NCBI GenBank assembly: GCA_035457005.1
Contig: DATICB010000011.1
Span: forward strand, 4,098-68,097
From: Patescibacteria group bacterium
GTDB taxonomy: Bacteria; Patescibacteriota; Microgenomatia; Levybacterales; UBA12049
Direction of reading: 5' to 3'
DNA: 64,000 bases
Shown here one piece after another: positions 1-64,000 of this stretch (positions within the stretch are counted from its first letter, which is position 1; every line of letters starts with the position of its first letter). The position numbers and the translations under genes were made by a program. The notes beneath the pieces were generated by a model. That model worked only from the letters and a program-made list of their open reading frames with translations, was not told where the DNA came from and did not search any database.

Positions 1-632
1 TGCATGCGTGGCCTGAATATTACGATAACGATAAACATACATGGGTCATGGTTGATCCAACATGGGGCAACACAACAGGGGGAGTGGACTATTTTCACCT
101 TCTGGATTTTGATCATGTTGCGTTTGTTGTCAAAGGAGTCAGCAGCACGTATCCTGTTCCGGCCGGTGGATACAAATTTACAAGCGATCAAAACAGGAAA
201 GACGTATCAGTAGACGTGACACAAGAAACAATCACTGACCAACCAATCTTAAGCATGAAGTTTACCATGCCAGAAAGTGTTGCCTCTGGACTGCCTATTG
301 GCGGCAGCGCAACATTGGAAAATACAGGATCTGTACTTTTCCCATCACAACCAATGCAGGTTACCACAACACGTCTTAAGCCGCTCGCGCAATTTGTGAG
401 TAGTCCGGCAATCCCACCATTTGGTACAGTCACCAAGCAAATTGCTTTTGACAAAACACCATTTTTGACAAATCTTCATGACACAATTACAATTACGCTT
501 GATGGAAAGTCGGTTACCAGTAGCATTGCTGTTGTTCCGGTTACCAGACAAATTCTGATCATTGGAGGTATTAGTGTTGCTTTATTCATCACATGCATAT
601 GGCTCATTGCCAAAAAACCCTGGCGTCTATGA
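1..632 (+). CDS. Transglutaminase-like domain protein, 5'-partial (frame continues upstream of the window), C-terminal TM anchor
   Basis: Frame 3 from nt 3 reads [23 protein letters not shown], a transglutaminase-like core motif. ORF ends in a hydrophobic helix plus KKPWRL. Confidence 0.5.
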
Positions 633-1856
633 ATTTCTCAGTGAAAAAGGGGAGATTTTGTATGTGGGGAAAGCGAAAAATCTTAAAAACCGTGTCAGCT
701 CCTATTTTGCTAATCCCAACATACTAGTGGGCAAAACCGCTGTTTTGGTATCCCAGGTAAAAAAATTCGCATTACCATTGTTGAGTCAGAGCTGGAATCA
801 CTCCTTCTAGAAGCAGCTCTTATTAAAAAGCACACGCCAAAATATAATATTCGCCTCACAGACGGAAAATCATATCCACTTATTCGTATTACTACAAAAA
901 CACCTTTTCCTGCAGTTCTTACTGCCAGACGACAAGACGACAATAAATCTGAATACTTTGGCCCCTATCCCAATGCCACAGCAATGCATAAAGTGCTTCG
1001 ACTTCTTCGTCGAATTTTTCCTTATCAATCTGTTTTAAATCATCCTAAAAAAATTTGTTTGTATCATCATTTAGGACTGTGTCCGTGTCCGCCAACATTT
1101 GCGACGAGTGAACAAAAACAGCAGTACAAAAAAACAATCAAACATATTATTGGATTTTTGGAAGGAAAATCAAAATCTGTTGTAAAAGAATTGGAGAAAG
1201 AAAGAAGTACGTATGTAAAATCTGAGGAATTTGAAAAAGCAGAAGACATACAAAAACAACTCGATGCAATTGCTCGTGTGACCGAACCATTTACCAATCC
1301 TTTTGAGTATGTAACTAATCCCAATCTTGTAAGCGATGTTCGCGAAAATGAAATGAAAACATTACAGCAAATTTTAAAAGATAACGGAATTATTATTGAT
1401 CTTCCAAAAAGAATTGAATGCTATGACAATTCCAATATTCAAGGTACCAACCCAACATCATCGATGGTAGTTGCAACAAATGGGGAAATGGACAATAGTC
1501 AGTATAGAAAATTTAAAATTAAATCGGTGAAAGGACCAAATGATTTTGCCTCAATGCAAGAGGTCTTGCAAAGACGTTTGAATCACGCGGAATGGCCATA
1601 TCCACAACTTCTTGTTGTTGATGGTGGAAAAGGACAGGTGAGTGCAGCAAAAAAAGTTTTGGATGGACTGCAACTTTCACTTCCACTCATTGGTCTTGCC
1701 AAAAGGGAAGAAACAATTATTACAGAAAGTCTGGATGAAATACATATTCCCAAATCTTCTCCAGCGCTGCAGCTTATCATGAGGCTTCGAGACGAGGCAC
1801 ATCGGTTTGCCATTACCTTTCATAAATCACTTCGCAACAAATCTACTTTCTCGTAA
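562..1856 (+). CDS. uvrC: Excinuclease ABC subunit C (UvrC), interrupted by a -1 frameshift in an A7 run at 759-765
   Basis: N-terminal GIY-YIG (PGVYEF...[18 protein letters not shown]) in frame 1. The continuation [38 protein letters not shown]...YFGPYPNA...[13 protein letters not shown]...[10 protein letters not shown]...[12 protein letters not shown] is in frame 0 and matches UvrC along its length. Confidence 0.8.
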
Positions 1857-3198
1857 CCGTGTAATTATAAGGAAAATAAAGAAATGACGCAGGCTGTTCG
1901 TCTTGCAAATATTTTTGGAAATCCTGATAAATTTTTACGCGCTCTGTTGTATCTGTTGTTTTTCGACCATTTTCCAATAAATTATCTATACGAGTACTTT
2001 TAAAATTTGTAATGTTATTTTCTTGAAACGAATGCCACAGCGTATATTGGTCTGGATCTTGTGGCACATTAAAATCCCCTAAATAAATTTGAAAAACCTG
2101 AGGGATTGTGTCGGTCAATGTAATATTTGTTGTTATACCAACTTTTTTCCACGACGCTTGAATTTGTTTTGCCAAGTTTTCAAATTTAGGAAATGTTGTA
2201 ATTGTTAGCTTAGGGTATGCATGCGCATCTGTTCCGAGTGATGCTTGCAAAAGCAAATTAGCGTGTTCGGTATCCAAACTTCTATCCAATCCATTATTGT
2301 ATGCAAAAGAAAAAGGCGGTAAGGACGTCGCAGCACGTTCACCTTCTGAAAAGGTATTAGGGAGCGCATAAGACAATCCATCACGGAGCCTTTTGTCTGA
2401 TAAGTTTTTATCTTGTGTATTGTAAAAAAGTGCAACAAGTTGCGTGTAGTCAGTGCTTTTCACAATATGCGTGTGAGGGAATTGCGCAAATGTTGTTTTC
2501 TCAAATGTGATCGTTGATAAATTAAGTGCAGTCGTAATTTCTCCCAATGAATATGCAACTTTTAGACTGTCTTGTGTTGGATAAAATACATAAATTTTTA
2601 ATGCTGGTGTTGCGTTGTTGCTGGTAAGTGTCAGACTTTGTAAAAATTGTCCATTACTTTGCACTTTTTTAATTCTATACGGCCCAATACCAATATATCC
2701 GGATTTTAAAATAGGCCTTGCCACTGTTGTAAGAAATGGTGAGTAGCTATCTTGTAACGTATACACAAGCGTGTATGCATCGGGACGTTTTATCGAGACA
2801 TGAGAAAATGAAAATTGCACATCTGAAGAAGTGAGAGGACTCCCATCAACAAAAGTAATATTTTTTTTCAAATGAAACACATACGTTTTTCCATTGTTTT
2901 GTATTTGCCAGGACGAGGCAACATCAGGTTGTGGAATTCCGGCACTATCAATGCGGGTCAGACCCCGTGATATATCTTGTGTTACCGAAGGTGGTAAAGT
3001 TTGAAGTGTATAAACACCAGCAATACCGACTGTTTCTTTACTCACCCCTGTGAATGCAGCAATAATGTAGGGAAAAGATGATTTTAAGACAAAAAAGATC
3101 GCAAGACCAAAAAGAAAACAAGCCAAAAGAATACGACCCCATCGACGTAAATACGCCCGTAAAATCCAAAAAATAAGCCTTCGTTTTATAACGATCAT
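1843..3198 (-). CDS. ABC transporter substrate-binding protein, family 5 (peptide/nickel type), N-terminal membrane anchor
   Basis: SBP_bac_5-like motifs (ASSWQIQNNGKTYVFHLKKNITFVDGSPLTSSDVQFS); 451 aa. Confidence 0.6.
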   Translation of the reverse strand: MIVIKRRLIFWILRAYLRRWGRILLACFLFGLAIFFVLKSSFPYIIAAFTGVSKETVGIAGVYTLQTLPPSVTQDISRGLTRIDSAGIPQPDVASSWQIQNNGKTYVFHLKKNITFVDGSPLTSSDVQFSFSHVSIKRPDAYTLVYTLQDSYSPFLTTVARPILKSGYIGIGPYRIKKVQSNGQFLQSLTLTSNNATPALKIYVFYPTQDSLKVAYSLGEITTALNLSTITFEKTTFAQFPHTHIVKSTDYTQLVALFYNTQDKNLSDKRLRDGLSYALPNTFSEGERAATSLPPFSFAYNNGLDRSLDTEHANLLLQASLGTDAHAYPKLTITTFPKFENLAKQIQASWKKVGITTNITLTDTIPQVFQIYLGDFNVPQDPDQYTLWHSFQENNITNFKSTRIDNLLENGRKTTDTTERVKIYQDFQKYLQDEQPASFLYFPYNYTVTRK

Positions 3199-3201
3199 AG
3201 A

Positions 3202-3417
3202 TTATCTGTGGTACAGAAGTAGCAGTGAAATGACCGCAAACAAAACTGCCAACATAATCGTTGCAATGTAAAGAAACCTCTCAACACTTCTCTTACTTCG
3301 GTAAAATTCTCCTGCTCCGCCGAAAGCAGTTGAAAGTCCAGATCCTTGCATTTGCAATGCAATACACACAATAAGAAGTACCGCAACAACAATTTCAATA
3401 ACAAGTAAAAGTATCAT
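3202..3417 (-). CDS. secG: Preprotein translocase subunit SecG
   Basis: 71 aa, two TM helices, glycine-rich loop (QGSGLSTAFGGAGEF) typical of SecG. Confidence 0.7.
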   Translation of the reverse strand: MILLLVIEIVVAVLLIVCIALQMQGSGLSTAFGGAGEFYRSKRSVERFLYIATIMLAVLFAVISLLLLYHR

Positions 3418-4415
3418 AAAAGAGAAACGATTTTTTCTGCCAATTTATCACTATCATGTCTCACAAGACTTCTCACCAAACTATCAGCTCGTGATTTGAC
3501 AATTTTTTGACTACCAATCAGTGGTGCTCGTATTATACGATAATACGCTTTTTCTGCCAAATCATCAATCACAGGGTACTCTTTCATGTGCTCATATTTT
3601 TTCAACATTGCCTTAGTGTATGTTTTTGTGTTGACCAAAACACCATCTAATGTTTTCCCAATAAAACTTTCTAGTACTGCAATATGGTCTGATGCTTTGT
3701 ACCCGTATGTTTGACCATATTTTGTCATAAGATTCATAACATACACTTTTTTTGCTTTTGATTTTTCGATCGCTTTTGCCACACCCTCTACCAACAAATT
3801 AGGAAGAAGACTTGTATATAAATCGCCAGGTCCCAGGACAATAAGATCGGCAGCAGCTATTGCATCGAGCGCCTGCTGGTTGGGTTTTGCTTTGGGTTTA
3901 AGGTAAATATTGGTAATCCGTAATTTTCCATCGTGGGTTGGCTCGTCAATAAAATGCTCCTCGGTGACTGTTTTCCCATTTTCATATGTTGCGAAAAGGT
4001 TGGTGTTGGTAAAGGTAACAGGAATAACCGTGCCATTAATTCGCAAAACCTTGCTTGTTGCATGGATTGCCGCTTCTTGAGAGCCCAAAATATCGGACAG
4101 CGCTGCCATAAAAAGGTTGCCAAATGTCATACCTTTTATACCTTCTCCTTTTTCAAATCGGTACATAAAAAGTTGACGAAGAATGCCTGACTTTCCTTTT
4201 TCTGCAGAAAGAGCAATAAGACATTGTCGTATGTCAGAGGTGGGAAGTAGACCAAATTCATCTCGAATCCGCTTATTGCTCCCGCCGCTGTCGCTCATCG
4301 TGACAATCGCAGAAAGATTCAGAGGATAATTTTTTAAGCCGTTAAGAGCGACAAACGTTCCGGTTCCACCGCCGATACAAACAACGTGTTGTTTTTCTAG
4401 TCTGTGCCGACCCAT
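3414..4415 (-). CDS. yvcK: YvcK/CofD-family gluconeogenesis factor (UPF0052); start placed at internal MGRHR
   Basis: VVCIGGGTGTFVALNGLKNY...IVTMSDSGGSNKRIRDEFGLLPTSDIRQCLIALS matches YvcK N-terminal signature. Confidence 0.75.
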   Translation of the reverse strand: MGRHRLEKQHVVCIGGGTGTFVALNGLKNYPLNLSAIVTMSDSGGSNKRIRDEFGLLPTSDIRQCLIALSAEKGKSGILRQLFMYRFEKGEGIKGMTFGNLFMAALSDILGSQEAAIHATSKVLRINGTVIPVTFTNTNLFATYENGKTVTEEHFIDEPTHDGKLRITNIYLKPKAKPNQQALDAIAAADLIVLGPGDLYTSLLPNLLVEGVAKAIEKSKAKKVYVMNLMTKYGQTYGYKASDHIAVLESFIGKTLDGVLVNTKTYTKAMLKKYEHMKEYPVIDDLAEKAYYRIIRAPLIGSQKIVKSRADSLVRSLVRHDSDKLAEKIVSLL

Positions 4416-4801
4416 GTTAAGAAGGAGTATACCCCAGAAAGCACCATTGACGCAACCAAATAGGCAAACCATTTATTCAAAGCAATTGGTGGAATCGCAA
4501 ATCCAACAAACGATATTCCCGGTAAAGTAAATGGCAAAACACTTACCTGTGCAACAAAAACAGTAAGGAAAAAAAGAATTACTGCATTCACTAAAAATGA
4601 AACAAGACCAAATGTCAAAAGATTCAAGGGCATGGAAAGCAAATCAAGAATTGGTTTAAGAATAAGCATCATGAGTGACAAAACAATTCCCGTAATAATG
4701 TAAATTTGCAGTCCTCCTTGCAAATGAAATCCTGACAAAAGCTGTGTCGTAACAAAAAGAGCAATGGTGTAGAAAAGAAATCGGCGCAAAAGTCCTTTCA
4801 T
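4397..4801 (-). CDS. DUF360/YvlD-like (phage-holin-family-4-like) small membrane protein; start at MKGLLRRF
   Basis: Four predicted TM helices, about 135 aa. The longer upstream extension overlaps neighbouring genes. Confidence 0.5.
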   Translation of the reverse strand: MKGLLRRFLFYTIALFVTTQLLSGFHLQGGLQIYIITGIVLSLMMLILKPILDLLSMPLNLLTFGLVSFLVNAVILFFLTVFVAQVSVLPFTLPGISFVGFAIPPIALNKWFAYLVASMVLSGVYSFLTWVGTD

Positions 4802-4878
4802 ATATACACTGTAACAAGTCTTGAAAAAACAATCAATCTGGACAAAAAGATGCTTTTTGTATAGTATGGTGATGCCGC

Positions 4879-6123
4879 ATGAAAACAATAAAAGTATCAA
4901 TACAGGATGAGCACACACTCGTGCTTCAAGAGATCGGACAAAAAGGTGACTTAATCGATTTAAAGTCAATTCATGAAGTTGATATTGATAAATCTACAAT
5001 TGAGAATGTAATAAATTCAATTAAAAGGGATGAGTTTAATGCTCAACTAGAGAAAGAGACAAAAACTATTGAGACCAAAATGGAATTGCAAGCAAAATTG
5101 AAAGAGAAGGAAATTATTGACCGCGCAAAAGATGCCCTTTCTAAAAAAGATCAAGAAATTTTAACATTAAATTCCAAAATTGAAGTTATTGCAAAACAAA
5201 CGGAATCAGATACTAAATTGAAAGATCTTGAAGAAAAACAAAAAATTATGGATGATTACCGTCAAAAATTAAGTGAAAAAGATACCGAAATTAGTGAAAT
5301 AAAGCACAAAGGTGAATTAGAGGTTGAAAAGTTAAATGAAAAACTTAGGTCTAGCGAGACAGCATTAGTTTCATTAAAAGAAATGAGATCGAAAATGAGT
5401 ACCAAGATGATTGGCGAATCCTTAGAGACACATTGTGAAAATGAATTTAATAAAATTAGGCCATTTGCTTTCCCTAACGCAAAATTTGGCAAAGACAATA
5501 CAGTCTCAGGAACCGGCTCAAAAGGCGATTATATTTACCGAGAGTCTGATGAAGATGGGAATGAAATTCTATCAATCATGTTTGAGATGAAAAATGAAGA
5601 AGATGGTACTGCAACAAAACACAAGAATAAAGATTTTTTTAAAGAACTTGACAAGGACAGGAAAGAAAAAGATTGCGAATTTGCCGTATTGGTTAGCTTA
5701 CTTGAAAAAGATAATGAATATTATGATGACATAGTTACTGTTCACGAATATTCAAACATGTACTCCATTCGACCCCAACATTTCATTACAACAATCGGTT
5801 TTTTACGCCAAGGAAACATAAAATCACAAGAGCTACGACGTCAGATTCAAATTTTAAAAAATCAAAATATAGATGTTACTAACTTTGAAAATAACATGAA
5901 CGCATTTAAAGATGCTTTCGCACGCAACTATAACCTTGCCTCGGATCAATTTGCTAATGCAATAAAGGAAATTGATAATACAATTGACCATTTAAACAAA
6001 GTGAAAGAAAATCTATTGAAGTCTGATAATAACTTGCGACTCGCCAATAATAAGGCGATTGATTTATCAATAAAAAAATTGACAGCAAATAGTCCGAGCG
6101 TAGCAAAAGCATTTGAAAAATAG
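4879..6123 (+). CDS. DUF2130-like coiled-coil protein with a C-terminal globular domain
   Basis: Long K/E-rich coiled-coil N-terminal half followed by a conserved C-terminal region (HCENEFNKIRPFAFPNAKFGKDNTV...DYIYRE). Confidence 0.5.
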   Translation: MKTIKVSIQDEHTLVLQEIGQKGDLIDLKSIHEVDIDKSTIENVINSIKRDEFNAQLEKETKTIETKMELQAKLKEKEIIDRAKDALSKKDQEILTLNSKIEVIAKQTESDTKLKDLEEKQKIMDDYRQKLSEKDTEISEIKHKGELEVEKLNEKLRSSETALVSLKEMRSKMSTKMIGESLETHCENEFNKIRPFAFPNAKFGKDNTVSGTGSKGDYIYRESDEDGNEILSIMFEMKNEEDGTATKHKNKDFFKELDKDRKEKDCEFAVLVSLLEKDNEYYDDIVTVHEYSNMYSIRPQHFITTIGFLRQGNIKSQELRRQIQILKNQNIDVTNFENNMNAFKDAFARNYNLASDQFANAIKEIDNTIDHLNKVKENLLKSDNNLRLANNKAIDLSIKKLTANSPSVAKAFEK

Positions 6124-6196
6124 AATCTACCGTTCTACACAGTAAATAATTAGAAACCTTGTCATTTGAAGATGGAGAAAGCGAGAAAAATGTTTT

Positions 6197-7138
6197 TTAC
6201 AAAGCGAGGATAACAATTGTTCCGATCACTGCTGCTACTGCACCAATCAACCCGACTCCAATCACCACATCACCAGGACCAGTTGGTGGAAGCGTTGGCT
6301 TTGGTGTTGTTGTAGGCGGTGTCACGGTTGGTGTTGCCGTCGGCGTTGGTGTATCAGTTGGTGTAATTGTTGACGTTGGCGTGGGCGTAGGTGTGTCTGT
6401 TGGCGTCACTGTTTCCGATGGAGTAGGTGTTTCTGTAGGAGTTGAAGTCGGTGTGTCGGTGGGTGTAATCGTTGGTGTAGGAGTTGACGTCGGCGTTGCT
6501 GTTGGTGTGAGACTTGGTGCAGCACAATCTGCTGTTTTTGCCCAACAGAATCCATATCCTAAAACATTTGCAGACGAGCTTTGATCAAATGGCGATGTTC
6601 CAAATGTGCATGTTTGCCCATTCAAGGTATAAGACAAAACAAAGTCAGTTTGGTATCTTCCGCACGCACCAAAATTAACACCACCTTCTACGGGATTTAC
6701 TGTCACTGCAAATGACTGAGGACTACTGGTCACGGTAATTGTCTTGGTATTATCCTGTTCATTCTTCAGACACGCAAAAGAATTGGTAGGATCTCCGCCT
6801 AATTCTGCTGCATTTTTACACCAAAAACCAAACCATTTTACCTGTACGTTGGAGTATGTCCCACCATCTGCAGACACAATATAGGCAGTTGTTGTGTATG
6901 ACGTTAAATCGGGTCTTCCACCGTTATTACATGCAGCAGGAGATTCAATAATCGACGTTACCTTAACATGTCCGCAGCTATCCAATCCTCCTTGGTACAG
7001 TGCAGTACTTGCTTTTTGCTGGGTCTGTTGCTGCTGCTGACCATACCAAACAGTAAGAGGAATTGCGACAAGAAGAATAAGCAAAAGAAGTAATGCCAAA
7101 ACTTTCTGTACTGTTTGTGTTTGAAAAAATGAAAACAT
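6197..7138 (-). CDS. Secreted Cys-containing surface protein with a TP-repeat linker and an LPPTG-type sortase sorting signal
   Basis: N-terminal signal/anchor. (T/P)-rich repeat [20 protein letters not shown]... C-terminal LPPTGPG plus a hydrophobic helix. Confidence 0.65.
6283..6526. repeat. Imperfect tandem codon-level repeats (ACN-CCN) encoding the TP-rich linker; these generate a spurious opposite-strand ORF at 6159-6584
   Basis: Direct reading of the sequence. Confidence 0.7.
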
Positions 7139-7218
7139 AGATACTACGTCCTCTTTTTAGCTTAGAGCGCAATATCACACTTGTCAATTGACAACTTTTC
7201 CGAAACAATACACGTAGT

Positions 7219-8325
7219 GTGAAAAAGTATCTTCCGTGGATTGTCTATGCATTTTCTTTTCTTGCATTTTCATACACGCTTTATTCACTTATAAAAGTAG
7301 CAACAACATTTCAGCCAGACTTTAGTATTTTTTACTACGCTGCACGAGATGTATTGCATGGAATTACTCCGTACAACGATAAAACATTATTTACGGCTTT
7401 TAATTACCCGGTTGCAACAACGATTTTTTTCATGCCTTTCACATTTTTTTCATTTAAAATATCACAAAGTATTTTTACTATTACTAATGCAGTAGCACTT
7501 TTTTCAGCCATTCTTTTCACCTATAAATCACTACAAAAGAAAATCGTTGTGTGGCAATTTTTAGTAGTTGCAAGTTTTGCACTTTTAGCGTTTCCAACAA
7601 AATTTACTTTTGGCATGGGGCAGACCAATCTGATTGCTTATGCATTGTTGCTGGCAGGATTTTTCCTTTTTTCAAAGACAAAAAGAATAAAAAGCGCATT
7701 CCTATTTTTTCTTTGCGCCATGTTACTCAAACCAATTTTATTCTTTACACTTCTTGTATTTCTGTTTGAAAAACAATATACATATTTTTTCTCTCTTTGT
7801 ATCGCAATAGCGTTCTTTGTTTTTCTCATTCCAATTCTTTTCCATCTACCAAATAGTAATGTAATTTTTTTGCAAAACATACTACATCAGAGTCTTGCTG
7901 GTAGGGAAGTGTACTATAATCAAGGATTTTTAGGCTTTATTGCACGACTAACAAACAATTTGGCACTACGAACTATTGTTACCACTGGTATAACAGTACC
8001 ACTTCTTTTCTTTGTTTTTTGGAAAATCCGCAGTATTTCATTTGTTAGCAAACTATCGCTACTTCTGACAACGCTCCTCCTTATAGATCCACTTTCTTGG
8101 CAACACCATTTTGTCTTTCTTCTTCTCCCATTTTTACTTACGTATTTTTTAGTGACTAAACAAAAACTTCATCAAAAATTTTATTTACTACTTTTTGTCA
8201 TGTCTTATCTTTTTGTAGCATGGAATTTTAAAACACCACAAATATTTCAATCATTTCCTCTTATACTTTCCAATCAATTGTACGGCACAATTCTCCTCCT
8301 CTTCTTACAGCTCAAACTGTTGTAA
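7219..8325 (+). CDS. DUF2029/GT87-family polytopic membrane glycosyltransferase-like protein
   Basis: About 10 TM helices; PDFSIFYYAARDVLHGITPY motif characteristic of DUF2029 mannosyltransferase-like proteins. Confidence 0.55.
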   Translation: MKKYLPWIVYAFSFLAFSYTLYSLIKVATTFQPDFSIFYYAARDVLHGITPYNDKTLFTAFNYPVATTIFFMPFTFFSFKISQSIFTITNAVALFSAILFTYKSLQKKIVVWQFLVVASFALLAFPTKFTFGMGQTNLIAYALLLAGFFLFSKTKRIKSAFLFFLCAMLLKPILFFTLLVFLFEKQYTYFFSLCIAIAFFVFLIPILFHLPNSNVIFLQNILHQSLAGREVYYNQGFLGFIARLTNNLALRTIVTTGITVPLLFFVFWKIRSISFVSKLSLLLTTLLLIDPLSWQHHFVFLLLPFLLTYFLVTKQKLHQKFYLLLFVMSYLFVAWNFKTPQIFQSFPLILSNQLYGTILLLFLQLKLL

Positions 8326-8334
8326 AATACAACA

Positions 8335-8787
8335 ATGAATACAATCATTTACTTTACCCAAAAGGGCTTGGACGAAAAAAGAAAAGAGTATGACAAATTA
8401 CTACAAGAACGTCCTGATGCGGTAAAAGAATTAGCAAAAGCTCGGGAAATGGGGGATTTATCAGAAAATGGATACTACAAAGGCGCACGATTTAAACTTT
8501 CTCAAATAGATAGAGATATACGTCACCTTAAATATATTCTTAAAATGGCACGGGTAAAAGAGCCAACAGGAAATGGGATAGACATTGGCTCAACTGTCAC
8601 CCTTTCCAATGGGCAACAAGAGAAAACATATGAAATTGTTGGGACCTACGAATCAAATCCATCTCTGGGAAAAATTTCCCTTGATTCTCCTCTTGGCAAA
8701 TTATTGAAAAATAAAAAAGAAGGGGACAATGTAGAATTACTCACTGGAGACAAGAAAACAACCTATACGATAACACAAACCTCTTAA
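8335..8787 (+). CDS. greA: Transcription elongation factor GreA
   Basis: GDLSENGYY...ISLDSPLGKLLKNKKEGDNVEL matches the GreA N- and C-terminal domains. Confidence 0.85.
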   Translation: MNTIIYFTQKGLDEKRKEYDKLLQERPDAVKELAKAREMGDLSENGYYKGARFKLSQIDRDIRHLKYILKMARVKEPTGNGIDIGSTVTLSNGQQEKTYEIVGTYESNPSLGKISLDSPLGKLLKNKKEGDNVELLTGDKKTTYTITQTS

Positions 8788-8833
8788 TTGCCTTATAGTT
8801 TACAAATTACTCTCCTGGTGCTATGATCTTCGG

Positions 8834-9295
8834 ATGTTTCGCAAAAAAGCTGAGAGTTTAAGAAATCTTCCAAGAAGTATTCGTGAAAGAAATAGATTAG
8901 GTATAAGTGTTGGTTTTTCGGTAGTTTCCCTTCTTGTTCCTCCTGTTGGTCCTGGCATTGCAGGCGGAATTGGCGTATTCAACAGCGGATATGAGCTCAA
9001 TGATGTGCGAAGAGGTAAACCACGAGCAAGTATTGTTAGAACAGGGGTCTATGCAGCTCTTGCAGCATCTGAATTTTATCTGCAGTTTCAAGGCAACCAA
9101 GTTTATTCATGGGAAAACGATATTTTGAATCATTTCGGACACCATATGCCAGGCTTCATGGACTATGTCGCAAGATATGTTCCAGGAGGCGGTATAGGAC
9201 TTATAACGGGACTAGGCACAAATACAACAAATTGGGAGCTTATTAGAGCCTGGAGACAAAGACGAAGTAATTTAAGAGAAGCTAGACTTCGGTAA
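8834..9295 (+). CDS. Hypothetical membrane-associated protein (GC-richer)
   Basis: 153-aa ORF, one hydrophobic segment, no recognisable family. Confidence 0.4.
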   Translation: MFRKKAESLRNLPRSIRERNRLGISVGFSVVSLLVPPVGPGIAGGIGVFNSGYELNDVRRGKPRASIVRTGVYAALAASEFYLQFQGNQVYSWENDILNHFGHHMPGFMDYVARYVPGGGIGLITGLGTNTTNWELIRAWRQRRSNLREARLR

Positions 9296-9311
9296 AACTA
9301 TAAGAAAGATT

Positions 9312-9575
9312 TTAGACAAATTGCGGATCCCGACGTGGCGACAAAGGCTGCGTGCTACCTGCGCCTGGCCGCAGATCACCTGTTTCATAATCTGGAAAAG
9401 GGTGCGCATAGCGACTTGAATGTGGAATCGGAGAAAAAAACCCTCCTTTGCCCTCATCCAATATTGGACCTCGGAGTCCTAACAAAGGCCCGCTTGGCCT
9501 TGGGTAACTTGAGTATTGATCTCCTTCTGATTTTCCCATAGTGGCTACTATACTAAAAAGAAGAAATTTTGTCAA
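9312..9575 (-). CDS. Small R/P/G-rich low-complexity protein (member of a GC-rich small-ORF set); start uncertain (may be the internal Met)
   Basis: GC-rich 260-nt island; the minus ORF encodes ...PRPSGPLLGLRGP...DLRPGAGSTQPLSPRRDPQ, similar in composition to other small ORFs in the window. Confidence 0.3.
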   Translation of the reverse strand: MTKFLLFSIVATMGKSEGDQYSSYPRPSGPLLGLRGPILDEGKGGFFSPIPHSSRYAHPFPDYETGDLRPGAGSTQPLSPRRDPQFV

Positions 9576-9641
9576 AATGTGAGCCGGCAGGGATTCGAAC
9601 CCTGAACCTAAGGATTAAGAGTCCTTTGCTCTACCGTTGAG
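9570..9641 (-). tRNA. tRNA-Lys (anticodon CTT)
   Basis: Cloverleaf parsed by hand: acceptor gggtcgg/ccggctc, D-arm gctc..gagc, anticodon loop cuCUUaa, T-arm caggg-ttcgaat-ccctg. Confidence 0.8.
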
Positions 9642-9765
9642 CTACCGACCCAGGCACACAAAAGTATAGCAAATTTCCCAATGCTTTGCAGGCTGAAAAA
9701 GATCTCCAAACATATTGCTGACAACTCCAACTCTTGCATTATTCTAGTCATTTCTCTATACTACA

Positions 9766-11010
9766 TTGCCCTGTAGTATGAAAACGAATACAGAAAGACA
9801 AGGTCTTTTTGACCACGGAAAACGGTATAGACTGCATAGCAAAGGCTTTGGCAGTACGAACACCACTACTCCATTTACCGAATATGTTACCAGGACGGAA
9901 GAGCTTAATCACCCAAAGCGTGTGGAGCATAATTTCTTCAGATCCCAACCCGTCCTTCTTCATTACCAACTCACTGACGGATCGGAAGTAGTCATGCATC
10001 GACCAGGAAATCCCTACGGCCCGGTTGATTCTCTTGTTGTCGCGAAAGATGAAAGCGTCAAGCATATGTCTCCTGAGACCTTGACACAAAAAAGTATTTA
10101 CGACATGTCTCCTCTTGCTCAGCGAAAGTATTGGCAGGTTGCCATGGCTGAATTAGTAGCGCTCGACCAGATTAAGCCTCCAAAAAGAAGACATGGGCCG
10201 CTTCATGCTGTACTTATGGAAAACAACACACCAATTTCGCTTCTTGACAGTAAGTACAAAGATGAGTCTGGCTACTCTCCGCGCACATCCCGTACTATTT
10301 TTATTCCTCATGCCCATGTCACGCTTATGGACACATCATGGCTGCAGGAAGCAGATTGGCATATTCCAGAATTAGACAAAGAACAATCCTTTATTCGATA
10401 CATACAAAATAGCGATACGGGAGAGAATTTTCTTCAAAATATGCAAGCAAGAATACAAAGTGAAAATCACCTCTCACTTCAATTGAGAAAGGAAAAAAGA
10501 GTTCCTGTGGGCTACAGTATGACTATTGATTCTCTAACGCCAGACAATATTCTTGACAACATTGACACGCTGACTCAGCTTATGTCCTCACATCATGCTG
10601 CCTATGCGCAAGCAGCTCAAGCGTTGCAGGAAAAGTTTGACACAAAGGGGACTATTCCTCAACCCTCATACAGACTGTATGCTTTCTTTTCTGAATCAGG
10701 TGATGGTGAACCAAAAAAACTCACGCTTCGCATTGCTCCGGAAATTTTTTCCCACTCTGGTGTTATGGAAGCAGCAGGGGTTGAAATGCTTCGCGATCCC
10801 CACTATGAAAATCCATTATCACAAAGGCAAACGGACAGACATAGAAGACGATGGATAAGAAAAGTCGAAGAGCTTACAGAAAGAGACACTACCGGAGAAG
10901 CGCAGCGAACCTTATACCGCGAGAAATTACAACTGGTAAGAGAAGAAGGAAAAAAGCTTCCGCGACTTCGACGAATAAATGCAAATTTTCCAGAACCCGA
11001 GCTTCTTTAG
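9766..11010 (+). CDS. Hypothetical protein (414 aa, GC-richer than surroundings)
   Basis: Long ORF lying between two tRNA genes; no confidently recognisable domain (IPHAHVTLMD His-rich motif only). Confidence 0.5.
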   Translation: MPCSMKTNTERQGLFDHGKRYRLHSKGFGSTNTTTPFTEYVTRTEELNHPKRVEHNFFRSQPVLLHYQLTDGSEVVMHRPGNPYGPVDSLVVAKDESVKHMSPETLTQKSIYDMSPLAQRKYWQVAMAELVALDQIKPPKRRHGPLHAVLMENNTPISLLDSKYKDESGYSPRTSRTIFIPHAHVTLMDTSWLQEADWHIPELDKEQSFIRYIQNSDTGENFLQNMQARIQSENHLSLQLRKEKRVPVGYSMTIDSLTPDNILDNIDTLTQLMSSHHAAYAQAAQALQEKFDTKGTIPQPSYRLYAFFSESGDGEPKKLTLRIAPEIFSHSGVMEAAGVEMLRDPHYENPLSQRQTDRHRRRWIRKVEELTERDTTGEAQRTLYREKLQLVREEGKKLPRLRRINANFPEPELL

Positions 11011-11058
11011 TGTACTGAGCGTGAAATGGAAAGAAAAGTCTGGTAAAATAGGGAAGTT

Positions 11059-11132
11059 GCACCTGTAGCTCAGTGGATTAGAGCACTTCGCTTCGGACGA
11101 AGGGGTCGGGGGTTCGAGTCCCTCCAGGTGCG
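11059..11132 (+). tRNA. tRNA-Arg (anticodon TCG)
   Basis: Acceptor gcacctg/caggtgc, anticodon loop cuUCGga, T-arm ggggg-ttcgagt-ccctc; no encoded CCA. Confidence 0.85.
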
Positions 11133-11133
11133 C

Positions 11134-11176
11134 AATAATCTTTCCAGGCTTTAGTCTTGAAAGATTATTATTGTTT
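11134..11176 (+). terminator. Hairpin after tRNA-Arg (aataatctttc...gaaagattatt) followed by a T-rich tract
   Basis: 11-bp perfect inverted repeat immediately 3' of the tRNA. Confidence 0.5.
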
Positions 11177-11236
11177 TAGGAGTACTCGAAGCAGTCTCTT
11201 CACAGCACAACTTCATTCATACTCTATTCACCAAAA

Positions 11237-13654
11237 ATGCGCTACAATAACGCAATGAAACATTTTTTCACCACAATAAAATTCCTTATTGGTTGGCCGC
11301 TTTCCCTTGTTGCTCTTTTTTTTGTTGGGAAAGCACTCATTGGCAAAGGAGCAGTGATAACCCAGATCCACTCACTCAATATACTTCCACTTGTCATGTC
11401 ACTTGGTTGTTTTATTGCATTTTTTGTTTTGCGTGTTCTTTTTTGGCAAAAAATTCTCGCATACCAAAAAATGCATTTTTCTTTTAAAGAGACAGCACTT
11501 ACCTGGGGATTTTCCGAACTCAAACGCTATATTCCCGGAACAATTTGGCCAATTCTTGGGAGATCCAGTGCATACGAAAAATTGGGAGCCGAGAAAAAAG
11601 CAATTCTTGCAAGCATTCTCCACGAAGCGGAATTCTTAGGAGTCGCGTGTCTTACCATCACTATTTTTTCTCTTAATTTTTTGTATTATGGAATCCTCGG
11701 TCAACACAATGTCTTAATTCCATCGCTTATCGGTATAGTAATTGGCATTGTAGCCTTGATTTTTGTTTTTCACAAGCCACTTCTTAAGAAAAACTCCGGA
11801 ATTTTTCGCTTGTTGCCCAATTTTCCTCCCAAACAGATGCTGAGTCTTTTTGGTATTATGATCAGCGCATTTTTGCTTTTTGGCCTCGCAACATACTTCG
11901 CAATTGATGCAATTGTTCCGCTTTTTATTCCCCACATTTTGCCACTTTCTGCATTTTTTGTTTTTGCTTTTTTGGCAGGCTATCTTTCTTTTCTTGCACC
12001 AATGGGTTTGGGAGTACGAGAAGGGATTGTCACGATTGGTCTTACCAAATATGTTTCTTTATCAGAAAGCGCTTTGGGTGCTCTTTTTTCCCGTGTTATA
12101 CAAATACTCAGCGAATTACTTTTCTTACTTTTGTGTGTTGTCTGGAAAAAAGTTTCTGCCAAAACAAAAAAAGTAGAGCAGTTTATCTTAGCCTATAAGT
12201 ACGAACTCGCAACTCTTTTTACGTCATGTTGTTACACAGTTTATTTCAGCATTGCAAGCATCCTTCGCTACAACAATTTTTTTACCGGCAGATTTGATTT
12301 GGGAAATATGGATCAAACAGTCTGGAACACTATCCATGGCAGACTTTTCCAGCTTACAGACCCTAATGGAACAAGTATTGTCTCACGCCTAGCTTTTCAT
12401 GCAGATTTTACGCTTATTTTTCTTTCTCCTTTTTATCTTATTTGGCAAGACCCGCGAATGCTTCTTCTCCTTCAGTCTCTTGCTTTAGGACTTGGCGGCA
12501 TTTTTGTCTACCTGATTGCGCAAAATGTCCTTAACAAAAAATCACTTTCCTTTGCATTTGCGCTTTCTTACTATCTCTATCCAGCAATTGCCTATGCCAA
12601 TTTGTATGATTTCCACACAGTAACACTTGCTGTCTGTTTATTTTTGGCTAGTTGGTACACCATGCTTAAGAAGAAGTATTTTATAGCAACAATCCTCCTT
12701 CTTCTTGCCGCAACAACCAAAGAAGAAGTGTGGTTCATTACCGGGCTTTTCGGATTATTTTTTATTTTTTGGAAAAAACAATATATTCTTGGCACGCTTC
12801 TTTCTCTTGTTTCATTTAGCCTTTTTTATCTGCTTATTTGGCACGCTATTCCTTTCTTCCATGGAGGTGCTCACTTTGCACTTTCTTATTATTCTGATTT
12901 TGGCACGTCGCCAAGTGCAGTTGTAGCCAACATTCTCCTTTCTCCTCTTAAAATTATTATGGATGTCCTACGAAAAGGTCAACTTGTCTACCTTTTTGAA
13001 TTATTTGGTCCGCTTTTTTTCCTGCCTCTTTTTGCCCTCCCATTTCTTATTTTTGCTTTTCCTGATTTGGCAATTAGCCTTTTGTCTCAAAATGCGCAGC
13101 TACATACTATTTATTATCACTATGCTGCTATTCCCACACCGTTCCTTTTTCTCGCAGCAGTCTATGGATTTGCTCGTCTTGCCAAAAAATTTCCTCAATT
13201 TTTTGGGTCTTTCGGCATGCTTATTATTCTTGTCCCGGCAGTGGTAAGCGCTTACGCATTCGGGCCATTGCCCGGAGCGTATCACATGAGTGATGCTATG
13301 TTTGTGAGTCAATTGCCTTATGCGCGTCTTATTGACACATTTTTGCTTTCAATTCCCAGAAAATACAGCGTTGCCGCGACCAATAATGTTGGCTCACACT
13401 TATCCCACAGACAAAAAATATTTACTATTCCAGTTGGTTTGCAAGACGCAGACATTGTCGTTTTCCTTCTTGACGATTCATATGCACAACCCTCGCTGAA
13501 AGACCAGAAAAAAATGGCACAAGAGCTGGATAAAAACCCTGCATACATAAAGCTATTTTCATATCAGGACTTCGTTGTGTACAAGAAAAAAAGTGTTCCA
13601 ACCTATTATAAAAAACACAACACTAATATTTTGCCACTGTTTAAAGGAAATTAA
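11237..13654 (+). CDS. Fusion membrane protein: flippase-like (UPF0104/LPG-synthase-TM-like) N-terminal domain plus DUF2079 C-terminal domain
   Basis: 805 aa, more than 20 TM helices. The RFDLGNMDQTVWNTIHGRLF motif is typical of DUF2079. Confidence 0.55.
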   Translation: MRYNNAMKHFFTTIKFLIGWPLSLVALFFVGKALIGKGAVITQIHSLNILPLVMSLGCFIAFFVLRVLFWQKILAYQKMHFSFKETALTWGFSELKRYIPGTIWPILGRSSAYEKLGAEKKAILASILHEAEFLGVACLTITIFSLNFLYYGILGQHNVLIPSLIGIVIGIVALIFVFHKPLLKKNSGIFRLLPNFPPKQMLSLFGIMISAFLLFGLATYFAIDAIVPLFIPHILPLSAFFVFAFLAGYLSFLAPMGLGVREGIVTIGLTKYVSLSESALGALFSRVIQILSELLFLLLCVVWKKVSAKTKKVEQFILAYKYELATLFTSCCYTVYFSIASILRYNNFFTGRFDLGNMDQTVWNTIHGRLFQLTDPNGTSIVSRLAFHADFTLIFLSPFYLIWQDPRMLLLLQSLALGLGGIFVYLIAQNVLNKKSLSFAFALSYYLYPAIAYANLYDFHTVTLAVCLFLASWYTMLKKKYFIATILLLLAATTKEEVWFITGLFGLFFIFWKKQYILGTLLSLVSFSLFYLLIWHAIPFFHGGAHFALSYYSDFGTSPSAVVANILLSPLKIIMDVLRKGQLVYLFELFGPLFFLPLFALPFLIFAFPDLAISLLSQNAQLHTIYYHYAAIPTPFLFLAAVYGFARLAKKFPQFFGSFGMLIILVPAVVSAYAFGPLPGAYHMSDAMFVSQLPYARLIDTFLLSIPRKYSVAATNNVGSHLSHRQKIFTIPVGLQDADIVVFLLDDSYAQPSLKDQKKMAQELDKNPAYIKLFSYQDFVVYKKKSVPTYYKKHNTNILPLFKGN

Positions 13655-13735
13655 AAAGTATCATATGCTTTTTATTCTGAGCTTGCGAAGAATCTAGTGC
13701 TTGTTTTTATTTTTTCTTCAAATTACTATTAAGAT

Positions 13736-14563
13736 ATGGTTGATATTATTAAGGCCAATGGCGAAAAGCAGGCATTTTCCGAAGAAAAACTTCGTCACTC
13801 AATTCACCGAGCAGGAATCCCTAAAGATTTAGAAGAGAAAGTTGTTGCGCATATTCACACCAAACTCCACGAAGGCATGCACACAGCAGATATTTACAAA
13901 CACATTGTTGAATTTTTGGACACTGCCAATGCGTCGCATCAGCGAGCAAAATATTCACTCAAACAAGCAATTATGCAGCTGGGGCCAACAGGATATCCTT
14001 TTGAAAAATTTGTTGCCAGAATTTTAGATAGCGAAGGATTTAGCACAACAACAGATGTCATCGTAAAAGGGAGGTGCGTGAGTCACGAGGTAGATGTTGT
14101 TGCAACAAAAGGCAACGAAAAAGTTATGGTAGAGGCAAAATTTCACAACAGCACTGGCATTACTACAGATCTCCACGTTTCTTTATATACAAGAGCGAGA
14201 TTTGAAGACGTACAGGACTCGGAAAAATTTACCAAAGCAATGCTTGTTACTAATACCAAAATCACAACCGACGCGCTTACCTACGCGCAGTGTGTTGGTA
14301 CTGATGTGCTTGGCTGGTCGTATCCAGACAATGCCAGTCTTCGCGATTTGGTAGAAAAATACCATTTGCACCCCATAACCTCGCTTACCCAGCTTTCGCA
14401 AATGCAAAAACAGCAACTCCTTGAGCAGGAAATTGTGCTGTGTCAGGATTTGTCGACTCACCCCGAAGCACTTACCCAGCTTAATTTGCCCAAAGACAAG
14501 CAGGAAAGTGTCTTGTTAGAGGCCAAATCGCTCTGTAACACCTTGCAAGAAAAAGAAAATTAA
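13736..14563 (+). CDS. ATP-cone domain fused to an Mrr-like restriction endonuclease catalytic domain
   Basis: N-terminal VDIIKANGEKQAFSEEKLRHSIHRAG (ATP-cone). Central GYPFEKFVARILDSEGF...HEVDVVATKGNEKVMVEAKFH (Mrr_cat-like D-x-K core). Confidence 0.55.
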   Translation: MVDIIKANGEKQAFSEEKLRHSIHRAGIPKDLEEKVVAHIHTKLHEGMHTADIYKHIVEFLDTANASHQRAKYSLKQAIMQLGPTGYPFEKFVARILDSEGFSTTTDVIVKGRCVSHEVDVVATKGNEKVMVEAKFHNSTGITTDLHVSLYTRARFEDVQDSEKFTKAMLVTNTKITTDALTYAQCVGTDVLGWSYPDNASLRDLVEKYHLHPITSLTQLSQMQKQQLLEQEIVLCQDLSTHPEALTQLNLPKDKQESVLLEAKSLCNTLQEKEN

Positions 14564-14784
14564 TGTATACTATGGATAATATGACAGTTGGAAAAGAAGA
14601 ACCACAAGGAAAAGACAGAACACCAGGTACAGGCAATCGAGAGGTAAATGGGCGGCGAGGAGAGAAACAAAACCAAGAGCCTGGATTTGGAGGTCTTGAG
14701 TGGACAGAACCACGTCAAATCCAAAGAGGATCAAGTACTCCAACCACTCCAAAACCTGCAAAACAAACAGGAACCAGAGGTTAA
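14563..14784 (+). CDS. Small G/P/R-rich low-complexity protein
   Basis: GC-rich ORF with no hydrophobic core; part of a run of three. Confidence 0.3.
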   Translation: MYTMDNMTVGKEEPQGKDRTPGTGNREVNGRRGEKQNQEPGFGGLEWTEPRQIQRGSSTPTTPKPAKQTGTRG

Positions 14785-14824
14785 TTTAGCCTTATTTTAG
14801 CTCAGCAAAAGACAAATTTCCCCC

Positions 14825-15010
14825 TTGCAAAAAAATAAAATAGAGTATATAGTACTTCATATGAGATTTGGTAAAAGACAACCTACAGATAGTGGTTTAC
14901 CTAGAGGATTTGGGGATGTTCCAGAAAGACCAGGTGGAGTTGTACGACCTGGTGATATTAATGAAAGACCAGGTGGATGGCGCGGAAGACCCAATGGCCG
15001 CTTATTTTAA
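14825..15010 (+). CDS. Small G/P/R-rich low-complexity protein
   Basis: ERPGGVVRPGDINERPGGWRGRPNGR repeats. Confidence 0.3.
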   Translation: MQKNKIEYIVLHMRFGKRQPTDSGLPRGFGDVPERPGGVVRPGDINERPGGWRGRPNGRLF

Positions 15011-15044
15011 GTTTTGTTAATTTGTATACGTTTTTATTAAAAAC

Positions 15045-15215
15045 ATGTCGAGACGACAGGTAAAGGATCAGCCAGGAGTAACAAAAGAAGGTGTTAAGCA
15101 ACATGAAACCCAACCATGGGGCATAAAAGACCACGGCGAAAGGCCAACTGGACACCTTGCTGTACCACAACAAGGAACAAAAGTACCACCAACCAAAAGA
15201 TTAGAATCTCTTTAA
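15045..15215 (+). CDS. Small basic low-complexity protein (56 aa, below the ORF-track cutoff)
   Basis: ATG at 15045, in-frame TAA at 15213. Q/P/K/G-rich, GC-rich like its neighbours. Confidence 0.25.
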   Translation: MSRRQVKDQPGVTKEGVKQHETQPWGIKDHGERPTGHLAVPQQGTKVPPTKRLESL

Positions 15216-15231
15216 ACTACAACTTCTCTTT

Positions 15232-16467
15232 CTAGTACAATTTCCCCAATTCTTTCCGCTCCCATCTATCAGCTAAAAAGCCATTCGGCACGGTTGTTAG
15301 CTTGTCTGAGTAGAGCAAGAATCCATTGCGAATCGTGTGATCGCCAAAAACAGTATTTATATTGTCCACCACTTTTTGTAATTTTTCCTCCTTTTCTGTT
15401 GCAAAAAGTGACCGTGTCAGAAAATTCTCATCCTGCAAAAATCCCGCCCACACCGACACCTGACGAATATAGCTAGCTTGCGTGACTGAGCGCAAAAGTC
15501 CTGCTTTTTGCAAGATATCAAACATGTCTTTACCCGAGTTAACATAAAAATCTGTTGTTTTATGTCCACCAAATGACTCATCACCTCGTAGCCACACACC
15601 AATGCTGCGCGATTTTTTCCCTAACTTTCTCAACTTTATCCCAACTTCTTCCAAAAGCTCAAAAACTGTTTGCAAAATAACGCGCTTATTTGTCTCGTTT
15701 TTCGGCAAGCAGTAATTTCTGCCAACAGATTTTGTCTGAATAGCACTGCCAAAATGCACAACAGGTGTTTCGTCTTTGGCAAAAGCAACATTATGCAAAA
15801 AAGTTGCTTCGTGCGGACCAAATTCCGCAACTAATGCTCCTATGGGAATAGAACGAAGATCGAGCAAATTACGTATCCCAAGCATGTGCAAGCGTTTTTC
15901 TATGCGAAATCCTATACCACACACATCGGTAAGTGACGCCTTTTTGTACACATCGTCAACATTGTCCGGCGTAATTTTGGTAACGCCATTTGGCTTGTCC
16001 ATACCGCTCGCCATTTTGGCAAGCATTTTATTGTAACTCACACCAACCGAGACCGTAATAATTTCGCCCATTTCACGCTTTATGTGCTCTTTTAAACGAG
16101 CAATCAGACTATCTGTACCGCCAAATAAGTGTGCTGTTGCGCTAATGTCCAGGAAAAGCTCGTCAATGGAGAAAACCTCTAAATAAGGCGAGTAGAGCCG
16201 GCAAATTTGAATAAATTTTTTAGAAATCTCAAAATATTTTACAAAATGCGCAGGTGTTGTCACAATCTGCGGACAGACCTTTTTCGCCTGCCAATAACTG
16301 CTGCCACCTTTGACTCCCATTTTTTTTGCTTCTTTGCTGGCTGCAATAATTGCTGTTCGAGAATGTGCTGCAGTGACACCAACTGGCTTGCCTCGCAACT
16401 CTGGATGATCCTGCTGCTCAACACTCGCAAAAAAAGAGTCAAAATCTATATGTAAAATGGTCTTCAT
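15232..16467 (-). CDS. dinB: DNA polymerase IV (Y-family, DinB)
   Basis: ILHIDFDSFFASVEQQDHPELRGKPVGV N-terminus plus full-length Y-family polymerase similarity. Confidence 0.85.
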   Translation of the reverse strand: MKTILHIDFDSFFASVEQQDHPELRGKPVGVTAAHSRTAIIAASKEAKKMGVKGGSSYWQAKKVCPQIVTTPAHFVKYFEISKKFIQICRLYSPYLEVFSIDELFLDISATAHLFGGTDSLIARLKEHIKREMGEIITVSVGVSYNKMLAKMASGMDKPNGVTKITPDNVDDVYKKASLTDVCGIGFRIEKRLHMLGIRNLLDLRSIPIGALVAEFGPHEATFLHNVAFAKDETPVVHFGSAIQTKSVGRNYCLPKNETNKRVILQTVFELLEEVGIKLRKLGKKSRSIGVWLRGDESFGGHKTTDFYVNSGKDMFDILQKAGLLRSVTQASYIRQVSVWAGFLQDENFLTRSLFATEKEEKLQKVVDNINTVFGDHTIRNGFLLYSDKLTTVPNGFLADRWERKELGKLY

Positions 16468-16593
16468 ATTTTTTGAACATAGGGGAACTTTGTCATCCCG
16501 GACTTGATCCGGGATCCAGTTCCTTTAAAACCACGTCTTGTTTCTGGATTCTTGCCTTTGCAGGAATAACAAATCCATATAGGCGAACAAGAT

Positions 16594-16609
16594 TAGTACG
16601 ATCGTACTA
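16594..16609. promoter_or_regulatory. Perfect 16-nt palindrome TAGTACGATCGTACTA upstream of dinB; candidate LexA/SOS-type operator (GTAC-N4-GTAC)
   Basis: Read directly from the sequence; about 125 nt upstream of the dinB start codon. Confidence 0.35.
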
Positions 16610-16654
16610 CTTTTCCTTCATGACGGGCAAGAAGACAAAGTAGATCAAAATACA

Positions 16655-17551
16655 CTATATTCCGTAGCTGGAAAGCGGGGCATTGCCAATATGAATTCTT
16701 GGCAGTGAGAAAATATTTCCTTCACATTGGAATCGTCCGGGAAGTGTGGAAAAGGCAGCAACATACCCATTGTCTTTAAGCAGTTGCCACACCCAGCTGA
16801 CTGTTTGGCCAGATCCATATGGATATACCAAAATTGGCGATGTAGTTCCTAAGAATTGTCTAAGCTGATTTTGCGCTGTTGTTATTTCCTGGATATCTTT
16901 TTCTTTCGACCCTTGCGCCATAGGGAAATGAGACCATGTATGATTGTAGGCAACCATTGTCCTGCTTCCAACCATTTCCTTTAACTGATCCCACGAAAAG
17001 TACGAATTAGTACCGGCAACAACACCCAAAAGGCCAGTTGGTACCATAAGATTGCCAAGCAGGTGATATTTTTGCAATGTCGGATACGCATAGAGATAAT
17101 TATCTAAGTAGCCATCATCCATGGTGACGACTACCGATTTGCTCGGCACTTGTCCATGAGACAAAATAGCGTCAACCAATTGCTGAGCAGAGATAGTTGT
17201 GTAGCCATTTCCAGCCAAATATGCCATTTGCTTATCAAACTCACCGCTATCAACGCTCAGGGATGTCTGGCCTTTGGCTACGGCATCTGCTTGCGGCTGA
17301 ATGTGGTGGTAGAGTAAAACAGGCACCTGAAGACAATACCCACCAGCAGGTAACGTGGCTGTATCGGTAGCCGTTTTGTACGCTTCTTCGGAGAAAATGC
17401 TTGCCGCAGCCTGCATACAGGCCTTATTGCCTGTGCATAAATTGGTTGCCTCATCTGCAACAGAAACCGTGCCTAATTTATTGCTGAGAAAAAGCGCGCA
17501 GGCGACAATGACCGCTGAAAAAAGGCCAAAAAGTGCCACAGACAGCTTCAT
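16655..17551 (-). CDS. Polysaccharide deacetylase (NodB-homology domain) with N-terminal signal/anchor
   Basis: VPVLLYHHI...VVVTMDDGYLDNYLYAYP...YNHTWSH motifs. Confidence 0.7.
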   Translation of the reverse strand: MKLSVALFGLFSAVIVACALFLSNKLGTVSVADEATNLCTGNKACMQAAASIFSEEAYKTATDTATLPAGGYCLQVPVLLYHHIQPQADAVAKGQTSLSVDSGEFDKQMAYLAGNGYTTISAQQLVDAILSHGQVPSKSVVVTMDDGYLDNYLYAYPTLQKYHLLGNLMVPTGLLGVVAGTNSYFSWDQLKEMVGSRTMVAYNHTWSHFPMAQGSKEKDIQEITTAQNQLRQFLGTTSPILVYPYGSGQTVSWVWQLLKDNGYVAAFSTLPGRFQCEGNIFSLPRIHIGNAPLSSYGI

Positions 17552-17643
17552 GTCTGTATTATACTAAAATCTCCCTGCGTTGTGGAGTCAAACATGGTAT
17601 AATAGGCAAAAGCGCGAGAAGGCGCGATTTTTTGTAAAATCAT

Positions 17644-19461
17644 ATGGAAATTTTAGCAGAGAAAATTAGAAATGTAGCGGTTATTGCCCACGTTGACCAT
17701 GGCAAGACAACCCTGGTTGATTTTTTGCTCAAGCAGTCTCACACATTCAGAGAAAACGAGCAGGAAATGCAGCAAACAACCATTTTAGACAGTAATCCGC
17801 TTGAAAGAGAGCGTGGCATTACTATTCTGGCAAAAAATACCGGCATTACCTACAAAGACTACAAGATTAATATTGTTGATACTCCAGGCCATGCAGATTT
17901 TTCTGGAGAAGTTGAGCGTACTTTGAATATGGCAGATGGCGCACTGCTTATTATCGATGCGCAAGAAGGCCCTATGCCTCAGACCAAATTTGTCTTAAAA
18001 AAAGCACTCGAGTTGGGACTCAAGATTATTGTTGTCATTAATAAAATTGACAAGCCATTGGCAAATATTCCCCATACCCTTAATAAAACCCACGACCTTT
18101 TCCTCGAGCTCGCAACCCACGAAGACCAATTAGAATTTCCTGTTTTGTATGCAATTGGTCGGGAAGGCAAAGCAGGCAAAACAGAAGAAGACGCACGAAA
18201 TGCGACCAATCTTGAGCCACTTTTTGAAGAAATCATTTCCTTTATTCCATCTCCAAAAGTGAGTGAAGGGCCTCTGCAAATTTTAGTAACATCTTTGGAT
18301 TTTGATTCTCATCGTGGCAAACATGTGATTGGCCGGATTACGCGAGGTGAAGCGGTGAAGGGCATGAGTGTTGTTGTTACCAAAGCAGATGGCGTCCACA
18401 AGCAGGGAAGAATTGAAACTATGTCCACAACATTAGGACTGAAAAAAGTCGAACAAGACAAAGTCGGAGCAGGGGAAATTGTAGACATTACCGGCATAGA
18501 TACAGCAGATATCGGCGATACAGTCACTGACCCCAAACAAATTGACGAACTCCCTAGAATTCATGTTGAGGAGCCCACCATTAAAATCGCGCTTGGCCCA
18601 AATACATCTCCTTTTGCAGGAAGAGAAGGCAAATTTACCACATCGAGGCAACTCCTTGAGAGATTGCAAAAAGAATTGGAAACAAATGTCGCGCTTAAAT
18701 TAGACATTACCGGTGAGCGTTACCTTTTGTCTGGACGAGGCGAATTGCATTTATCTGTCCTTATTGAGACCTTGCGACGTGAGGGGTATGAATTCGAGGT
18801 TGGTAAGCCGCAAGTCATTACTAAAAAAATAGATGGTGTAGAAATGGAACCTGTTGAAGATGTGATTATTGACGTCCCAGATGAATACGTTGGGTCAATT
18901 ACTCAGGAAATGGGACAACGAAAAGGCAATATGACCAATATGGAGCCAGATGGTAAGGGAAATACGCGTTTGCAATACACGATTGCATCCAAAAACCTTT
19001 TAGGTATTCGAAACGATATTTTAACCCAAACAAAAGGTACAGCAGTCATCAACAGCATGTTTAATGGCTACCAACAGCTGACACCAACCTTGGAAAAATT
19101 CCGCAACGGAGCACTTATTGCATCCGAAGCAGGCGACATCTTGGCCTATGGACTGGGCAATGCGCAGGAACGGGGCATTACGTTTTTTGAACCGGCAACG
19201 CCTGTGTATGAAGGCATGATAATCGGCGTTAACTCCAGAAAAGATGATATTGAAGTCAACGTTACCAAAGAAAAAAAACAAACCAACATGCGATCAAAAG
19301 GGGAAGGAGTCAAATTGGTTTTAACGCCCCCTACTGTTATGAGTCTTGAGCAATATTTGGATTTTTTGGAAGACGACGAATTACTTGAAGTAACACCAAA
19401 GAATTTACGACCTCGGAAAAAATATTTATCCAAACTTGACCGCGTCAGAGCCGGCAGATAA
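17644..19461 (+). CDS. typA: Translational GTPase TypA/BipA
   Basis: IRNVAVIAHVDHGKTTLVD, DTPGHADF, NKIDK G-motifs and full-length BipA similarity. Confidence 0.9.
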   Translation: MEILAEKIRNVAVIAHVDHGKTTLVDFLLKQSHTFRENEQEMQQTTILDSNPLERERGITILAKNTGITYKDYKINIVDTPGHADFSGEVERTLNMADGALLIIDAQEGPMPQTKFVLKKALELGLKIIVVINKIDKPLANIPHTLNKTHDLFLELATHEDQLEFPVLYAIGREGKAGKTEEDARNATNLEPLFEEIISFIPSPKVSEGPLQILVTSLDFDSHRGKHVIGRITRGEAVKGMSVVVTKADGVHKQGRIETMSTTLGLKKVEQDKVGAGEIVDITGIDTADIGDTVTDPKQIDELPRIHVEEPTIKIALGPNTSPFAGREGKFTTSRQLLERLQKELETNVALKLDITGERYLLSGRGELHLSVLIETLRREGYEFEVGKPQVITKKIDGVEMEPVEDVIIDVPDEYVGSITQEMGQRKGNMTNMEPDGKGNTRLQYTIASKNLLGIRNDILTQTKGTAVINSMFNGYQQLTPTLEKFRNGALIASEAGDILAYGLGNAQERGITFFEPATPVYEGMIIGVNSRKDDIEVNVTKEKKQTNMRSKGEGVKLVLTPPTVMSLEQYLDFLEDDELLEVTPKNLRPRKKYLSKLDRVRAGR

Positions 19462-19547
19462 TTTTGCTTCAAACCTCAATTGTTTTCTTTATTACTATAC
19501 CTCTCTTGACTTCTTGAAATGATTATGAGTACGCTGATTGTAGAGAA

Positions 19548-19799
19548 ATGTATTTTGTATACGTTCTACAAAGTATGAAGGATGATAATTTTTATACAGG
19601 TTTTTCAGACAATTTGAAAAGAAGATTGAGCAAGCATAATACAGGTCTTGTCACTGCTACAAAACATAGACTTCCATTAAAACTTATTTACTACGAATTT
19701 TGTCTCAACAAAACAGATGCACTCCATAGGGAGATCTACTTAAAAACATCTTGGGGTAAAAAATACATTAAAAACAGATTATCAAATTATCTCATGTAG
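19548..19799 (+). CDS. GIY-YIG nuclease-family mini-protein
   Basis: YFVYVLQS...FYTGFSDNLKRRLSKHN GIY-YIG core; 83 aa. Confidence 0.75.
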   Translation: MYFVYVLQSMKDDNFYTGFSDNLKRRLSKHNTGLVTATKHRLPLKLIYYEFCLNKTDALHREIYLKTSWGKKYIKNRLSNYLM

Positions 19800-19818
19800 T
19801 TTTGCGCTGATTGATAAG

Positions 19819-19881
19819 GCCACAGTTGGATAGATGCAATCATCCAACGTGGCTCCGTTAGATGCAAAGCTATCTAACGGA
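19819..19881 (+). promoter_or_regulatory. Two consecutive hairpins in the leader of the DUF378 gene; the second 3' arm abuts/overlaps the Shine-Dalgarno sequence
   Basis: gccacagttggat...atccaacgtggc and tccgttagat-gcaaagct-atctaacgga, then GGAGGGGG and ATG at 19896. Confidence 0.4.
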
Positions 19882-19895
19882 GGGGGTGATTACTA

Positions 19896-20108
19896 ATGAA
19901 ATGGTTACATTATGCTGTATATCTTCTTCTTTTCGTAGGAGGCCTTAATTGGGGATTAGTTGGACTTTTTAATCTTAATGTCGTTATGTGGCTTCTTGGC
20001 AGTTGGCCAACAGTAGAACGTGCAGTGTACGTTTTGGTTGGTTTGTCAGCAGTATGGGCATTATTTACCCATATGGGAGACTGCAAAGTGTGCAGTAGCA
20101 AAAAATAA
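19896..20108 (+). CDS. DUF378-family small membrane protein
   Basis: 70 aa, two TM helices, strong SD (GGAGGGGG) 9 nt upstream. Confidence 0.6.
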   Translation: MKWLHYAVYLLLFVGGLNWGLVGLFNLNVVMWLLGSWPTVERAVYVLVGLSAVWALFTHMGDCKVCSSKK

Positions 20109-20125
20109 GCAGATTGTTTATTTTT

Positions 20126-20158
20126 CTCGCCCTCTTTTTATGAGAGGGCGGGTTATTT
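20126..20158 (+). terminator. Rho-independent terminator-like hairpin (ctcgccctct-ttttatg-agagggcggg) followed by a ttattt tract
   Basis: Read directly from the sequence, immediately after the stop codon. Confidence 0.55.
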
Positions 20159-20180
20159 AACGCTATGCTACAATTACCTC

Positions 20181-20843
20181 ATGGATCGCAAACAGTTTTA
20201 CAAACTCCTCCTTCTTCGCTCGGTTGGTAACTTTTTGGTCTTATTTGCACTGTTTGGTATTTTTGCAACAATTGGTCCCGCACTTTTTTACGAAGTCAGA
20301 TTTCAGATCGATAATCTGACCGGAACACAATATGTCGTTGCACAGACGGATGCCCCTAACCAATTGAAAACTATTCAAAACAATCAGAAAGTGTTAATTC
20401 CGCCTGATACCTACTTCAGTATTGTTATTCCAAAAATCGGCGCGAGTTCCCGGGTAATTATTAATGTTGACCCAACCAATGAAAAAGAATATTTGGCAGC
20501 ACTCCAAAAAGGAGTTGCTCATGCAAAAGGTACTGTTTTCCCAGGAATGAATGGGATTAGCTTTTATTTTTCCCACTCAACAGACAGCTTTTGGGATGTC
20601 GGACGATATAACGCAATCTTTTATTTACTTAAAGACATGCAAATAGGTGATGACATTTATATTTACTTTAAAAATTACCGCTACAATTATAAAGTCACCC
20701 AAACAGAAATCTTGGATCCATCGGACGTGTCACTTTTGGTTAATGCTCAAAAAGTACAAGACCAAGAAGTAGTGCTGCAAACATGCTGGCCTCCTGGCAC
20801 AACATGGAAACGGTTTATCGTGATTGCCAAACCAGTAAAATAA
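20181..20843 (+). CDS. Sortase-family transpeptidase (paralog 1)
   Basis: N-terminal TM anchor; His motif GVAHAKGT; catalytic Cys motif VVLQTCWP. Confidence 0.7.
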   Translation: MDRKQFYKLLLLRSVGNFLVLFALFGIFATIGPALFYEVRFQIDNLTGTQYVVAQTDAPNQLKTIQNNQKVLIPPDTYFSIVIPKIGASSRVIINVDPTNEKEYLAALQKGVAHAKGTVFPGMNGISFYFSHSTDSFWDVGRYNAIFYLLKDMQIGDDIYIYFKNYRYNYKVTQTEILDPSDVSLLVNAQKVQDQEVVLQTCWPPGTTWKRFIVIAKPVK

Positions 20844-20858
20844 GAGTAAACATAAGAT

Positions 20859-21122
20859 ATGTTTCGAAGAAAAGAAGACAAGCTAGCAGAGAAAACGGTG
20901 GGAGTTATAGTTGTTGCAAAACACGAAGATGACGCACGAGAACAAGTAAGACGCCGTGGTGCACAACCAGACTCTGCTATTTATGGAGGGAGAGTGCAAT
21001 CTGCACAGCATAGAAATGGCTGGCGAGGAAGATTTGGGTTCCCATTAAGGGGATCAACTCCGCATCGTCCTCCTGATGGCGGTGGGGGTGGGGGCAACGG
21101 TGGAATACCAATGGCTGCATAA
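20859..21122 (+). CDS. Small G/R/P-rich low-complexity protein
   Basis: GC-rich ORF ending GGGGGGNGG. Confidence 0.3.
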   Translation: MFRRKEDKLAEKTVGVIVVAKHEDDAREQVRRRGAQPDSAIYGGRVQSAQHRNGWRGRFGFPLRGSTPHRPPDGGGGGGNGGIPMAA

Positions 21123-21163
21123 AATGTATTGCTGATATTTTGCTAATTTGTTATTATCCATAA

Positions 21164-21466
21164 ATGGGAATTTTTCAACGAGGCCCTTCACGACAAGAAA
21201 TTGCCAGACAAAGACTTGAAGAAGAAGTAAATTTAGGGGACGCTACCGGTTTTCATTTTTACGAACGAGACGCAAATCTTCCACCAGATCGAAGACGACG
21301 TGCTTTTGCAAGACTTATCGAAAGAATGTCTGAAAATCCATTATTGCCGCCCGAAACACGCTCGCAGATGCGACAAAATGCAGAAATCATTAGAAGCATA
21401 CAAGAACAACCTTCTCCTTCACTTCCTCAACGATTTTTCCAACGAATAAGGTCTCTGAGAGAATAA
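21164..21466 (+). CDS. Small R/E-rich hypothetical protein
   Basis: 100-aa ORF. Confidence 0.3.
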   Translation: MGIFQRGPSRQEIARQRLEEEVNLGDATGFHFYERDANLPPDRRRRAFARLIERMSENPLLPPETRSQMRQNAEIIRSIQEQPSPSLPQRFFQRIRSLRE

Positions 21467-21508
21467 AAGCCTAGCTTTTGCAACCTAATCCTGCTATACT
21501 CACACACT

Positions 21509-21718
21509 ATGCCAAGAGAAAAAAGACACGGAAGAGGAGGCGAACAGTACCAAGGTAACCATAGTCCTTCCAGAAAATCTTGGCGGCGGCGATTGCAGGA
21601 GAGGCTTGGACTCACTCCCGATGACATAGCAAGTTTAGCGGAAAGATTTCATAGCGGTCCTCACGCAGGAACTCATGGTGGTCCCAATGACGGAGGAAAT
21701 AACACCAATCTTAATTAG
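21509..21718 (+). CDS. Small basic G/R/H-rich low-complexity protein
   Basis: GC-rich ORF. Confidence 0.3.
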   Translation: MPREKRHGRGGEQYQGNHSPSRKSWRRRLQERLGLTPDDIASLAERFHSGPHAGTHGGPNDGGNNTNLN

Positions 21719-21721
21719 TAC

Positions 21722-22042
21722 CTACTCTCTTTCTTCTCCCCACTCAGTAAGTTGACGAAAAATATTTTTTAGTGTTGCACCCTTTTTGGTAAGCGAGTAT
21801 TCAACATGTAGTGGTACTTCTGCAAAGACGTGTTTAACAACAATCCCTTCTTTTTCTAACTGCTGCAACCGAATAGATAGCGTTTTTGGACTAATTCCTT
21901 CAAGACTTCTCTGCAACTGCCCAAACCGTTTTGTCCCTTCACATAAGTCATGCAACAAAAGCATAGTCCATTTGCTCGACATAATTTTTAATGTCTTGGA
22001 TACTGTACAATTTTGGTGATGTTTATGATGCAACGCGCTCAT
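21722..22042 (-). CDS. HxlR-type winged-helix transcriptional regulator
   Basis: CTVSKTLKIMSSKWTMLLL...RFGQLQRSLEGISPKTLSIRLQQLEKEGIVVKHV...VEYSLTKKG. Confidence 0.7.
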   Translation of the reverse strand: MSALHHKHHQNCTVSKTLKIMSSKWTMLLLHDLCEGTKRFGQLQRSLEGISPKTLSIRLQQLEKEGIVVKHVFAEVPLHVEYSLTKKGATLKNIFRQLTEWGEERE

Positions 22043-22116
22043 ACAACAAGTATACCACATTACTATCTTTTTTGTAAGTACTTTACATAATGAAGTATTA
22101 AGCGTATACTATCTCT

Positions 22117-22740
22117 ATGAATACGACATGGACTACTATACCAACGCAGGAAATAATCGACCAAACAGCCACAAATCTTACCAAAAATGGGTTTAATACC
22201 ATTATTGTTGCCTCGAAAGAAGACGCCAAAGCAAAAGTTTTGGAACTTTTACCGGAAGGCGCAGAAGTTATGACAATGTCTTCTGTCACTATAGATAGCA
22301 TTGGACTTTTTGCAGCCATTAATTCATCAGGGAAGTACAACGCAGTAAAGGCCAAGCTTATGACAATGGACAGGGCAACGCAAGGGCGGGAAATGCAAAA
22401 ATTAGGCGCGGCACCTGACTATGCAGTTGGCAGCGTTAATGCAGTAACTCAGGACGGCAAAGTACTGATTGCCAGTAACACTGGAAGCCAGATACCTGCC
22501 TACGCATATGCAGCATCTCATGTTATTTGGGTCGTTGGTGCACAAAAAATTGTCAAAGATGTAGCAGAGGGGGAAACAAGAATTAACGACTATATTTTGC
22601 CACTTGAGTCAAAAAGATTAGAAAAAGTTTTTCAATTGCCAGATTATAAGAGCAATGTGAGCAAACTTCTTATTATGAGCAGGGAGATTAATCCCAAACG
22701 AATGACACTTATTTTAGTGCAAGAACCTCTGGGATTTTAA
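22117..22740 (+). CDS. LUD-domain (LutC/YkgG-like, DUF162) protein
   Basis: Overall similarity to the lactate-utilisation LutC-like fold; lies divergent to the HxlR regulator. Confidence 0.5.
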   Translation: MNTTWTTIPTQEIIDQTATNLTKNGFNTIIVASKEDAKAKVLELLPEGAEVMTMSSVTIDSIGLFAAINSSGKYNAVKAKLMTMDRATQGREMQKLGAAPDYAVGSVNAVTQDGKVLIASNTGSQIPAYAYAASHVIWVVGAQKIVKDVAEGETRINDYILPLESKRLEKVFQLPDYKSNVSKLLIMSREINPKRMTLILVQEPLGF

Positions 22741-23372
22741 ACACTTGTATAGACAATCAGCAAGAGTCCTTTTGCGAATTGTACACTCGCTTTTTTCCCA
22801 AGAAATACATTGCTTACGCCACGCGGCTTGCCAAAAGCTAAAGTTTCATTTTTCAAACCATATTGCAGACCCTCAAGAGTCACACCTTTTACATCTCCCA
22901 GTAGGGGAATGAGAGACAGTAAATCTCCCTTTTTCCCAGAAATAGTACGAATTATTGGCCCTTTTTCTATCCACATGACTTGATTGCCGTTGATAAATTT
23001 TACAGAAACTTTACTTGTTGTTGCGAGCAAAAGATTGGCAATAACATGGTCAAACCTATCACCGTTATTTCCTCCGAGAATAGTTATGTCTGTTGCTTTG
23101 TGTTTTATTGCGTAATCTAGTGCCAGCTCGGTATCTGTTTCGTCTTTTTCTTGTGGAAATTTAAGCAATGTTGCCTGCTTTTTCTCAAGTTTTCTCATTG
23201 TTTTAGGACTAACAGAGTCAAAGTCACCAATAACAACGCCTGGAACAATGCCCATGCGAAGCGCGCTTTCCGCACCCCCATCTGCAGCAATAATAAAATC
23301 AGCTTGCTTTATAGCAGACCTAACAAGTGTACTTCGAGAAATGGTTCCTCCCGAGAAAATCACGCAGTGCAT
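22737..23372 (-). CDS. Thiamine pyrophosphokinase
   Basis: IIAADGGA...GVVIGDFDSV...KDETDTELAL...GGNNGDRFDH motifs. Confidence 0.7.
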   Translation of the reverse strand: MHCVIFSGGTISRSTLVRSAIKQADFIIAADGGAESALRMGIVPGVVIGDFDSVSPKTMRKLEKKQATLLKFPQEKDETDTELALDYAIKHKATDITILGGNNGDRFDHVIANLLLATTSKVSVKFINGNQVMWIEKGPIIRTISGKKGDLLSLIPLLGDVKGVTLEGLQYGLKNETLAFGKPRGVSNVFLGKKASVQFAKGLLLIVYTSV

Positions 23373-23386
23373 ACAAGGAATTATTT

Positions 23387-24187
23387 TCAGGAATCAGCCT
23401 GTACCTCATCTAATAGTTTTTTATAATCCTTGGCAGACAAGTGCCACTGACCAGGACTGTACGGATGATCCAAATCGTCTATGAGCATATAAATACCAAA
23501 CGAAAGAAGGGCAATAATTGAAGTGAATATGTAGTCATAAAAAAGCGTTGTTTCGCCGATAAAAAGGGAAGTGAAGACCGTTGCATACGTTGTGACTATC
23601 ATAAAAAGCTTGACTCCCAACGGCAATTTATGCTGAGCATTTTGCAATCTTTTTTCCCTAAAATCCATAATTTTTCGAACCAAATCAAATGCCATGGATC
23701 CGATATTCGGATACTGAGAGTAATCAATATTAAAAACTGTTTCTTCCAAACTAAAGATTGCTAAATCAACCTGCTCAGATCTCCTGCTCAAATTTGTACT
23801 GTACTTTGATTCTTCAAGAATTAATGCTAAGTATGCGCATATCTTTTGTTTTACTTCCTTTTGCACTTTTTGAGAAAAATGACGAGAAAGAATATGCAGC
23901 TGCCGTATTGCGCTCAACTCTCCGTGTGTTGCATCAATCAATTCGTTCCATGTGTTCCATTTTGACTGGATAACAAAACCTGAAATAATGGAAAACATAA
24001 GACCAGTTGCTGAAAAAAGCCAAGGAAGGGGATTATTGCCTTGCATCGCAATAACAGGAGGGAATATATGAAAAAGTCTCACACCAAAAAAAATAAGAGA
24101 AAAAGTAAAGAAGAAAAGAGCTATGCGGAGGAAAATCAATCTGCCATTCATATAAATTAGTATATCTGCTATTCTTTGTGTTCGCAA
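23387..24187 (-). CDS. Hypothetical membrane protein (DUF4239/bestrophin-like topology)
   Basis: 266 aa with 4 TM helices. Confidence 0.4.
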   Translation of the reverse strand: MRTQRIADILIYMNGRLIFLRIALFFFTFSLIFFGVRLFHIFPPVIAMQGNNPLPWLFSATGLMFSIISGFVIQSKWNTWNELIDATHGELSAIRQLHILSRHFSQKVQKEVKQKICAYLALILEESKYSTNLSRRSEQVDLAIFSLEETVFNIDYSQYPNIGSMAFDLVRKIMDFREKRLQNAQHKLPLGVKLFMIVTTYATVFTSLFIGETTLFYDYIFTSIIALLSFGIYMLIDDLDHPYSPGQWHLSAKDYKKLLDEVQADS

Positions 24188-24367
24188 TCAAATGCAAATA
24201 ATGCAGCAAATTAAAAACGTGAGCAGATTACCGCAGCATATTCCAATCCAGCACACTACATGCCCAGAAGGACTACCGTTTTTAAAGCTCATTCGCATCA
24301 TGCAGACAGGTTGCGAATTTTTAAATTTTTCCTTGCATAAAAATCATAAACGATATATACTCGCCAT

Positions 24368-24574
24368 GTGCGAATCAGAAGAAGAGACAAGCAACCAGAG
24401 TTAGATCTCGGCCCACTTATGACCAGAGAAGAGCTTGAATGGTTGGGAAGAGCAAATGCAGGCACACCTATTCCAGATGGTTTTGCTGAGGATCCAAGAA
24501 GAACATGGCAACCAGGACAAACAGATCATACAGGCGACCCAAATATACATCGTTGGATTAGGAATCTCCGTTAA
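24368..24574 (+). CDS. Small basic R/P/D-rich protein
   Basis: GC-rich ORF directly upstream of tRNA-His. Confidence 0.3.
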   Translation: MRIRRRDKQPELDLGPLMTREELEWLGRANAGTPIPDGFAEDPRRTWQPGQTDHTGDPNIHRWIRNLR

Positions 24575-24623
24575 TTATAGTAATTTTACCTCTGAAATAG
24601 GAAAGACATTTTCGTGGTTAGTG

Positions 24624-24697
24624 GGTGGCCAACGGGAGTCGAACCCGCAACCGCTAGATCCACAATCTAGTGCTCTAACCATTGAGCTATGGCCACC
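24624..24697 (-). tRNA. tRNA-His (anticodon GTG) with encoded G-1
   Basis: G-1 plus acceptor gtggcca/tggccac, anticodon loop uuGUGga, T-arm gcggg-ttcgact-cccgt. Confidence 0.85.
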
Positions 24698-24802
24698 ATA
24701 GATACAGAAATAAACCTGCAGGCCTATTATAGCATTAAGAGAGCACTGCCTCAACGAGCACACTTGCAAATTTTCCGAAAGTATCCTATAATCGGGCTAC
24801 TT

Positions 24803-25033
24803 ATGGGAGCAACAGGTGGTTTTTCTGACGGGAGAGGAAGTTTTCCAGACCGTGGACATCAAGAAAGCACCCAGGGAATAACGGAATGGCATCCACAAAG
24901 AGATCCGCTTGCACCTAAGCGCAAAGGTTGCAGATTCTGGCCTAGAAGAAAACCAAGAAACCCACAAGAACCTCAAGGACCAAGAGATTATACAGAACTC
25001 TATCGAGAGCATGGTCTAATTCCTCGTGGCTAG
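24803..25033 (+). CDS. Small basic G/R/P-rich protein
   Basis: GC-rich ORF downstream of tRNA-His (internal Met start). Confidence 0.3.
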   Translation: MGATGGFSDGRGSFPDRGHQESTQGITEWHPQRDPLAPKRKGCRFWPRRKPRNPQEPQGPRDYTELYREHGLIPRG

Positions 25034-25680
25034 CTTTTTGGCTTCGCAATTACTACAAACCGTTGTAAATCCGCAAATCCATCACACGTATACAGAATAA
25101 GTGTTTCGCCTTTTTGGGACAACAAAACACTTACCTGGTCAGGCGACACATCAAATGTCTTTTCCACAACATACACATACTGTTTATTTCCCCCAGCAGT
25201 TAGAGTAATCTGTGACCCTGTAGAAAGCCACCTAATGGGGCCAAATCGATCATTCGTATTATGCCCGTATAGTATAATAGGCCCATCCTCCCCAGGGCGC
25301 GCAGACGTATTTAAATGCGATATGCCATTCTCTGCAATGCCCCACACGCCATTACCAATCGCTTCTTCAACAATTGGCAGTTCCATCTGGACACTTGGAA
25401 TACTTACCCATGTCGGCGCAGGGAGTGTTTTGGCAACAACAGGCACTTTTGGTGTAAAAAAAGCAAGCTGAACACCCTCATTAATATAAAAAAACGTGGG
25501 AATAATGACAAGAAGTAGTCCAGAAATAAGAAGAAGTTTGGTCATAAGAGACGTCTTATAGACAAAATTGTGAAATAAAGAGGGAAGTCTTCTCCCTTGG
25601 TATGTGGGTTTTGTGACTTGGGATTTGAGACTTGCGGTCTTGGACTTACTTACTTTCTTTGGCATATTTCTTAGCACCAA
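25030..25680 (-). CDS. Sortase-family transpeptidase (paralog 2)
   Basis: TM anchor; PIILYGHN His motif; LILYTCDG Cys motif. Confidence 0.7.
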   Translation of the reverse strand: MVLRNMPKKVSKSKTASLKSQVTKPTYQGRRLPSLFHNFVYKTSLMTKLLLISGLLLVIIPTFFYINEGVQLAFFTPKVPVVAKTLPAPTWVSIPSVQMELPIVEEAIGNGVWGIAENGISHLNTSARPGEDGPIILYGHNTNDRFGPIRWLSTGSQITLTAGGNKQYVYVVEKTFDVSPDQVSVLLSQKGETLILYTCDGFADLQRFVVIAKPKS

Positions 25681-26551
25681 GTGCTAATACTACTATACCA
25701 GCTACTAACATGAAGTCCATAACTGTATTTTCAAAGGTACCTGTTCCTGCCATTGTTGATGCACCCAAGACTGCTTGGATTGGCTGACTAGAAGAACTAG
25801 ATCCACCACCAACGTGATTACCACTACAATCGTGTGTTGCACAACCAAGTCCATCTCCACCATCATTTGATCCACCACCATTGGATGGAGTATTTGTTGG
25901 TGTTGGAGTGACGCCAGCATATGTACAGACTGAGCTGTCTGCAACTTCTGTTGCATCGACATTAGAATCATAATTTGTTGCTTCTGGATCTGTGCAGACA
26001 TGTGTTTTTGGTAAGCAATTTCCTTCTGATTGGTAGTCGCCATCTGGAACAGTTGACTGTACGCCATCAATATTTGCACAGACATCTTTTTGAGAATAAA
26101 CACATAAGTCATGATTTGCAACTTCAGTCGCTGGATTAAATATTCCGTCTGTTCCACCATAGTTTATTGCACTATCGTCTGCACAAACTTGTGTTTTTGG
26201 GAAACATTCTTTGTCATTGTTTTGATAATCTCCTGCAGGAACTGTTGATTGAATTCCGGAAATATTAAGACATTGGTCTGATACTGGGTTATTAGATACG
26301 CACCAATCAGAGATACATTGTTTATAATCGTCTTCTGCACTACTACCATGACCCTTAACACAATCACCTGAGTATACAAAAGAACCACTACTATTATTGT
26401 CACTTAATGTAAAAGGGTACTTACCACCATTTTCTGGATGGCAATACTTTACGTCATGATCTGCTGAGACATTTTGAACTGAAGGTCGTACAAGAAAAAG
26501 TCCGCCTGCTAAAGCGAGAAGAAGTCCGAAAACAAAAAGTAATTTTTTCAT
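25646..26551 (-). CDS. Secreted Cys-rich repeat protein with a C-terminal membrane anchor/sorting-signal-like tail
   Basis: Signal peptide; two about 45-aa Cys-containing repeats (C.NI.G.QSTVP.GDYQ...C.PKT.VC); QAVLGAST...TM...KKYAKESK tail. Confidence 0.6.
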   Translation of the reverse strand: MKKLLFVFGLLLALAGGLFLVRPSVQNVSADHDVKYCHPENGGKYPFTLSDNNSSGSFVYSGDCVKGHGSSAEDDYKQCISDWCVSNNPVSDQCLNISGIQSTVPAGDYQNNDKECFPKTQVCADDSAINYGGTDGIFNPATEVANHDLCVYSQKDVCANIDGVQSTVPDGDYQSEGNCLPKTHVCTDPEATNYDSNVDATEVADSSVCTYAGVTPTPTNTPSNGGGSNDGGDGLGCATHDCSGNHVGGGSSSSSQPIQAVLGASTMAGTGTFENTVMDFMLVAGIVVLALGAKKYAKESK

Positions 26552-26774
26552 ATAGATATCCTATAAAAATAGTTCTATAGGATTAGATGGCAGTATATAC
26601 GAATAAAAATAGAACGTCAATAGGCATTTTGAGGCTAAATAATGACGAATACAAAACATGCTACCTACGATTCTTTTTTTGCTTGTCTTTTTTTAAAGAA
26701 TCTAGTTTAAGTTTCCCTCTTGCATTTAAAAAAAACGAATGCTACTATCAGCCTGACTGTCTAAATTTATTTCT

Positions 26775-29700
26775 GTGGGAAACGAATTTATCAAAAATTT
26801 ATTAACAGTTATTTCTTCTTTTTCGATTCTCATCCAGTCGTTGTCTCCAATCGTGGCAATTGTCCCAACTATAGCACCTGCTACAGCATATGCCCAAACA
26901 GTCACGCCAACAGATACTGTTACTCCAACCCCAACTGATACGGTTACACCAACAGATACGATAGCACCAACACCAGATACTGCAACGCCTACACCAGACA
27001 ATACAACCCCAACTGATACGGTTACACCAACAGATACGATAGCACCAACACCATCCGATACGCCAACCGATGCAGTAACACCAACAGACAATCCAACTAC
27101 ATCACCAAGCAATACTACTAATAACCCATCTCAAGCACCACCGGCAACAGATACTCCAACAGTAACCCCATCTGTTACCCCAGATAATACAACAACATCA
27201 GTAAATGGAACTCTTTCAACAACAATCTTGGACAATGTAGCAGCACCAAGCCTTGATTTGTCAACAGCCCCAACATCCAGCGCAACATTAACAACCAATA
27301 AAGCAGATTATGCACCAACAGACACAGCAGTTATTTCTGGAAATAGTTTTGCAGCAAATACAACCTATGTACTTACTATTAGTAGTACAGATAATCCAAC
27401 AACCAGTACAACAGTAAATATTACTACAGATGCAAATGGTTCATTTACCTATGCGTATCAATTGGATGGCAACTACAGACCAAATTATTCTGTTGTATTA
27501 AAACTTAGTGGTACAACAGTTGCCACAACAACATTTACAGATAGTCCTGCAGTAACAACAACGCAAAACAACGTTGCATGTATGGCAGATCAACCAGGCC
27601 AGAGTGGACTTAACTGTACAGCAAATGATATTTCAGTTGCATCTGTATCTTCTATTACTATTAATGGTCATGGATGTAGATTTCCAGGAGACACAGTTAG
27701 CTTTACTGCGAATTGGAGCATTCAATCGACAGCAAATAATAGATATAACGTAGGACTTTGGTTTAACACAACAGGTGGAACCAGTGCTTTGCATGGAACC
27801 TGTTCTGCAACTTCAATTCCAAGTAGTCCAGCTCCGTTCTTTGATAGTGGTGCTGGAAGTGTCTGCGGAGGCTTAGACAAAAATCCTGGGGCAGGAACAC
27901 TTTCAATAACTCAAACAGCAACATGCAACCCAGATAGCAGTGGATTCTTAAAGCTCCCTTACTGTGCTTCATGGCAACAAAACAGCGGAGCATGTAGCGT
28001 GCCAACAGATACTGTTCCAGGATCTCCTTCAAAGTGTAAGTGTCAGGATGGGTTCACCATTCCAATTACTGTCCCACCCTCAGTCGAAGTTGTTAAATCA
28101 CTTTCTCCAGCAAACGACAGTGGCTTATTTAATCTTCAAGTCAATGCATCATCAAGTGCAACAAATGTTGGTAATGGCGGTACAACTGGAAAAGTAGGTA
28201 TAACAACAGGCGCTGGTAATACTTTTGGGGAAACAGCAGGAACTGCTACATCTCTAAGTAACTACACATCAACAGCTTCCTGTGTATTAAGAGGAACAGC
28301 AACGCCAGTTGCAATAACAGGAACTGGTCCTACGTGGAACATTACAAATGTTACTAATGGTCAAGATATTGTCTGTACAATTACTAATACAAGAAGCACT
28401 GGGACAATTGAGCTAAAGAAGGTCTGGTCTGGAACTGGTGGTCAAACAACTCTTAATATTGGTACATCAGCAGGGGGCACACAAGTGGCATCTGTTCAAA
28501 CGGGCGCGAATGGAGCAACTCCCCTTACTACTGGAACAAAAACAGTTAACGCTGGCACTTACTTTCTCTCAGAAACAGGCGGACTTTCTAATTATACAGC
28601 TGCTCTTGCCTGTACAGATAATGGTAATCCAGCAACGGTAACAAATAGTTCGGTTTCTGTTACAGCAGGACATACAGTTATTTGTACGTTTACCAACACG
28701 CTTCAACAAGCCCATCTTACCTTGGTAAAAACACTCACAAAGGATAACGGCGGAAATGCAGCAATTACAGACTGGACCTTAACCGCAACAGGCAATACCA
28801 ATATTTCTGGAACATCAGGAAATGCCGCAGTGACTAACGCAGGAGTACTTCCGGGCACTTATGCTCTTGGAGAATCTGGCGGCCCAAGTGGATACACAGC
28901 AGGAACATACAGTTGTGTAAAAAATAACGGAGCACCAGTAAGCAGCAATTCTATTACCCTTGCGAATGGAGACAGTGCAACTTGTACGGTTAACAACAAT
29001 GACAATCCACCATCTCTTACACTTGTCAAACAAGTTAGTAATACACATGGCGGCACAGCTCAAACAACAGACTGGACACTTACTGCAACAGGCCCAACAA
29101 CATTATCCGGTGCAGGTGGAGCAACAAGTGGCGCAACCTTTAAAGCAGGGACATATACCCTTTCTGAATCAACAGGTTCTTCGGGGTATACAGCAGGAGG
29201 TTGGAATTGCACGAATAATGTTTCTGTATCAAACAGTCAGATAACGCTTGGTCTTGGACAAACAACAACCTGTACAATTATTAATTCCGACGTTGCTCCA
29301 ACACTGAAGTTGGTTAAACACGTAACCAATGACAATGGAGGTACGAAGGCGCCACATGATTGGACACTTGTCGCAACAGGAAGTGGTGGTTTTAGTGATA
29401 CAGGTGATTCAACAACATTTCATGCAGTAACAGCAGGAGTCTCTTACTCACTCTCTGAATCTGCTATTTCGGGGTATACAGCAGGAAACTGGTCATGCGA
29501 TGGCGGCAATCAAAGCACAAATACTATTACACTTGGTGTTGGGCAAAATGTTACCTGTTCGGTTACTAATGACGACCAAGCACCATCGTTAACATTAGTC
29601 AAACATGTTAGTGGTGGAACAGCGCTGGCAACTGCATGGACACTTACGGCAACAGGAAGCAGTCAGTCTCCAACAAATCTTTCGGGAACAACACCAGTCG

Positions 29701-32672
29701 CAAGTGGCAATACCTTTAAAGCAGATACCTATACACTTGGAGAAAGTGGCCCATCAGGATATACAGCGTCACTGTATAGCTGTTCCAAAAATAATGAAGC
29801 ACCAGTAAGCGGAAACTCTATTACTTTAGCAAACGGCGATAGCGCAACGTGTACTGTAACCAATACGCGCGATCAGGGATCCATTGAATTGAAAAAAGCG
29901 TGGTCTGGAACAGCAGGACAAACAACACTGCAAATAGGAACGTCTGCTGGTGGCACACAGGTTACTCATGTTCAAACAGGATCAAATGGGACAACACCAC
30001 TCACAACAGGGGCGCAAACAGTTGATACTGGCACGTATTATGTAAGTGAGACAGGTGGACTTACCGATTATGCTGGGGTTTTAACTTGTACAGATAACAA
30101 TAGTTCGGTAACACCAGGACAGGATAGTTCGGTAACTGTTGGCAAAGGCGATGTTGTTATATGTACCTACACAAATACACGAAATACAGGCACAATTCAG
30201 GTTAAAAAACTTGTTGACCCGATCGATAACTCTTCATGGGATTTCTCAGTATCCGGACCAACAAATAACAATGCAGGTCCTCTGGCGAGTGGCTTATCGT
30301 CCAATCAATTTATATCCGATACAGGATCATACACGGTAAGTGAATCTGCGCATACAGGGACAAATGGTAGCAATTACACCAGCACCTATTCCTGTAGCGA
30401 TGGGACAACAACTGTTGCTAGTGGATCTGGAACAACAACGTCCTCGTTTAGTCTGACAACAGGAGAAAATGTCTTATGTACATTTACCAACAGTATTAAA
30501 AAAGGCACGATTATTGTTAAAAAAACCATGGTTGGCGGAACAGGATCGTTTGATTTCACTGGAGATGTTGCCGGAACAATAAGTACAGATGGTGGAATAC
30601 TAACAACAAGTAATGTTCTTCCTGGAACATACACATCGGTTGAAGGAGCAGCAACCGGCTGGGATTTAACAAATATAAGCTGTGATGATCCTCGAAGCGC
30701 GACAACAAGCACAGAGGATGTTTCTGCTGCAACTGCAACGTTTAAAGTAGACCCAGGCGAAACAGTTACTTGTACTTTCACAAATACGAAAAAAGGTCAT
30801 CTGATTGTTCAAAAAACAACCAATCCATCCCAAGACCCAACTTCCTTTAGTATCCTAGCAACCGGATCAGGAACAATAACAAATGGAGGTAATGGAACAA
30901 TAACTGACGCAACAGACCAAAATTATGAAGTAACACCTGGCACATACACAGTAACTGAAACAGTCCCAGCAGGTTGGCAGCAAGATGCAAATGCATGTAC
31001 CAATGTAGCTGTTGGAGCAGGAGAAACAGTCTACTGCGGCATAACCAATACCAAATTAGGCAATGTAACCGTTATCAAATTCTTAGATGACAATGCAGAT
31101 GGATTTAAAGCAACAGCAGAAGCAACATTGAATGACTGGGAAATTCACTTAGGTCAAATGTCCCAATTTACTGGTCATGGAGGAAATCCAGTAGATGGTC
31201 AGGTAACTTTTAGCGACATCTATCCGGGACAATATGATTTGAGCGAACAACTCCAGAGTGGTTATGATCAATCTAATATTTACTGTGCTAATGAAACAGG
31301 TATTGATAATAATAATTCTCATGCAGTTACTCTTGGCGCAGGGCAGAATATCACTTGTTACATTGGTAACTATCAGAAAGCGCACATTACGGTTGTCAAA
31401 CAGGTTGTCGATCCAAATGGTGACCCAATCACTGACCCATCAACCAACTTTAATTTCAGCGTTACAGGACAAAACCCATTTACCCTTACTGATGACGAAC
31501 AGAAATCCTTTGATGTAAAACCAGGAAGTTATGATGTTACCGAAACACAAAATAATAACTATGATCTTGGCGGATGTAGTGCAGTCTATGACAATCGATC
31601 TGTTGGCGCACCAATTAGTCAACAAAACACACAAGGAGAAAATGTCACGTTAGGTAGCAGTGATACCGTTACAGTAACCTGCGTAAACAAACAAAAGCAA
31701 GGACATGTTACTGGATATAAATGGAGTGATGGAAATGGCAATGCAAATTTTGACTGTGACCAAGAAACAGAATCTTGCGAACCAAAGCTTTCTGGTTGGA
31801 CAATATTTGCAGACACCAACGATAACCAAACGCTTGATCAAGGAGAGGTCTCTACAACAACAGATAATAACGGTAATTACACACTTGATCTCAATCCTGG
31901 GACATATCAAATTTGTGAAGTTGTCCAATCTGGATGGAAGCAGACATATCCCGTCAACCAAACACAATCAATCTGTTGGCCAGTTACCATAATATCTAAT
32001 GGAACGTTAGAGGGTAATAGAAACTTTGGTAACCAATTACAAATACCAGTACTTTCTATTACCAAAACAAATGACAAATTGGGAGCAGACCAGCACATCG
32101 GTGATAGTGTCCTCTACACCATCACACTTTCTGCAACACAGGCTGCAGCAGCAAATGTTGTCCTGACTGATTTACTGCCAAAAGGATTTGATTACAGAAA
32201 TGGCTCAGCAACAATAGATACAGGATCCGGAGCTGTACCATTTAGCAACTTTAGCGATGATTACCACTCACCAGGTATCTGGAATATCGGCAATATTGCA
32301 AAAGATCAGACAGTAACCCTCACACTTATTGCAGACATCAACGGCACTGTTAGTCCAGGAGATTACAAAGATGTTGCTTGGGCAAAGGGTACACCGGTAA
32401 GCGACAGTTCTCATACAGTCTATGCAACAGCGCTAAATCCAGGATTCATAGATACCAATTTTGCTGGAACAGATGTCAATGTTGTTGCAGATACACAGTC
32501 ATCAACAACACTTTCACCACAACAGGCAGTGTTAGGCGCATCTACATCCATCTTGCCCGAAACAGGTGCCAATATTCTTTGGGCAGAAACAGGAGTTTTA
32601 CTAGTGCTTATTGGCCTTGGTTTCACGGGGTATGGTATACTCTCTCGAAAGAAATATGGAAAAAATAAGTAA
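26775..32672 (+). CDS. Giant LPETG-anchored surface adhesin-like protein (1965 aa): TP-rich linker, about 10 tandem ~100-aa beta-rich repeats, SdrD-B/Cna-B-like and DUF11-like domains
   Basis: Signal peptide; repeated TLTATG...SGYTAG.WSC...TC..TN units; SGWTIFADTNDNQTLDQGE...NGNYTLDLNPGTYQICE (Cna-B-like); C-terminal LPETGAN plus TM plus RKKYGKNK. Confidence 0.85.
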   Translation: MGNEFIKNLLTVISSFSILIQSLSPIVAIVPTIAPATAYAQTVTPTDTVTPTPTDTVTPTDTIAPTPDTATPTPDNTTPTDTVTPTDTIAPTPSDTPTDAVTPTDNPTTSPSNTTNNPSQAPPATDTPTVTPSVTPDNTTTSVNGTLSTTILDNVAAPSLDLSTAPTSSATLTTNKADYAPTDTAVISGNSFAANTTYVLTISSTDNPTTSTTVNITTDANGSFTYAYQLDGNYRPNYSVVLKLSGTTVATTTFTDSPAVTTTQNNVACMADQPGQSGLNCTANDISVASVSSITINGHGCRFPGDTVSFTANWSIQSTANNRYNVGLWFNTTGGTSALHGTCSATSIPSSPAPFFDSGAGSVCGGLDKNPGAGTLSITQTATCNPDSSGFLKLPYCASWQQNSGACSVPTDTVPGSPSKCKCQDGFTIPITVPPSVEVVKSLSPANDSGLFNLQVNASSSATNVGNGGTTGKVGITTGAGNTFGETAGTATSLSNYTSTASCVLRGTATPVAITGTGPTWNITNVTNGQDIVCTITNTRSTGTIELKKVWSGTGGQTTLNIGTSAGGTQVASVQTGANGATPLTTGTKTVNAGTYFLSETGGLSNYTAALACTDNGNPATVTNSSVSVTAGHTVICTFTNTLQQAHLTLVKTLTKDNGGNAAITDWTLTATGNTNISGTSGNAAVTNAGVLPGTYALGESGGPSGYTAGTYSCVKNNGAPVSSNSITLANGDSATCTVNNNDNPPSLTLVKQVSNTHGGTAQTTDWTLTATGPTTLSGAGGATSGATFKAGTYTLSESTGSSGYTAGGWNCTNNVSVSNSQITLGLGQTTTCTIINSDVAPTLKLVKHVTNDNGGTKAPHDWTLVATGSGGFSDTGDSTTFHAVTAGVSYSLSESAISGYTAGNWSCDGGNQSTNTITLGVGQNVTCSVTNDDQAPSLTLVKHVSGGTALATAWTLTATGSSQSPTNLSGTTPVASGNTFKADTYTLGESGPSGYTASLYSCSKNNEAPVSGNSITLANGDSATCTVTNTRDQGSIELKKAWSGTAGQTTLQIGTSAGGTQVTHVQTGSNGTTPLTTGAQTVDTGTYYVSETGGLTDYAGVLTCTDNNSSVTPGQDSSVTVGKGDVVICTYTNTRNTGTIQVKKLVDPIDNSSWDFSVSGPTNNNAGPLASGLSSNQFISDTGSYTVSESAHTGTNGSNYTSTYSCSDGTTTVASGSGTTTSSFSLTTGENVLCTFTNSIKKGTIIVKKTMVGGTGSFDFTGDVAGTISTDGGILTTSNVLPGTYTSVEGAATGWDLTNISCDDPRSATTSTEDVSAATATFKVDPGETVTCTFTNTKKGHLIVQKTTNPSQDPTSFSILATGSGTITNGGNGTITDATDQNYEVTPGTYTVTETVPAGWQQDANACTNVAVGAGETVYCGITNTKLGNVTVIKFLDDNADGFKATAEATLNDWEIHLGQMSQFTGHGGNPVDGQVTFSDIYPGQYDLSEQLQSGYDQSNIYCANETGIDNNNSHAVTLGAGQNITCYIGNYQKAHITVVKQVVDPNGDPITDPSTNFNFSVTGQNPFTLTDDEQKSFDVKPGSYDVTETQNNNYDLGGCSAVYDNRSVGAPISQQNTQGENVTLGSSDTVTVTCVNKQKQGHVTGYKWSDGNGNANFDCDQETESCEPKLSGWTIFADTNDNQTLDQGEVSTTTDNNGNYTLDLNPGTYQICEVVQSGWKQTYPVNQTQSICWPVTIISNGTLEGNRNFGNQLQIPVLSITKTNDKLGADQHIGDSVLYTITLSATQAAAANVVLTDLLPKGFDYRNGSATIDTGSGAVPFSNFSDDYHSPGIWNIGNIAKDQTVTLTLIADINGTVSPGDYKDVAWAKGTPVSDSSHTVYATALNPGFIDTNFAGTDVNVVADTQSSTTLSPQQAVLGASTSILPETGANILWAETGVLLVLIGLGFTGYGILSRKKYGKNK
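26892..27150. repeat. Imperfect tandem ACN/CCN codon repeats encoding the TP-rich linker; these generate a spurious antisense ORF at 26726-27112
   Basis: Read directly from the sequence. Confidence 0.7.
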
Positions 32673-33642
32673 ATTATTACTAACAGTAGTATCACTGATG
32701 CTTCTTTTTGCAGGGGTATCTTTTGCTGCATCAAGCTTGTCAGTACGGCTCGAGCAACCAAAATCACCAACGAATTTGAATGATTTTACTATTACTTTTG
32801 TTGCCCTGGACACACAAAATAATCCAGTAACAGTAACGTGTTACAAAAAAGGTCCCTCAGATGGAGGGTATGCACAATTTGACACAATAAAAAATCTTTC
32901 TAATGGCGGAGGATCAGACAATTGCCACGCGACATCATCCCTTGTTAATCAGGACGGAACATATGCATTTTACGTAACAGCAAGTAATGGATCAACAACC
33001 GTTACGAGTAGCATAGTCACTATTGATGTGAATACATCAGGTCCTGGTACACCAACGAATTACAGCAAAACCCAATCAGACAGTTGCCATTTTACCATTT
33101 CTTTCCGAACAGCAGATGACAGTGGCAAAACAAGCAAAGTCGAAATCTACCGATCTTCAACAACAACACTGACTGCAGATAATAATTCACGCATCACATC
33201 CATATCTGTTGGCTCCAACACCGACAGGACGTACTCTGACACTATTCCATCTTGCGGCACAACATATTTCTATGCACTCAGAGCTTTTGACAGCGCAGGG
33301 AATGCATCAGGACTTGTTGGAGATGGCGAGCTGACAGCAACCAGCACAACAACAACGAATACAACTTCCGGAACAACAGGTAATGCAGCAGGCGTTACTG
33401 GCACAGGTGGCGGTGCAATCCCTGTCACAACAAGTGACGTAACTCCAGGTGAAGGGAAGACAGCCAGTGGTACACCAGCACCAACAGAGCAACAAGTATT
33501 AGGAGCAACCAAGGCCCCTATACAATCCCCCTTATCATCGGTTGGGGACTTCTTCCATTCATATATCAACTGGCTACTCCTTATTGGTCTTGCTGTTGTT
33601 GTTGGCATTGCAATTTGGTATTTCCGACAGAAAAATAGCTAA
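32656..33642 (+). CDS. Secreted fibronectin-III/Ig-like surface protein with a C-terminal anchor; start at MEKISKLLL (overlaps the previous stop by 17 nt)
   Basis: Signal peptide; TYFYALRAFDSAGNAS FnIII-like motif; EQQVLGATK...TM...YFRQKNS tail. Confidence 0.6.
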   Translation: MEKISKLLLTVVSLMLLFAGVSFAASSLSVRLEQPKSPTNLNDFTITFVALDTQNNPVTVTCYKKGPSDGGYAQFDTIKNLSNGGGSDNCHATSSLVNQDGTYAFYVTASNGSTTVTSSIVTIDVNTSGPGTPTNYSKTQSDSCHFTISFRTADDSGKTSKVEIYRSSTTTLTADNNSRITSISVGSNTDRTYSDTIPSCGTTYFYALRAFDSAGNASGLVGDGELTATSTTTTNTTSGTTGNAAGVTGTGGGAIPVTTSDVTPGEGKTASGTPAPTEQQVLGATKAPIQSPLSSVGDFFHSYINWLLLIGLAVVVGIAIWYFRQKNS

Positions 33643-33650
33643 AGTACTTC

Positions 33651-34271
33651 ATGAGGCATTTCTCAACATATTTTCTTGTTATTGGGGCGTTGTGTATTTT
33701 TGCGGGCTTTTTGATTCTTGCATTTACGTACTATCAATTAATAGGAGACGAACTTTCATATTTTCTCTTTCATCCCAATTCACAAGCAAATGTTGTTTCC
33801 AAATTTAATCATCCGAGGCAACAAGACATTGTCCCTGCTGACGAACAATTCGGCATTGTTATTCCAAAAATTCGGGCGAATAACAAGGTGATTGCCAATG
33901 TTGACCCATTTGATGAAATGACTTACCAATGGGCACTCACTAAGGGCGTTGCTCACGCAAAAGGATCATCCCTTCCTTACGAAAAGGGAACTGTTTTTCT
34001 TTTTTCTCATTCTTCAGTAAATTTCTATGAAGCTGTCAAATATAACTCTATTTTTTATCTTTTGGATAAATTGAAAAAAGGAGACACAGTTTACCTTTTC
34101 TATAAAGGTACTAAATACACATATTTAGTGAGCGGGAAAACAATAGTCGCACCAACAAATGTGTCGTATTTATTTGAGAAAACAGGAAACAGGCTTATTC
34201 TTATGACATGCTGGCCTCCTGGAACTACTTTCAGGAGGCTGCTTGTTGAAGCAGTGTTGAAAAATAAGTAA
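33651..34271 (+). CDS. Sortase-family transpeptidase (paralog 3)
   Basis: GVAHAKGS His motif; RLILMTCWPPGTT Cys motif; about 60% identical to paralog 1. Confidence 0.7.
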   Translation: MRHFSTYFLVIGALCIFAGFLILAFTYYQLIGDELSYFLFHPNSQANVVSKFNHPRQQDIVPADEQFGIVIPKIRANNKVIANVDPFDEMTYQWALTKGVAHAKGSSLPYEKGTVFLFSHSSVNFYEAVKYNSIFYLLDKLKKGDTVYLFYKGTKYTYLVSGKTIVAPTNVSYLFEKTGNRLILMTCWPPGTTFRRLLVEAVLKNK

Positions 34272-34272
34272 T

Positions 34273-34291
34273 TTTTGCGCGCCCGGAGGGA
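34273..34291 (-). repeat. Degenerate partial copy (16 of 18 nt) of the 3' end of tRNA-Arg(TCT)
   Basis: gcgcgcccggagggattcc here versus gcgctcccggagggactcg at 34660-34678. Confidence 0.5.
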
Positions 34292-34307
34292 TTCCCTTCG
34301 GTTCATT

Positions 34308-34628
34308 TCATTCACTCAGGGTAAACTTCTCATCTCTCATGAGAGCTTCAACAAACTCAGTGCAAGTATTAATTCCAAGTATACCATCTATTAACATTTG
34401 TTTCTTTGCGTGACTCCAGCCTTTTAATTGTTGTTCTCTCTTTGCTGCTTGGTACTTATTAACGTACTTTTCTGCATACTTAAATCTAAGATCAGAAAAT
34501 TTTTTTGTGAACAAAGATTTTTTATTTTTGTGTTTTTTAAACCGTGGAATAATATCATCTGTTATCCCAACATAAAACATTTTCTGATCGCAAAGAAGAA
34601 TGTAAGTAAACCAAGCAGAACGACTCAT
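34308..34628 (-). CDS. GIY-YIG nuclease-family mini-protein
   Basis: WFTYILLCDQKMFYVGITDDIIPRFKKH GIY-YIG core. Confidence 0.7.
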   Translation of the reverse strand: MSRSAWFTYILLCDQKMFYVGITDDIIPRFKKHKNKKSLFTKKFSDLRFKYAEKYVNKYQAAKREQQLKGWSHAKKQMLIDGILGINTCTEFVEALMRDEKFTLSE

Positions 34629-34659
34629 TGTAATTGCTTGCACTGAGCTTGCCGAAGTG

Positions 34660-34733
34660 CGCTCCCGGAGGGACTCGAACCCCCGACCACATCGTTAGAA
34701 CCGATATGCTCTATCCAGCTGAGCTACGGGAGC
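34660..34733 (-). tRNA. tRNA-Arg (anticodon TCT)
   Basis: Acceptor gctcccg/cgggagc, anticodon loop guUCUaa, T-arm ggggg-ttcgagt-ccctc. Confidence 0.8.
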
Positions 34734-34737
34734 AATG

Positions 34738-34809
34738 AGCGGGTTATGGGATTCGAACCCACGACACTCTGCTTGGAAAGCAGATGCTCTACCACTGAGC
34801 TAAACCCGC
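34738..34809 (-). tRNA. tRNA-Gly (anticodon TCC)
   Basis: Acceptor gcgggtt/aacccgc, anticodon loop uuUCCaa, discriminator U. Confidence 0.85.
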
Positions 34810-34894
34810 ACTTCGTCGTTTCACTCCTCAGTGTAAACACGTTTGACGCTAAGTATAAGTGCTTGCTACTTCCTTGTCAAAACAAGCGAATGTG

Positions 34895-34968
34895 TCGGGG
34901 ACAGAAGACTCGAACTTCCGACCTCACGGTCCCAAACCGCGCGCTCTAGCCAACTGAGCTAGTCCCCG
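34895..34968 (-). tRNA. tRNA-Pro (anticodon TGG)
   Basis: Acceptor cggggac/gtccccg, anticodon loop uuUGGga, discriminator A. Confidence 0.85.
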
Positions 34969-35243
34969 TTCTGCAAGGCAGAACTTATCTCTTTACCATA
35001 TTCTGCCAAAATTTTTCTTAATTTATATCCAACTCCTGATTTCAGGAATTTTTCTCTTTTGTCTGTACAAGTTTTACAATACAGTTGTTCAAAATACACA
35101 ATCTTCCAAGGTCTATACGCCTTTGTAAATTTTGATAGGCCACTATTGTGCTCCTTTAGTCTAACCTGAACACTTTTTATTGTTTGTCCAACGTACGTCT
35201 TATTTTTCTTTGTTAAACTTTGCAGGATGTATACTTTGTACAC
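34959..35243 (-). CDS. GIY-YIG nuclease-family mini-protein (its stop overlaps the 5' end of tRNA-Pro by 10 nt)
   Basis: YKVYILQSLTKKNKTYVGQTIKSVQVRLKEHN GIY-YIG core. Confidence 0.7.
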   Translation of the reverse strand: MYKVYILQSLTKKNKTYVGQTIKSVQVRLKEHNSGLSKFTKAYRPWKIVYFEQLYCKTCTDKREKFLKSGVGYKLRKILAEYGKEISSALQNGD

Positions 35244-35298
35244 ATCTATAGTTTAGCAAATCTTCCTCCTGAGAAAATTCTCCTCTGGAGAAGTGCCG

Positions 35299-35317
35299 AA
35301 GGAGGGAATCGGTCACA
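35299..35317 (-). repeat. Partial direct copy of the tRNA-Leu 3' end (T-loop/acceptor, gtgccgaaggagggaatcg)
   Basis: Identical 18-19 nt at 35439-35457 inside the intact tRNA-Leu. Confidence 0.55.
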
Positions 35318-35435
35318 ACTCGCCTTTGGCGGTCGCGACCCCGCCTCCTTCATCTTGCCTTCGGCAGATTCAGTCCGGCTTTCGATTCCACTGCTCTCAG
35401 CACGAATATTTCTGTCCAACAGACAAAAATATTCC

Positions 35436-35521
35436 TGGTGCCGAAGGAGGGAATCGAACCCACACGACATTGCTGTCAAGGGCTCTTAAGGCCCCCGTGT
35501 ATACCATTTCACCACTTCGGC
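35436..35521 (-). tRNA. tRNA-Leu (anticodon TAA), class II with long variable arm, CCA encoded
   Basis: Acceptor gccgaag/cttcggc, anticodon loop cuUAAga, long variable arm, 3' ...ggcacca. Confidence 0.8.
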
Positions 35522-35675
35522 GTGTTGCTCGTCTCAATTGTAAACGTTCTTCAGGCGTTGATTCCTGATCATCCTCTATTTTACCTGAAATGAGCACATC
35601 CTTCAATAAGAAGCTCTAGTTGAACAGAACGCAACCATTTGCAAATTTTCTTATTTTGTGCTATAAGATATATGT

Positions 35676-35879
35676 ATGACACGAAGAAATCGAAAAAGTG
35701 AAAGATTGCCGATTATCTCGCAAGAGACAGCGCACACAGTGGCGAAATTTGCATTAAATGTTGTTGAAGCAAGAATTGCACAAGTCGTGTTGAGAAGACT
35801 AGCAACTGCACGGCCCTCTGGTAGACAACATGGCCTTCCAGACCAGATTATTGTTGGTCCCCAACCAGAACATTCCTAA
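35676..35879 (+). CDS. Small basic hypothetical protein
   Basis: 67-aa GC-rich ORF. Confidence 0.25.
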   Translation: MTRRNRKSERLPIISQETAHTVAKFALNVVEARIAQVVLRRLATARPSGRQHGLPDQIIVGPQPEHS

Positions 35880-36881
35880 TTACCCATGTCTTGGTGGCGT
35901 AACGCCTAACTTTTTCAAAGAATAATCCAACAACTCCTTCATATCATCCCTCCTGCTTTCACTGTCTAGCACAACGCCTATTATGTGATGTCCACCATAG
36001 TCCAGATATGTTACCAAACACAGTCCTGCTTCCGGAGTGTAGCCTGTTTTTACCCCTTTTACACCGGGGTAGCTGCTAATTAAATTGGTTTCATTTTCCA
36101 TATAAAACGCTTTGTGCGTATTGGTTGCCGGAATCGTGTTGTCAAATGTCGCTGCAACCTGTCGAAAAAGAGGGAAGTGCAAAAGAGCGTAGCGAGTCAT
36201 AATCAGTAAATCTCTACTTGTTGTGTATTGGTCTCCATCGCCCTGAAGTCCTGTTGGGTTGGTAAAGTGCGTGTCAGATAGTCCCAGGGTTGCTGTTTTT
36301 TCATTCATTGCAGCAATGAATTTATCCCGCCCACCGGGAAAATTAGCTGCCAATGTCTCTGCTGCATCATTGCCGGAGTTAAGAATAAGCCCGTAGAGCA
36401 AATCAGAAAGCGTCAGCACCTCACCTGTTGTCAGACCCATACTATCCTCACCAACAAGTGCTTTTTGAGAAACCGTATAGGCATCGGGATTTTGTGGGTG
36501 CTCCAGACTTACAATCGCTGTCATAATTTTCGTCAGGGAGGCCATAGGGAGCCTCTGGGTGGCATCTTTAGCAAAAAGTGTTGTATTATCGGTTATGTCA
36601 TAGACAAGGGCAGATTTTGCCGATAGAGTAGGCATCTGCTGCATGTTAGTATCCGCAAGTGTCAAAGGAATGCTCCATAAATCAAGCGTTGCCACCTGAT
36701 TGTTGGTAGGAAGCGCCAAATTGGACGGCACAGGAAAGGAGAGTGCATGAATTTCCTGAGAAACAGGCTCCCACAACCAAACAGTCAGACATGCAAGCGC
36801 AGTAACTAAAAGTATGGTTATAAGGTAAATCAGCCAACCACGCATCGATTTAGCGTAACAAATATCCCAAGTTTTGCGCAA
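35880..36881 (-). CDS. D-alanyl-D-alanine carboxypeptidase (serine-type, peptidase S11/PBP5-like)
   Basis: SLTKIMTA (SxxK), SGN and KTG motifs; N-terminal TM. Confidence 0.75.
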   Translation of the reverse strand: MRKTWDICYAKSMRGWLIYLITILLVTALACLTVWLWEPVSQEIHALSFPVPSNLALPTNNQVATLDLWSIPLTLADTNMQQMPTLSAKSALVYDITDNTTLFAKDATQRLPMASLTKIMTAIVSLEHPQNPDAYTVSQKALVGEDSMGLTTGEVLTLSDLLYGLILNSGNDAAETLAANFPGGRDKFIAAMNEKTATLGLSDTHFTNPTGLQGDGDQYTTSRDLLIMTRYALLHFPLFRQVAATFDNTIPATNTHKAFYMENETNLISSYPGVKGVKTGYTPEAGLCLVTYLDYGGHHIIGVVLDSESRRDDMKELLDYSLKKLGVTPPRHG

Positions 36882-36904
36882 GTCTCCTATGGTACAATAG
36901 ATGC

Positions 36905-37876
36905 GTGCTTATTGATACAGTTACTATTACTATAGAGGCAGGAAAAGGTGGCAACGGCCGCGTTTCTTTTCTTCGTAATGCCCAGACTGCACGAGGAGGG
37001 CCGGATGGCGGCAATGGGGGAAATGGGGGAAATATTTTTTTACAAGGAGTTAACGACTCTTCAGCACTCCAGCGATTTCAGTACCAAAAAGAAATTCGAG
37101 CAGAAGAGGGTATTGCAGGCGGCAAGCAAAAGCAGTTTGGCAGAAATGGGAAAGATACTACCATTTATTTACCTATTGGCACATTTGTCACCGACACAAC
37201 AACACACGAGCAATTTGAAATCACCAACGATACAGACAAAATTCTTATCGCGCATGGTGGCGTTGGTGGAAAAGGGAATGATGAATTTAAGTCCGCAACC
37301 AATCAGACACCACGATATGCCGAAAAGGGGACACCGGGTGAGAAAAAAGAATTATTTTTAGAGCTTAAATTAATTGCAGATATTGGCTTTATTGGTTTGC
37401 CGAATGCTGGAAAAAGCTCGCTTCTGTCTGTTCTTACTCATGCACATCCAAAAATTGCTAATTACCCCTTTACGACTCTTGAGCCAAACATTGGCATGTT
37501 GTATGTAGGCAAGACCAAACAAATTGCTTTGGCAGATATCCCAGGGCTTATCGAAGGGGCACATTCGGGTAAAGGGTTGGGTATACAATTTTTGCGCCAT
37601 GTTGAAAAAACAAGAATATTTTTACACTGCATAAGTGTAGAAAATGATAATGTTTTGGATGCCTATCAAACAGTACGAAAAGAATTAGAAGAATATAACG
37701 CAACGCTTCTTGAAAAAAAAGAAATTATTCTTCTCACCAAAACAGATTTAGTCGATGAAAAAACAGTTGCTGCAAAAGTAAAAGAATTAAAGAAAACAAA
37801 AAAAGATATTATTCCATTTTCTTTGTATAATGAAAAAGATATAGAATATATTAAAAAAATTCTTGCTGAGCAATGA
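36905..37876 (+). CDS. obg: GTPase Obg/CgtA
   Basis: Gly-rich Obg fold (GGNGGNGGN), G1 GLPNAGKSSLL, DIPGLIEGA. Confidence 0.85.
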   Translation: MLIDTVTITIEAGKGGNGRVSFLRNAQTARGGPDGGNGGNGGNIFLQGVNDSSALQRFQYQKEIRAEEGIAGGKQKQFGRNGKDTTIYLPIGTFVTDTTTHEQFEITNDTDKILIAHGGVGGKGNDEFKSATNQTPRYAEKGTPGEKKELFLELKLIADIGFIGLPNAGKSSLLSVLTHAHPKIANYPFTTLEPNIGMLYVGKTKQIALADIPGLIEGAHSGKGLGIQFLRHVEKTRIFLHCISVENDNVLDAYQTVRKELEEYNATLLEKKEIILLTKTDLVDEKTVAAKVKELKKTKKDIIPFSLYNEKDIEYIKKILAEQ

Positions 37877-38451
37877 AAAAAATTGACAAAATAAGTTACT
37901 ATTTGAGAATTTATTTTGTCATTCTGAGCAAAGCGAAGGAACTCCTCCTACTTATCGCAATTTTCTTTTTTATCGCCACTCAAACTTCATTTGCAGCATC
38001 TCCGTATGTTTTACCATATCCATCTGCAATGCCAGGTGGAGTAAGCTATAAATTGCATATTGTTTGGGAAAAAATAATGCAATATTGGTATTTTGGAGAT
38101 TTCGGTCAATATACATACAATCTCAAAGAATCAGATAAATATCTTGTTGAGGCAAAAACATTATTTGAATACAACCAATATCTATTGGGTTTTGCTGCAT
38201 TGCAAAAATCAAATACATATTTTGCTCATGTGCAACCATTTTTAGAAAAAGCCAAACAAGATGGGAAAAACATTACGGAAAATCAGTTAGCGCTCCAACA
38301 AGCTGCTGCTAAGCATATTGAGGTTTTACAAAAAATGGAAAACGAAACCCCTAGCGATTTCACTTGGACACCAGAAAAAAATCCTTCAAGCACACTTCAC
38401 ATCCACCAACTTATTCAACAAGCAATAGAAGAAAGGCAAAAAGATTTATGA
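37873..38451 (+). CDS. Hypothetical secreted/membrane-anchored protein
   Basis: Signal peptide-like N-terminus; no recognisable family. Confidence 0.4.
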   Translation: MKKIDKISYYLRIYFVILSKAKELLLLIAIFFFIATQTSFAASPYVLPYPSAMPGGVSYKLHIVWEKIMQYWYFGDFGQYTYNLKESDKYLVEAKTLFEYNQYLLGFAALQKSNTYFAHVQPFLEKAKQDGKNITENQLALQQAAAKHIEVLQKMENETPSDFTWTPEKNPSSTLHIHQLIQQAIEERQKDL

Positions 38452-39560
38452 GAAAAATTGTATTTATTTTCTATTTTCTTTTTCTTATTTCTTTTGTTGT
38501 GTTTTCTTATCTTTTTGTTGACCCGGGACTTTTTTACTTACGATTTTCATTTACCAATTTTTTTCAATTACACAGAGTCATTACAACATGTCTATTTTCT
38601 CTGAGTATTATTTTCTTTTTTACATTCTATGCTTATTTTTTGCATGAGGTAAATCGAAATACCGTTTCGATCAGTACAATTTTTGCATTGAGTATTGGGT
38701 CTGCTGCTGTTTTACTTTTTGCCTATCCGGCAATGATTTCATTCGATATTTTCAACTACATTGCTACTGCAAAAGTAACATTTTTTTATCATGAGAATCC
38801 CTATATTCTTATGCCAATAGCATTTACTAAAGACCCATTACTCCTTTTTATGCACGCTCCTAATAAAATAGCATTGTATGCACCTTTTTGGATCTTACTT
38901 ACTGCAGTACCATATATACTTGGATTTGGTAATTTTTTACTTATTCTTTTTAACTTCAAACTTTTTTCAGCATTTTTTTATCTCTGTACTATTTTTCTTC
39001 TTTGGAAAATGACAAAAAGTAAATTCAAAACAACACTTTTCGCACTCAACCCTTTGGTATTAATTGAGCTTCTCGTTAGTGCCCACAACGAGTCGATAAT
39101 GCTTTTTTTATTTCTAGCAGGTAGTTATTTCCTTTTTGAAAACCAAAAAGGGAAGGGGAGTGTATTGTTTGTTTTGTCTATTTTTATTAAATATGCAACA
39201 GCTGTCCTTGTGCCTTTATTTATATATGCAACAATCAAACAAATATCAAAAGAGAGATTTTTCCTTTGGACAACAATTTTTATGTATATTATATTTTTTG
39301 CATCCGCCTTCCGTGAAGAAATTTATCCATGGTACACATTATGGTTTTTCTTGCCTTCTATTTTTTTATTCAAAAACAGTTTGTTTACCTGGATAACTAC
39401 AACGTTTACCTTTAGCATGCTGCTCCGGTACATCCCGTTTATGTTTATCGGAACGTACTTTGGTCCGACGCCTCTTCTTAAAATTGTTCTTATGTGGATC
39501 CCTGTCTTACTTGCCGCACTTGCATACTTTACAACACAGAAAAAGAAACAACTTATATGA
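38448..39560 (+). CDS. Polytopic membrane protein, GT-C-like glycosyltransferase (DUF2029/mannosyltransferase-like)
   Basis: About 11 TM helices; ALNPLVLIELLVSAHNESIM motif; overlapped starts with its neighbours. Confidence 0.5.
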   Translation: MRKIVFIFYFLFLISFVVFSYLFVDPGLFYLRFSFTNFFQLHRVITTCLFSLSIIFFFTFYAYFLHEVNRNTVSISTIFALSIGSAAVLLFAYPAMISFDIFNYIATAKVTFFYHENPYILMPIAFTKDPLLLFMHAPNKIALYAPFWILLTAVPYILGFGNFLLILFNFKLFSAFFYLCTIFLLWKMTKSKFKTTLFALNPLVLIELLVSAHNESIMLFLFLAGSYFLFENQKGKGSVLFVLSIFIKYATAVLVPLFIYATIKQISKERFFLWTTIFMYIIFFASAFREEIYPWYTLWFFLPSIFLFKNSLFTWITTTFTFSMLLRYIPFMFIGTYFGPTPLLKIVLMWIPVLLAALAYFTTQKKKQLI

Positions 39561-41389
39561 CCACTTGGCTTTTTCTCCTTTTTGTATTTGTTCATGGAGC
39601 AGTAATTGCTCATTTGTGTATTAAGAAAGATGGCGATGCCCGACTTGCTTCTGCTTTTATATTCGGCTCGCTAGCATCAACGACACCCATATATCTTTTA
39701 ACAGTTGCTATAAAATCATTAAATACATCATTGATACTATTTTTTTGTATTTCTTTACTCTTTTTTATTTTGTTGAGAAACAAATACATACAGGCATTTA
39801 TTCAATTTCGTAATGTTCACTGGACAAGATGGTGTCTGTTGGGATTGCTTTTTATAGCATCGTACTATCTATTTTCAAAAGCATTTGGATACGATAGTAT
39901 TCACGGAAATTTTCTTATTGCGTCTCATGTGTACATGGACATGGGTGCACACATACCCTTTATACGTTCCTTTTCTATGGGGAACAATATTCCGTTTGCT
40001 GTGCCTTTTTTTGCAGAGAAATCTATTTTTTATTATCCTTTGTTTGATTTTTACACAGGACTTTTGGAAAAATATGGCATGCGAATAGATATTGCATACA
40101 ACTTTTTAAGCTCACTAACATTAATCTCATTTATCGTACTTTTATATAAAACAACGTATGTGCTTTTCAGAAAAAAATCCATCAGTATTCTTACTGTTTT
40201 TCTTTTCTTTTTTCCAAGCACTTTGCAGACTCCTTTGCTACAGACTGCATCATTCAAACTTTTTCTGCAAAGCTTCTGGCATATAACTTCGTACAACGGG
40301 AGTGGTCCACTTGGAGAAAATACAATTCAGGTTTTTTGGTATTTTAATACATTTCTTAATCAACGACCCTTACTCTTTGGTCTTGCTTCGCTTTTTCTTT
40401 TTGTATTTATGTTTTTACAACAAGACAAAAAAATACTCACTAAATCAATGCAAATTGTACTTGGGACATTGTTAGGATTTCTTGCACTGTGGCATACACT
40501 TATCTACACAATATCTTTTTTTCTTCTTGGGTCAATTTCTTTGCAGATAAAATATTTTTTTAAATATATTCCTTTCTTTTTTATTTCGCTTTGCATAGGA
40601 GTCCCGGCTGTTTTACTACTGGACAAATTTCCCATTGTTTTCAAACCCGGATTTGTACTGTCCAATACTCTTTCTTTGGAAAGATTATTACTGTTTTGGG
40701 GTTGGAATCTTGGTGTGGGAATAGTGCTTATACCCCTTGGATTTATTTTTGCAAAGAAAAATATGAAATTGTTTTTTGTTCCTATTTTTTTACTTTTTAT
40801 TGTACCCAACCTTTTTCAACTTGCACCATACATGTATGATAATCATAAATTTTTCTCTATTTGGATTATATTTGCAAATATGCTGAGCGCACTTGCGCTA
40901 GCAACTATATGGAACAAGAAACTCCTTGGCAAAATCCTAACATGCATTTTCCTTTTGTTTTATATTCTTCCAGGCCTGTGTAATTTTCTAGTTATTAAAA
41001 ATGATGTAAAGGCAGTGGTTACTGACTATCCTCGTAATTCATTTATGACGTTTGTAAAGAAAAATCTTCCCAACGACAGTATTATTTTTACCAATGGAGA
41101 AATATACGATCCTACAAATCTTGTTGGAAAAAAGACATATCTTGGGAGAGTGCATTTTATCTATACCTACGGAGTCTCTGCAGATACAGCTATACAAAAT
41201 AAAAATATTGCTCTCTTAGGACAAGATAAAAATTCAATCCAGATTCTTTTCAAGAGACTGAATATACGATATGCTGTATTTTATAAGAATAATTTTGCAC
41301 ATAATACAAGCGACGTTAATATAAATTTCTACAAAAAAAACTTTACAAAAATATATGAAGACACTAATGGCATTATTTTCAAAATATAA
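39557..41389 (+). CDS. Large polytopic membrane protein, GT-C superfamily-like (PMT/ArnT-like)
   Basis: More than 12 TM helices plus a C-terminal soluble domain; ATGA start/stop overlap with the upstream gene. Confidence 0.45.
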   Translation: MTTWLFLLFVFVHGAVIAHLCIKKDGDARLASAFIFGSLASTTPIYLLTVAIKSLNTSLILFFCISLLFFILLRNKYIQAFIQFRNVHWTRWCLLGLLFIASYYLFSKAFGYDSIHGNFLIASHVYMDMGAHIPFIRSFSMGNNIPFAVPFFAEKSIFYYPLFDFYTGLLEKYGMRIDIAYNFLSSLTLISFIVLLYKTTYVLFRKKSISILTVFLFFFPSTLQTPLLQTASFKLFLQSFWHITSYNGSGPLGENTIQVFWYFNTFLNQRPLLFGLASLFLFVFMFLQQDKKILTKSMQIVLGTLLGFLALWHTLIYTISFFLLGSISLQIKYFFKYIPFFFISLCIGVPAVLLLDKFPIVFKPGFVLSNTLSLERLLLFWGWNLGVGIVLIPLGFIFAKKNMKLFFVPIFLLFIVPNLFQLAPYMYDNHKFFSIWIIFANMLSALALATIWNKKLLGKILTCIFLLFYILPGLCNFLVIKNDVKAVVTDYPRNSFMTFVKKNLPNDSIIFTNGEIYDPTNLVGKKTYLGRVHFIYTYGVSADTAIQNKNIALLGQDKNSIQILFKRLNIRYAVFYKNNFAHNTSDVNINFYKKNFTKIYEDTNGIIFKI

Positions 41390-42998
41390 ACATTTTTTAC
41401 TGGTTATTCTACTTGGACTTTTTGCCTCTTGGCCACTTTTGCATATTGGACTCATACCAACGCATGATGGAGAATATCATCTTATTCGCTTTTTTGAATT
41501 TGACAAAATGCTTCGTGCAGGATACCTGTATCCCAGATGGGCACCTGATTTGGACTTTTCTTACGGGTTACCTCTTTTTACTTTTGTGTACCCGCTTCCA
41601 AATTATGTAGCCTCTCTTCTTCATTTATTTGGAGCAAGTTTTTTAGATAGTGTCAAACTGGTCATGGTCGTCTCAACTCTTTTTGGAGGACTGTTTTTCT
41701 ATCTCTGGACAGAAAAATTTTGGGGTAGATTGGGTGCGCTTGTATCGACAACATTGTACTTATTCGCACCGTATCGATTTGTCGACATTTACGTTCGCGG
41801 GTCGGTGGGAGAAGTTATGGCACTAGGAGTTTTTCCAGGATTTCTTTGGACGTACACGCAATATATTACCAGTAAAAAACCTGTATACGTTGTTGCTTCT
41901 GCAATCTTTTTAGCACTTACCATTTTTTCTCACAATATTTTGGGACTTATGTTTTTTGTCTTTACCATTTTTTACATGACGCTTCTTATTATTACTAGTC
42001 AGCAGAAAAAATCTCTTACAGTTTCATCACTTTTCATTCTTCTGTTTTCTTTGGGTCTATCTGCAATTTTTTGGTTGCCGGCACTTTTTGAAACACAATT
42101 TGTTAGAGGACTTCAGGTATACAATATTGCCCAAAATTTTCCGGATCTTTCACAATTACTGCTTCCTTCGTGGGGATCTGGATTTTTTGACAGCAATGGC
42201 GGCGATGCAATGTCCACACAAATAGGACTGGCGAATATTTTTGTTATTATAATTAGTTGCATTGTTTTGGCAAAATTATGGAGAAAAAAACAAGAGAAAA
42301 AACCATTTCTTATTTTTTCACTTTTGTGTCTCGCTGTTCTTGTTTTCTTTATGTTGCCAATAAGTTTGTTTTTCTGGCAAACAATACCGCTTATTCATTA
42401 TTTTCAATTTCCGTGGAGACTTTTAAGCTTGGTTATTTTGCTTTGTTCGTTTTTAGCAGGTTCTGTAATGTTACTAAAACCATCAAAACCACTGGCAATT
42501 ATTTTAATCGCAATTGCTATTCTTACAACATATTCGTATACCCAACCAGCATATTATATGGTCCGAACAGATAGCTACTACACTTTACGATCTAATTTTA
42601 TTGATGGCACAAATAGTCCGGGGAATATCTTTGACACAATATGGAACACAACAAAATCAGCAAGATCAAAAGAACGATTTCCAGTGCAGAATGGGCTTTA
42701 CGTAACAGATTTACATTTTCTTTCACCAGTTAATTTTTCTGCACGCACAAATACATTAGCAAACATACAACAATCAGTCGCGCTATCTTTTTTTCCTGGT
42801 TGGCAAGTAACTGTAGACGGAAAAGTTATCACTGTTTTTCCAAGCAAAAATGGTCAGTTAAGCTTTTTATTGCCAAAAGGAAACCATACAGTCCATATAT
42901 TTTTGGTACAGACATTTCTTGAAGAAATTGCGCAATACGTATCATTACTCACCGCTCTCATACTTATTCTTTTTCTCTTGAGAAAAAGACAAAAATGA
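41355..42998 (+). CDS. Large polytopic membrane protein, GT-C superfamily-like
   Basis: HDGEYHLIRFFEFDKMLRAGYLYPRWAPDLDFSYGLP loop motif, then more than 10 TM helices and a C-terminal beta-rich domain. Confidence 0.45.
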   Translation: MKTLMALFSKYKHFLLVILLGLFASWPLLHIGLIPTHDGEYHLIRFFEFDKMLRAGYLYPRWAPDLDFSYGLPLFTFVYPLPNYVASLLHLFGASFLDSVKLVMVVSTLFGGLFFYLWTEKFWGRLGALVSTTLYLFAPYRFVDIYVRGSVGEVMALGVFPGFLWTYTQYITSKKPVYVVASAIFLALTIFSHNILGLMFFVFTIFYMTLLIITSQQKKSLTVSSLFILLFSLGLSAIFWLPALFETQFVRGLQVYNIAQNFPDLSQLLLPSWGSGFFDSNGGDAMSTQIGLANIFVIIISCIVLAKLWRKKQEKKPFLIFSLLCLAVLVFFMLPISLFFWQTIPLIHYFQFPWRLLSLVILLCSFLAGSVMLLKPSKPLAIILIAIAILTTYSYTQPAYYMVRTDSYYTLRSNFIDGTNSPGNIFDTIWNTTKSARSKERFPVQNGLYVTDLHFLSPVNFSARTNTLANIQQSVALSFFPGWQVTVDGKVITVFPSKNGQLSFLLPKGNHTVHIFLVQTFLEEIAQYVSLLTALILILFLLRKRQK

Positions 42999-43010
42999 AT
43001 TAGGATAGGA

Positions 43011-43646
43011 ATGATGGGAAAGTTAGTATTAGTACGACATGGCCAATCGATTTGGAATAAAAAGGGATTGTGGACAGGAAGAACAGATATTGATCTGACA
43101 GAAGAAGGAAGAGAAGAAGCTCGAAAGGCAGGGGAAGCACTCAAGCATATTTCTTTTGTAATTGCCTACACCGCGCCACTTATCCGCACTCGCCACACGC
43201 TTGATGAAATCAAAAATATACTTACAGACACATCATTTCCTGACTACATTACCCCCGCATTGACGGAGAGAGACTACGGAGACTTGACTGGCAAGAATAA
43301 ATGGAACGTAGAAAAAAAATACGGTGAAAAACAATTTTTAGCGTGGAGACGTGGATGGGATACGCCACCACCAAATGGAGAAAGTCTTAAAGACGTCTAC
43401 CAACGGGTTGTACCATTTTATGAAAACGATGTATTACCACGTCTTAAGGAAAATGAAAATGTTCTTGTTGTATCAAGCGGCAATGAATTAAGAGCACTCA
43501 TTAAACATATTGAAGATATTTCTGATAAAGATATTGTCCACACAGAAATCAAAACAGGTGAAGTTTGGGAGTATGACATTAACCACGATGGTGGCATGGT
43601 GAAGAAAAAAATTCTTGTCGCAAATACCAATTCAGAAAAGCAATAA
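43011..43646 (+). CDS. gpmA: 2,3-bisphosphoglycerate-dependent phosphoglycerate mutase
   Basis: LVLVRHGQSIWN histidine-phosphatase signature and full-length similarity. Confidence 0.8.
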   Translation: MMGKLVLVRHGQSIWNKKGLWTGRTDIDLTEEGREEARKAGEALKHISFVIAYTAPLIRTRHTLDEIKNILTDTSFPDYITPALTERDYGDLTGKNKWNVEKKYGEKQFLAWRRGWDTPPPNGESLKDVYQRVVPFYENDVLPRLKENENVLVVSSGNELRALIKHIEDISDKDIVHTEIKTGEVWEYDINHDGGMVKKKILVANTNSEKQ

Positions 43647-44639
43647 CTATTCAGGAAAAATAATAGTAAAGGTTGTTCCTTTTCCAAGCGTACTTGCAAC
43701 ATCTATTTTTGCTTTATGTCTAAGAAGTATCTCCCTGGCAATAGCAAGACCTAGCCCGCTTCCTGTTTGCGAACGAGACGCATCTTCCTGATAAAAACGT
43801 TCAAAAATTCTTTGAAGATTTTCCTTTGATATACCAATACCACTATCCTCAAAAACGATTGTTGGTTTTGGATGCTGTTTTAAACCAATAATAATAGTGC
43901 CATTTTCTTTTGTGTATTTGATTGCGTTATCAAGAAAAATAATGATTAGCTGTAATAATTCTTGTGTATCACCAAAAACACTCGTAGATTTTCCATTTTT
44001 AAAAACAATCGAAATATGTTTTGACACTGCAGATGCATGCAATGTGCCGATTGCTTCTTTTATTAATTTTGCAAGAGAAACACGAGTAAATTTATTCGTT
44101 TGTAATGTCTCCATTCTGGAAAGAAGCATAAGGTCGTTTGCCATTTTAGTCAGTCTTTGCGTTTGAGCGTTAACTTGTCCCAAAACCTTTTTGTATTCCT
44201 CTTTACTTTTTCCTGTTGTTCGAAGCGACACTTCTGTAGCTGTTTGGATTGCAGCAAGGGGAGTTCGAATTTCATGTGAAACATCTGCTAAAAATTCTTT
44301 TTGTTTTAAAAACGTTTTTTGGATAGGTGATAGCGTTTTACCAGCCAAAAAATAACTTAATCCTCCACCAACTAAAAGAACTAAACCATCAACAACTAAT
44401 AAGTTAAAAAGGAACGCACGTCTTATCGCTACAAGCTGATTGGCAACATCTGCTTTTTCCTCGTCACTAAGCAAGCGTGGAATTCTGCTGTTAAAATCCC
44501 TTTGCACAATAATTCGTACAAAATCCCGCTGCTCGCCGGTATACAAAACAAAAGAAAATGCAAAAAGAATAACAGCTAGTATCGCTACATACCAAGCGGT
44601 GAGGATAATTCGCGTTTTATGAAAATAATAAGAGTCCAT
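43647..44639 (-). CDS. Sensor histidine kinase
   Basis: Two TM helices; HisKA HEIRTPLAAI; HATPase motifs (GSGLGLAIA). Confidence 0.8.
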   Translation of the reverse strand: MDSYYFHKTRIILTAWYVAILAVILFAFSFVLYTGEQRDFVRIIVQRDFNSRIPRLLSDEEKADVANQLVAIRRAFLFNLLVVDGLVLLVGGGLSYFLAGKTLSPIQKTFLKQKEFLADVSHEIRTPLAAIQTATEVSLRTTGKSKEEYKKVLGQVNAQTQRLTKMANDLMLLSRMETLQTNKFTRVSLAKLIKEAIGTLHASAVSKHISIVFKNGKSTSVFGDTQELLQLIIIFLDNAIKYTKENGTIIIGLKQHPKPTIVFEDSGIGISKENLQRIFERFYQEDASRSQTGSGLGLAIAREILLRHKAKIDVASTLGKGTTFTIIFPE

Positions 44640-44645
44640 ATATTA

Positions 44646-45314
44646 CTATTTTATCTTATACCCAATACCACGGATTGTCATAAAGACAGGTTTTTCTTTG
44701 GGAAATGCTTTATCTATTTTTTCCCGAAGTCGTTTTACCAAAACATCAACAATATTGCTTAGTAAATTTTCTGAATAATCCCACACATGTGAAATAATTT
44801 GTTCACGTGTCAAAATACTTCCTGGATTTCTCATAAAATATTCTAAGAGTGCATATTCTTTACTTGTCAAAATAATTTCTTTCCCTTTGCGGGTTACTAT
44901 GTGTGTTGCTGGATCAAGTGTGATTGAATCAACAGCAAGAACAGGACTTTTTTTACCATTTCGTCGAATAAGTGCGCGAATACGCGCTAACAATTCTTCA
45001 AAAGAAAACGGCTTAATCAGATAATCATCTGCACCACTATCAAGCCCCGCCACAGTATCGCTTACCGTATCTTTTGCAGTAAGCATAAGAATGGGAGTAT
45101 TATTTTTTTCTTCACGAAGTGTTCTACACAGCGTAATTCCCGACATGCCTGGCAACATAATGTCTAAAATAATAACATCGTAGTCTTCAAACATTGCCTG
45201 TTCGTACCCAAGCGTTCCGTTGTAGCAAACATCGACTGCAAAATGCTCGTCAACGAGACCAATTTTTATAGAATCTGCTAATGTTTTTTCATCTTCAACA
45301 ATAAGAATTCTCAT
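44646..45314 (-). CDS. OmpR-family response regulator; start at MRILIVEDE
   Basis: Receiver domain plus winged-helix domain (ILTREQIISHVWDY...TIRGIGYK). Confidence 0.8.
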   Translation of the reverse strand: MRILIVEDEKTLADSIKIGLVDEHFAVDVCYNGTLGYEQAMFEDYDVIILDIMLPGMSGITLCRTLREEKNNTPILMLTAKDTVSDTVAGLDSGADDYLIKPFSFEELLARIRALIRRNGKKSPVLAVDSITLDPATHIVTRKGKEIILTSKEYALLEYFMRNPGSILTREQIISHVWDYSENLLSNIVDVLVKRLREKIDKAFPKEKPVFMTIRGIGYKIK

Positions 45315-45382
45315 ACGTATAGTATACCAAAAACGTGCCTGAATTATTGATTTTGAGCATAACAAAGATAAATGAACAGGCA

Positions 45383-45667
45383 ATGAACGAACCGAAACAG
45401 ACACACGAGATATGTATTGCCACAAAAAGAAAACCCTTGTACTATTTCGAAAATATGACCTTTCATCCATGTAGCGGAATGTCTCAAGCTGAAGAGTATA
45501 TTGACGTAGTCCATGATCCAACAGTAAACAGGCAAAGAGCACTAGAAAAAATTAGACGTCGCTTGGATGGAGAGTGGGAAAGAGTACGGTTTGCACCCGC
45601 ATGTAACGAAAGGGGAGAACGATTGAAAGGAAGACTTGCAATAATAGGCACTCGACGTCAGAGATGA
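45383..45667 (+). CDS. Small basic hypothetical protein
   Basis: GC-rich ORF with R-rich C-terminus. Confidence 0.25.
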   Translation: MNEPKQTHEICIATKRKPLYYFENMTFHPCSGMSQAEEYIDVVHDPTVNRQRALEKIRRRLDGEWERVRFAPACNERGERLKGRLAIIGTRRQR

Positions 45668-45686
45668 AATGAAGCAAATACTCCCT

Positions 45687-46157
45687 TTACTTTTTTGATG
45701 CTCGTTTTACCACTTTTGCAGTATTCACAATTTCGCGCAACTCGCCATCTTCTCCCTCGATTTCGTTAATCCCAGTAAGTCTTTGGTACTCCAAGAGATA
45801 ATCCGACAAAGCAAATTGCTTGTCTTTTAATTCTGTTGTCATCGATTTGATTTTATTAGAAAGCATAATGTTTTGTGGTTGGCTCGTAATTTGCAAACGA
45901 GTTGCAGATTTTACTTTTATTGCTTCTTTTGCCAAACGCAGGTGCTCTTGATACACAGCATCATTCATAAAACTGTCTTCAAGCATTTGTCTTTGCTTTT
46001 TTACCTCGTCTTTTAATTTATCAATTGAGGCAATGTGGTTTTTAATAAGATTTTCCAAACTTAAAAGTACTGTTGCCTGATCAGAGTCAGATTGCGTGGC
46101 GGAAGTTTCCTCAACAATTTCGCCTTCTGTTACTTCTTCAACTTTGTCTTCATCCAT
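45687..46157 (-). CDS. Hypothetical acidic coiled-coil protein
   Basis: 156-aa ORF. Confidence 0.45.
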   Translation of the reverse strand: MDEDKVEEVTEGEIVEETSATQSDSDQATVLLSLENLIKNHIASIDKLKDEVKKQRQMLEDSFMNDAVYQEHLRLAKEAIKVKSATRLQITSQPQNIMLSNKIKSMTTELKDKQFALSDYLLEYQRLTGINEIEGEDGELREIVNTAKVVKRASKK

Positions 46158-46206
46158 AGAGTATAACTATACAAAATTTCTCAAGAAAAAAACAAGAGGG
46201 TAATTA

Positions 46207-46848
46207 CTATTTTAGGAGAATGTGCAGTCTCGCCATGTACAAATTAGTGAAATACCCCAGACTTGTCATCATTTGCACTTGATATGTTTTGGGCCCAACA
46301 TCCCATACAATAGGATTTGACGACCCAAATTGTCCATCAACAAGTGTCATTGGCGAATACCACACAGGGTGCCCATCGGTGACATTGAAAAGCTGAATTG
46401 ATGCTGTTTGATTTTGAGTGGGAATACCGATTGTTGCTTCAAAATGTACCTCTTTTATGTTGCTATACCTCCCAAAATCAATTTGCGCAGTAAGCCCTGG
46501 GACATTTGTCCACGATGTTGCTTGCGTTGTACCGCTTCCAAAAGGAATAAAAATTTCCTTCACTTGCGGACCTGTTTGCACCACAGGTGCTGACGTTGCC
46601 TGAACGATTGTTGGAACAGCAGTGGTTGGAGAAACCGTTGGCATTGCTGTAGGTGATGTGACAGTTGTCCTCTCTGCATCTGCTGCTTTTTGTTGGTGCA
46701 GTGATAAATAGGTTAAATAGGCTGTATTGGCAAATAAAACCAACAATAAAACAGCAATCAGCATAATTGCTGCACGGACTTTATTTTCATCTCGTGTCAA
46801 ACGTACCAAGAAAAATCTGTCAGCAAATGCTTTTTGTTTTTTGGCCAT
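46207..46848 (-). CDS. Hypothetical membrane-anchored protein
   Basis: N-terminal TM, T/P/A-rich linker, C-terminal beta domain. Confidence 0.45.
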   Translation of the reverse strand: MAKKQKAFADRFFLVRLTRDENKVRAAIMLIAVLLLVLFANTAYLTYLSLHQQKAADAERTTVTSPTAMPTVSPTTAVPTIVQATSAPVVQTGPQVKEIFIPFGSGTTQATSWTNVPGLTAQIDFGRYSNIKEVHFEATIGIPTQNQTASIQLFNVTDGHPVWYSPMTLVDGQFGSSNPIVWDVGPKTYQVQMMTSLGYFTNLYMARLHILLK

Positions 46849-46904
46849 ACATCTAGAGTAGGCAAGAATGACAAAAAAGTAAAGTCCATGGTATACTTAT
46901 CTTC

Positions 46905-47612
46905 GTGATAGATCTCCATGATAAGCGAATTCTTATTACCGGTGCGACGGATGGCCTCGGGTTGGCGATTGCAAAAGAACTAGCTAGACATAACGCACAT
47001 CTTATTGTCCATGGCCGCACAGAAGAAAAAGTCAAAAAAACAGTGAGTGAATTACAAAGCCTTGGTGCAGCAAAAATTGACGAGATTGTTTGCGACTTGA
47101 CACAAACAGAACAAATTGAAAAAGTTTTTTCAGAAATTGATTCTCTAGATGTTCTTATTAATAATGCTGGTATCTGGTTCGAAGGAAATACTATTGATGC
47201 AACTCAGGAAAAAATTATTGAACTAACAAAAGTAAATATGCTTGCGCCGCTTTTAATTACGCGGATTGTCTTGCCAAAACTACTTACTGCTGATTTCGGA
47301 CAAATTCTTAACGTCGTGAGTCTTGACGGAACAACAATACCGTATGAATATTTTAATACTTTCTATGTTGCGACCAAACACGCATTACATGGGTTTACAG
47401 AAAGTTTGGCAAAAGAATTCTACAAAAAGAATCTTCGTGTTATGGGATATTATCCTGGAGGCATGGATACCAAACTCTTCACAAAAAGTGGTGTAAAAAG
47501 AGAGAACGAGCCATGGATGTTTGATCCACAAGAATCTGCAGAAGCAATTGCTTTTATGTTAAGTCGTGATAAATCAGTAAATGTAAAACGAATGGATCTA
47601 GTTAAACAGTAA
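46905..47612 (+). CDS. Short-chain dehydrogenase/reductase (SDR)
   Basis: ILITGATDGLGLAIA Rossmann motif; YxxxK active site. Confidence 0.75.
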   Translation: MIDLHDKRILITGATDGLGLAIAKELARHNAHLIVHGRTEEKVKKTVSELQSLGAAKIDEIVCDLTQTEQIEKVFSEIDSLDVLINNAGIWFEGNTIDATQEKIIELTKVNMLAPLLITRIVLPKLLTADFGQILNVVSLDGTTIPYEYFNTFYVATKHALHGFTESLAKEFYKKNLRVMGYYPGGMDTKLFTKSGVKRENEPWMFDPQESAEAIAFMLSRDKSVNVKRMDLVKQ

Positions 47613-47613
47613 T

Positions 47614-48644
47614 TTATTTTAAATATTTGTTGAAGAAATCCAAACTATGCTGCATTGCCTCATTGAGATGCCCGGAAATATTGTGATTGTCCCCAGGGTA
47701 TGTAAAAAATTCCACAGTTTTCTCAGCAGCCTTTAATCTTTCGTAGAGACTTTGCGAGAAAGCAACAGGCACTTCCTCGTCTTCCCCCCCTGCATCTAAT
47801 TGAACCGGCACTGTAATGTCACCAACAAAATGTGTCGGATCAACACTATTCCAAAAAACAGGATTTGCGGACGGACTGCCGTATTTTGTTATTAAATTTT
47901 GACGAGATGCGTTACGAAGCGCAAGTTCTCTTGGCCCCGGACGGAAGGGAACTCTGCGCTGCCAATTGTTCATCAAATCGTCATAACTCCCAACAACGCC
48001 TCCCCAAATAACTGCCGCCTGCACATCATTTGGCCTTACCACTACATCGCGAAGCGTAATATTGCCACCCATTGAATGTCCCCATATGCCTATTTTATGA
48101 GGATTTGCATCGGGATATTTTTTGATTGAACTTAACGCATTCAAATCATCTGTTGCATAGGCTGGGGAATAATATGCACCTTCCGGTGACCCGTCTGAAT
48201 TCCCATTACCACGGTAATCGGGCTTAAACACAATATATCCAGCAGAGGAAAAATACGGGTAATACGATGCATATTGACCAACACTGGGAAATGTTTGGTA
48301 TGTTTCCGGTGCAATATAGCCATGATTAAATAAAATAACCGGCCAACCATTTGCTGGCTTTTGACCTGTTGGCACAGTGAGTAATGCATAAATTTTTAAA
48401 CCATCAGACAGGTACGATGCAAGGTATTGATGGTAATTCGAACCATCGGGCAGTTGTTGTTCTATTGTTATCGCACTTCCTGGATACGATTTTGAGCGCA
48501 TTGCTGTGACAGACAGAGGATTTAAGGATGATTGGGACTGTAAGGACGTACTATTTGGCGCATGAGCTGTATTAGAAACAAGGAGATAGAAAATAATAAG
48601 AAGAAAAAGTATAAGGACAACAACAAGAATTTTTTTCTTCACGA
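47614..48644 (-). CDS. Secreted alpha/beta hydrolase (S9/dienelactone-hydrolase-like); probable GTG start giving signal peptide VKKKILVVVL...AHA
   Basis: GHSMGG nucleophile elbow; longer ATG starts would overlap sodA. Confidence 0.6.
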
Positions 48645-48649
48645 GTATG

Positions 48650-49264
48650 CTATTGCATTGCCGCAGCAAGTCTTTTGGCAACATCGTCCCAATTGACAAT
48701 ATTCCACCAAGCAGCAATATAATCTGCTCGCACATTGTAATATTGCAAATAATAGGCGTGCTCCCACACATCTAGACCCAAAAGGGGTACCATGCCTTGT
48801 GCTAGGGGAGAGTCCTGATTGGGTGTGCTGAGCAATTTTACCTCTCCCTTGTCCCAAACAAGCCACTCCCATCCGCTACCAAATATCTTTGTCGCAGAGG
48901 TACCAAATTGGTCCTGAAATGTTTTGTAATCACCAAATGTGTGTTGTAATTTATCCAGAAGTGTTCCCGATGGCGTTTGTCCATTTCCTTTTTTTGGTGT
49001 CATATTCTCCCAAAACATTGAGTGATTATAATGTCCGCCACCATTATTCCTCACAATAGTCCTGACGTCTTCTGGAATTTTGTCTAGTGATGTAATAATT
49101 TCTTCAATACTTTTATTTTGCCATTCAGGATATTTTTCTAATGCTTTATTTAAATTATCTACGTATGCTTTGTGATGTTTATCATGATGCAGTTGTTGAA
49201 TTTGCTCACTTACATACGGAGCGAGAGCATCGTATGCATAGGGAAGTTTGGGAAGAGTAAACAT
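48650..49264 (-). CDS. sodA: Fe/Mn superoxide dismutase
   Basis: LPKLPYAYDALAPYVS...HHDKHH...DVWEHAYY signatures. Confidence 0.9.
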   Translation of the reverse strand: MFTLPKLPYAYDALAPYVSEQIQQLHHDKHHKAYVDNLNKALEKYPEWQNKSIEEIITSLDKIPEDVRTIVRNNGGGHYNHSMFWENMTPKKGNGQTPSGTLLDKLQHTFGDYKTFQDQFGTSATKIFGSGWEWLVWDKGEVKLLSTPNQDSPLAQGMVPLLGLDVWEHAYYLQYYNVRADYIAAWWNIVNWDDVAKRLAAAMQ

Positions 49265-49376
49265 GTCTTCTCTAGACTAAACCTTTCAGCAATTTCTGTC
49301 AAGAGAAATAATAAATTAAAAGAGTTTAAGTTTTTGAATAAAAAATATTCCATAAACATTGATCACCTAAATTGAG

Positions 49377-49811
49377 ATGAATTGTGCTATACTAGAGAAG
49401 ATGTATAAAGATTTTTACGCGACCGGATTTCTTTATCACCCACTGTCCCAACAAATTCTTCTGCAAAATAATTCTTCTTCTTGGACACTTTTTGGCAATT
49501 CATATAGCGAAGCAGATGATCCGCAAATTATTTTAAAAAATACACTACAACAACTTTTTGATTTGAAGAAAGTTGTCGTTTTACCAATATACACATATAC
49601 TTCCGAAAATAAAAAAAGAATTACCTATGTTGGATATTCCATTGCCAAAACAAAAAAGAATTTTTCACCTAAAGACACGCGATATAAATGGTTTTCTTTT
49701 AAAGAAATTACAAAATTGGCAATCGATCCAGATACCAAACACGACATTATTGTTGGCCAGCGAGTAATAGAAGCCGCAGGAAGAAAAGAAAGAGGAGAGC
49801 ACACTTTCTAG
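49377..49811 (+). CDS. Hypothetical protein
   Basis: 144-aa ORF, no recognised domain. Confidence 0.4.
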   Translation: MNCAILEKMYKDFYATGFLYHPLSQQILLQNNSSSWTLFGNSYSEADDPQIILKNTLQQLFDLKKVVVLPIYTYTSENKKRITYVGYSIAKTKKNFSPKDTRYKWFSFKEITKLAIDPDTKHDIIVGQRVIEAAGRKERGEHTF

Positions 49812-49836
49812 GTATTGCTTCAGAGTTTTCTATATT

Positions 49837-51045
49837 TTATTGGTTAACAATAGTCTCCTCTAGCATTTTTGTAAAAGAAGCAAATTGCATTGTTGAAGTA
49901 AATTTTTCTCTTACTGTTTTTATTCCTGCTTGTGTAAATTTATTTTTAACAGAACTATCATTAAGGAGGATTTCTATTTTCTGAGCTAATATACTTGAAT
50001 CATCTGGCGGAATTAAAAATCCATTATAGAAATCACTAATAATTTCAGGAATACCCCCAACCTTTGTTCCGATGACTGCTAACCCACAACTCATTGCTTC
50101 GATAAAAACTTGTCCAAATGTTTCGTTTTCTGATGCCAAAACAAACATATCAGACCCTTGATAAACATGAGGCATTTCATTAAGTTTGTAAGGTTTTACA
50201 ATTGTTTGTTTTTCTATATTGTGCAGCTTAATATAACCCTGCAACATTTCGTATGCAACATCAAACTCTTTTTTTAAATTATCGGGTGGTTTGCCAATTG
50301 CAATAAGAAGTCGCAATTTAGGATACCGGGGTGATAATTTCGAAAAAGCTTGAATTAAATTAATAAGACCTTTTTCTTGAAGTATATTTTTTTTGCCGCG
50401 AATAATTCTTGTCGCGGTTAAAACAATTTTATTTTCCATCTGTAATCCCAGCTCTTGCTTTAATACATTCTTTTTAGTTTCATCAAAAATAAATTCGCTA
50501 GTATTAACACCTAGATAGTGAGTTGAAAGATAATTAATATCTGCACCTTTCTGAAAAGAATCCCCTGCAACACTTTTACTAACACAGCTAATCATGTCCC
50601 ATTTTAGTTGATTAACCAATTCTGTTTGTAGCTCTGTTGTTTCAAAAGAGTGTAATTGTAACACCAAAGGAATTTTTAACATACTTGTTACCATAGTAAG
50701 GAGCAAACTGTACGCTGCTGGCAAATCTGTATGAAAATTTTCTGCACAAATAATATTAATGGCATTTTTTCGAATAGAATTGGTAACAATTTCAGAAAAA
50801 AGTTTTGCTTTTTCTGAAATTTCCTTTTTTGTTGCGAGTGCACTTCGAGACATAAAAAGACTGTTTGTGTAGAAAATAGTTACACGACCATAATTTTCAG
50901 AATAATCTTCTTTTTCTGTTGGAAGTAAAACAAATAATTTGTGTTTATTTTGAGAGGAAAAATATGCAATGAGATTTGTAATATATCTTTCTATGCCACC
51001 AATACTTTCAAAAGGGGAATTGCGACTAATAAATAAAACGTTCAC
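49837..51045 (-). CDS. Glycosyltransferase family 4 (GT-B)
   Basis: C-terminal E-x7-E motif region SENETFGQVFIEAMSCGLAVIGTKVGGIPEI. Confidence 0.75.
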   Translation of the reverse strand: MNVLFISRNSPFESIGGIERYITNLIAYFSSQNKHKLFVLLPTEKEDYSENYGRVTIFYTNSLFMSRSALATKKEISEKAKLFSEIVTNSIRKNAINIICAENFHTDLPAAYSLLLTMVTSMLKIPLVLQLHSFETTELQTELVNQLKWDMISCVSKSVAGDSFQKGADINYLSTHYLGVNTSEFIFDETKKNVLKQELGLQMENKIVLTATRIIRGKKNILQEKGLINLIQAFSKLSPRYPKLRLLIAIGKPPDNLKKEFDVAYEMLQGYIKLHNIEKQTIVKPYKLNEMPHVYQGSDMFVLASENETFGQVFIEAMSCGLAVIGTKVGGIPEIISDFYNGFLIPPDDSSILAQKIEILLNDSSVKNKFTQAGIKTVREKFTSTMQFASFTKMLEETIVNQ

Positions 51046-52238
51046 GTATTTTTTTCAACAAATGTTATTGCTATTCCTTTCTTATCTGCACGACCTGTTC
51101 TCCCAATACGATGAATATAATCTTCAATTGTTGCGGGCATATCGTAATTAATAACATGAGTAACATTAGGAATATCCAGTCCACGTGACGCAACATCGGT
51201 TGCAAGGAGTACTTGAATTTCTCCATTTTTAAATTGCTTGAGCGCTCGCTGTCTTTGATTTTGGTTTTTATTTCCATGAATTGCTGCAACACGAAAACCT
51301 CTTCGCATCAACTCCGCTGTTAATTTTTGAATGCCCCATTTTGTTCGACCAAAAAGCAAGACTTTTTTAAATTCCTCTTGAGCAAGTAAATCATGCAGTT
51401 TATCTATTTTTTTATATCCTGGCTCTATTTCTATAATTTCTTGTTGCACATTTTCTGCAGTGTCTTGTTGTTTTACCGATGCAGTAACCGGATTAACAAC
51501 AAAACTTTGTAAAATCTCTTGTACCTTACCGTCTATTGTCGCCGAGAAAAAAAGTGACTGCCTATCTATCGGCAATAACGAAATAAAATACTGTATGTCA
51601 CGAATAAATCCAATGTCAACCATTCTATCTGCTTCATCCAAGACAACGTTGTTAAACATCCCCATAGAAATACCTCTTTCCTTAATAATGTCTCGTATTC
51701 TTCCGGGTGTGCCAATAACAAAATGTGGACTTTGTCGCAAATCACCCATCTGTCTTTTCATACTCATACCGCCGATAAGAAGCGTTGAGAAAACACCAAG
51801 TCCTTTGGTAAAAGATTTTAATTCTTCATGAATTTGTACAGCCAACTCCCGCGTCGGTGCAATAATTAAAACCCTTTCTCCCTTATCGTTGTAGACTTTA
51901 TTTACAAGTGGAATAAGAAATGCTGCTGTCTTTCCTGTGCCCGTATTTGCGATACCGATAACATCTCTTCCCAAAAGGATACTTGGAACAGTCTGCAGCT
52001 GAATCGGTGTTGGGTTAGTATACCCTTTGGATAAAATATTATCCAATAATTTTGGAGACAAATGAAAATCAACAAAACTTGTTGCTGGCACCGGCGGCAA
52101 TTCCTCTTGGTACGCTGCTTTTCCTTTTTTAATTACTTCAACCGATGCAATTTTTTCACGAAGCTCTCTCTGAGAAACAGATTGTATTTTTCGCGGCTTT
52201 CCAAAATTCTTATGCTGGTGAAATTTATTTTTATGCAT
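51042..52238 (-). CDS. DEAD-box ATP-dependent RNA helicase
   Basis: Q-motif, ANTGTGKT, VLDEADRM, SAT and HRIGRTGR motifs. Confidence 0.9.
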   Translation of the reverse strand: MHKNKFHQHKNFGKPRKIQSVSQRELREKIASVEVIKKGKAAYQEELPPVPATSFVDFHLSPKLLDNILSKGYTNPTPIQLQTVPSILLGRDVIGIANTGTGKTAAFLIPLVNKVYNDKGERVLIIAPTRELAVQIHEELKSFTKGLGVFSTLLIGGMSMKRQMGDLRQSPHFVIGTPGRIRDIIKERGISMGMFNNVVLDEADRMVDIGFIRDIQYFISLLPIDRQSLFFSATIDGKVQEILQSFVVNPVTASVKQQDTAENVQQEIIEIEPGYKKIDKLHDLLAQEEFKKVLLFGRTKWGIQKLTAELMRRGFRVAAIHGNKNQNQRQRALKQFKNGEIQVLLATDVASRGLDIPNVTHVINYDMPATIEDYIHRIGRTGRADKKGIAITFVEKNT

Positions 52239-52447
52239 ACGGTGTATTACTAAAACTGCTTAAATGAAGTGTATTTGGAGTTAGAAGAAAGATACGAATC
52301 GGTAAAACCTTGTAATAAATATTATCTTTAACTTATCTAATCAAAATTCTATTATTAAGCAGATGTAGTAATGCAATCTGCCGTATATAGTATAGCAGAA
52401 AATAGGTAAAAAAGCAAGAAAACGTGCCTAGTTTGTGGCTATGATAC

Positions 52448-53242
52448 TTATTTCTTTTTCCTCGCTTGCAGGGAGAAAAGAAGAGGTATTTGCGTCTTTT
52501 TATCTTTCAAAACGTATTGTCCATTTTTATTTTTTTTCATAAATCCCGGGAATTGGTTGTACATGGTAAAAGGAAATTCATGAAAAAATTCAATTTCCAA
52601 TCCTGCATCAACAAGTGATGAAATAACGTCCTCAATGGTATAGCTCCATTCATATGTAACCCCCTTTGTTGTATCTTTCCAATTTGTATAACTTCCTTCT
52701 GCATCATCCAAAAATGGCCCTTTATCAAAATAGTCATACTGCATTTTTACCTTTTCATTGAGCATATTGGTGAAAGGATGCAATTCAACAATATAAAAAA
52801 TACCACCAGTTTTAAGAAATTCAGAAATTATTTTTCCAAATTTTTTTATATCAGAAAGCCACAGCAATACTCCATATGACATAAAAATTATATCAAACTT
52901 TTTTTTCAAAACATTTGGTAATGCATAGACATCCGAACAAATAAATTCAGCAGGAATATGCAATTCTTCACTCATTTTTCGAGCAAGTGCAATTGCCTCG
53001 TCTGAGATATCAACACCAGTCACCGATGCACCATTTCTTGCAAGAGACAGACTATCCATACCAAAATGACAAAGTAAATGAAGTACTTCTTTTCCTTTTA
53101 TATTTCCTAATTCTTTTTGCTCTATGACTTGCAAACTGGTTGCGCCTTTTTTAAACTGTGCAACATTATATAAGGAAGACTTCTCGTGAAGAGGAGTAAT
53201 TGCATTCCACCATTTTTTATTTATTTCTGTATAATTTTTCAT
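52448..53242 (-). CDS. Class I SAM-dependent methyltransferase
   Basis: VLHLLCHFGMDSLSLARNGASVTGVDIS motif I region. Confidence 0.65.
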   Translation of the reverse strand: MKNYTEINKKWWNAITPLHEKSSLYNVAQFKKGATSLQVIEQKELGNIKGKEVLHLLCHFGMDSLSLARNGASVTGVDISDEAIALARKMSEELHIPAEFICSDVYALPNVLKKKFDIIFMSYGVLLWLSDIKKFGKIISEFLKTGGIFYIVELHPFTNMLNEKVKMQYDYFDKGPFLDDAEGSYTNWKDTTKGVTYEWSYTIEDVISSLVDAGLEIEFFHEFPFTMYNQFPGFMKKNKNGQYVLKDKKTQIPLLFSLQARKKK

Positions 53243-53269
53243 TATCTTAGTGTAACAAAGAAATGATGA

Positions 53270-53875
53270 TTATAAAAATGTTGTAGCAAATTGGATTGCA
53301 TTAATATATTTTTTATCGGAAATTGCGTGATCTGTTTTTTGAATGGAAAAAAGATATTTCTTTTTTGATGCAATTGCACGAAATGTCTTTTTTGATCTGT
53401 TAATTAAGACTGTCGACTCTTTTTCTCCATACAACATGCAAACACTTTTTGCTTTTATTTTTTTTGCCAATTTATTTGAGTAGAGTGATGCAAATGTTTT
53501 ATGACGAATAATTTGCAAAGCAGAACTATTTTTTGGAAGCGTTTTTGGCAAATCTTCTTTGAAGAAAGGGGACAGTGAACATAAGACAAGACCTCTTACA
53601 GGAATTTTTGTTGCCGCAAGAAACGCTACCAACGCACCATACGAGAATCCGAGAAGATAAACATCTTTTGACAACAAAGAAAGTTTTGCCAATTTTTCAT
53701 TGTATTTTTTAAGAAAAAATGTCGTGTTGTCTGTTATGGTTGATCCTTTCCATGGTACTGCAATTGGGACAACACGAAATCCCTCTGACACGAGCGTTTT
53801 TCGAAGAAGACTGTATCCCTTTTGTCCAATTTTGTGCCTAAATCCCGGAATAAGAAAGACTATTTTCTGCCTCAT
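53270..53875 (-). CDS. Small alpha/beta hydrolase/esterase
   Basis: LGFSYGALVA nucleophile elbow. Confidence 0.55.
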   Translation of the reverse strand: MRQKIVFLIPGFRHKIGQKGYSLLRKTLVSEGFRVVPIAVPWKGSTITDNTTFFLKKYNEKLAKLSLLSKDVYLLGFSYGALVAFLAATKIPVRGLVLCSLSPFFKEDLPKTLPKNSSALQIIRHKTFASLYSNKLAKKIKAKSVCMLYGEKESTVLINRSKKTFRAIASKKKYLFSIQKTDHAISDKKYINAIQFATTFL

Positions 53876-53949
53876 AGCTGGGGGATTATAGCACTTTTGA
53901 GGCTAGAGTAAAAGAGTGGAGTGGTACAGAAAACAGTTTTAAAAGACGT

Positions 53950-54201
53950 TTATAAACCATTAATCAAAGCTTCTTTTTTGCTTTTAGGCAATTGTTTTAT
54001 TTCCCATTCGCGCTTTAAAGCTTCACTTTTTGTTGCACATTCCTCTGTATACACAAGTGCAAAACTATTAAATGCTTTTAAATATTTTGCTGATTCATAA
54101 TTTTTCTTTCTGTGCTGAGTTAGTCTTTTTTCCAAATCATTTGTTTGACCCGTGTAGAGCGTATTTGCAGATGTCCGAAGAATATAGACAGTATATGTCA
54201 T
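53950..54201 (-). CDS. GIY-YIG nuclease-family mini-protein
   Basis: TYTVYILRTSANTLYTGQTNDLEKRLTQH core. Confidence 0.7.
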   Translation of the reverse strand: MTYTVYILRTSANTLYTGQTNDLEKRLTQHRKKNYESAKYLKAFNSFALVYTEECATKSEALKREWEIKQLPKSKKEALINGL

Positions 54202-54235
54202 ATACTCAGTATACAACTACTACAACCACAATTGA

Positions 54236-54826
54236 CTAGCTCACAAGAAGATACAAAGCAAAGACTACCATGCTAAAATCTTCAACCAAAGTCACCCAAG
54301 TAAGCGGAACTTTAAGAAATGTTCCTAGGCAAACACATTGAAATTTTTCATGCTTTAAGATTTTTATTGCTACACCAATGCCGCTAAATCCCATGACAAT
54401 AATTTCCGCAAAAAGAATTTGTTTTGTGTATATATCTAAAATCATTGTAAATGCAAAAAATAATTCAAGAAATGGATAGATATATCCATACCAATAGACA
54501 CGCTTTGCAAGTAAATCGTATGTTGCATACCCTTCTGCAAAACCCCGTATATCTGTCAGCTTAAACCCTGAGAAAATCAAGAAAAATCCGATCATGAAAT
54601 ATCTAACAACAGTATGAATATTAAAATTCGTTATAAATGAAATGAGTAGAGATGTGGTAAAAATAAGACCAATAATAATCAAAAGAGGAGTGTAACTTGA
54701 TTTCTCGCTTGTTACTTTGTTTGATTTTTTCTCTAACTCACTTTGCAAAACAAGTTTCATTCCACATAAAGGACATGTGCCAGGACTATCTTGTCTTATT
54801 TGTGGATGCATTGGACACGCGTACAT
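54236..54826 (-). CDS. Fusion of an N-terminal heavy-metal-binding domain (CPMHP...CPLCGM) with a MauE/DoxX-like 4-TM domain
   Basis: MYACPMHPQIRQDSPGTCPLCGMKL metal-binding motif, then four TM helices. Confidence 0.5.
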   Translation of the reverse strand: MYACPMHPQIRQDSPGTCPLCGMKLVLQSELEKKSNKVTSEKSSYTPLLIIIGLIFTTSLLISFITNFNIHTVVRYFMIGFFLIFSGFKLTDIRGFAEGYATYDLLAKRVYWYGYIYPFLELFFAFTMILDIYTKQILFAEIIVMGFSGIGVAIKILKHEKFQCVCLGTFLKVPLTWVTLVEDFSMVVFALYLLVS

Positions 54827-54834
54827 AGGTAATC

Positions 54835-55428
54835 TTAATCCACCATTGACCCCGTCTTCACTTCTCCTGCACGTTTGTAATTGGCAAAGATAACTCCTTT
54901 GGGAGTAACATGATGCTCTATCAACTCAAATGCAGCTGGAATTGCACCATCTTGAAATAATTTCTTTCCTTTCCCTAAAGTGAGTGGATGGATTTTTAAC
55001 CACAACTCGTCTACTAAATCATTTTTTAAAAGTGTTTGAACCAGATTCCCGCTTCCATACACTTGCAAATTAGACCCATTTGTTTGTTTTAGTTTTTTAA
55101 TATCTTCAACATTTTTCAAAACTACCGTGTTTTCCCATGCAGGGTTCTTAAGAGTTGTAGAGACAACATATTTAGTCACTTTGTTAATACTTGGCCAAAA
55201 TTTCGTGTGGGTTGGCCAATAAGCAGAAAAAATATCGTATGTTTTTCTTCCCAACAAAAGATCCGAAGGCTCCATTTGTTTCGCCATTAATTTGCCCGCT
55301 TTATCGTCAAAATAGGGAAATTGCCACCCGCCAAATTTGAAATCATTTGATGTGTCTTCTTCAGAACCACCAGGAGCTTGCATAACACCATCTAGCGTAA
55401 TAAATTCTAAAACAATAACCTTTCTCAC
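54835..55428 (-). CDS. Dihydrofolate-reductase-like (RibD C-terminal domain family) protein
   Basis: VIVLEFITLDGVMQAPGG...LLLGRKTYD...VYGSGNLVQTLL. Confidence 0.65.
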   Translation of the reverse strand: MRKVIVLEFITLDGVMQAPGGSEEDTSNDFKFGGWQFPYFDDKAGKLMAKQMEPSDLLLGRKTYDIFSAYWPTHTKFWPSINKVTKYVVSTTLKNPAWENTVVLKNVEDIKKLKQTNGSNLQVYGSGNLVQTLLKNDLVDELWLKIHPLTLGKGKKLFQDGAIPAAFELIEHHVTPKGVIFANYKRAGEVKTGSMVD

Positions 55429-55492
55429 ACATTCATTGTATCACGAAGAACAAGGGGGCAAAAATCTATACTGGCTGAATAAAAAGTTACAT

Positions 55493-55966
55493 TCAAGGAT
55501 TAAGTAGAAGAAGAGAGAAATTAAGGATTGTTGCAAAGCTTACCCAGAGAAGGTATGGGATAAGAAGACATCCTGCAGTTTTGGAAAGTTTATAGAACGT
55601 AAAAAGTGTTATAGCAATACTAATAAGCAAAAAGAGAATATCTATAAACCCCAATAAGGGATTGCGTAAACCGAAAAAGAATATTGACCAAAGAAAGTTT
55701 AAAAAAAGCTGTATAAAAAAGTAGGCCAGTGCCTTTTTTACTTTTTTATTCTTCGCACCTTTTTGCCAAATGATAAATACTGCAATTCCCATGAAAAAAT
55801 ACAGGAGTGTCCAAACTGGACCAAAGATCCAGTTTGGAGGAGAAAAGAATGGTTTATGAAGATGGGCATACCACGCAGGAATAGCTGAAATAGTAAATGG
55901 AGTAGCAATTATTCCCGTTAATTCACAACCCATAACGCAAATAAGAAACTTTTGAATATCTTTCAT
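55493..55966 (-). CDS. tspO: TspO/MBR tryptophan-rich sensory protein
   Basis: Five TM helices; PSWFPPNWIFGPVWTLLY-type motif. Confidence 0.75.
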   Translation of the reverse strand: MKDIQKFLICVMGCELTGIIATPFTISAIPAWYAHLHKPFFSPPNWIFGPVWTLLYFFMGIAVFIIWQKGAKNKKVKKALAYFFIQLFLNFLWSIFFFGLRNPLLGFIDILFLLISIAITLFTFYKLSKTAGCLLIPYLLWVSFATILNFSLLLLNP

Positions 55967-56072
55967 ATTTTTAGTATGAGAAACTACTGCTGTTGTGTCA
56001 ATGAGCAGAGGAGAAAGATAAACGGTCCAAAAGGCAGACTAGAGATATTCTGCTTAATTCATTTTTTCTGTG

Positions 56073-56143
56073 CTGGAAGGCCTGGATTCGAACCAGAATA
56101 AACAGATCCAAAGTCTGTTGTCCTACCATTAGACGACCTTCCA
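56073..56143 (-). tRNA. tRNA-Gln (anticodon TTG), U1:A72, G73
   Basis: Acceptor uggaagg/ccuucca, anticodon loop cuUUGga, T-arm ctgg-ttcgaat-ccag. Confidence 0.8.
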
Positions 56144-56147
56144 ATAT

Positions 56148-56390
56148 TTAATCTTTTAACAACACCTTAAGTTTATTACCACCTTTATATGATTTCAATT
56201 CTATTTCCCTTAATCGCGCTTTTTTATAATTTTCAAACTCTTCTGTATAAACGAGAGAAAATGGCTTTCTCTTTTTCGTAATTGAAACTCCACCCTTATT
56301 GTGTTTCTTTAAACGGTTCTGAATATCTTTAGTTATTCCGATATAATAACCATTGTCTAATTTGCTTTGGATTACATAAACCCAAATCAT
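56148..56390 (-). CDS. GIY-YIG nuclease-family mini-protein, 4 nt from the tRNA-Gln 5' end
   Basis: IWVYVIQSKLDNGYYIGITKDIQNRLKKHN core. Confidence 0.7.
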   Translation of the reverse strand: MIWVYVIQSKLDNGYYIGITKDIQNRLKKHNKGGVSITKKRKPFSLVYTEEFENYKKARLREIELKSYKGGNKLKVLLKD

Positions 56391-56397
56391 ACAAAAA

Positions 56398-56470
56398 AGT
56401 CTGTTGTCCTATTTACTCCGCTTAGCGGAGCCATTACCCCGCTCAGCGGGGCGAGGACGACCTTCCAATA
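56398..56470 (-). repeat. Degenerate copy of the 5' half of tRNA-Gln; the D-loop is replaced by a 45-nt insert with two GC hairpins
   Basis: aagtctgttgtcct...gacgaccttccaata matches 56111-56146; insert ctccgcttagcggag / ccccgctcagcgggg. Confidence 0.55.
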
Positions 56471-56539
56471 GAATAAATTGAACAGATATCTTGTGAATTT
56501 TACAACCTAGACTATCTTTCCAACGTGGCATTATTATAC

Positions 56540-57004
56540 CTAATTCGAGGCATTCTTGCTAGGTGTTGGGCGCTGATACAACCCAATAAGCTGTGATGTT
56601 GCCAGAATATGTCCCTGCATTGCAAATGCAAGCGTGTTTTTTGTATAGACATCTTCTGTTGGCAACATAATATCCAGTGCATAGAGAGTAAAAATATATC
56701 TATGGACGCCACTGGGAGGACAGGCAGCAACATACCCTGGCTTATTCAGGCTGGTAATACCTAATACTGCATTTTCCGGCCAAGTTCCTTCGGTAATTTC
56801 TGCTGTATTTGGTAGCATGTTGTAGACAATCCAATGGATAAAGGTTTTACTTGGCGCATCCGGATCCTCAACCACCAATGCTAGACTTTTGGTGTCTGTT
56901 GTTATACCAGAAAAGGCGAGTGGGGGATTAATCCCTTTTCCATCGCACGTGTAGAGTGCAGGAAGCATGGTATTGTTTTCAAAAACAGGGGAGAGAATTT
57001 GCAT
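56540..57004 (-). CDS. YbhB/YbcL-family PEBP (Raf-kinase-inhibitor-like) protein
   Basis: DPDAPS...HWIVYNM...GVHRYIFTLYALD motifs. Confidence 0.75.
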   Translation of the reverse strand: MQILSPVFENNTMLPALYTCDGKGINPPLAFSGITTDTKSLALVVEDPDAPSKTFIHWIVYNMLPNTAEITEGTWPENAVLGITSLNKPGYVAACPPSGVHRYIFTLYALDIMLPTEDVYTKNTLAFAMQGHILATSQLIGLYQRPTPSKNASN

Positions 57005-57067
57005 ACTGTCATTATAATAAGGATATTTCCAAACAGCAACTCACTGCTTTTTTTGATTATTCTGACG

Positions 57068-57658
57068 CTACGTTTTAACTCCTAAAATAATTGTCCAGAA
57101 GAAAGGAATAGAAATAGCTTGTATTTTTATTTTTTCACTCACAAATTTCTGAAACCCCAAAAAAGACCAATGATTAATATGTTCGATATCATTACCAAGT
57201 CGGGACCAATTTTTTCCCCTTAGTAGTTGTGCCAACATAAAAAATGGTTCATTTGGGACAGAAAGAAGTATATATTTTTTACTAACCCTAACGAGTTCTG
57301 CTAATGCCTTTTTTGGATCTTCCATGTGCTCCAAAACTTCGGTGCACAGTACAAGGTCAAATGCACTGTCTTTGTACGGGAGTTCGTAAATACTGCCTTG
57401 CTTTATAAGCAAATCAGGATACTGCTTTTTGCCAAGTTTTATTGCTTTTTCCTGGTATTCAATGCCTTCCAATTTTTTACCAATGTGTGCTTCTTGCAGC
57501 TTGTGTAATGTAAATCCTTCACCACATCCAACATCCAGGATTGAACCATTGGGAACAAGTTTGAGCAAACGAAAAACATGTTTGTAGAAATTATCCAGGA
57601 GAAATCGTTGGATTGGATTGCGATGGGTATGTTTGCGAAAATTATCGGTTACTTCCAT
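57068..57658 (-). CDS. Class I SAM-dependent methyltransferase
   Basis: ILDVGCGEGF motif I. Confidence 0.7.
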   Translation of the reverse strand: MEVTDNFRKHTHRNPIQRFLLDNFYKHVFRLLKLVPNGSILDVGCGEGFTLHKLQEAHIGKKLEGIEYQEKAIKLGKKQYPDLLIKQGSIYELPYKDSAFDLVLCTEVLEHMEDPKKALAELVRVSKKYILLSVPNEPFFMLAQLLRGKNWSRLGNDIEHINHWSFLGFQKFVSEKIKIQAISIPFFWTIILGVKT

Positions 57659-58051
57659 AAAACATCATTCATTATAGCATGAATGTGTCAATAAATACGC
57701 ATTACATATGCATTGATATACAAAGTCTTTTGCGATGTAATTTCTGTCATGGAACGTGCTTTACCAAAACGCTGCGCTGAGCCGCAAATACAGCTAGCAT
57801 TCCAAACGCAATCAGAAAAACCTGCAATACTCCTGACAGGTACCTTGAGTAATTGGATTGATAATCAGTTGGCAAGAGATAGAAGGTGTGCGCGACATGG
57901 AAATTGCGTAAATGCATGTCTTGGGAGAAATAGCACTATACAATCTTGTAATCATTGTTTAAAAAGGAGCTGCTAGGCAGATACTAATCTTCATTGTACT
58001 CCACTCATCTTGAGCCACAAAAGATCTTAAGGAAGTTAATTAAAAACTTAG

Positions 58052-58082
58052 TGAGCGGGCGATGGGAATCGGACCCACTACC
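58052..58082 (-). other. tRNA-like 3' fragment (T-arm-like gggtccgattccc plus acceptor-like cgcccgc-t), no complete cloverleaf found
   Basis: Hand-folded. No matching 5' acceptor strand or anticodon arm within 100 nt. Confidence 0.25.
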
Positions 58083-58358
58083 TTCTCCTTGAAAGTTGCG
58101 GGTTGATCTCCAACATGACCTTTCTTAGCTTCATAATAACAACAGGGGGTAGGTGTGTAAATAAGTGGATATTAGTAAGTACAGTATCAATCCATACCAA
58201 AATTTACTCGAAGCTAAAAACCTTGGAAAATACTGGAAATGAAACTCTTTTTATATGTGCGGATTTATTCAACTCTTTTTTTCATTTTGAAGCTAGACTA
58301 CATAGAAAAATGTCAACTGAATTGACTTTTTTTACTGTGACGGAAAACTCAACTATTC

Positions 58359-58616
58359 TCAACTAATTTCCTCATGTCGGAAGTACACATACATGTCCAA
58401 CAATTCTTCTTTCGAGTAGCACAAAGATTCATTGAAAAACGTGGAAAGCTCTCCTTGCTTGTCTAATGCCCTTCCATAACTTATCCGAAGACATGCTGTC
58501 ATTGATTCTGTCCAAATTAACGTGCGTAAATGTGTGGTAAATTCACGAGACTTATGAGTTGATACCTTACTAACTGTCTTTCCATTCTCTAAAATTTTGA
58601 GCGTGTAATTTTTCAT
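58359..58616 (-). CDS. Hypothetical small protein
   Basis: 85-aa ORF in the AT-rich terminal region. Confidence 0.25.
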   Translation of the reverse strand: MKNYTLKILENGKTVSKVSTHKSREFTTHLRTLIWTESMTACLRISYGRALDKQGELSTFFNESLCYSKEELLDMYVYFRHEEIS

Positions 58617-58761
58617 ATTTGTATCGTTTTAAAATCCACCATTTTCCACCTTTTTCTTATGTCATATATGTCATAGTTCTTACCCCACTTAGTAAAACTT
58701 AGCTATGTTACCTATATAACGAGTACATATATGTTTAATTTCATATAAGACAGAAAGCATA

Positions 58762-59046
58762 TTAGTCTTCATTTATTACCTCCTGTATTTGTTGGGTGTT
58801 GAACTTGTTGAGTATTTCTTTTTGTATTTCTTCCCAATCTGCTTCGTTATCAGTTTTGAATAACGGTCGCCAAAATCTTCCTCCAGCTAAATAACTTGGA
58901 GGAGTGACATATTCTTTATGTGTTTCAGGATCTTGAATAACTTTGAATCCTTTTAGAAGAAACCCTTCAAAATGCACATCTGCTCGTGCAACAACTTTCC
59001 CCCCTCCTGCTTTTACGATTGTTACTTCAATAATTTTCATATTCAT
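58762..59046 (-). CDS. spoVG: SpoVG-family protein
   Basis: MNMKIIEVTIVKAGGGKVVARADVHFEGFLLKGFKVIQDPETHKEYVTPPS matches the SpoVG N-terminal domain. Confidence 0.75.
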   Translation of the reverse strand: MNMKIIEVTIVKAGGGKVVARADVHFEGFLLKGFKVIQDPETHKEYVTPPSYLAGGRFWRPLFKTDNEADWEEIQKEILNKFNTQQIQEVINED

Positions 59047-59060
59047 GCCTAAAAACTTGA

Positions 59061-59306
59061 TTAAACTTGATTTTTCTCGTACATCCGGTCTTTGACCAAT
59101 TTTGAATTAAGAAGCACTATGCGGGGATCGAGGCGTAATTTCCCTTGGAAGTAGTTTTCGGACTGCTGTAAAATCTCTGGTGTACTTTCAAATTCAAAGA
59201 TGAACCTGCGAGAGTCAGATTTATTAACTTTTACTAACTGGAAGCCTAACGCACAAAGTGTAATTGTTTGGTGGAAATCCGAGGTCTCGAAAATCTTCAT
59301 GTTCAT
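59061..59306 (-). CDS. Hypothetical small protein; start placed at MNMKIFETS
   Basis: ORF with the same ATGAAYATGAAAAT start context as its two neighbours. Confidence 0.4.
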   Translation of the reverse strand: MNMKIFETSDFHQTITLCALGFQLVKVNKSDSRRFIFEFESTPEILQQSENYFQGKLRLDPRIVLLNSKLVKDRMYEKNQV

Positions 59307-59389
59307 ACGAAAAGAATAGTTGAAATTCGTTTGGTTGTATAAAACGGTCAACTGTTAAACACCTGATTAACAGTAATGTGTTTAAATCT

Positions 59390-60139
59390 TTATTTAGAAG
59401 AGGAAATTAAGGCTAAAATCGCTGGAACAGTTTTGCTCCAGTTTTTGTGAAGTGTACGCTTAATATCTTTCTTGAATCTACTGATTAAGGAGCCTATTAT
59501 TTCATAGTCTGGACTAAATGAAAGTTTTCCCTTATATCTTTTTTCGACTTTTTCTGCAATCTCTACAAGACTAGCACCTTGTATTTGTAGCTTAAGCATG
59601 TATTTTTTAACCTCAATGCCCTCAATCTTAATTCTGGGACTTTCTGATAATGTTTCTAGGTATTTTCCTATTCGTTTGTGGTCTTCACGTATAAATTTCT
59701 GAACATTCCTTAAAGACATTTTTTCTCTAATGATAATCTGGACTTCTCCATCTCTAAAAATTGTTTCAATGGGTAGAAGGTCTAAGTAGGGATAAAAGGA
59801 TGTATTGTCAATAATAATACTATGGAAAAAATTTTCCCAACCATTAGGTAGCATAAATAAACTTTTAAGTAAAACGCTGAATTGGTCTATTAGGTCACTT
59901 TGTTTTGATAAAAAATCAATGCCTTTTTCCTTGTACTGTTTTCTTTCCCATAACTGATACTCGACAATACTAGGAAATCCTTCTTCAGGAAAGCCAAGAG
60001 ATTCACGTATTATGGCAAGCAATTTTATAAACTCCTCATCGACCTCTAGCAGATTTATAAACTTTTCACTATCTCTTGTGAATGTATCAGGCCTTGGATA
60101 AGTGGAAGAGCCTTCGTGTACCTTAATTTTCATATTCAT
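59390..60139 (-). CDS. Hypothetical protein (249 aa), starts MNMKIKV
   Basis: Long ORF, no recognised domain. Confidence 0.45.
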   Translation of the reverse strand: MNMKIKVHEGSSTYPRPDTFTRDSEKFINLLEVDEEFIKLLAIIRESLGFPEEGFPSIVEYQLWERKQYKEKGIDFLSKQSDLIDQFSVLLKSLFMLPNGWENFFHSIIIDNTSFYPYLDLLPIETIFRDGEVQIIIREKMSLRNVQKFIREDHKRIGKYLETLSESPRIKIEGIEVKKYMLKLQIQGASLVEIAEKVEKRYKGKLSFSPDYEIIGSLISRFKKDIKRTLHKNWSKTVPAILALISSSK

Positions 60140-60296
60140 TCAGCTTGAATATATATCTTTTCCGAGTTTTCCGCCACTAATAAAACTACAAATCTGACAG
60201 GCATAAAAAAGTTAACAATAGTTGACAAACTGGACAACATAAAAAGGGGTTGAGACTAATATCGCCGCTTTAGGATATAATTACAGCATAAGCTAA

Positions 60297-61655
60297 ATGA
60301 AACTGTTTACTAGAGTAAAAATAGGATTTAAAGAAATAAGGTCTCCTTTTTTTGTGGGTATAGGTGCGATTATTCTTGGTGCATTTATTTATTTTGTTCA
60401 ACTTAAATTTATGCTCAATATTACCCATGGATTTGAATGGCTAATCTTTGCAATAGGTATTCTTTTCGCTTTCGCATCTTTTTTTGTTTTTATCAATAAA
60501 ATTGTACCATTAGTAAAACTTCTTATTAACTTCGCTGTAGGTTTTGTAGTAAGTATTTTTGTCTTTCTAGCCACTATTCCATTCCTTATTTCCACAGCAA
60601 ACGTTACACAGGAGAGACTTACCGCAATCGGAAATGCAAACATGTATCGAATTGTTTTGTTTTACGGATTTTTCTTAGTAAGCGTTGCACTTTTATCTTA
60701 TTTCTTTAAAAGAATTAGATTTTTTGTGATAGCTATTTTTGTTTATTGGGTGTTAGGAACTGGATTGGTCTTTGGATTAACTCATACTAATCCATTTTTT
60801 AAAAATACTAATGACACAATAGCCACCACCCATAATGAAAAATTTCCTGTAGAACAACTTGCTCTAAAAAATGTTCAATGGCAAAATGGAATTTTGTCGG
60901 GAGATGTACTAAATAAAAGCAAGGATAAAGTTTTTAACATAAAGATTCAACTAACTGTAAGTAAAACAAGAAATAAATGGGAAATTGGAACTCAAGATTT
61001 TGCTTTAATTCCCTTTATTATCAATCCAAATGACACTTTTCATTTTGATGAAAGCATTAAGCCATCTCAAGTAAATCCATGGTGGACTACGCAAGTTATT
61101 TCTGCCGAGTATTACACAGGTCAACCAATCGTTTACCCCACATATCCTGTAACACCAACAGTACATATTGCCAATAACTATCAACAACCTACTAATAATG
61201 ATGAACAACCATGGGGAATAGCAAAACAGATTGATGAACATACTTGGACAATGAAGGTTGGTCAAGATGATCGAATGGCTACAGCTCAGGAAATATATGA
61301 TGCCCTCAACGCTTACAGACAAAGAAATGGAGTAGGCAGACTAGGCTGGAATGATCATTTGGCATCTTATGCATTAACAAGAGCAGCATATTTTGAACAA
61401 AGAGGTGGCCTAGATGGACACGCAGGTTTTATTGAATACACGAAAAGCATTGATAATTTGAAATCTTTGGGATTTTGGGGAGTTGGGGAAAACTCTGCCT
61501 ATGGGTACAGAATGTTAGGCGTACATTTAATTGAATGGGTGTATGCAGGAGATAAACCTCATGATGATAACCAAAAGGACCCAAAATGGACCAGTGTTGG
61601 AATAGGAGTGAGCGGCAATAGTAACGACCTTATCTTTGGAACTAACGGGATGTAA
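60297..61655 (+). CDS. Membrane protein with an N-terminal 6-TM domain and a C-terminal CAP/SCP/PR-1-like domain
   Basis: TAQEIYDALNAYRQRNGVGRLGWNDHLASYALTRAAY...HAGF...GENSAYG matches the CAP-domain signature. Confidence 0.55.
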   Translation: MKLFTRVKIGFKEIRSPFFVGIGAIILGAFIYFVQLKFMLNITHGFEWLIFAIGILFAFASFFVFINKIVPLVKLLINFAVGFVVSIFVFLATIPFLISTANVTQERLTAIGNANMYRIVLFYGFFLVSVALLSYFFKRIRFFVIAIFVYWVLGTGLVFGLTHTNPFFKNTNDTIATTHNEKFPVEQLALKNVQWQNGILSGDVLNKSKDKVFNIKIQLTVSKTRNKWEIGTQDFALIPFIINPNDTFHFDESIKPSQVNPWWTTQVISAEYYTGQPIVYPTYPVTPTVHIANNYQQPTNNDEQPWGIAKQIDEHTWTMKVGQDDRMATAQEIYDALNAYRQRNGVGRLGWNDHLASYALTRAAYFEQRGGLDGHAGFIEYTKSIDNLKSLGFWGVGENSAYGYRMLGVHLIEWVYAGDKPHDDNQKDPKWTSVGIGVSGNSNDLIFGTNGM

Positions 61656-61786
61656 AGCTTAAAAAAGTTAATAATTTCTAACCTTATAGTTTTTGTCTTA
61701 GCTTCAGATGTATTTTCACAATTTTTCTCAGGCACGATTTCACGTCGCATACCAATGATTGTACGACGCTGTAAAAATTTCTAGAT

Positions 61787-63412
61787 TTGATATACTACAG
61801 CAATATGTCTATCAATAAACAAAGCTATGAGAATTTATTAGAAAACCTAAGAGTAGGCAATTCAATAGCGGAGAAAGATTTACTACTAGAAGCAGCAAGG
61901 GTCGAAACCCCTGTTTTCTTAGGTGTATTAAACGATGACTACGACATAATTCTTGGTAGAAAAGGAGCTGGAAAAACAGCAATTTTTAGACTTATTGGAA
62001 GCATGTCTCCATTTCTATTAGGTAAAAACATAGTAGTTCTAAGTGGGGTCAACAGTACAGGTGAATCAATTTTTACCCAATACAAAGAAAAGTTCAAAGA
62101 ATTCTCACAAGAGGAATTTGAGAATTTTTGGAAATTATATATCTTATCTTTAATATACAATCAATTCATTAAAGATCCCTTCTTTAGTGATAAACTAACA
62201 GCTTTTGAAAAAGAAATTGGCGATTTTAAAAATGAATGTTCAAAAGCAGGGGTTCCTAATATACCTGCTCAATTATCAAGAGAGCAGATTCTTGAATGGG
62301 TAATGAATTTATTTAGAAATATAAAGGGAATTAAAAAAGTGAAACTTCCGTTAGCAGTAACAGTGCCTAATCAAGCCACAATTTTTTCGGCTTCACCTGA
62401 AATAGAATTTAAATCAAAAGAAATGGATCAACTGGAACAACAAGCGATCTATGTCCACAATATTGGAAAAGCTCTAGCAAATTTGTTAAAAAACAGTGGT
62501 TTCAAACTTTGGATTATTCTAGATCGATTAGATGAAGTTTTTCAGAGGTATTCAAAAATAGAATTTTGCGGGTTAAGAGGATTACTGCTGGCGTATAAAA
62601 GTTTCGACATTGATGAAAGTAGTGACATTTTTAGAATTAAACTCTTCTTAAGAGATGATATTAAAAGTTTTTTAACAGATAGCACTATTTACAAAAAACA
62701 TTTTAAAAATGAAATTCCTGCACTCCCTGCAGCTACACATATATTCGCAAAAGAATCGCCCACACTTAGTTGGAATGAAGACGAAATTCAACAATTAATC
62801 CTTAATAGATTAATTTTAAACAATAAACTAATAAGAGATTATTTAGGTATAACTGATAAATACTCAATGACAAATCCCTCCAAACTTGACGAAGTTCTAA
62901 AAAATGAATTAAGAGATAAACATGTTAGATTAGAATACTGGAATAAAATATTTCCCAAAAAAATTTCATCCTCTGATTCACTTAAATGGATTTTTACAAG
63001 ACTAAAAGACTCAAATGACGTTGTTACACCTCGAAGTGTAATTGATATGCTTGAAGGAGCTATTAGCTATCTAAAAAGAAAAATTCAAACTAATTTCGAA
63101 GACTCAGTCACGATTTTCCCTGTGGACTCAATAATTGAAGGTCTGAAAACTGCTTCAAAATATAAACTAGAAAAAGATGTCTATAATGAATTTCCAAAAG
63201 AACAGGAAGCTATAAAAAAATTAAGTAGCTTTGGAAAGTATAAATTGAAAGGCAAGGACTTAGAAAAACTATTTGGAAATAAGTGGAGAGAAATAGTCGA
63301 GGACTTAAAAAGAATTGGGATAATAAAATACATCATATACTCAAAAGAGTATAGTATTGCTTATATTTTTAGACCTGCAATGGGTATTTCATACAAAAAC
63401 TATACAGGGTAA
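61787..63412 (+). CDS. P-loop NTPase (Walker A GRKGAGKT, Walker B LWIILDRLDE) with a large C-terminal region of unknown function
   Basis: Motifs read directly; no precise family assignable without a search. Confidence 0.55.
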   Translation: MIYYSNMSINKQSYENLLENLRVGNSIAEKDLLLEAARVETPVFLGVLNDDYDIILGRKGAGKTAIFRLIGSMSPFLLGKNIVVLSGVNSTGESIFTQYKEKFKEFSQEEFENFWKLYILSLIYNQFIKDPFFSDKLTAFEKEIGDFKNECSKAGVPNIPAQLSREQILEWVMNLFRNIKGIKKVKLPLAVTVPNQATIFSASPEIEFKSKEMDQLEQQAIYVHNIGKALANLLKNSGFKLWIILDRLDEVFQRYSKIEFCGLRGLLLAYKSFDIDESSDIFRIKLFLRDDIKSFLTDSTIYKKHFKNEIPALPAATHIFAKESPTLSWNEDEIQQLILNRLILNNKLIRDYLGITDKYSMTNPSKLDEVLKNELRDKHVRLEYWNKIFPKKISSSDSLKWIFTRLKDSNDVVTPRSVIDMLEGAISYLKRKIQTNFEDSVTIFPVDSIIEGLKTASKYKLEKDVYNEFPKEQEAIKKLSSFGKYKLKGKDLEKLFGNKWREIVEDLKRIGIIKYIIYSKEYSIAYIFRPAMGISYKNYTG

Positions 63413-63418
63413 TTTTTA

Positions 63419-64000
63419 TCAATATTCAAATTTAATTAGTAATTCTTTTTGCTCCAATTTTTTTTCAATATTAACTGAAATCCTAGAATCATATTTAAAA
63501 TAATCGTTTAAAATTTTTTGGAAATTTTCAAGCACTTGTTCTGGTGATAAACCATTAAGTACGATTGATTGCTTTCCGTTTAAGATTAAGGATAGATCCA
63601 CAACATTTAAGTGTGTGTACGTCTTGTCTGTAATCTCAACGCTGCTATGTCTCAACAGTCGAGAAACCATCTGAATTGGCACGCCATTCTTTACCAGACT
63701 TGAAGCGAATATATGTCGAAGTGAATGATTTGTGAGCTTTACAGGCATTCCTAGAGCCTTTGCACCACGTTGTAGAACTTCGTTGCATGTTTTTTCAGTG
63801 ACTTCAAAGACTCTATCTCTTTCTAGCCTTGTCTTGAGTTCCTCAATCATATCTTTTGGTAAGGGGAGAATCTCTCGATTACCGCCCTTACTGATAACCC
63901 AAAAGGTTGGTGGATTGTCGAATAAATTAAGATCGGAACCCTTTAGTGTAATTGCTTCGTTTATTCTTAATCCTGTACGCAGAATAAAGCGGAGACATGC
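63419..64000 (-). CDS. Tyrosine site-specific recombinase/integrase, 5'-partial (the ORF runs off the window end)
   Basis: C-terminal catalytic region HSLRHIFAS...LLRHSSVEITDKTYTHL. Upstream in-frame translation (GLRINEAITLKGSDL...KGGNREILPLP) continues to nt 64000. Confidence 0.8.
   Translation of the reverse strand, partial: ACLRFILRTGLRINEAITLKGSDLNLFDNPPTFWVISKGGNREILPLPKDMIEELKTRLERDRVFEVTEKTCNEVLQRGAKALGMPVKLTNHSLRHIFASSLVKNGVPIQMVSRLLRHSSVEITDKTYTHLNVVDLSLILNGKQSIVLNGLSPEQVLENFQKILNDYFKYDSRISVNIEKKLEQKELLIKFEY

Follow-up and report, generated by a model that had tools for sequence, protein, structure and literature searches.

The window, i.e. the whole stretch of 64,000 nucleotides analysed here, carries five GIY-YIG ORFs, all of which were confirmed (PF01541, E 7e-12 to 2.5e-18, above the curated cut-off). 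One of them is situated between the genes for tRNA-Leu(UAA) and tRNA-Pro(UGG), and all genes of this locus are encoded on the minus strand (Table 1). The ORF and tRNA-Pro overlap by 10 nt, as had been described in an earlier sequence-only reading, and the stop codon TAG of the ORF is the U8-A9-G10 of the tRNA itself. Furthermore, a 19-mer, GTGCCGAAGGAGGGAATCG, has exactly two exact matches on the plus strand, one in the intact tRNA-Leu gene and one downstream of it. The starts of both copies are 145 nt apart, leaving 126 nt between them. In tRNA sense the repeat comprises positions 66-84 of the 86-nt tRNA-Leu(taa), reaching from C56 of the T-loop to one base beyond the discriminator. BLAST E-values of 1.6e-5 for the whole window and 7.7e-7 within +/-1.5 kb show that this is no chance match. 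The exact copy of 18-19 nt of the tRNA-Leu 3' end reported before is therefore real; its coordinates (35299-35317 and 35439-35457) had been shifted by 6 and 1 nt, respectively, and the spacing had been given as 120 nt. A second tRNA or pseudo-tRNA in the distal region was considered and dismissed, as neither ARAGORN nor Rfam gave a match there, even at E up to 10.

Table 1. Features of the tRNA-Leu/GIY-YIG/tRNA-Pro locus and of the two other tRNA-adjoining GIY-YIG arrangements in the window.
Feature	Position	Strand	Evidence or remark
Intact tRNA-Leu(UAA)	35436..35521	-	ARAGORN; Rfam tRNA 55.9 bits; ortholog alignment
Proximal 19-nt copy, part of the working tRNA-Leu	35438..35456	-	Exact match
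Unique insert body, 126 nt, no ORF	35312..35437	-	Ortholog alignment; BLAST and nhmmer
Perfect-looking hairpin straight after tRNA-Leu, GAAUAUUUUUGUC...GACAGAAAUAUUC	35404..35434	-	Inverted repeat; folds
Anti-3'-end GUGCUGAGAGCAGUGGAAUCG, imperfect reverse complement of the 19-nt tRNA tail	35383..35403	-	Folds
GAAGGAGG, complementary to CCUCCUUC of the distal copy	35344..35351	-	Fold; comparison with core-A units
Distal 19-nt copy, still attached to the ancestral downstream flank	35293..35311	-	Exact match; ortholog alignment
Terminator-like hairpin UUCUCCAGAGGAGAA, then U-run	35278..35292	-	Homologous hairpins in relatives
Stand-alone GIY-YIG nuclease gene, 94 aa, Slx1/UPF0213 type	34959..35243	-	Pfam PF01541, E 7e-12; synteny; structure
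tRNA-Pro(UGG)	34894..34968	-	Shares its first 10 nt with the end of the GIY-YIG ORF (last codons and stop)
Sister element on tRNA-Arg(UCU)	34276..34658	-	Covariance model R1 match 34273-34343, E 3.7e-11
tRNA-Arg element, 5' hairpin arm	34637-34657	-	
tRNA-Arg element, GIY-YIG ORF	34308-34643	-	
tRNA-Arg element, 3' hairpin arm	34346-34366	-	
tRNA-Arg element, conserved core A	34297-34334	-	
Displaced tRNA-Arg(tct) 3'-end copy	34276-34294	-	17/19 match
5'-type tRNA-Gln arrangement (5'-half copy, GIY-YIG ORF, intact tRNA-Gln)	56148..56467	-	Identical layout in locus L013
tRNA-Gln 5'-half copy, two small hairpins inserted in the D-loop	56396-56467	-	Positions 1-12 at 56456-56467; positions 19-34 at 56396-56411
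GIY-YIG ORF of the tRNA-Gln arrangement	56148-56393	-	
Intact tRNA-Gln	56072-56143	-	

The T-loop of tRNA-Leu(UAA) holds a 145-bp segment without any ORF, inserted between GTT and CGA. Insertion and boundaries were defined by alignment to the orthologous loci L001, L004 and L008. The first 19 nt of the insert are a duplicate of the tRNA-Leu tail, and this proximal copy completes a normal tRNA, the last 19 nt and CCA of which are encoded by the proximal copy together with the bases at the start of the insert. The distal copy has remained next to the hairpin that ancestrally followed the tRNA; a homologous hairpin comes directly after tRNA-Leu in 10 of 16 related loci. The 126-nt body is missing from the aligned orthologous loci, and searches with BLAST and nhmmer detected no further copies of it, neither in the window nor in 149 loci comprising 1.2 Mb of related sequence. 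A loss of the 145 bp in the relatives through recombination between the repeats would be a less parsimonious reading. The same T-loop site of tRNA-Leu(taa) carries different inserts in L018 and L028, indicating repeated independent hits, and L028 (filled) and L021 (empty) form a clean presence/absence pair.

The RNA fold calculated for the insert is very stable (z -7.3 and -6.9). In these folds the anti-3'-end is able to pair with either copy of the repeat; by eye, it is similar to the equivalent stretch of short inserts in L016 and L018. The pairing between GAAGGAGG and the distal copy corresponds, as modelled, to the T-stem-like outer stem present in the core-A units described below. A group I intron, as a candidate for an insert in tRNA-Leu(UAA), was rejected: the segment sits in the T-loop and not in the anticodon loop, is only 145 nt long, is flanked by a repeat of exon sequence and has no Rfam intron match at E up to 10. 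A MITE or classical transposon was rejected, too, there being no terminal inverted repeats and the flanking repeats (5-21 nt) being variable and equal to the 3' end of the unit itself.

The sequence-only reading had paired the tRNA-Leu repeat with the GIY-YIG gene. This pairing did not hold, because the copies enclose the 126 nt lacking an ORF and the gene lies outside them; a repeat bracketing the gene is ruled out by the coordinates as well as by the ortholog alignment. Homologues of the gene product are 56-77% identical, and a counterpart of the gene is located between tRNA-Leu and tRNA-Pro in nine other loci. It is present in every locus examined, these loci having been retrieved using that very gene. 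Orthologous loci exhibit the order tRNA-Leu, GIY-YIG, tRNA-Pro without the repeat, and repeat and gene must therefore be two events of different age. Stably syntenic and conserved, the gene behaves like a host gene. It does not form part of the insertion and has been in the tRNA operon for longer.

The GIY-YIG proteins of the window (81-111 aa) consist of the nuclease domain alone, and neither Pfam nor the structure model revealed a second, DNA-binding domain. Residues Y5, Y17, G19, R28, H32 and E64 are invariant across the paralogues and 13 homologues; we take them to include the counterparts of the catalytic Tyr, Tyr, Arg, His and Glu of I-TevI. Judging from these residues and the predicted structure, the nuclease is likely to be active. 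The AlphaFold model (pLDDT 90) has the nuclease domain of Slx1 as its top fold match (Foldseek E 5e-4, with BH0048 and EF2693 also among the matches), and the profile comparison against the PDB gave Slx1 (E 7e-4) and EF2693 (E 4e-3). Due to their length of 81-111 aa and the lack of a C-terminal PHD/RING zinc finger, the proteins are UPF0213-like and not orthologues of Slx1. TIGR01453 scored 23 bits against a cut-off of 56, and NCBIfam and PADLOC gave no match above threshold.

Three of the five GIY-YIG genes in the window abut tRNA genes, as stated previously. Beside the gene overlapping tRNA-Pro, one starts 15 nt after tRNA-Arg(tct) (GTG at 34643; 30 nt if the ATG at 34628 is used) and one ends 4 nt before tRNA-Gln. 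A position within 45 nt of a tRNA, as observed for these three, is expected for 4.5% at random (P 8.6e-4). Among 15 GIY-YIG genes found independently in 22 related genome loci, 8 were located at most 100 nt from a tRNA, compared to 13% at random (P 2.2e-4). The enrichment next to tRNAs on which the sequence-only reading had staked its claim was thus found in the window and in the related loci. That partial tRNA duplications accompany the tRNA-touching genes was supported as well: the genes at tRNA-Arg and tRNA-Gln are bracketed by them, whereas the tRNA-Leu repeat does not enclose the gene between tRNA-Leu and tRNA-Pro. The additional partial copies anticipated beside GIY-YIG genes were detected as the 3' end of tRNA-Arg and the 5' half of tRNA-Gln. 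For the two genes distant from tRNAs (19548-19799 and 53950-54216) the search for neighbouring tRNA fragments returned only matches of 10-14 nt, which is chance level. Further GIY-YIG cassettes bracketed by tRNA parts occur in L013 (tRNA-Gln) and in L027 (tRNA-Asn, with tandem genes).

A family defined in this analysis and termed core A includes the tRNA-Arg cassette; its motif, GAUGAGAAGU..AYCCUGAG..CGAAGGRA, is enclosed by a T-stem-like helix and succeeded by a tRNA tail. Each unit hence shows a near-invariant core of about 34 nt within a T-arm-like stem and then a tRNA 3' end. We detected at least 135 copies in 120 metagenome loci, often in tandem; 84 of them lie within 200 nt downstream of a tRNA of many different types on the same strand. 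Units also occur at non-tRNA sites, where they are flanked by repeats of only 5-8 nt. About 10% of the units carry a GIY-YIG ORF of the Slx1/UPF0213 type, and in the window, L038, L040 and L071 this ORF is placed inside the loop of the first hairpin of the unit. At tRNA-Arg the window contains an ORF-bearing unit and L055 an ORF-less version at the same tRNA. In L038 the distal tail copy differs from the resident tRNA allele. Like the tandem arrays and the units at non-tRNA sites, this difference points to mobility of the units.

The outer stem of the core-A units covaries, with compensatory changes at 6 of 8 pairs. It shows no bias of G-U over A-C (20 vs 28), so that there is no proof of RNA-level structure in this stem; such a bias is confined to the inner stem and the first hairpin, the inner pair being C-G in 68, U-A in 16, U-G in 15 and C-A in one case. 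Loop lengths of 5 and 6 nt together with optional hairpin inserts break any reading frame, and core A is therefore non-coding. Rfam 15, applied to the window and to unit-rich loci, returned tRNA alone at gathering score, and relaxed E-values added no relevant match. Known small ribozymes, the hammerhead included, were discarded for want of an Rfam match, and a hammerhead core (CUGA..GA / GAAA), a box C/D K-turn and hairpin-ribozyme loops, compared by eye, do not fit the covarying stem. No matches to core A were found in viral contigs. Literature searches (GIY-YIG with tRNA and Patescibacteria; RNA-guided GIY-YIG; the motif sequence; partial tRNA duplication with candidate phyla radiation; YhbQ/UPF0213) yielded no description of such elements. 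Core A is widespread among ultra-small bacteria and seems to be an undescribed group of small, tRNA-seeking elements. The tRNA-Leu insert gives no match to covariance model R1; it has an architecture analogous to that of core-A units, without the core.

The best explanation overall, to which we give about an even chance, combines an older resident GIY-YIG gene with a T-loop insert from a class of small tRNA-targeting elements that spread by nuclease-triggered copy repair. Such a class would be common in Patescibacteria, and its members would lie directly 3' of a tRNA gene, end in a tail copy starting in the T-loop and possess a stretch complementary to this tail; about a tenth of them would carry a stand-alone GIY-YIG gene of the Slx1/UPF0213 type in a hairpin loop. 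The tRNA-Leu insert probably belongs to it, as suggested by its architecture and by the short similarity, seen by eye, to the 'family B' inserts. By analogy with SegB of phage T4, the nuclease may break the DNA of a tRNA gene at the hairpin region of the T-arm or the anticodon arm, and the break may be repaired by copying from an element-bearing template. The tRNA-tail copy of the element would serve as the source of homology and the tRNA would stay functional. In this view, the tRNA-Leu insert and other units without an ORF would be either non-autonomous copies that depend in trans on the resident nucleases, or remnants that have decayed. Several observations speak against this explanation: known GIY-YIG homing enzymes owe their specificity to a DNA-binding domain that is missing from the bare proteins, the gene between tRNA-Leu and tRNA-Pro behaves like a host gene, the tRNA-Leu insert has no core A and no relative in the 1.2 Mb searched, and the intact T-loop of the proximal copy should stay cleavable.

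A different origin would be the integration of a phage or island by an integrase at an att site from the T-loop to the 3' end of tRNA-Leu, with the interior mostly deleted and 126 nt left between attL and attR. Elements with tyrosine integrases reportedly leave a direct repeat from the T-loop or the anticodon loop to the tRNA end, and the repeats observed here have this extent (from the anticodon loop in the case of tRNA-Gln). Dispersed units with flanking identities of 5-8 nt resemble secondary att sites, and the tandem arrays recall the cassette arrays of integrons. However, there is no ORF between the repeats, none of 20 larger ORFs of the window tested contains an integrase or recombinase domain, and units of this scale (60-145 nt) with conserved non-coding cores are present at dozens of tRNAs, while no unit examined contains an integrase and GIY-YIG is the only ORF ever found inside units. 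We therefore consider an integrase scar improbable. An RNA serving the host has a slightly better but still low probability. In that case the trailer and the tRNA tail would form a joint fold (tail, anti-tail and tail copy) that controls tRNA folding, 3' processing or termination, and the GIY-YIG proteins would be housekeeping nucleases riding in tRNA operons. The very stable fold and the alternative pairing of the anti-tail with either copy would suit such a role, as would the strand-specific, G-U-tolerant pairing of core A and the long-conserved position of the GIY-YIG gene between tRNA-Leu and tRNA-Pro; situated between tRNA-Leu and the terminator-like hairpin, the insert would moreover be co-transcribed. 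Against this, most relatives have no insert, close relatives differ in its presence, many unlike sequences occupy one position, and units occur in tandem and at non-tRNA sites. Terminator-like hairpins precede some units, too, and would exclude them from the tRNA transcript.

It is conceivable, with a small probability, that the nuclease acts together with the structured RNA of the element, the core being a scaffold and the tail copy a guide or homology selector, in analogy to the omega RNAs of TnpB and IscB. This would amount to a minimal RNA-directed homing system for tRNA genes unrelated to Cas, TnpB and IscB, with the tRNA-Leu insert as a guide-only, ORF-less copy, a proposal we rate just as low. 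In its favour, the ORF reaches with its 3' end into the conserved structured region, and 16-19 nt identical to the target come directly after that region. Moreover, units are inserted behind sequences that match the 3' end of the unit itself, partial matches of 5-8 nt among them, and the protein is devoid of a DNA-binding domain. Yet 6-7 nt at the start of the would-be guide are base-paired within the outer stem, this stem shows no preference of G-U over A-C, and we know of no RNA-binding surface on a GIY-YIG catalytic domain of about 90 aa. That the repeat merely reflects chance or an assembly artefact has a negligible probability: the contig is metagenome-assembled, but besides the E-value of 7.7e-7 the repeat is bounded by the T-loop and the tRNA end, its flanks give a clean alignment with orthologous loci and similar duplications are present in many independent assemblies.

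If the explanation by small tRNA-targeting elements is true, ultra-small bacteria whose tRNA genes are single-copy would harbour miniature selfish elements in large numbers. These would target the most conserved DNA of the cell and yet not destroy it, since every element comes with a spare end for the tRNA. The explanation would provide a biological context for the widespread, functionless GIY-YIG proteins of the UPF0213/YhbQ type. It would also account for stray tRNA fragments and for the tandem 'tRNA-tail' repeats, which can mislead the annotation of tRNAs in genomes from metagenomes. The near-invariant motif of about 34 nt would be searchable and testable, and the SegB paradigm, a GIY-YIG enzyme reading a T-psi-C motif, would no longer be limited to one phage but apply to an entire radiation of bacteria. 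The core also raises the question whether a bare nuclease of 90 residues obtains its specificity from nucleic-acid structure or from RNA.

The best matches in sequence and fold are the UPF0213 proteins (YhbQ, YazA, BH0048, EF2693) and Slx1. Like the former, the window protein is a single domain of about 90 aa, whereas Slx1 has a zinc-finger domain and needs Slx4. For bacterial UPF0213 proteins we found no established function in the literature, and to our knowledge no link to tRNAs or mobile elements has been reported. A nuclease gene among tRNA genes is also known from phage T4, in whose tRNA cluster the free-standing GIY-YIG homing endonuclease SegB recognises a T-psi-C stem-loop motif (PMC2330249). 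Its site includes the T-psi-C stem-loop, which is where the breakpoints in tRNA-Leu and tRNA-Arg are located here, and the segB gene and its flanks spread through break repair. In contrast to the elements of the window, SegB is not known to leave a duplication of tRNA parts or to be associated with a conserved non-coding core. With about 221 aa, including a DNA-binding region, SegB is about twice the size of the window proteins, which are bare catalytic domains nearest to Slx1/UPF0213 and known here from sequence and models. Prophages and islands integrating into tRNA genes share the repeat of the segment from a tRNA loop to the end of the gene, and in both cases the element keeps the tRNA intact by supplying a new end. 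They differ from the units described here, which have no integrase, comprise 60-400 bp instead of kilobases, contain the core of about 34 nt in a T-arm-like stem and carry GIY-YIG or nothing as cargo. Compared to IS200/IS605 elements with TnpB and their ORF-less, palindrome-associated derivatives (omega/right-end RNA), TnpA and TnpB are absent, no sequence is shared and the nuclease fold is unrelated. As an analogy only, both have a structured RNA that extends over the 3' end of the nuclease ORF into sequence identical to the target, abundant miniature copies without an ORF and a strand-specific structure.

An exact copy of the tRNA-Leu(taa) 3' end downstream of the intact gene, proposed in a sequence-only reading, was confirmed with its coordinates corrected by 6 and 1 nt. 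Two copies of the 19-mer GTGCCGAAGGAGGGAATCG are present on the plus strand of the window (see table), separated by 126 nt instead of the proposed 120 nt. In tRNA sense the repeat extends from C56 of the T-loop to one base beyond the discriminator (BLAST E value 1.6e-5 against the window, 7.7e-7 within 1.5 kb). All genes around it lie on the minus strand, and no ORF was found in the 126-nt interior. In an alignment with three orthologous tRNA-Leu loci (L001, L004, L008; L numbers denote comparison loci fetched by homology or by core motif), a 145-nt segment was found in the window alone, with clean homology on both sides and an insertion point within the T-loop, exactly between GTT and CGA. 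Beyond the distal copy, UUCUCCAGAGGAGAA and a U-run form a terminator-like hairpin, and a homologous hairpin stands directly 3' of tRNA-Leu in 10 of 16 related loci. Because the flanks align cleanly and this ancestral hairpin directly follows tRNA-Leu in relatives, the segment is a 145-bp insertion consisting of 19 nt of tRNA tail and 126 nt of unique sequence. The proximal copy now completes tRNA-Leu and the distal copy is its displaced equivalent. The encoded CCA end of tRNA-Leu (35436-35438, GGCACCAGG) was made by the insertion; the orthologous genes and the distal copy have none. A strong sigma-70-like promoter match (TTGACA-17-TATACT, 11/12; 34852-34880, minus strand) lies between tRNA-Pro and tRNA-Gly, and therefore a single transcription unit for the four tRNAs may not hold.

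The neighbouring ORF encodes a 94-aa GIY-YIG domain protein, and its last 10 nt are, as proposed, the first 10 nt of tRNA-Pro. The protein matches at 100% identity an NCBI record from a metagenome-assembled genome of Patescibacteria; the window, too, stems from such a genome, 64 kb of which were covered. Homologues with 56-77% identity occupy the same position in other Microgenomates-type genomes; in nine non-redundant loci the order is tRNA-Leu(taa), GIY-YIG gene 20-67 nt on, tRNA-Pro(tgg). The gene lies outside the repeat copies and, in the alignment, is separate from the insertion and older than it. The proximity of GIY-YIG genes to tRNAs was borne out, since 3 of 5 in the window have a tRNA at most 45 nt away, compared to 4.5% for random placement (P 8.6e-4). 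The distance tally, run as a partial version over the window and 22 non-redundant genome loci, placed 29 of 37 GIY-YIG genes within 100 nt of a tRNA (13% at random) in a non-random sample of tRNA-rich loci selected by homology. Among genes not used for fetching a locus the value was 8 of 15 (P 2.2e-4).

All five window GIY-YIG ORFs encode single-domain proteins of 81-111 aa, the paralogues sharing 30-39% pairwise identity with the 94-aa protein. Several residues are invariant among them, including Tyr, Tyr, Arg, His and Glu, which we take to be the catalytic set of I-TevI. The predicted structure of the 94-aa protein is confident (pLDDT 90). Among solved structures this protein is matched best, in sequence as in fold, by the nuclease domain of Slx1, a structure-specific endonuclease, and by the stand-alone UPF0213 proteins BH0048 and EF2693. 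The DNA-binding domains found in classical GIY-YIG homing enzymes are all absent from it, and NCBIfam gave nothing above cut-off. The tRNA-distant GIY-YIG gene 19548-19799 is directly followed by a pair of neighbouring hairpins (19815-19885, plus strand) whose loops are related (..GGAUAGAUGCAAUCAUCC.. and ..UUAGAUGCAAAGCUAUCUAA..). The UvrC ORF of the window (984-1856, plus strand) has the RNase H-like endonuclease domain only, and 350 nt upstream of it there is a separate 194-aa ORF (48-632, plus strand); possibly the UvrC gene is split or interrupted at this place.

Duplicated tRNA parts beside GIY-YIG genes had been claimed, too. This applies to tRNA-Arg(tct), whose tail has a copy (17/19) just past the GIY-YIG ORF and thereby brackets the gene, unlike the tRNA-Leu repeat, which excludes it. 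The two mismatches bring this distal copy closer to the tRNA-Arg tail of L055 than to the resident tail. At tRNA-Gln a 5'-half copy (positions 1-12 and 19-34, up to the anticodon) is present upstream of a GIY-YIG ORF that stops 4 nt ahead of the intact tRNA; L013 has the same layout but a different 36-nt insert. The extents of the duplicated parts place the breakpoints in the T-loop (Leu, Arg) and in the anticodon loop (Gln). At 58053-58100 (minus strand) the 3' half of a pseudo-tRNA stands as an orphan in intergenic DNA; it extends from the anticodon arm to the acceptor end, is most like tRNA-Gly(tcc) (22/26 across T-arm and acceptor) and has neither a GIY-YIG gene nor an intact tRNA close by. 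In L027 (9475-10311) a tandem pair of GIY-YIG genes lies upstream of tRNA-Asn, the 5' end of which is found in three separate exact copies (28, 20 and 17 nt), as if insertions had been nested or repeated.

Features of the window (positions, strand) and of comparison loci
Feature	Position	Strand	Remarks
tRNA-Leu(taa)	35436-35521	-
19-mer repeat copies	35293-35311; 35438-35456	+	exact match
Hairpin directly after tRNA-Leu	35404-35434		tRNA-Leu insert
21-nt imperfect reverse complement of tail	35383-35403		tRNA-Leu insert
Second short complement GAAGGAGG	35344-35351		tRNA-Leu insert
Further hairpin, then tail copy	after GAAGGAGG		tRNA-Leu insert
GIY-YIG ORF, 94 aa	34959-35243	-
tRNA-Pro(tgg)	34894-34968	-
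tRNA-Gly(tcc)	34737-34809	-
tRNA-Arg(tct)	34659-34733	-
tRNA-Arg(tct) GIY-YIG cassette	34276-34658	-	hairpin arms 34637-34657 and 34346-34366, ORF 34308-34643, core A 34297-34334, tail copy 34276-34294
tRNA-Gln 5'-half copy	56396-56467	-	two ~19-nt GC-rich hairpins, one each side of D-loop UAAUGG
GIY-YIG ORF at tRNA-Gln	56148-56393
Tandem core-A arrays	L114:5877-6116; L079:6567-6802; L034:1876-1973; L041:1732-1828		two or three units each

Short inserts with tail repeats occur at many tRNAs of the related loci. Several of them share with the 3' end of the window tRNA-Arg cassette the motif GAUGAGAAGU-UU-AYCCUGAG-N5-6-CGAAGGRA (core A). A metagenome scan with this pattern, which in part imposes the near-invariance of the motif, gave at least 135 matches in at least 120 loci. 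Of 135 matches listed, 84 have a tRNA on the same strand no more than 200 nt upstream (among these tRNAs Leu, Asp, Ser, Lys, Gln, Arg, Tyr, Glu, Pro, Thr, Cys, Met, Trp, Gly and Ala), and none of those listed adjoins an opposite-strand tRNA. Each unit has three parts: a strand of 5-7 nt that complements the 3' strand of the T-stem, the core, and a tRNA segment from about position 57-59 to the discriminator. Among the matches listed the outer helix covaries, with compensatory changes in 6 of 8 pairs; 88% of its cells are paired versus 76% in shuffles and 29-62% with the partner slid. G-U pairs occur at the sole variable inner-helix pair (C-G 68, U-A 16, U-G 15, C-A 1) and are plentiful in the first hairpin, which suggests that the structure forms on the tRNA-sense strand, as either RNA or single-stranded DNA. 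No such bias was found in the outer stem. The unit 5' strand matches the tRNA's own T-stem over at most 5-6 nt, never reaching the variable loop, and in many cases it complements better than the real T-stem does.

Tandem units are found in three copies each in L114 and L079 and in two each in L034, L041, L047, L120 and L144, repeating every 63-64 nt in the short form or every 101-103 nt in the long form; all units of an array end in one and the same tRNA tail. The tRNA genes of L030, L034 and L041 are themselves densely arrayed. Rfam contains no family matching core A at any threshold, and viral contigs gave no match. With a covariance model made from 52 units the window tRNA-Arg cassette is recovered (34273-34343, E 3.7e-11), and no other hit in the window is convincing. 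The inner hairpin (GUUUACCCUGAG..CGAAGGG) also stands alone in intergenic DNA remote from tRNAs (L023:5395-5429, L020:3719-3738, L021:8716-8740) and may be an independent small module.

The 120 motif-selected loci listed (788 kb) contain 36 GIY-YIG ORFs, 12 of them in or against a unit, several of these 12 being one element from different samples. The window, L038, L040 and L071 share the layout tRNA, ACUUCGGCAAGCUCAGUGC, ORF, complementary arm (..CACUGAG..GUUGAAGU), core and tail copy; with ACUUCGGCAAGCUCAGUGC and its complementary arm on either side, the ORF therefore occupies the first hairpin's loop and runs at its 3' end into the conserved region. L055 carries a version without ORF at the same tRNA-Arg(tct). 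Furthermore, one and the same unit occurs at three sites off tRNAs (twice in L032, once in L118), and other units lie off tRNAs in L037, L043 and L050. The upstream match of these units to their own 3' end is just 5-8 nt; the tail is therefore part of the moving unit, which lands after tail-like sequences. In L038 distal copy and stem derive from a different tRNA-Gln allele than the resident tRNA, suggesting import from another genome. Between L028 (filled) and L021 (empty), tRNA-Leu tail and downstream hairpin are identical.

Core A is absent from the tRNA-Leu insert, and no relative of this insert was detectable in 1.2 Mb of related sequence. It is analogous to the units and would belong with them by architecture and not by sequence homology. 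It folds much more stably than shuffles (z -7.3 alone, -6.9 with the tRNA). By eye, its UUCGUGCUGAGAGCAGUGGAAUCGAAAGCC is similar to the corresponding anti-tail stretch in the inserts of 61-62 nt that L016 has at tRNA-Leu(cag) and L018 at tRNA-Leu(taa). Window, L018 and L028 thus carry three different inserts at one T-loop site of tRNA-Leu(taa).

The insertion with its boundaries, the separate older GIY-YIG gene, the tRNA association, and the core family with its optional ORF and dispersal are established, while the manner of movement is what we infer. The nearest precedent is T4 SegB, a homing endonuclease of GIY-YIG type whose gene lies in a cluster of tRNA genes and whose 27-bp site includes the 11-bp T-psi-C stem-loop motif (PMC2330249), and for this reason we favour a nuclease break followed by copy repair. 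A break made by the GIY-YIG nuclease at the T-arm or anticodon arm would be repaired by copying a template bearing the element, and the element's tail copy would give homology and leave the tRNA intact. Units without ORF would be supplied in trans by a nuclease or be remnants. As the predicted enzyme is Slx1-like, it plausibly recognises hairpin or cruciform DNA rather than a long sequence. Weak points are that the intact proximal T-loop should stay cleavable, which may be the cause of the tandem arrays, and that the scheme does not account for how a unit comes by the stem and tail of a new tRNA type. Alternatively, the units might be integrase scars or trailer RNAs serving the host, or an RNA-directed nuclease might be involved.

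Full-text literature searches, the motif sequence included, turned up neither the core motif nor mini-elements that duplicate tRNA tails, and no account of GIY-YIG genes beside tRNA genes in Patescibacteria. The elements resemble both Seg-type free-standing homing genes and tRNA-integrating elements. What appears to be new is the way in which their features are combined: the nuclease is bare and of UPF0213 type, the structured core is near-invariant and lies inside a mimic of the T-arm, the unit brings its own tRNA tail, and copies lacking the ORF are plentiful.

Follow-up and report, generated by a model that had tools for sequence, protein, structure and literature searches.

A minimal GIY-YIG nuclease gene joined to a complete tRNA-Gln gene and a hairpin-bearing broken tRNA copy: a likely homing-endonuclease-like cassette in bacterial chromosomes

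A complete tRNA gene that is preceded, on its own strand, by a small nuclease gene and by a broken copy of its own 5′ half raises the question of what kind of genetic unit this is: a tRNA gene that was interrupted and then restored, or an element that carries its own tRNA. Such an arrangement is present in the window (the whole 64-kb stretch of DNA that was analysed). The order proposed in the sequence-only reading for the minus strand, i.e., tRNA-Gln 5′-half copy, GIY-YIG ORF (56390-56148), 4 nt and complete tRNA-Gln, was confirmed by ARAGORN, Rfam, Pfam and repeat comparison. The features of the region, all on the minus strand, are as follows.

56470..56497, minus: weak σ70-like promoter match (TTCACA-16-TATTCT, 9/12 matches), abutting the pseudo-half
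56456..56470, minus: pseudo-tRNA block A, three leader nucleotides and tRNA positions 1-12, an exact 15-nt repeat of 56132-56146
56437..56455, minus: GC-hairpin unit 1 (ctcg + CCCCGC-tga-GCGGGG, 19 nt), at the D-stem/D-loop junction (position 12|13)
56431..56436, minus: retained D-loop nucleotides taatgg between both hairpin units
56412..56430, minus: GC-hairpin unit 2 (CTCCGC-taa-GCGGAG + TAAA tail, 19 nt), in the D-loop of the pseudo-half
56396..56411, minus: pseudo-tRNA block B, tRNA positions 19-34, an exact 16-nt repeat of 56110-56125
56391..56395, minus: 5-nt junction tttgt from the pseudo-half to the ATG; tRNA identity stops here, in the anticodon loop
56148..56390, minus: ORF of an 80-aa, domain-only GIY-YIG nuclease of the UPF0213/prokaryotic Slx1-like type (Pfam PF01541, E=7e-16)
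56144..56147, minus: 4-nt spacer (atat) from the ORF stop codon to tRNA position 1
56072..56143, minus: intact tRNA-Gln(UUG), found by ARAGORN and by Rfam (RF00005, 62.5 bits)
56016..56032, minus: possible decayed remnant, ttttggaccgtttatct, of the broken tRNA (anticodon loop and 3′ part), past the 3′ end of the intact tRNA

The lower coordinate of the intact tRNA-Gln is read as 56072 or 56073 between ARAGORN and Rfam, 56143 being its other end. The insert comprises ca. 330 bp, and its sole gene is the GIY-YIG ORF; the neighbouring genes, coding for PEBP and TspO, are cellular. A protein 100% identical to the ORF product is annotated in a Patescibacteria MAG, and exact-protein look-ups with the window GIY-YIG, PEBP and TspO proteins returned no contigs.

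The pseudo-half, located directly before the ATG, corresponds to tRNA positions -3 to 34. Comparison of tRNA-Gln with the upstream copy yields two exact colinear direct repeats of 15 and 16 nt. Block A covers the acceptor 5′ strand, positions 8-9 and the D-stem 5′ strand, and block B comprises the 3′ strand of the D-stem, the 5′ strand of the anticodon stem and, from the anticodon loop, CUUU with anticodon bases 1 and 2. When the tRNA 5′ half was aligned locally with the upstream 150 nt, the score was 32, which was reached by 0/500 shuffles. It had been claimed that the D-loop of the copy is replaced by 45 nt. In fact, 44 nt lie between the repeats, and the D-loop nucleotides taatgg survive. 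When 56437-56455 and 56412-56430 are removed, the pseudo-half becomes identical (37/37) to 56110-56146; it thus follows that the two 19-nt hairpin units are clean insertions in an otherwise perfect duplicate. The hairpins themselves, CCCCGCtgaGCGGGG (56437-56451) and CTCCGCtaaGCGGAG (56416-56430), are perfect, as had been noted, each with a 6-bp stem and a 3-nt loop, and no other hairpins of this type are present in the 64-kb window. Chance repeats are excluded by the 37/37 identity and the shuffling result, and an assembly artefact was set aside in view of the recurrence of the design across many independent assemblies.

Since the spacer is only 4 nt long, processing of the tRNA by RNase P would cut the GIY-YIG mRNA 4 nt past its stop codon. 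The segment 56470-56497 is possibly a remnant of the original tRNA promoter that would now drive the pseudo-half, the ORF and the tRNA; the promoter scan returned 4 sites versus 2.3 expected from shuffles and is thus not significant overall. Likewise, ttttggaccgtttatct may be the 3′ remnant of the broken tRNA; its local alignment score of 18 was matched by 10/500 shuffles and is not significant.

The product of the window ORF matches Pfam PF01541 with 58.8 bits against a curated cut-off of 22.6 (E=6.9e-16). The match spans residues 2-70 of 80 and is overlapped by the other match, T5orf172; the protein has no auxiliary or C-terminal DNA-binding domain (NUMOD or helix-turn-helix). In 22 homologues, Y16, R26, H30 and E62 never vary, while Y5 is at least 90% conserved. 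These residues are the GIY and YIG motif tyrosines, the arginine, the histidine and the glutamate, i.e., the catalytic set. A family profile searched against the PDB matched UPF0213 protein BH0048 (1zg2, E=1.5e-14), 1ywl (7.8e-11) and, weakly, SLX1 (1.7e-4), and all seven PDB matches at E<=0.01 are UPF0213 or SLX1. Judged by sequence profile, the window protein belongs with UPF0213/SLX1 more than with other solved GIY-YIG proteins, and it is of the same family as UPF0213/YhbQ/prokaryotic Slx1-like proteins, with whose stand-alone members it shares a minimal GIY-YIG domain of ca. 80-110 aa. NCBIfam models of group I intron endonucleases and UvrC were matched below cut-off only, and by two of the window's paralogues only. 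The four other GIY-YIG paralogues in the window also match PF01541. Mutual identity of the five paralogues is only 32-44%, which gives no sign of recent transposition within this genome, and this possibility was rejected. A minimal GIY-YIG domain without auxiliary domains has been described for prokaryotic Slx1-like proteins, the only tRNA connection of the UPF0213 type in that work being a fusion to a TrmH-like tRNA methyltransferase (PMC1564403). A literature search for UPF0213-type GIY-YIG proteins with tRNA-gene adjacency, pseudo-tRNAs or mobility retrieved nothing. No transposase (DDE, Y1, serine or similar) was found in the element, whose only Pfam domain is GIY-YIG, and no integrase or other recombinase gene was found in or near the insert.

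To what extent is the arrangement peculiar to the window? An unbiased search, with a protein pattern as its sole criterion, gave 82 loci, among others from Patescibacteria, Bacteroidota and Omnitrophota (individual loci are given below by L numbers). A same-strand tRNA adjoins the ORF in 66/82 loci, an adjacent tRNA on the opposite strand in none, and 127 of the 129 tRNAs in these loci are co-oriented with the ORF. The two are 0-20 nt apart among relatives, or overlap (by 15 nt in L005). In the 42 testable loci, where the tRNA lies just downstream of the ORF, a copy of the tRNA 5′ half was found upstream of the ORF in 37 and a 3′-half copy downstream of the tRNA in 13, with the reverse arrangement (5′ half downstream) in four. 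Pseudo-copies lie upstream of the ORF in Patescibacteria and downstream of it in Bacteroidota, where a hairpin replaces the D-arm. The nearest-neighbour protein has the same tRNA identity in 37/54 cases, compared to 9.7 expected by permutation. In some relatives, the pseudo-tRNA that holds the ORF and the intact tRNA is full-length; in L001 the copies are nested, and L064 contains tandem arrays of up to eight identical units. A search of 2.9 million viral contigs gave no confirmed relatives.

GC palindromes are present beside the ORF in 71/82 loci, with stems that are mostly YCCCGC and a unit consensus of ca. CTTG-YCCCGC(C)-N3-5-(G)GCGGGR-TRAA(G). Their density is 3.08 per kb near the ORF and 0.17 per kb in the flanks, an 18-fold difference; since, in addition, the window has just two copies, the idea that the hairpins are generic genome-wide repeats was dismissed. 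The palindromes lie between exact tRNA blocks (8|9, 11|12, 12|13, 16|17, 19|20 or 21|22) or replace the anticodon arm, and their type tracks the protein clade, the CCCGAC type occurring with L031, L085, L046 and L038. The TAAA tail recurs in the hairpin units of many loci. The hairpins, described earlier as filling the D-loop, are not random filler: they form a palindrome unit that is conserved and goes with the element in different tRNA types and phyla. In five loci (L062, L072, L113, L043 and L068), the ORF and the intact tRNA lie inside a split palindrome within a pseudo-tRNA, and ORF-less versions of this layout are present in L118/L152, L120/L135 and L131. A split palindrome around the window cassette was sought and not found. 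ARAGORN calls the hairpin-bearing pseudo-tRNA-Pro copies as tRNAs.

All closer homologues of the ORF that were examined (49-73% identity) adjoin tRNA-Gln, though their neighbouring genes differ. The layout of pseudo-half, D-loop hairpin at 12|13, ORF and tRNA-Gln is common to nine loci, the window included. A unit homologous to hairpin unit 1 occupies the same position in L001, L005, L007, L009, L010, L098, L100 and L110, and a counterpart of hairpin unit 2 is found at the same place in L100. Since the position of the D-loop hairpin is the same in diverged loci, the pseudo-half must have been inherited with the cassette and was not remade at each insertion. The single insertion event suggested for the window is thus not private to it. 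In 9/10 Gln-type loci, the pseudo-half matches the lineage-specific acceptor strand of the local tRNA, which fits better with long co-residence and concerted evolution, or with selection on the pseudo-half, than with frequent hopping across lineages. The broken and the intact copy have different acceptor stems in L007, L062 and L120. In seven loci (L001, L005, L007, L062, L113, L043 and L150), the intact tRNA is followed by the 3′ part of the broken one.

We next compared tRNA-Gln loci with and without the ORF, using 71 metagenomic loci with a 34-nt core in common. An upstream GIY-YIG gene is missing from about 37 distinct loci, six have it adjoining the tRNA, and several keep only remnants of the pseudo-half. 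In one of the six (L100), the ORF is frameshifted and decayed while the pseudo-half and hairpins stay perfect. The comparison, which the sequence-only reading had proposed as a check, favours mobility. It did not yield an allele with both flanks: blastn of the flanks of ORF-bearing versus ORF-less loci returned no pair sharing both, and no empty allele with both window flanks was found, protein-level synteny being one-sided only. L120/L135 share the upstream PEBP gene of the window and L121 shares a downstream gene, the ORF being absent in each case. A metagenome scan with the 5′ 40 nt of the window tRNA-Gln gave 0 matches in a collection that does not contain this lineage-specific acceptor stem. 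The patchy presence at tRNA-Gln, the frameshift in L100, the ORF-less remnants, the nesting in L001 and the arrays in L064 are evidence for a cycle of gain, decay and loss. Of the earlier proposal that an insertion was followed by a duplication restoring the gene, the patchy, insertion-type ORF tied to a tRNA, the duplicated segment and the preserved intact tRNA hold; the notion of restoration does not fit as well. It is better to say that the ORF travels with a complete tRNA, given the broken 3′ part that lies downstream of the intact tRNA in the seven loci listed above.

We consider it probable that this region holds a copy of a selfish cassette, widespread and homing-endonuclease-like, composed of a minimal GIY-YIG nuclease gene and a complete tRNA, the latter being represented here by tRNA-Gln 56072-56143. 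Since the same design stands beside many tRNA genes in several bacterial phyla, the cassette seems to represent in cells what homing nucleases directed at tRNA genes are in phages, a counterpart that has apparently not been described before; the closest known system is SegB of phages T4/T6. In such a cassette, the 3′ end of a nuclease gene (80-110 aa, catalytic domain only) would adjoin a complete same-strand tRNA gene, and the whole would be located inside or next to another copy of this tRNA, disrupted and now a pseudogene. In the window, the surviving 5′ part of the disrupted copy (positions 1-34) would be the one directly upstream of the ATG. Hairpin units of the same element family would have inserted at loops and stem-loop junctions of the disrupted copy, two of them here, in the D-loop. 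By analogy with SegB, the nuclease would break tRNA-gene DNA, homologous repair on the cassette-bearing copy would spread or tandemly duplicate the ORF with its tRNA, and the intact tRNA would keep the host viable while the resident copy decays. Expression of the nuclease may be kept low by three features: the gene would be transcribed together with the tRNA from the promoter of the latter, its 5′ leader is rich in structure, and 5′ processing of the tRNA would follow right after its stop codon. In the absence of a DNA-binding domain, the target is probably found through structure, i.e., through hairpins and loops that tRNA-gene DNA and GC palindromes may form, or through recognition of the palindrome by a dimer. 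Simple self-avoidance is unexplained, since the intact tRNA has the same sequence as the presumed target. We also count against a selfish cassette the 9/10 acceptor-strand match, the inherited pseudo-half, the absence of a split palindrome from the window, the non-significant 3′ remnant, the 32-44% identity of the paralogues, the lack of a both-flank empty allele and the lack of viral relatives.

A bolder version, which we offer tentatively and on the whole think unlikely, is that a minimal Slx1-like nuclease recognises folded GC hairpins and the hairpin loops of tRNA genes, inserts a cassette of ORF and replacement tRNA into the resident tRNA gene, at its D or anticodon loop, and leaves or seeds miniature hairpin units. 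The host would come to need the element's tRNA copy, a gene-replacement form of addiction. Such elements would constitute a previously unrecognised class of cellular mobile element that recognises structure without a sequence-reading binding domain.

The same observations can be arranged around a structure-guided mobile element, in which halves of a GC palindrome are inverted ends or the insertion site, the Slx1-like nuclease cleaves the loops of hairpins, among them those that the D, anticodon and T arms of tRNA-gene DNA naturally form, and a hairpin standing alone is a footprint or a miniature (MITE-like) derivative. This explanation, which we regard as rather improbable, overlaps with the homing-like cassette and differs in mechanism, transposition or insertion at hairpins taking the place of classical homing. 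The split palindromes around the ORF and tRNA in five loci, and around tRNA-only cassettes in three distinct ones, speak for it, as do the short AAATT(T) direct repeats that mark the inner edges in L062, L072 and L113, the co-variation of palindrome type with protein clade, and the relation of the family to SLX1 structure-specific nucleases. The hairpin units are clean, confined to loops and junctions and sometimes nested (L098) or arranged as tandem pairs, and since their loop length varies from 3 to 5 nt, a folded hairpin suits better than a rigid dimer site. However, strand-transfer activity is not known for an 80-aa nuclease, cassette boundaries are free of palindrome halves in the window and most Gln-type loci, a consistent target-site duplication is not seen, and a simple interior deletion would not leave solo-hairpin loops as found. 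The pseudo-half with its hairpins could instead be a vertically inherited, functional cis-acting RNA leader, i.e., a tRNA-like 5′ UTR that controls how the nuclease mRNA is translated, how stable it is or how the tRNA-Gln transcribed with it is processed, and that might act by pairing with the tRNA 3′ half or by binding the nuclease protein. The leader folds much more stably than shuffled sequences do (z = -3.9 and -4.6), its architecture is kept across loci whose proteins are 49-73% identical, its blocks are identical to the local tRNA despite acceptor stems that differ between lineages, and TAAA hairpin tails have a constant orientation relative to the ORF. Control by a 5′ hairpin and tRNA processing has also been proposed for T4 segB (PMC2330249). 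Yet most related tRNA-Gln genes do without such a leader, the pseudo-half and hairpins are perfect in L100 despite the decayed ORF, and hairpins are also found in 3′ remnants, far from any ATG. The identity of the pseudo-half is indistinguishable from complementarity to the tRNA 3′ half, and a single leader function does not fit both the upstream pseudo-copies of Patescibacteria and the downstream ones of Bacteroidota. We consider a leader of this kind distinctly improbable.

Flanking by direct repeats of a tRNA segment, as at the att sites of tRNA-integrating elements, could point to a remnant of an integrative element or to Campbell-type integration of a small circle, with a recombinase encoded elsewhere and the GIY-YIG gene as mere cargo; unequal crossing-over alone could then give the tandem arrays. 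We find this very unlikely: an integrase or recombinase is absent in and near the 330-bp insert, GIY-YIG is the only protein common to the 82 loci from several phyla, repeat lengths and break points differ between loci, and the tRNA is always co-oriented with and adjoining the ORF. The position of the break, which is in the anticodon loop and close to where introns classically lie, and the clean hairpin insertions in loops, as in archaeal multi-intron tRNAs, bring to mind a split or intron-containing tRNA, whose upstream half would be a real exon spliced to a 3′ half via a group I intron or an archaeal-type hairpin intron, the ORF being an intron-encoded endonuclease. This is hardly credible and was rejected. 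A complete, normal tRNA-Gln follows the ORF, and in the window the broken copy has lost practically all of its 3′ part. Since the Bacteroidota hairpin replaces the D-arm, its removal would not restore a tRNA. Finally, Rfam searches of the region and 12 related loci retrieved tRNA alone, with no intron or ribozyme families even at E<=1, and the intron and ribozyme readings were therefore dropped.

If the homing-like cassette is what we think it is, the large UPF0213/'GIY-YIG nuclease family protein' group, so far annotated everywhere without an assigned function, gains a role as a selfish, tRNA-associated nuclease. The recently demonstrated SegB principle, by which a nuclease spreads and amplifies tRNA genes, would then hold not only in phages but also in the chromosomes of several phyla, Patescibacteria and Bacteroidota among them, and tRNA pseudogenes, half-tRNAs and tandem tRNA arrays that confuse annotation in metagenome-assembled genomes would be explained. 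Target finding by an 80-aa nuclease without a binding domain would become testable, with the YCCCGC hairpin as candidate ligand. Cargo tRNA that replaces a disrupted resident gene may also be an unusual route to indispensability for a selfish element.

Yeast mitochondrial GC-rich palindromic clusters and bacterial REP/MITE-type palindromes are short and mobile, and occur as clean insertions, often singly, in tandem or nested. The palindromes described here are likewise short, GC-rich and cleanly inserted in AT-rich DNA. Unlike yeast GC clusters and REP, they occur only in pseudo-tRNA copies that neighbour one gene family, co-vary with the GIY-YIG family and in some cases bracket an ORF and tRNA cassette. 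The inverted repeats expected around a transposon or MITE could correspond to the split palindromes of L043, L068, L062, L072 and L113 and of the ORF-less L118/L152, L120/L135 and L131; none were seen at the window cassette boundaries. With integrative elements that enter tRNA genes and bring along a replacement tRNA segment, the cassette shares insertion in or beside a tRNA gene, flanking direct repeats of tRNA sequence (exact repeats of 15 and 16 nt in the window) and preservation of an intact tRNA. It differs from them in having no integrase, in the small size of the insert (ca. 330 bp), and in that the duplicated part is the 5′ half or the whole tRNA rather than the 3′ end, with variable break points. 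Group I introns with homing endonuclease ORFs in bacterial tRNAs and archaeal multi-intron tRNAs also interrupt the anticodon loop or carry small structured insertions in D, anticodon and T loops; unlike in group I introns and archaeal split tRNAs, there is no ribozyme here, an intact tRNA lies beside the broken one, and the broken copies are decayed pseudogenes.

The closest comparison remains SegB, as described in PMC2330249 and PMC13096335. The SegB gene of T4/T6 codes for a GIY-YIG nuclease and lies among same-strand tRNA genes, the T4 segB ORF abutting tRNA-Arg; its mRNA has a stable 5′ hairpin and is cut at the stop codon by tRNA maturation (PMC2330249). SegB cuts inside tRNA genes, spreads with flanking tRNA genes and drives homologous-recombination-dependent tandem amplification of segB with its tRNA (PMC2330249; PMC13096335). 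Phage GIY-YIG and tRNA genes are statistically associated in many phages with no isotype preference (PMC2330249; PMC13096335). The present proteins (80-110 aa, catalytic domain only, UPF0213/Slx1 lineage) differ from SegB, which is a two-domain, I-TevI-like protein with a C-terminal NUMOD3 DNA-binding part, and the present protein clades track particular tRNA identities, unlike the phage relatives. The available parts of both papers make no mention of GC-palindrome-studded pseudo-tRNAs or split-palindrome cassettes. In contrast to phage SegB, the present elements are found in cellular chromosomes (Patescibacteria, Bacteroidota, Omnitrophota and others) and none in viral contigs. With the SegB type they share an ORF adjoining a co-oriented tRNA (at 4 nt in the window), tandem arrays, a patchy distribution and presence/absence polymorphism, as seen at the tRNA-Gln loci.

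The tRNA-Gln locus in the window is made up of the following features:

56456-56470, minus strand: exact 15-nt repeat of 56132-56146, including 3 nt of tRNA leader
between the two repeats (44-nt gap), minus strand: two hairpins with perfect stems, CCCCGC-tga-GCGGGG and CTCCGC-taa-GCGGAG
56396-56411, minus strand: exact 16-nt repeat of 56110-56125, colinear with the 15-nt repeat
56148-56390, minus strand: GIY-YIG ORF of 80 aa, containing the Pfam GIY-YIG catalytic domain (E = 7e-16) and little besides
56072/3-56143, minus strand: normal tRNA-Gln(UUG), on which ARAGORN and Rfam agree (62.5 bits)

The sequence-only reading had placed a copy of the tRNA 5′ half, with two perfect GC hairpins in it, upstream of the GIY-YIG ORF; as can be seen, both are present. 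Its further claim, that 45 nt replace the D-loop of the copy, does not hold, since the gap is 44 nt long and the D-loop is kept. Once two 19-nt units (56437-55 and 56412-30) are removed, the remaining 37 nt, which include the D-loop, match 56110-56146 at every position; apart from two clean insertions, the upstream piece thus duplicates positions −3 to 34 without a mismatch. The alignment of this disrupted copy (the pseudo-half) with the tRNA scored 32, a value reached by none of 500 shuffles, and the repeat therefore cannot be due to chance. On the minus strand, the pseudo-half is separated from the ORF ATG by 5 nt and the ORF end from the tRNA-Gln start by 4 nt. The two hairpins are the sole ones of this kind across 64 kb, and the leader fold is much more stable than that of shuffled sequence (z = −3.9 and −4.6). 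A possible 3′ remnant of the broken tRNA at 56016-56032 is marginal only, and a search for a split palindrome around the window cassette (ORF plus intact tRNA) found none bracketing it.

The protein, an identical copy of which is annotated in a Patescibacteria MAG, was tested for family membership and belongs to the GIY-YIG superfamily and the UPF0213/Slx1-like group. The family profile matches the UPF0213 structures BH0048 (1zg2, E = 1.5e-14) and EF2693 (1ywl), with SLX1 as a weaker hit; the window protein thus has the minimal GIY-YIG architecture that Dunin-Horkawicz et al. (PMC1564403) call “prokaryotic Slx1-like”. Across 22 homologues, the catalytic residues (Tyr, Tyr, Arg, His and Glu) are conserved. 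The window contains five GIY-YIG ORFs, the others being:

19548-19799, plus strand: GIY-YIG ORF, 83 aa
34308-34643, minus strand: GIY-YIG ORF, 111 aa
34959-35243, minus strand: GIY-YIG ORF, 94 aa
53950-54216, minus strand: GIY-YIG ORF, 88 aa

Pairwise identity among the five is only 32-44%, and they are therefore old paralogues and not recent copies. The 111-aa ORF follows tRNA-Arg(UCU) (34659-34733, minus strand) after 15 nt, and beyond it, at 34276-34294, the 3′ end of tRNA-Arg is repeated over 19 nt with 17 identities; this tRNA, ORF, 3′ fragment layout (34276-34733, minus strand) mirrors that of the tRNA-Gln locus, as had been noticed from the sequence. The 5′ leader of the 111-aa ORF is formed by the motif CTTCGGCA(A/G)GCTCAGTG(C/T)A (34630-34656), which stands right after the 3′ end of a tRNA both here and in two other Patescibacteria loci, the three being unrelated: the homologous locus L007 (3455-3477) and the tRNA-Gln locus L121 (two in tandem, downstream of the tRNA). 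Possibly the motif marks where an element of another type ends. The 94-aa ORF runs into tRNA-Pro(UGG), where tRNA positions 8-10 supply its TAG stop codon (region 34894-35521), a junction also found in Bacteroidota Pro-type elements. Upstream of it, a mini pseudo-tRNA-Leu (~35293-35366) has the acceptor 5′ strand gccgaagg and a GC palindrome-like core, after which the last 19 nt of tRNA-Leu are repeated exactly (35293-35311 = 35438-35456). The 83-aa ORF (region 19530-19885) has no tRNA nearby; it lies between 9-nt direct repeats CGCTGATTG (19533-41 and 19805-13), which extend to a longer match with 13/16 identities, has two AT-richer hairpins after it (~19822-19880), and looks like an insertion with a putative target duplication in a typA/bipA-like intergenic region. 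The 88-aa ORF has no adjacent tRNA in the window; since its homologues in other Patescibacteria (42-57% identity; loci L112, L113/L142, L129 and L136) are located 13-230 nt downstream of tRNA-Gln, this second GIY-YIG lineage seems to prefer the 3′ side of tRNA-Gln.

Three homologous loci (L001, L005 and L007; 62-68% identity) were fetched with their flanks. In all three, tRNA-Gln(UUG) starts 0-6 nt after the ORF, and a pseudo-half consisting of the acceptor 5′ and D-stem 5′ strands, a CCCCGC hairpin and “aggaca...” stands right before the ATG; their neighbouring genes are wholly different. The layout of pseudo-half, hairpin, ORF and tRNA-Gln is thus conserved and not private to the window. The hairpin is inserted between tRNA positions 12 and 13 in nine aligned loci (the window, L001, L005, L007, L009, L010, L098, L100 and L110), and the two-hairpin version of the window recurs in L100, whose ORF is broken. 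Pseudo-half blocks match the local tRNA despite lineage-specific acceptor stems (tggaagg, tgcggga, tgtcgag, tgccgag, tgctgga, tgggaga), with L007 as the sole exception. The Patescibacteria tRNA-Gln(UUG) genes of loci L089-L159 agree throughout a 34-nt core but differ widely in the acceptor stem, with at least 13 acceptor 5′ strands (including TGGGAGA, TGCGGGA, TTCGGGA, TGCCCGG, TACCGGG, TGGGGGA and TGTCGAG); such variability is unusual, as the stem is often an identity element. Two tRNA-Gln loci with a more distant GIY-YIG protein (37-49% identity) have other hairpins at D-loop position 21/22: TCGCC-tcatc-GGCGA and CCTGCC-gaaga-GGCAGG in L150, where the pair is repeated on either side of the cassette, and GCGCC-gttg-GGCGC in L151.

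Elsewhere, the ORF and intact tRNA sit as a unit between two halves of one palindrome (L062, L072 and L113 for Gln; L043 and L068 for Ala). In L062, L113 and L043, this split palindrome lies in the D-loop or anticodon loop (36/37) of a full-length pseudo-tRNA, the 3′ part of which continues downstream. The 3′ part of the broken copy is also found downstream of the intact tRNA in L001, L005, L007 and L150, and the acceptor stem differs between broken copy and intact tRNA in L007, L062 and L120. Palindromes bracket the tRNA alone, without an ORF, in L118/L152, L120/L135 and L131. L001 is nested (region 2640-3505), the order being pseudo-half, second GIY-YIG ORF, pseudo-half, ORF, tRNA. Its first pseudo-half comprises positions 1-11 with a palindrome at 7/8, the second ORF (2678-2938) has no canonical start codon, the second pseudo-half comprises positions 1-37 with a D-loop hairpin, and the 3′ remnant that ends the locus has a ~95-nt insertion in the T-loop.

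Scanning one genome per GTDB species with protein patterns only retrieved 80 loci, in hosts from many Patescibacteria classes, Bacteroidota, Omnitrophota, Lentisphaeria, Ignavibacteria and Dehalococcoidales. Associations were counted over 82 non-redundant loci: a same-strand tRNA adjoined the ORF in 66/82 and an opposite-strand tRNA in 0/82, and 127 of the 129 tRNAs in the loci were co-oriented with the ORF. A tRNA 5′-half copy was present upstream of the ORF in 37/42 loci (threshold z ≥ 4), a 3′-half copy downstream of the tRNA in 13/42, and a 5′-half copy downstream (the reverse arrangement) in 4/42. A GC palindrome accompanied the ORF in 71/82 loci, at a density of 3.08 per kb beside the ORF vs. 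0.17 in the flanks. The tRNA partners were Gln, Pro, Ser, Glu, Tyr, Gly, Lys, Ala, Thr, Val and Asp, and the partner was the same as that of the nearest-neighbour protein in 37/54 cases (9.7 expected by permutation). The pseudo-tRNAs are patched together from blocks of unaltered tRNA sequence and palindrome units, which are inserted at 8/9, 11/12, 12/13, 16/17, 19/20 or 21/22, or replace the anticodon arm. Stems are overwhelmingly YCCCGC, units often terminate in TAAA(G), and a CCCGAC...GTCGGG type pairs with one protein clade. In Bacteroidota, the order is intact tRNA-Pro, ORF and pseudo-tRNA-Pro with the D-arm replaced by a palindrome, often in tandem arrays. In the array of a Chitinophagaceae MAG (L064, 2385-5166, on a 4.2-Mb contig), at least eight identical units of 347 bp come after one intact tRNA-Pro(GGG), each made up of a GIY-YIG ORF and a pseudo-tRNA-Pro with CCCCGCC-gtg-GCGGGG in place of the D-arm; shorter arrays are present in L013, L012, L045, L050 and L063, and some array pseudo-tRNAs are called as tRNA by ARAGORN or Rfam.

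The distribution among tRNA-Gln loci is patchy. A metagenomic scan with the 34-nt core of the window tRNA-Gln gave 71 loci, with an ORF abutting the tRNA in six distinct ones (one decayed). The proposed comparison of relatives for presence and absence was borne out by ~37 distinct loci with the identical core and adequate upstream sequence, which have ordinary promoter-like leaders and no ORF, but no allele with both window flanks was found among ORF-bearing and ORF-less loci. On the upstream side, the PEBP gene of the window recurs in L120/L135 (52% identity), which have a pseudo-half and a palindrome-bracketed tRNA without an ORF; on the downstream side, the dihydrofolate-reductase-like gene recurs in L121 (63% identity), where both the ORF and a recognisable pseudo-half are absent. 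Remnants of the pseudo-half persist in several loci that lack the ORF. Overall, such gain, decay and loss are what one would expect of a selfish endonuclease gene. Two further kinds of ORF-less locus were seen: L137/L138 have upstream tandem copies of tRNA-Gln positions 1-18, each with its own inverted repeat (cgtctaatgg...ccattagacg), and L114 has a pseudo-half with a non-GC insert in the D-loop.

What the sequences show is the anatomy, its conservation and statistical link to tRNA genes, the nested and tandem copies, the patchy occurrence and the intact catalytic residues. For the mechanism, because of the precedent of phage SegB, we infer that the nuclease would break tRNA-gene DNA, that homologous repair would copy or amplify the ORF and tRNA, that the host would be rescued by the accompanying intact tRNA, and that the disrupted copy would decay and gather the element's hairpin units. 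According to PMC2330249, the GIY-YIG nuclease SegB, encoded in the T4 tRNA cluster, targets tRNA genes at their TψC motif, and its gene spreads together with flanking tRNA genes; segB has a sequestering 5′ hairpin, and its ORF is cut between the last codon and the stop codon by tRNA-Arg maturation. [quoted passage not shown]

The pseudo-half varies in step with the local tRNA, and the hairpin position is inherited. Frequent cross-lineage transfer accounts for these less well than does either long co-residence with concerted evolution or selection acting on a leader. These two observations thus keep alive a cis-regulatory explanation, in which pseudo-half and hairpins are a functional, vertically inherited RNA leader. 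The hairpins could serve as inverted ends, as a site for insertion or recognition, to break up the repeat, or as regulatory RNA. Insertions at loops and stem-loop junctions, variable hairpin-loop length and kinship to SLX1 suggest, as a working hypothesis, that recognition by the nuclease may be structure-guided; that a structure-guided, hairpin-ended element replaces the resident tRNA with its own copy appears to us unlikely.

The literature searched contained nothing on cellular UPF0213-type genes tied to tRNA genes, nor on hairpin-studded pseudo-tRNAs or cassettes in split palindromes, an absence that does not in itself amount to novelty. The element is neither an integrase element nor a group I intron, and it does not look like a classical transposon; an Rfam search of the region, even at E ≤ 1, returned no intron and no other family. 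The lack of a DNA-binding domain and of a phage carrier sets the element apart from the SegB family; by analogy, however, it would work like a SegB-type free-standing homing endonuclease gene.

Follow-up and report, generated by a model that had tools for sequence, protein, structure and literature searches.

Organization of the locus

The window, the whole 64,000-nucleotide stretch of Patescibacteria DNA analyzed here, ends in a compact segment whose inner edge lies at 58052 and whose last gene, an integrase, runs off the end. The features of this segment are as follows:

58052..58091, minus strand: distal att site (attR), the displaced 3' part of tRNA-Gly(GCC), 40 nt (from identity with L058 and the end of homology with L005)
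58092..58200, minus strand: element arm adjoining the att core (P arm), non-coding (from a three-way alignment with L005 and L004)
58359..58616, minus strand: 85-aa protein, last gene of a four-gene module (open reading frame; L005 orthologue)
58762..59046, minus strand: divergent protein of modeled SpoVG fold, 94 aa (from Pfam matches of homologues and an AF2 fold)
59061..59306, minus strand: DUF5659 protein, 81 aa from the ATG at 59306 (PF18903)
59390..60139, minus strand: 249-aa orphan protein, first gene of the module (rare family, AF2 model)
60297..61655, plus strand: membrane protein, 452 aa, with hydrophobic segments toward the N terminus and a CAP/SCP domain at the C terminus (PF00188)
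61805..63412, plus strand: Sll1717-family P-loop ATPase, 535 aa from ATG, with an alternative TTG start at 61787 (NF047389)
63419..64000, minus strand: tyrosine integrase, C-terminal 193 codons of a gene that continues to ~64432 (337 aa in total; PF00589)

The original prediction drew attention to the AT-richness of this segment. It does have the lowest GC content of all 6-kb windows (33.5%, against 38.7% for the rest of the window), but as a marker this was overstated. The regions at 37–43 kb (33.8%) and 49–55 kb (33.5%) are comparable, and because the latter holds conserved core genes, syntenic with a relative, the low GC is real yet not diagnostic. The tetranucleotide deviation, proposed as a further check, is the second highest among the 6-kb windows. 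Promoter and terminator scans of the segment gave nothing above shuffles, and a repeat scan within it found only 16-nt gene starts in common.

The integrase belongs to a Patescibacteria family

The gene at the window's end had been read as a partial tyrosine recombinase, and this is confirmed by a PF00589 match (E=6.6e-21) and by the full-length protein of 337 aa (HSD98597.1; P0001), in which the catalytic set R156/K182/H236/R239/H262/Y272 is complete. The Logan contigs from SRR22388078 are L001 and L003. The first extends the integrase gene by 426 nt to ~64426, ending two codons before the start, and also encodes the exact ATPase product. The integrase is a member of a Patescibacteria family for which full-text literature searches found no description. 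Its architecture is Xer-like and its nearest solved structure by sequence is XerD 1A0P (E=3.8e-17), while its scores fall under the NCBIfam Xer cut-offs (XerA, 111.9 versus 220; XerD, 93.1 versus 329.6; XerC, 87.6 versus 335).

A tRNA-Gly(GCC) 3' part forms the probable distal att site

The minus strand at 58052–58082 corresponds to a T-arm and 3' acceptor strand and resembles the 3' end of the window's own tRNA-Gly(UCC). As predicted, a tRNA-like fragment is present here and no complete tRNA is found by ARAGORN or Rfam, even at E<=1. The extent first assigned to it was too short, however: the 39 nt at 58053–58091 are 100% identical to the corresponding 3' part of tRNA-Gly(GCC) in the related locus L058, where the gene is intact, and the fragment therefore reaches 58091. 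The attR span (sequence CAAGGAGAAGGTAGTGGGTCCGATTCCCATCGCCCGCTCA) starts at anticodon base C36, takes in the T-arm and the 3' strand of the acceptor stem, and ends with the discriminator; it differs at 1 nt from the att copies of L004 and L005. Its 25-nt core pattern has a single occurrence in the window, where 100 shuffles give an expectation of 0.00.

Other readings of the fragment were rejected. Against its being an entire or unusual RNA, neither a tRNA nor a tmRNA was detected at E<=1 by ARAGORN or Rfam, and by eye there is no matching 5' acceptor strand upstream. The window's tRNA-Gly(UCC) at 34737–34809 was discarded as the partner because it shows 8 mismatches over 40 nt and lies on the wrong side, such that the fragment would precede the gene. 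A C/T polymorphism in the T-loop was considered as a marker of the element-derived att copy, but its pattern is inconsistent, with C in the proximal copy in L005 and L013, in the distal copy in L004, and in both copies in L018.

The ∼100 nt of the P arm beside the core are largely invariant in the three-way alignment of the window, L005, and L004, the three elements nearest to one another, and blastn of window positions 58165–58064 against the end of L004 gives 84% identity. This arm may hold putative binding sites for the integrase or accessory proteins.

Related loci hold small islands at tRNA-Gly(GCC)

Integrases 42%–86% identical to that of the window lie, at 15 of 22 loci, 30–180 nt downstream of an intact tRNA-Gly(GCC) and share its strand. 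Five loci have a further, direct copy of the tRNA 3' part 6.9–10.9 kb downstream, bounding segments of 7.0 kb (L005), 10.9 kb (L013), 8.2 kb (L016), 8.0 kb (L018), and 6.9 kb (L020); the L004 element, of ∼10 kb, is bounded likewise. The sole gene common to all eight elements compared is the integrase. Recognizable cargo of the sister islands includes IetA/IetS (IetAS), an OLD/GajA-like ATPase, a NucC-like nuclease, a restriction-modification system, and a zeta toxin. Proteins of the L013 and L016 elements look replication-initiator-like by eye.

The closest complete relative, L005, carries the same four-gene module ahead of its distal repeat. Homology between the window and L005 (82% over 1.26 kb) stops exactly at 58052, the outer edge of the repeat and the outer boundary of the island. 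On the chromosomal side, the flank at 49–57.6 kb is syntenic with L060, and the stretch at 57659–58051 shows no similarity to any comparison locus. Conservation of the region in all relatives, named as a refuting case for the original prediction, is not borne out in L058. This locus shares the methyltransferase-PEBP flank with the window and contains tRNA-Gly(GCC), but the integrase and all of the island's other genes are missing; past the tRNA lie other genes and an att scar of 24 nt. Integrase-less scars occur at the same site in L058 (9551–9574), L060 (131–148), L005 (8554–8594), and L016 (18528–18545).

The comparison of related loci supports the original reading of integrase, cargo, and partial tRNA att remnant as an integrated island. 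The segment from 58052 to the window end, together with ∼490 nt beyond it, is very probably a ∼6.4-kb genomic island in the 3' part of tRNA-Gly(GCC) of a Microgenomates-type member of the Patescibacteria, and its intact tRNA-Gly(GCC) is predicted to lie ∼490 nt past the window end.

We considered whether the region could instead be native chromosome, with the recombinase acting as a Xer-type dimer resolvase and the tRNA-like 40-mer being a chance match or an unrelated remnant. The recombinase does find its best NCBIfam and PDB likeness in XerA and XerD, shares with XerC, XerD, and XerA its length and its N-terminal SAM-like and catalytic domains, and lies in a genome whose core regions also reach low GC. 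In contrast to those proteins, its XerA and XerD scores are far under the cut-offs, it is tied to a tRNA and att repeats rather than to dif, and a relative lacks it at the equivalent locus. The conserved linkage to tRNA-Gly(GCC), the direct repeats flanking variable cargo, the different occupancy of the locus in L058, and the chance expectation of 0 for the fragment make a native origin extremely improbable.

The integrase-adjoining slot carries a P-loop ATPase and a CAP-domain membrane protein

The gene next to the integrase encodes the predicted Walker A/B NTPase, with both motifs present (GRKGAGKT and LWIILDRLD) and a score of 143.7 bits for NCBIfam NF047389 (“P-loop ATPase, Sll1717 family”; cut-off 75). 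It matches two PHROG families, both of unknown function, including phrog_14159 (E=1.9e-21), and its residues 205–474 give a partial PADLOC match to the candidate PDC-M28C (E=8.6e-09). The only homologue from a scan of genome contigs, 59% identical, is in a Daviesbacteria genome and has no integrase nearby. The CAP-domain membrane protein was likewise correctly anticipated: residues 335–444 match PF00188 at 30 bits (gathering cut-off 21.1), and several hydrophobic segments fall within residues 13–163. The L004 element also encodes CAP-domain proteins. By eye, an S26-peptidase protein of L005 has a CAP domain at its C terminus.

As in other integrase-borne defense islands and hotspots, the sister islands carry anti-phage systems in the slot adjoining the integrase, and the corresponding slot of the window holds a standalone P-loop ATPase. 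In contrast to those islands, the window's cargo matches no complete known system: PADLOC recognized no complete catalogued defense system, no island protein other than the ATPase gave a match, and the PDC-M28C match is partial. To our knowledge, CAP-domain membrane proteins are not a known defense component. A defense role for the ATPase is suggested only by the partial match to a PADLOC candidate and by gene position. Because known anti-phage systems are found in sister islands that have related integrases and use this site, the window's cargo most likely serves, by analogy, a defense or competition function; on the same analogy, the label “defense island” that had been offered for the window is plausible.

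An orphan four-gene module precedes the distal repeat

Three genes of the module had been grouped by a shared MNMKI start. All three starts are present, at 59046, 59306, and 60139, although that at 59306 is an internal ATG of the open reading frame as listed. Since homologues and the public gene call begin at the second Met (MKI), the “MN” may be untranslated and the true start may be MKI.

The 249-aa protein belongs to a rare family, with 50 cluster representatives at E<=1e-3 among 1.84 billion. Its AF2 model (pLDDT 93) has no match in the PDB or BFVD better than E=0.1; partial matches are to LuxR, Pax, resolvase-HTH, and small-terminase HTH domains. The model weakly suggests that the C-terminal helices are HTH-like within an overall fold that lacks a known match. 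The DUF5659 protein matches PF18903 with E=1.2e-06 and 28.7 bits (cut-off 23.6), and the elements of L004 and L005 encode homologues.

The presence of SpoVG had also been predicted. The window copy itself lies below Pfam detection, with no sequence match in Pfam (E<=0.01), PHROG, NCBIfam, or the PDB. However, 33 of 40 homologues (49%–89% identical) match PF04026, with a best E of 8.8e-09, and the nine best Foldseek hits of the AlphaFold (AF2) model (pLDDT 90.8) are all SpoVG crystal structures, with TM scores of 0.75–0.82 against 2IA9, 2I9X, and 2I9Z. On the model and its homologues, the 94-aa protein is thus a divergent member of the SpoVG fold and a probable nucleic-acid-binding regulator. 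It differs from the SpoVG of Bacillus and Staphylococcus in its low identity (∼20% to solved SpoVGs) and in its setting, being encoded next to DUF5659 on a mobile island and not at the spoVG locus of the chromosome. The 85-aa protein matches nothing in Pfam, PHROGs, PADLOC, or NCBIfam; its orthologue occupies the same position in L005 (6532–6789).

Phage affinity and present-day mobility

The suggestion that the segment might be a prophage is not supported, as structural and replication genes were looked for and none were found. We consider a prophage remnant or helper-dependent phage satellite, in place of a plain genomic island, to be quite improbable. The small size of the segment and its combination of an integrase with small DNA-binding proteins are reminiscent of minimal satellites, and both the ATPase matches to PHROG families and the replication-initiator-like proteins seen by eye in L013 and L016 would fit such an origin. 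Nevertheless, capsid, portal, terminase, tail, lysis, and primase families are absent from all island genes (PHROGs, Pfam), and helper-hijacking or packaging genes and primase or replicase genes were found in none of Pfam, PHROGs, and NCBIfam. IMG/VR contains no relative of the integrase, whose nearest phage counterparts are at most 27% identical, and neither the 249-aa nor the SpoVG-like protein has a tblastn match in 50,697 phage records.

Returning to the genomic island, we asked whether it still moves. No excisionase, replication, or transfer genes were recognized among its genes in Pfam, PHROGs, PADLOC, or NCBIfam. A search of IMG/VR with attP-junction and att-core patterns did not turn up a free circular attP form, and current mobility is accordingly unproven. 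Together with the integrase-less scars in L058, L060, L005, and L016, which indicate that decay happens at this site, these results would suit a fossil island that integrated as proposed but can no longer excise or move and has become fixed in the chromosome of the lineage. We regard this as possible though somewhat unlikely: the integrase open reading frame is full length with every catalytic residue kept, over 39 nt the att copy matches a functional tRNA 3' part at every position, and cargo differs between elements whose integrases are 80%–86% identical, which implies recent turnover.

A model for integration and its wider setting

Islands targeted to tRNA genes by tyrosine integrases are textbook elements, and the mechanism that we propose is accordingly unsurprising. 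From the anatomy of the island and the known working of such integrases, we infer that the 337-aa integrase would have recombined the attP of the element, carrying a copy of the last ∼40 nt of the tRNA, with the chromosomal tRNA gene (attB). This would have regenerated the tRNA gene beside the integrase gene, at a position predicted to be just outside the window, and left the original tRNA 3' part displaced at the opposite end of the island (58052–58091). The Sll1717-family ATPase and the CAP-domain membrane protein would then occupy a variable cargo slot adjoining the integrase, and the 249-aa protein (with its possible HTH), DUF5659, the SpoVG-fold protein, and the 85-aa protein would form a small backbone module, with a putative regulatory or excision-related role.

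As described for Islander (PMC4383910), island ends are marked by a regenerated tRNA and a displaced tRNA fragment. The islands described here resemble Islander-class tRNA/tmRNA islands with P4-type and similar integrases in that the integrase adjoins the regenerated tRNA gene (here seen in relatives), the distal end bears the displaced tRNA 3' fragment as a direct repeat (the full pair again being seen in relatives), the identity block extends from the anticodon loop to the 3' end, and variable cargo accompanies a small backbone. They differ in their Patescibacteria (CPR) host, in their very small size (6.4–11 kb), and in their integrase, which is short (337 aa) and Xer-like with a conserved ∼60-aa C-terminal tail past the catalytic Tyr. 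In addition, no excisionase or AlpA-type regulator is recognized here.

A broader proposal can be offered only tentatively, as we consider it rather unlikely to hold in all its parts. The integrase and conserved att arms might define a previously undescribed family of miniature (6–11 kb) integrative elements that target tRNA-Gly(GCC) specifically in Microgenomates-type Patescibacteria and shuttle defense and surface-protein cargo among ultra-small episymbionts. The orphan module of the window's sub-lineage (HTH-like 249-aa protein, DUF5659, SpoVG-fold protein, and 85-aa protein) might be a new backbone for excision or regulation, or for exploiting a helper in a satellite-like manner, and integration might install an unusual C55 T-loop allele in the host tRNA-Gly.

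Mobile elements of Patescibacteria/CPR are little documented. The loci compared here make one tRNA-Gly(GCC) site a hotspot at which related integrases bring different small cargoes, recognized anti-phage systems included. The site offers a handle on gene flow and phage defense in bacteria that are not yet cultivable, and its defined pairing of att site and integrase is a candidate genetic tool for them.

Gene Content of the Island

The features that the original prediction had listed for 58052-64000 are present, and ORF calling and family scans give the genes below.

Protein-coding genes of the island
58359-58616, minus: 85-aa ORF (ORF scan)
58762-59046, minus: 94-aa ORF, SpoVG-like (ORF scan)
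59061-59306, minus: DUF5659 protein (PF18903, 28.7 bits)
59390-60139, minus: 249-aa ORF (ORF scan)
60297-61655, plus: 452-aa protein, C-terminal CAP domain (PF00188, 30 bits)
61805-63412, plus: P-loop ATPase (NCBIfam "P-loop ATPase, Sll1717 family", 143.7 bits; cut-off 75 bits)
63419-64000, minus: tyrosine recombinase, C-terminal 193 codons (PF00589, E=6.6e-21)

Hydrophobic segments lie within residues 13-163 of the CAP protein. In the ATPase, GRKGAGKT forms the Walker A motif and LWIILDRLD the Walker B motif. A Logan contig (L001, from SRR22388078) encoding an identical ATPase adds 426 nt to the integrase, ending two codons before its start. The full-length protein (337 aa; NCBI HSD98597.1) has a complete catalytic set: R156, K182, H236, R239, H262, and Y272. 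Its architecture is Xer-like and XerD (1A0P) is its closest solved structure by sequence, but it scores far under the XerA, XerC, and XerD cut-offs.

The four minus-strand genes next to the tRNA fragment form a module. The SpoVG-like protein has no sequence match in Pfam, PHROG, NCBIfam, or the PDB. However, 33 of 40 homologs match PF04026, and the top nine PDB matches of its confident AlphaFold model (pLDDT 90.8) are all SpoVG crystal structures (TM ≤0.82). The window copy thus has the SpoVG fold but is divergent. The 249-aa protein is a member of a rare family (50 of 1.84 billion cluster representatives). Its model, which is confident (pLDDT 93), has no significant match in the PDB or BFVD, and by structure comparison the predicted C-terminal helices appear to resemble HTH domains weakly and in part. 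Conceivably, the small proteins of this module control excision or help it along.

The three genes predicted to begin MNMKI do so, opening at 59046, 59306, and 60139 with ATGAA(T/C)ATGAA(A/G)AT; in their homologs the second Met is the start. The motif ATGAATATGAA lies at the starts of these successive genes (59036-59046, 59296-59306, and 60129-60139), all of which lack an obvious Shine-Dalgarno sequence. In relatives (L004 73-90, L005 52-69, and L009; L-numbers denote fetched loci) it is doubled, ATGAATATGAATATGATC, 20-40 nt 5′ of the integrase start. The motif may serve as a common operator or as a signal of the start region.

The Inner Boundary Is a tRNA-Gly(GCC) 3′ Part

Between 58052 and 58140, neither ARAGORN nor Rfam detects a complete tRNA or tmRNA, even at E≤1. 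The fragment there reads CAAGGAGAAGGTAGTGGGTCCGATTCCCATCGCCCGCTCA on the minus strand, and a 25-nt core of it has a single occurrence in the window versus 0.00 expected.

Parts of the tRNA fragment
T-stem, minus: GTGGG/CCCAT
T-loop, minus: TCCGATT
3′ acceptor strand, minus: CGCCCGC
Discriminator, minus: T

It is similar to the 3′ end of the window's tRNA-Gly(UCC), from which it differs at 8 of 40 positions, and 39 nt of it match exactly the 3′ part of an intact tRNA-Gly(GCC) in the related genome L058. The tRNA-like fragment predicted at 58052-58082 is present, and no complete tRNA accompanies it. The tRNA-derived block begins with the third anticodon base and includes the discriminator, so that it ends at 58091 rather than 58082.

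The T-loop TCCGATT has a C where U55 is nearly universal. The same loop is found in the ARAGORN-called intact tRNA-Gly(GCC) of five loci (L011, L013, L014, L018, and L058, 7100-7173) and in the partial tRNA 3′ ends with which the L005 and L060 contigs begin. The remaining loci have the canonical TTCGATT, and GGTTCGA is present in each of the window's eight complete tRNAs. The distribution of the C55 allele between att copies near the integrase and distal ones follows no consistent pattern.

Related Elements Occupy the Same Site

Integrase homologs (42-86% identity) were placed on contigs at 22 loci. At 15 of these, tRNA-Gly(GCC), or its 3′ part at the contig start, lies 30-180 nt 5′ of the integrase on the same strand. 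The tRNA 3′ part is repeated downstream in five loci, the repeat always starting at CAAGGAG in the anticodon loop.

Repeat-bounded segments
L005: 7.0 kb
L013: 10.9 kb
L016: 8.2 kb
L018: 8.0 kb
L020: 6.9 kb

The L004 contig starts within the tRNA and finishes in the distal arm and repeat, with ∼10 kb between. The closest complete relative is L005, whose integrase is 80% identical and whose module (245-aa, DUF5659, SpoVG-like, and 85-aa proteins) has the same order, directly ahead of the distal repeat. The alignment of the window with L005 (82%) runs from 59306 to exactly 58052, and none extends beyond. A non-coding arm of ∼100 nt adjoining the repeat is kept in the window, L005, and L004. In an all-against-all comparison of eight elements, the integrase is the sole gene common to all.

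The chromosomal side of the boundary is marked by a methyltransferase (57068-57658), a widespread core gene. In L058, the methyltransferase (81% identical) is paired with PEBP and preceded, in order, by an intact tRNA-Gly(GCC), a PLD-family protein, 381-aa and 73-aa proteins, a 24-nt att scar, and a 99-aa ORF; integrase, ATPase, CAP protein, and module are all absent from this locus. The L060 contig, with an 84% identical methyltransferase, begins in the tRNA-Gly T-arm just 118 nt ahead of that gene, and a further 18-nt scar (131-148) abuts its start codon. The tRNA-Gly(GCC)-methyltransferase interval is therefore a variable integration hotspot, of which the window's seven genes are no conserved part. 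The original prediction had named synteny and conservation in all relatives as evidence against it; on this point, the comparison comes out in favor of the island.

The 3′ end of tRNA-Gly also recurs in additional short copies (L005 8554-8594, L016 18528-18545, L058 9551-9574, and L060 131-148), past the main distal repeat or beside the methyltransferase start; these scars reflect repeated integration or decay at the hotspot. A 461-aa gene in L005 is flanked by two such copies. The 392-nt gap between methyltransferase and att fragment (57659-58051) has no convincing ORF, no Rfam match, and no similarity to the L058/L060 flank or other fetched loci. Further out, an 80-aa GIY-YIG protein (56072-56390, minus) lies immediately upstream of tRNA-Gln(TTG); the pair recurs in L060, and in L058 the tRNA-Gln is inverted, with no GIY-YIG gene called.

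Composition Is Not Diagnostic

As predicted, the island is AT-rich: its GC content (33.5% versus 38.7% for the rest of the window) is the lowest among all 6-kb windows, and its tetranucleotide deviation ranks second, after 24-30 kb. However, 37-43 kb (∼33.8% GC) and 49-55 kb (33.5% GC; RibD_C, DEAD-box helicase, glycosyltransferase, and methyltransferase genes, which L060 has in the same order) are equally AT-rich. Most genes of 49000-57600 recur in similar order in L060, so low GC is no marker of foreign DNA in this genome, and we downgrade it accordingly. The island's composition is consistent with a foreign origin, without being diagnostic.

The conserved genes of 49000-57600 are glycosyltransferase, DEAD-box helicase, methyltransferase, RibD_C, TspO, PEBP, and methyltransferase. 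The 24-30 kb stretch owes its tetranucleotide deviation and AT skew, the strongest of the window, to a 1965-aa protein of SpaA-type prealbumin-fold repeats (26775-32672, plus; PF19403, E=1.6e-107). The 37000-43000 stretch holds three large plus-strand ORFs, two (398 and 631 aa) without a Pfam match and the third a YfhO/PTPS-related membrane protein.

A Minimal Island with Candidate Defence Cargo

The original prediction had allowed for a prophage. In Pfam, PHROGs, and NCBIfam, none of the island proteins matches a family of phage structural, packaging, or lysis proteins, or of primases or relaxases; IMG/VR contains neither a relative of the integrase nor the att patterns; and a tblastn search of 50,697 phage records yields nothing for the 249-aa or the SpoVG-like protein. 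The prophage reading is not supported, and the most fitting description of the element is a minimal integrative genomic island.

In sister islands, recognized defence or addiction cargo occupies the slot adjoining the integrase.

Cargo of sister islands
L016, 14413-17717: IetA and IetS (269 and 155 bits)
L018, 3145-4989: OLD/GajA/HEC-01A-like ATPase
L020, 12969-13709: NucC/PD-DExK nuclease
L006, 12679-15243: N6-methyltransferase, specificity subunit, and resolvase (restriction-modification)
L004: Zeta toxin and CAP protein

By its position in this slot, the gene for the Sll1717-family ATPase is a candidate for a defence function, and its product partially matches the PADLOC candidate PDC-M28C (E=8.6e-09). 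A 59% identical homolog is present in a Daviesbacteria genome (L002 10001-11599), where sugar genes of the GDP-mannose dehydratase type flank it on one side and glycosyltransferases on the other. A protein with a CAP domain is encoded 3 kb upstream of it, and no integrase or tRNA is found within 10 kb.

An integrated island is supported by its anatomy, in which integrase, cargo, and module are followed by the arm and the displaced tRNA 3′ part, and by the linkage to tRNA-Gly(GCC) across the integrase family, together with the repeats and the variable occupancy of the locus. The established behavior of tRNA-targeting tyrosine integrases (for example, the Islander description, PMC4383910) suggests a mechanism. 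The element's attP, carrying the 3′ ∼40 nt of the tRNA, would recombine with the chromosomal tRNA gene, regenerating the tRNA beside the integrase and moving the original 3′ part to 58052-58091. The island may still be mobile. It is an element of a well-known class, here in an under-studied phylum.
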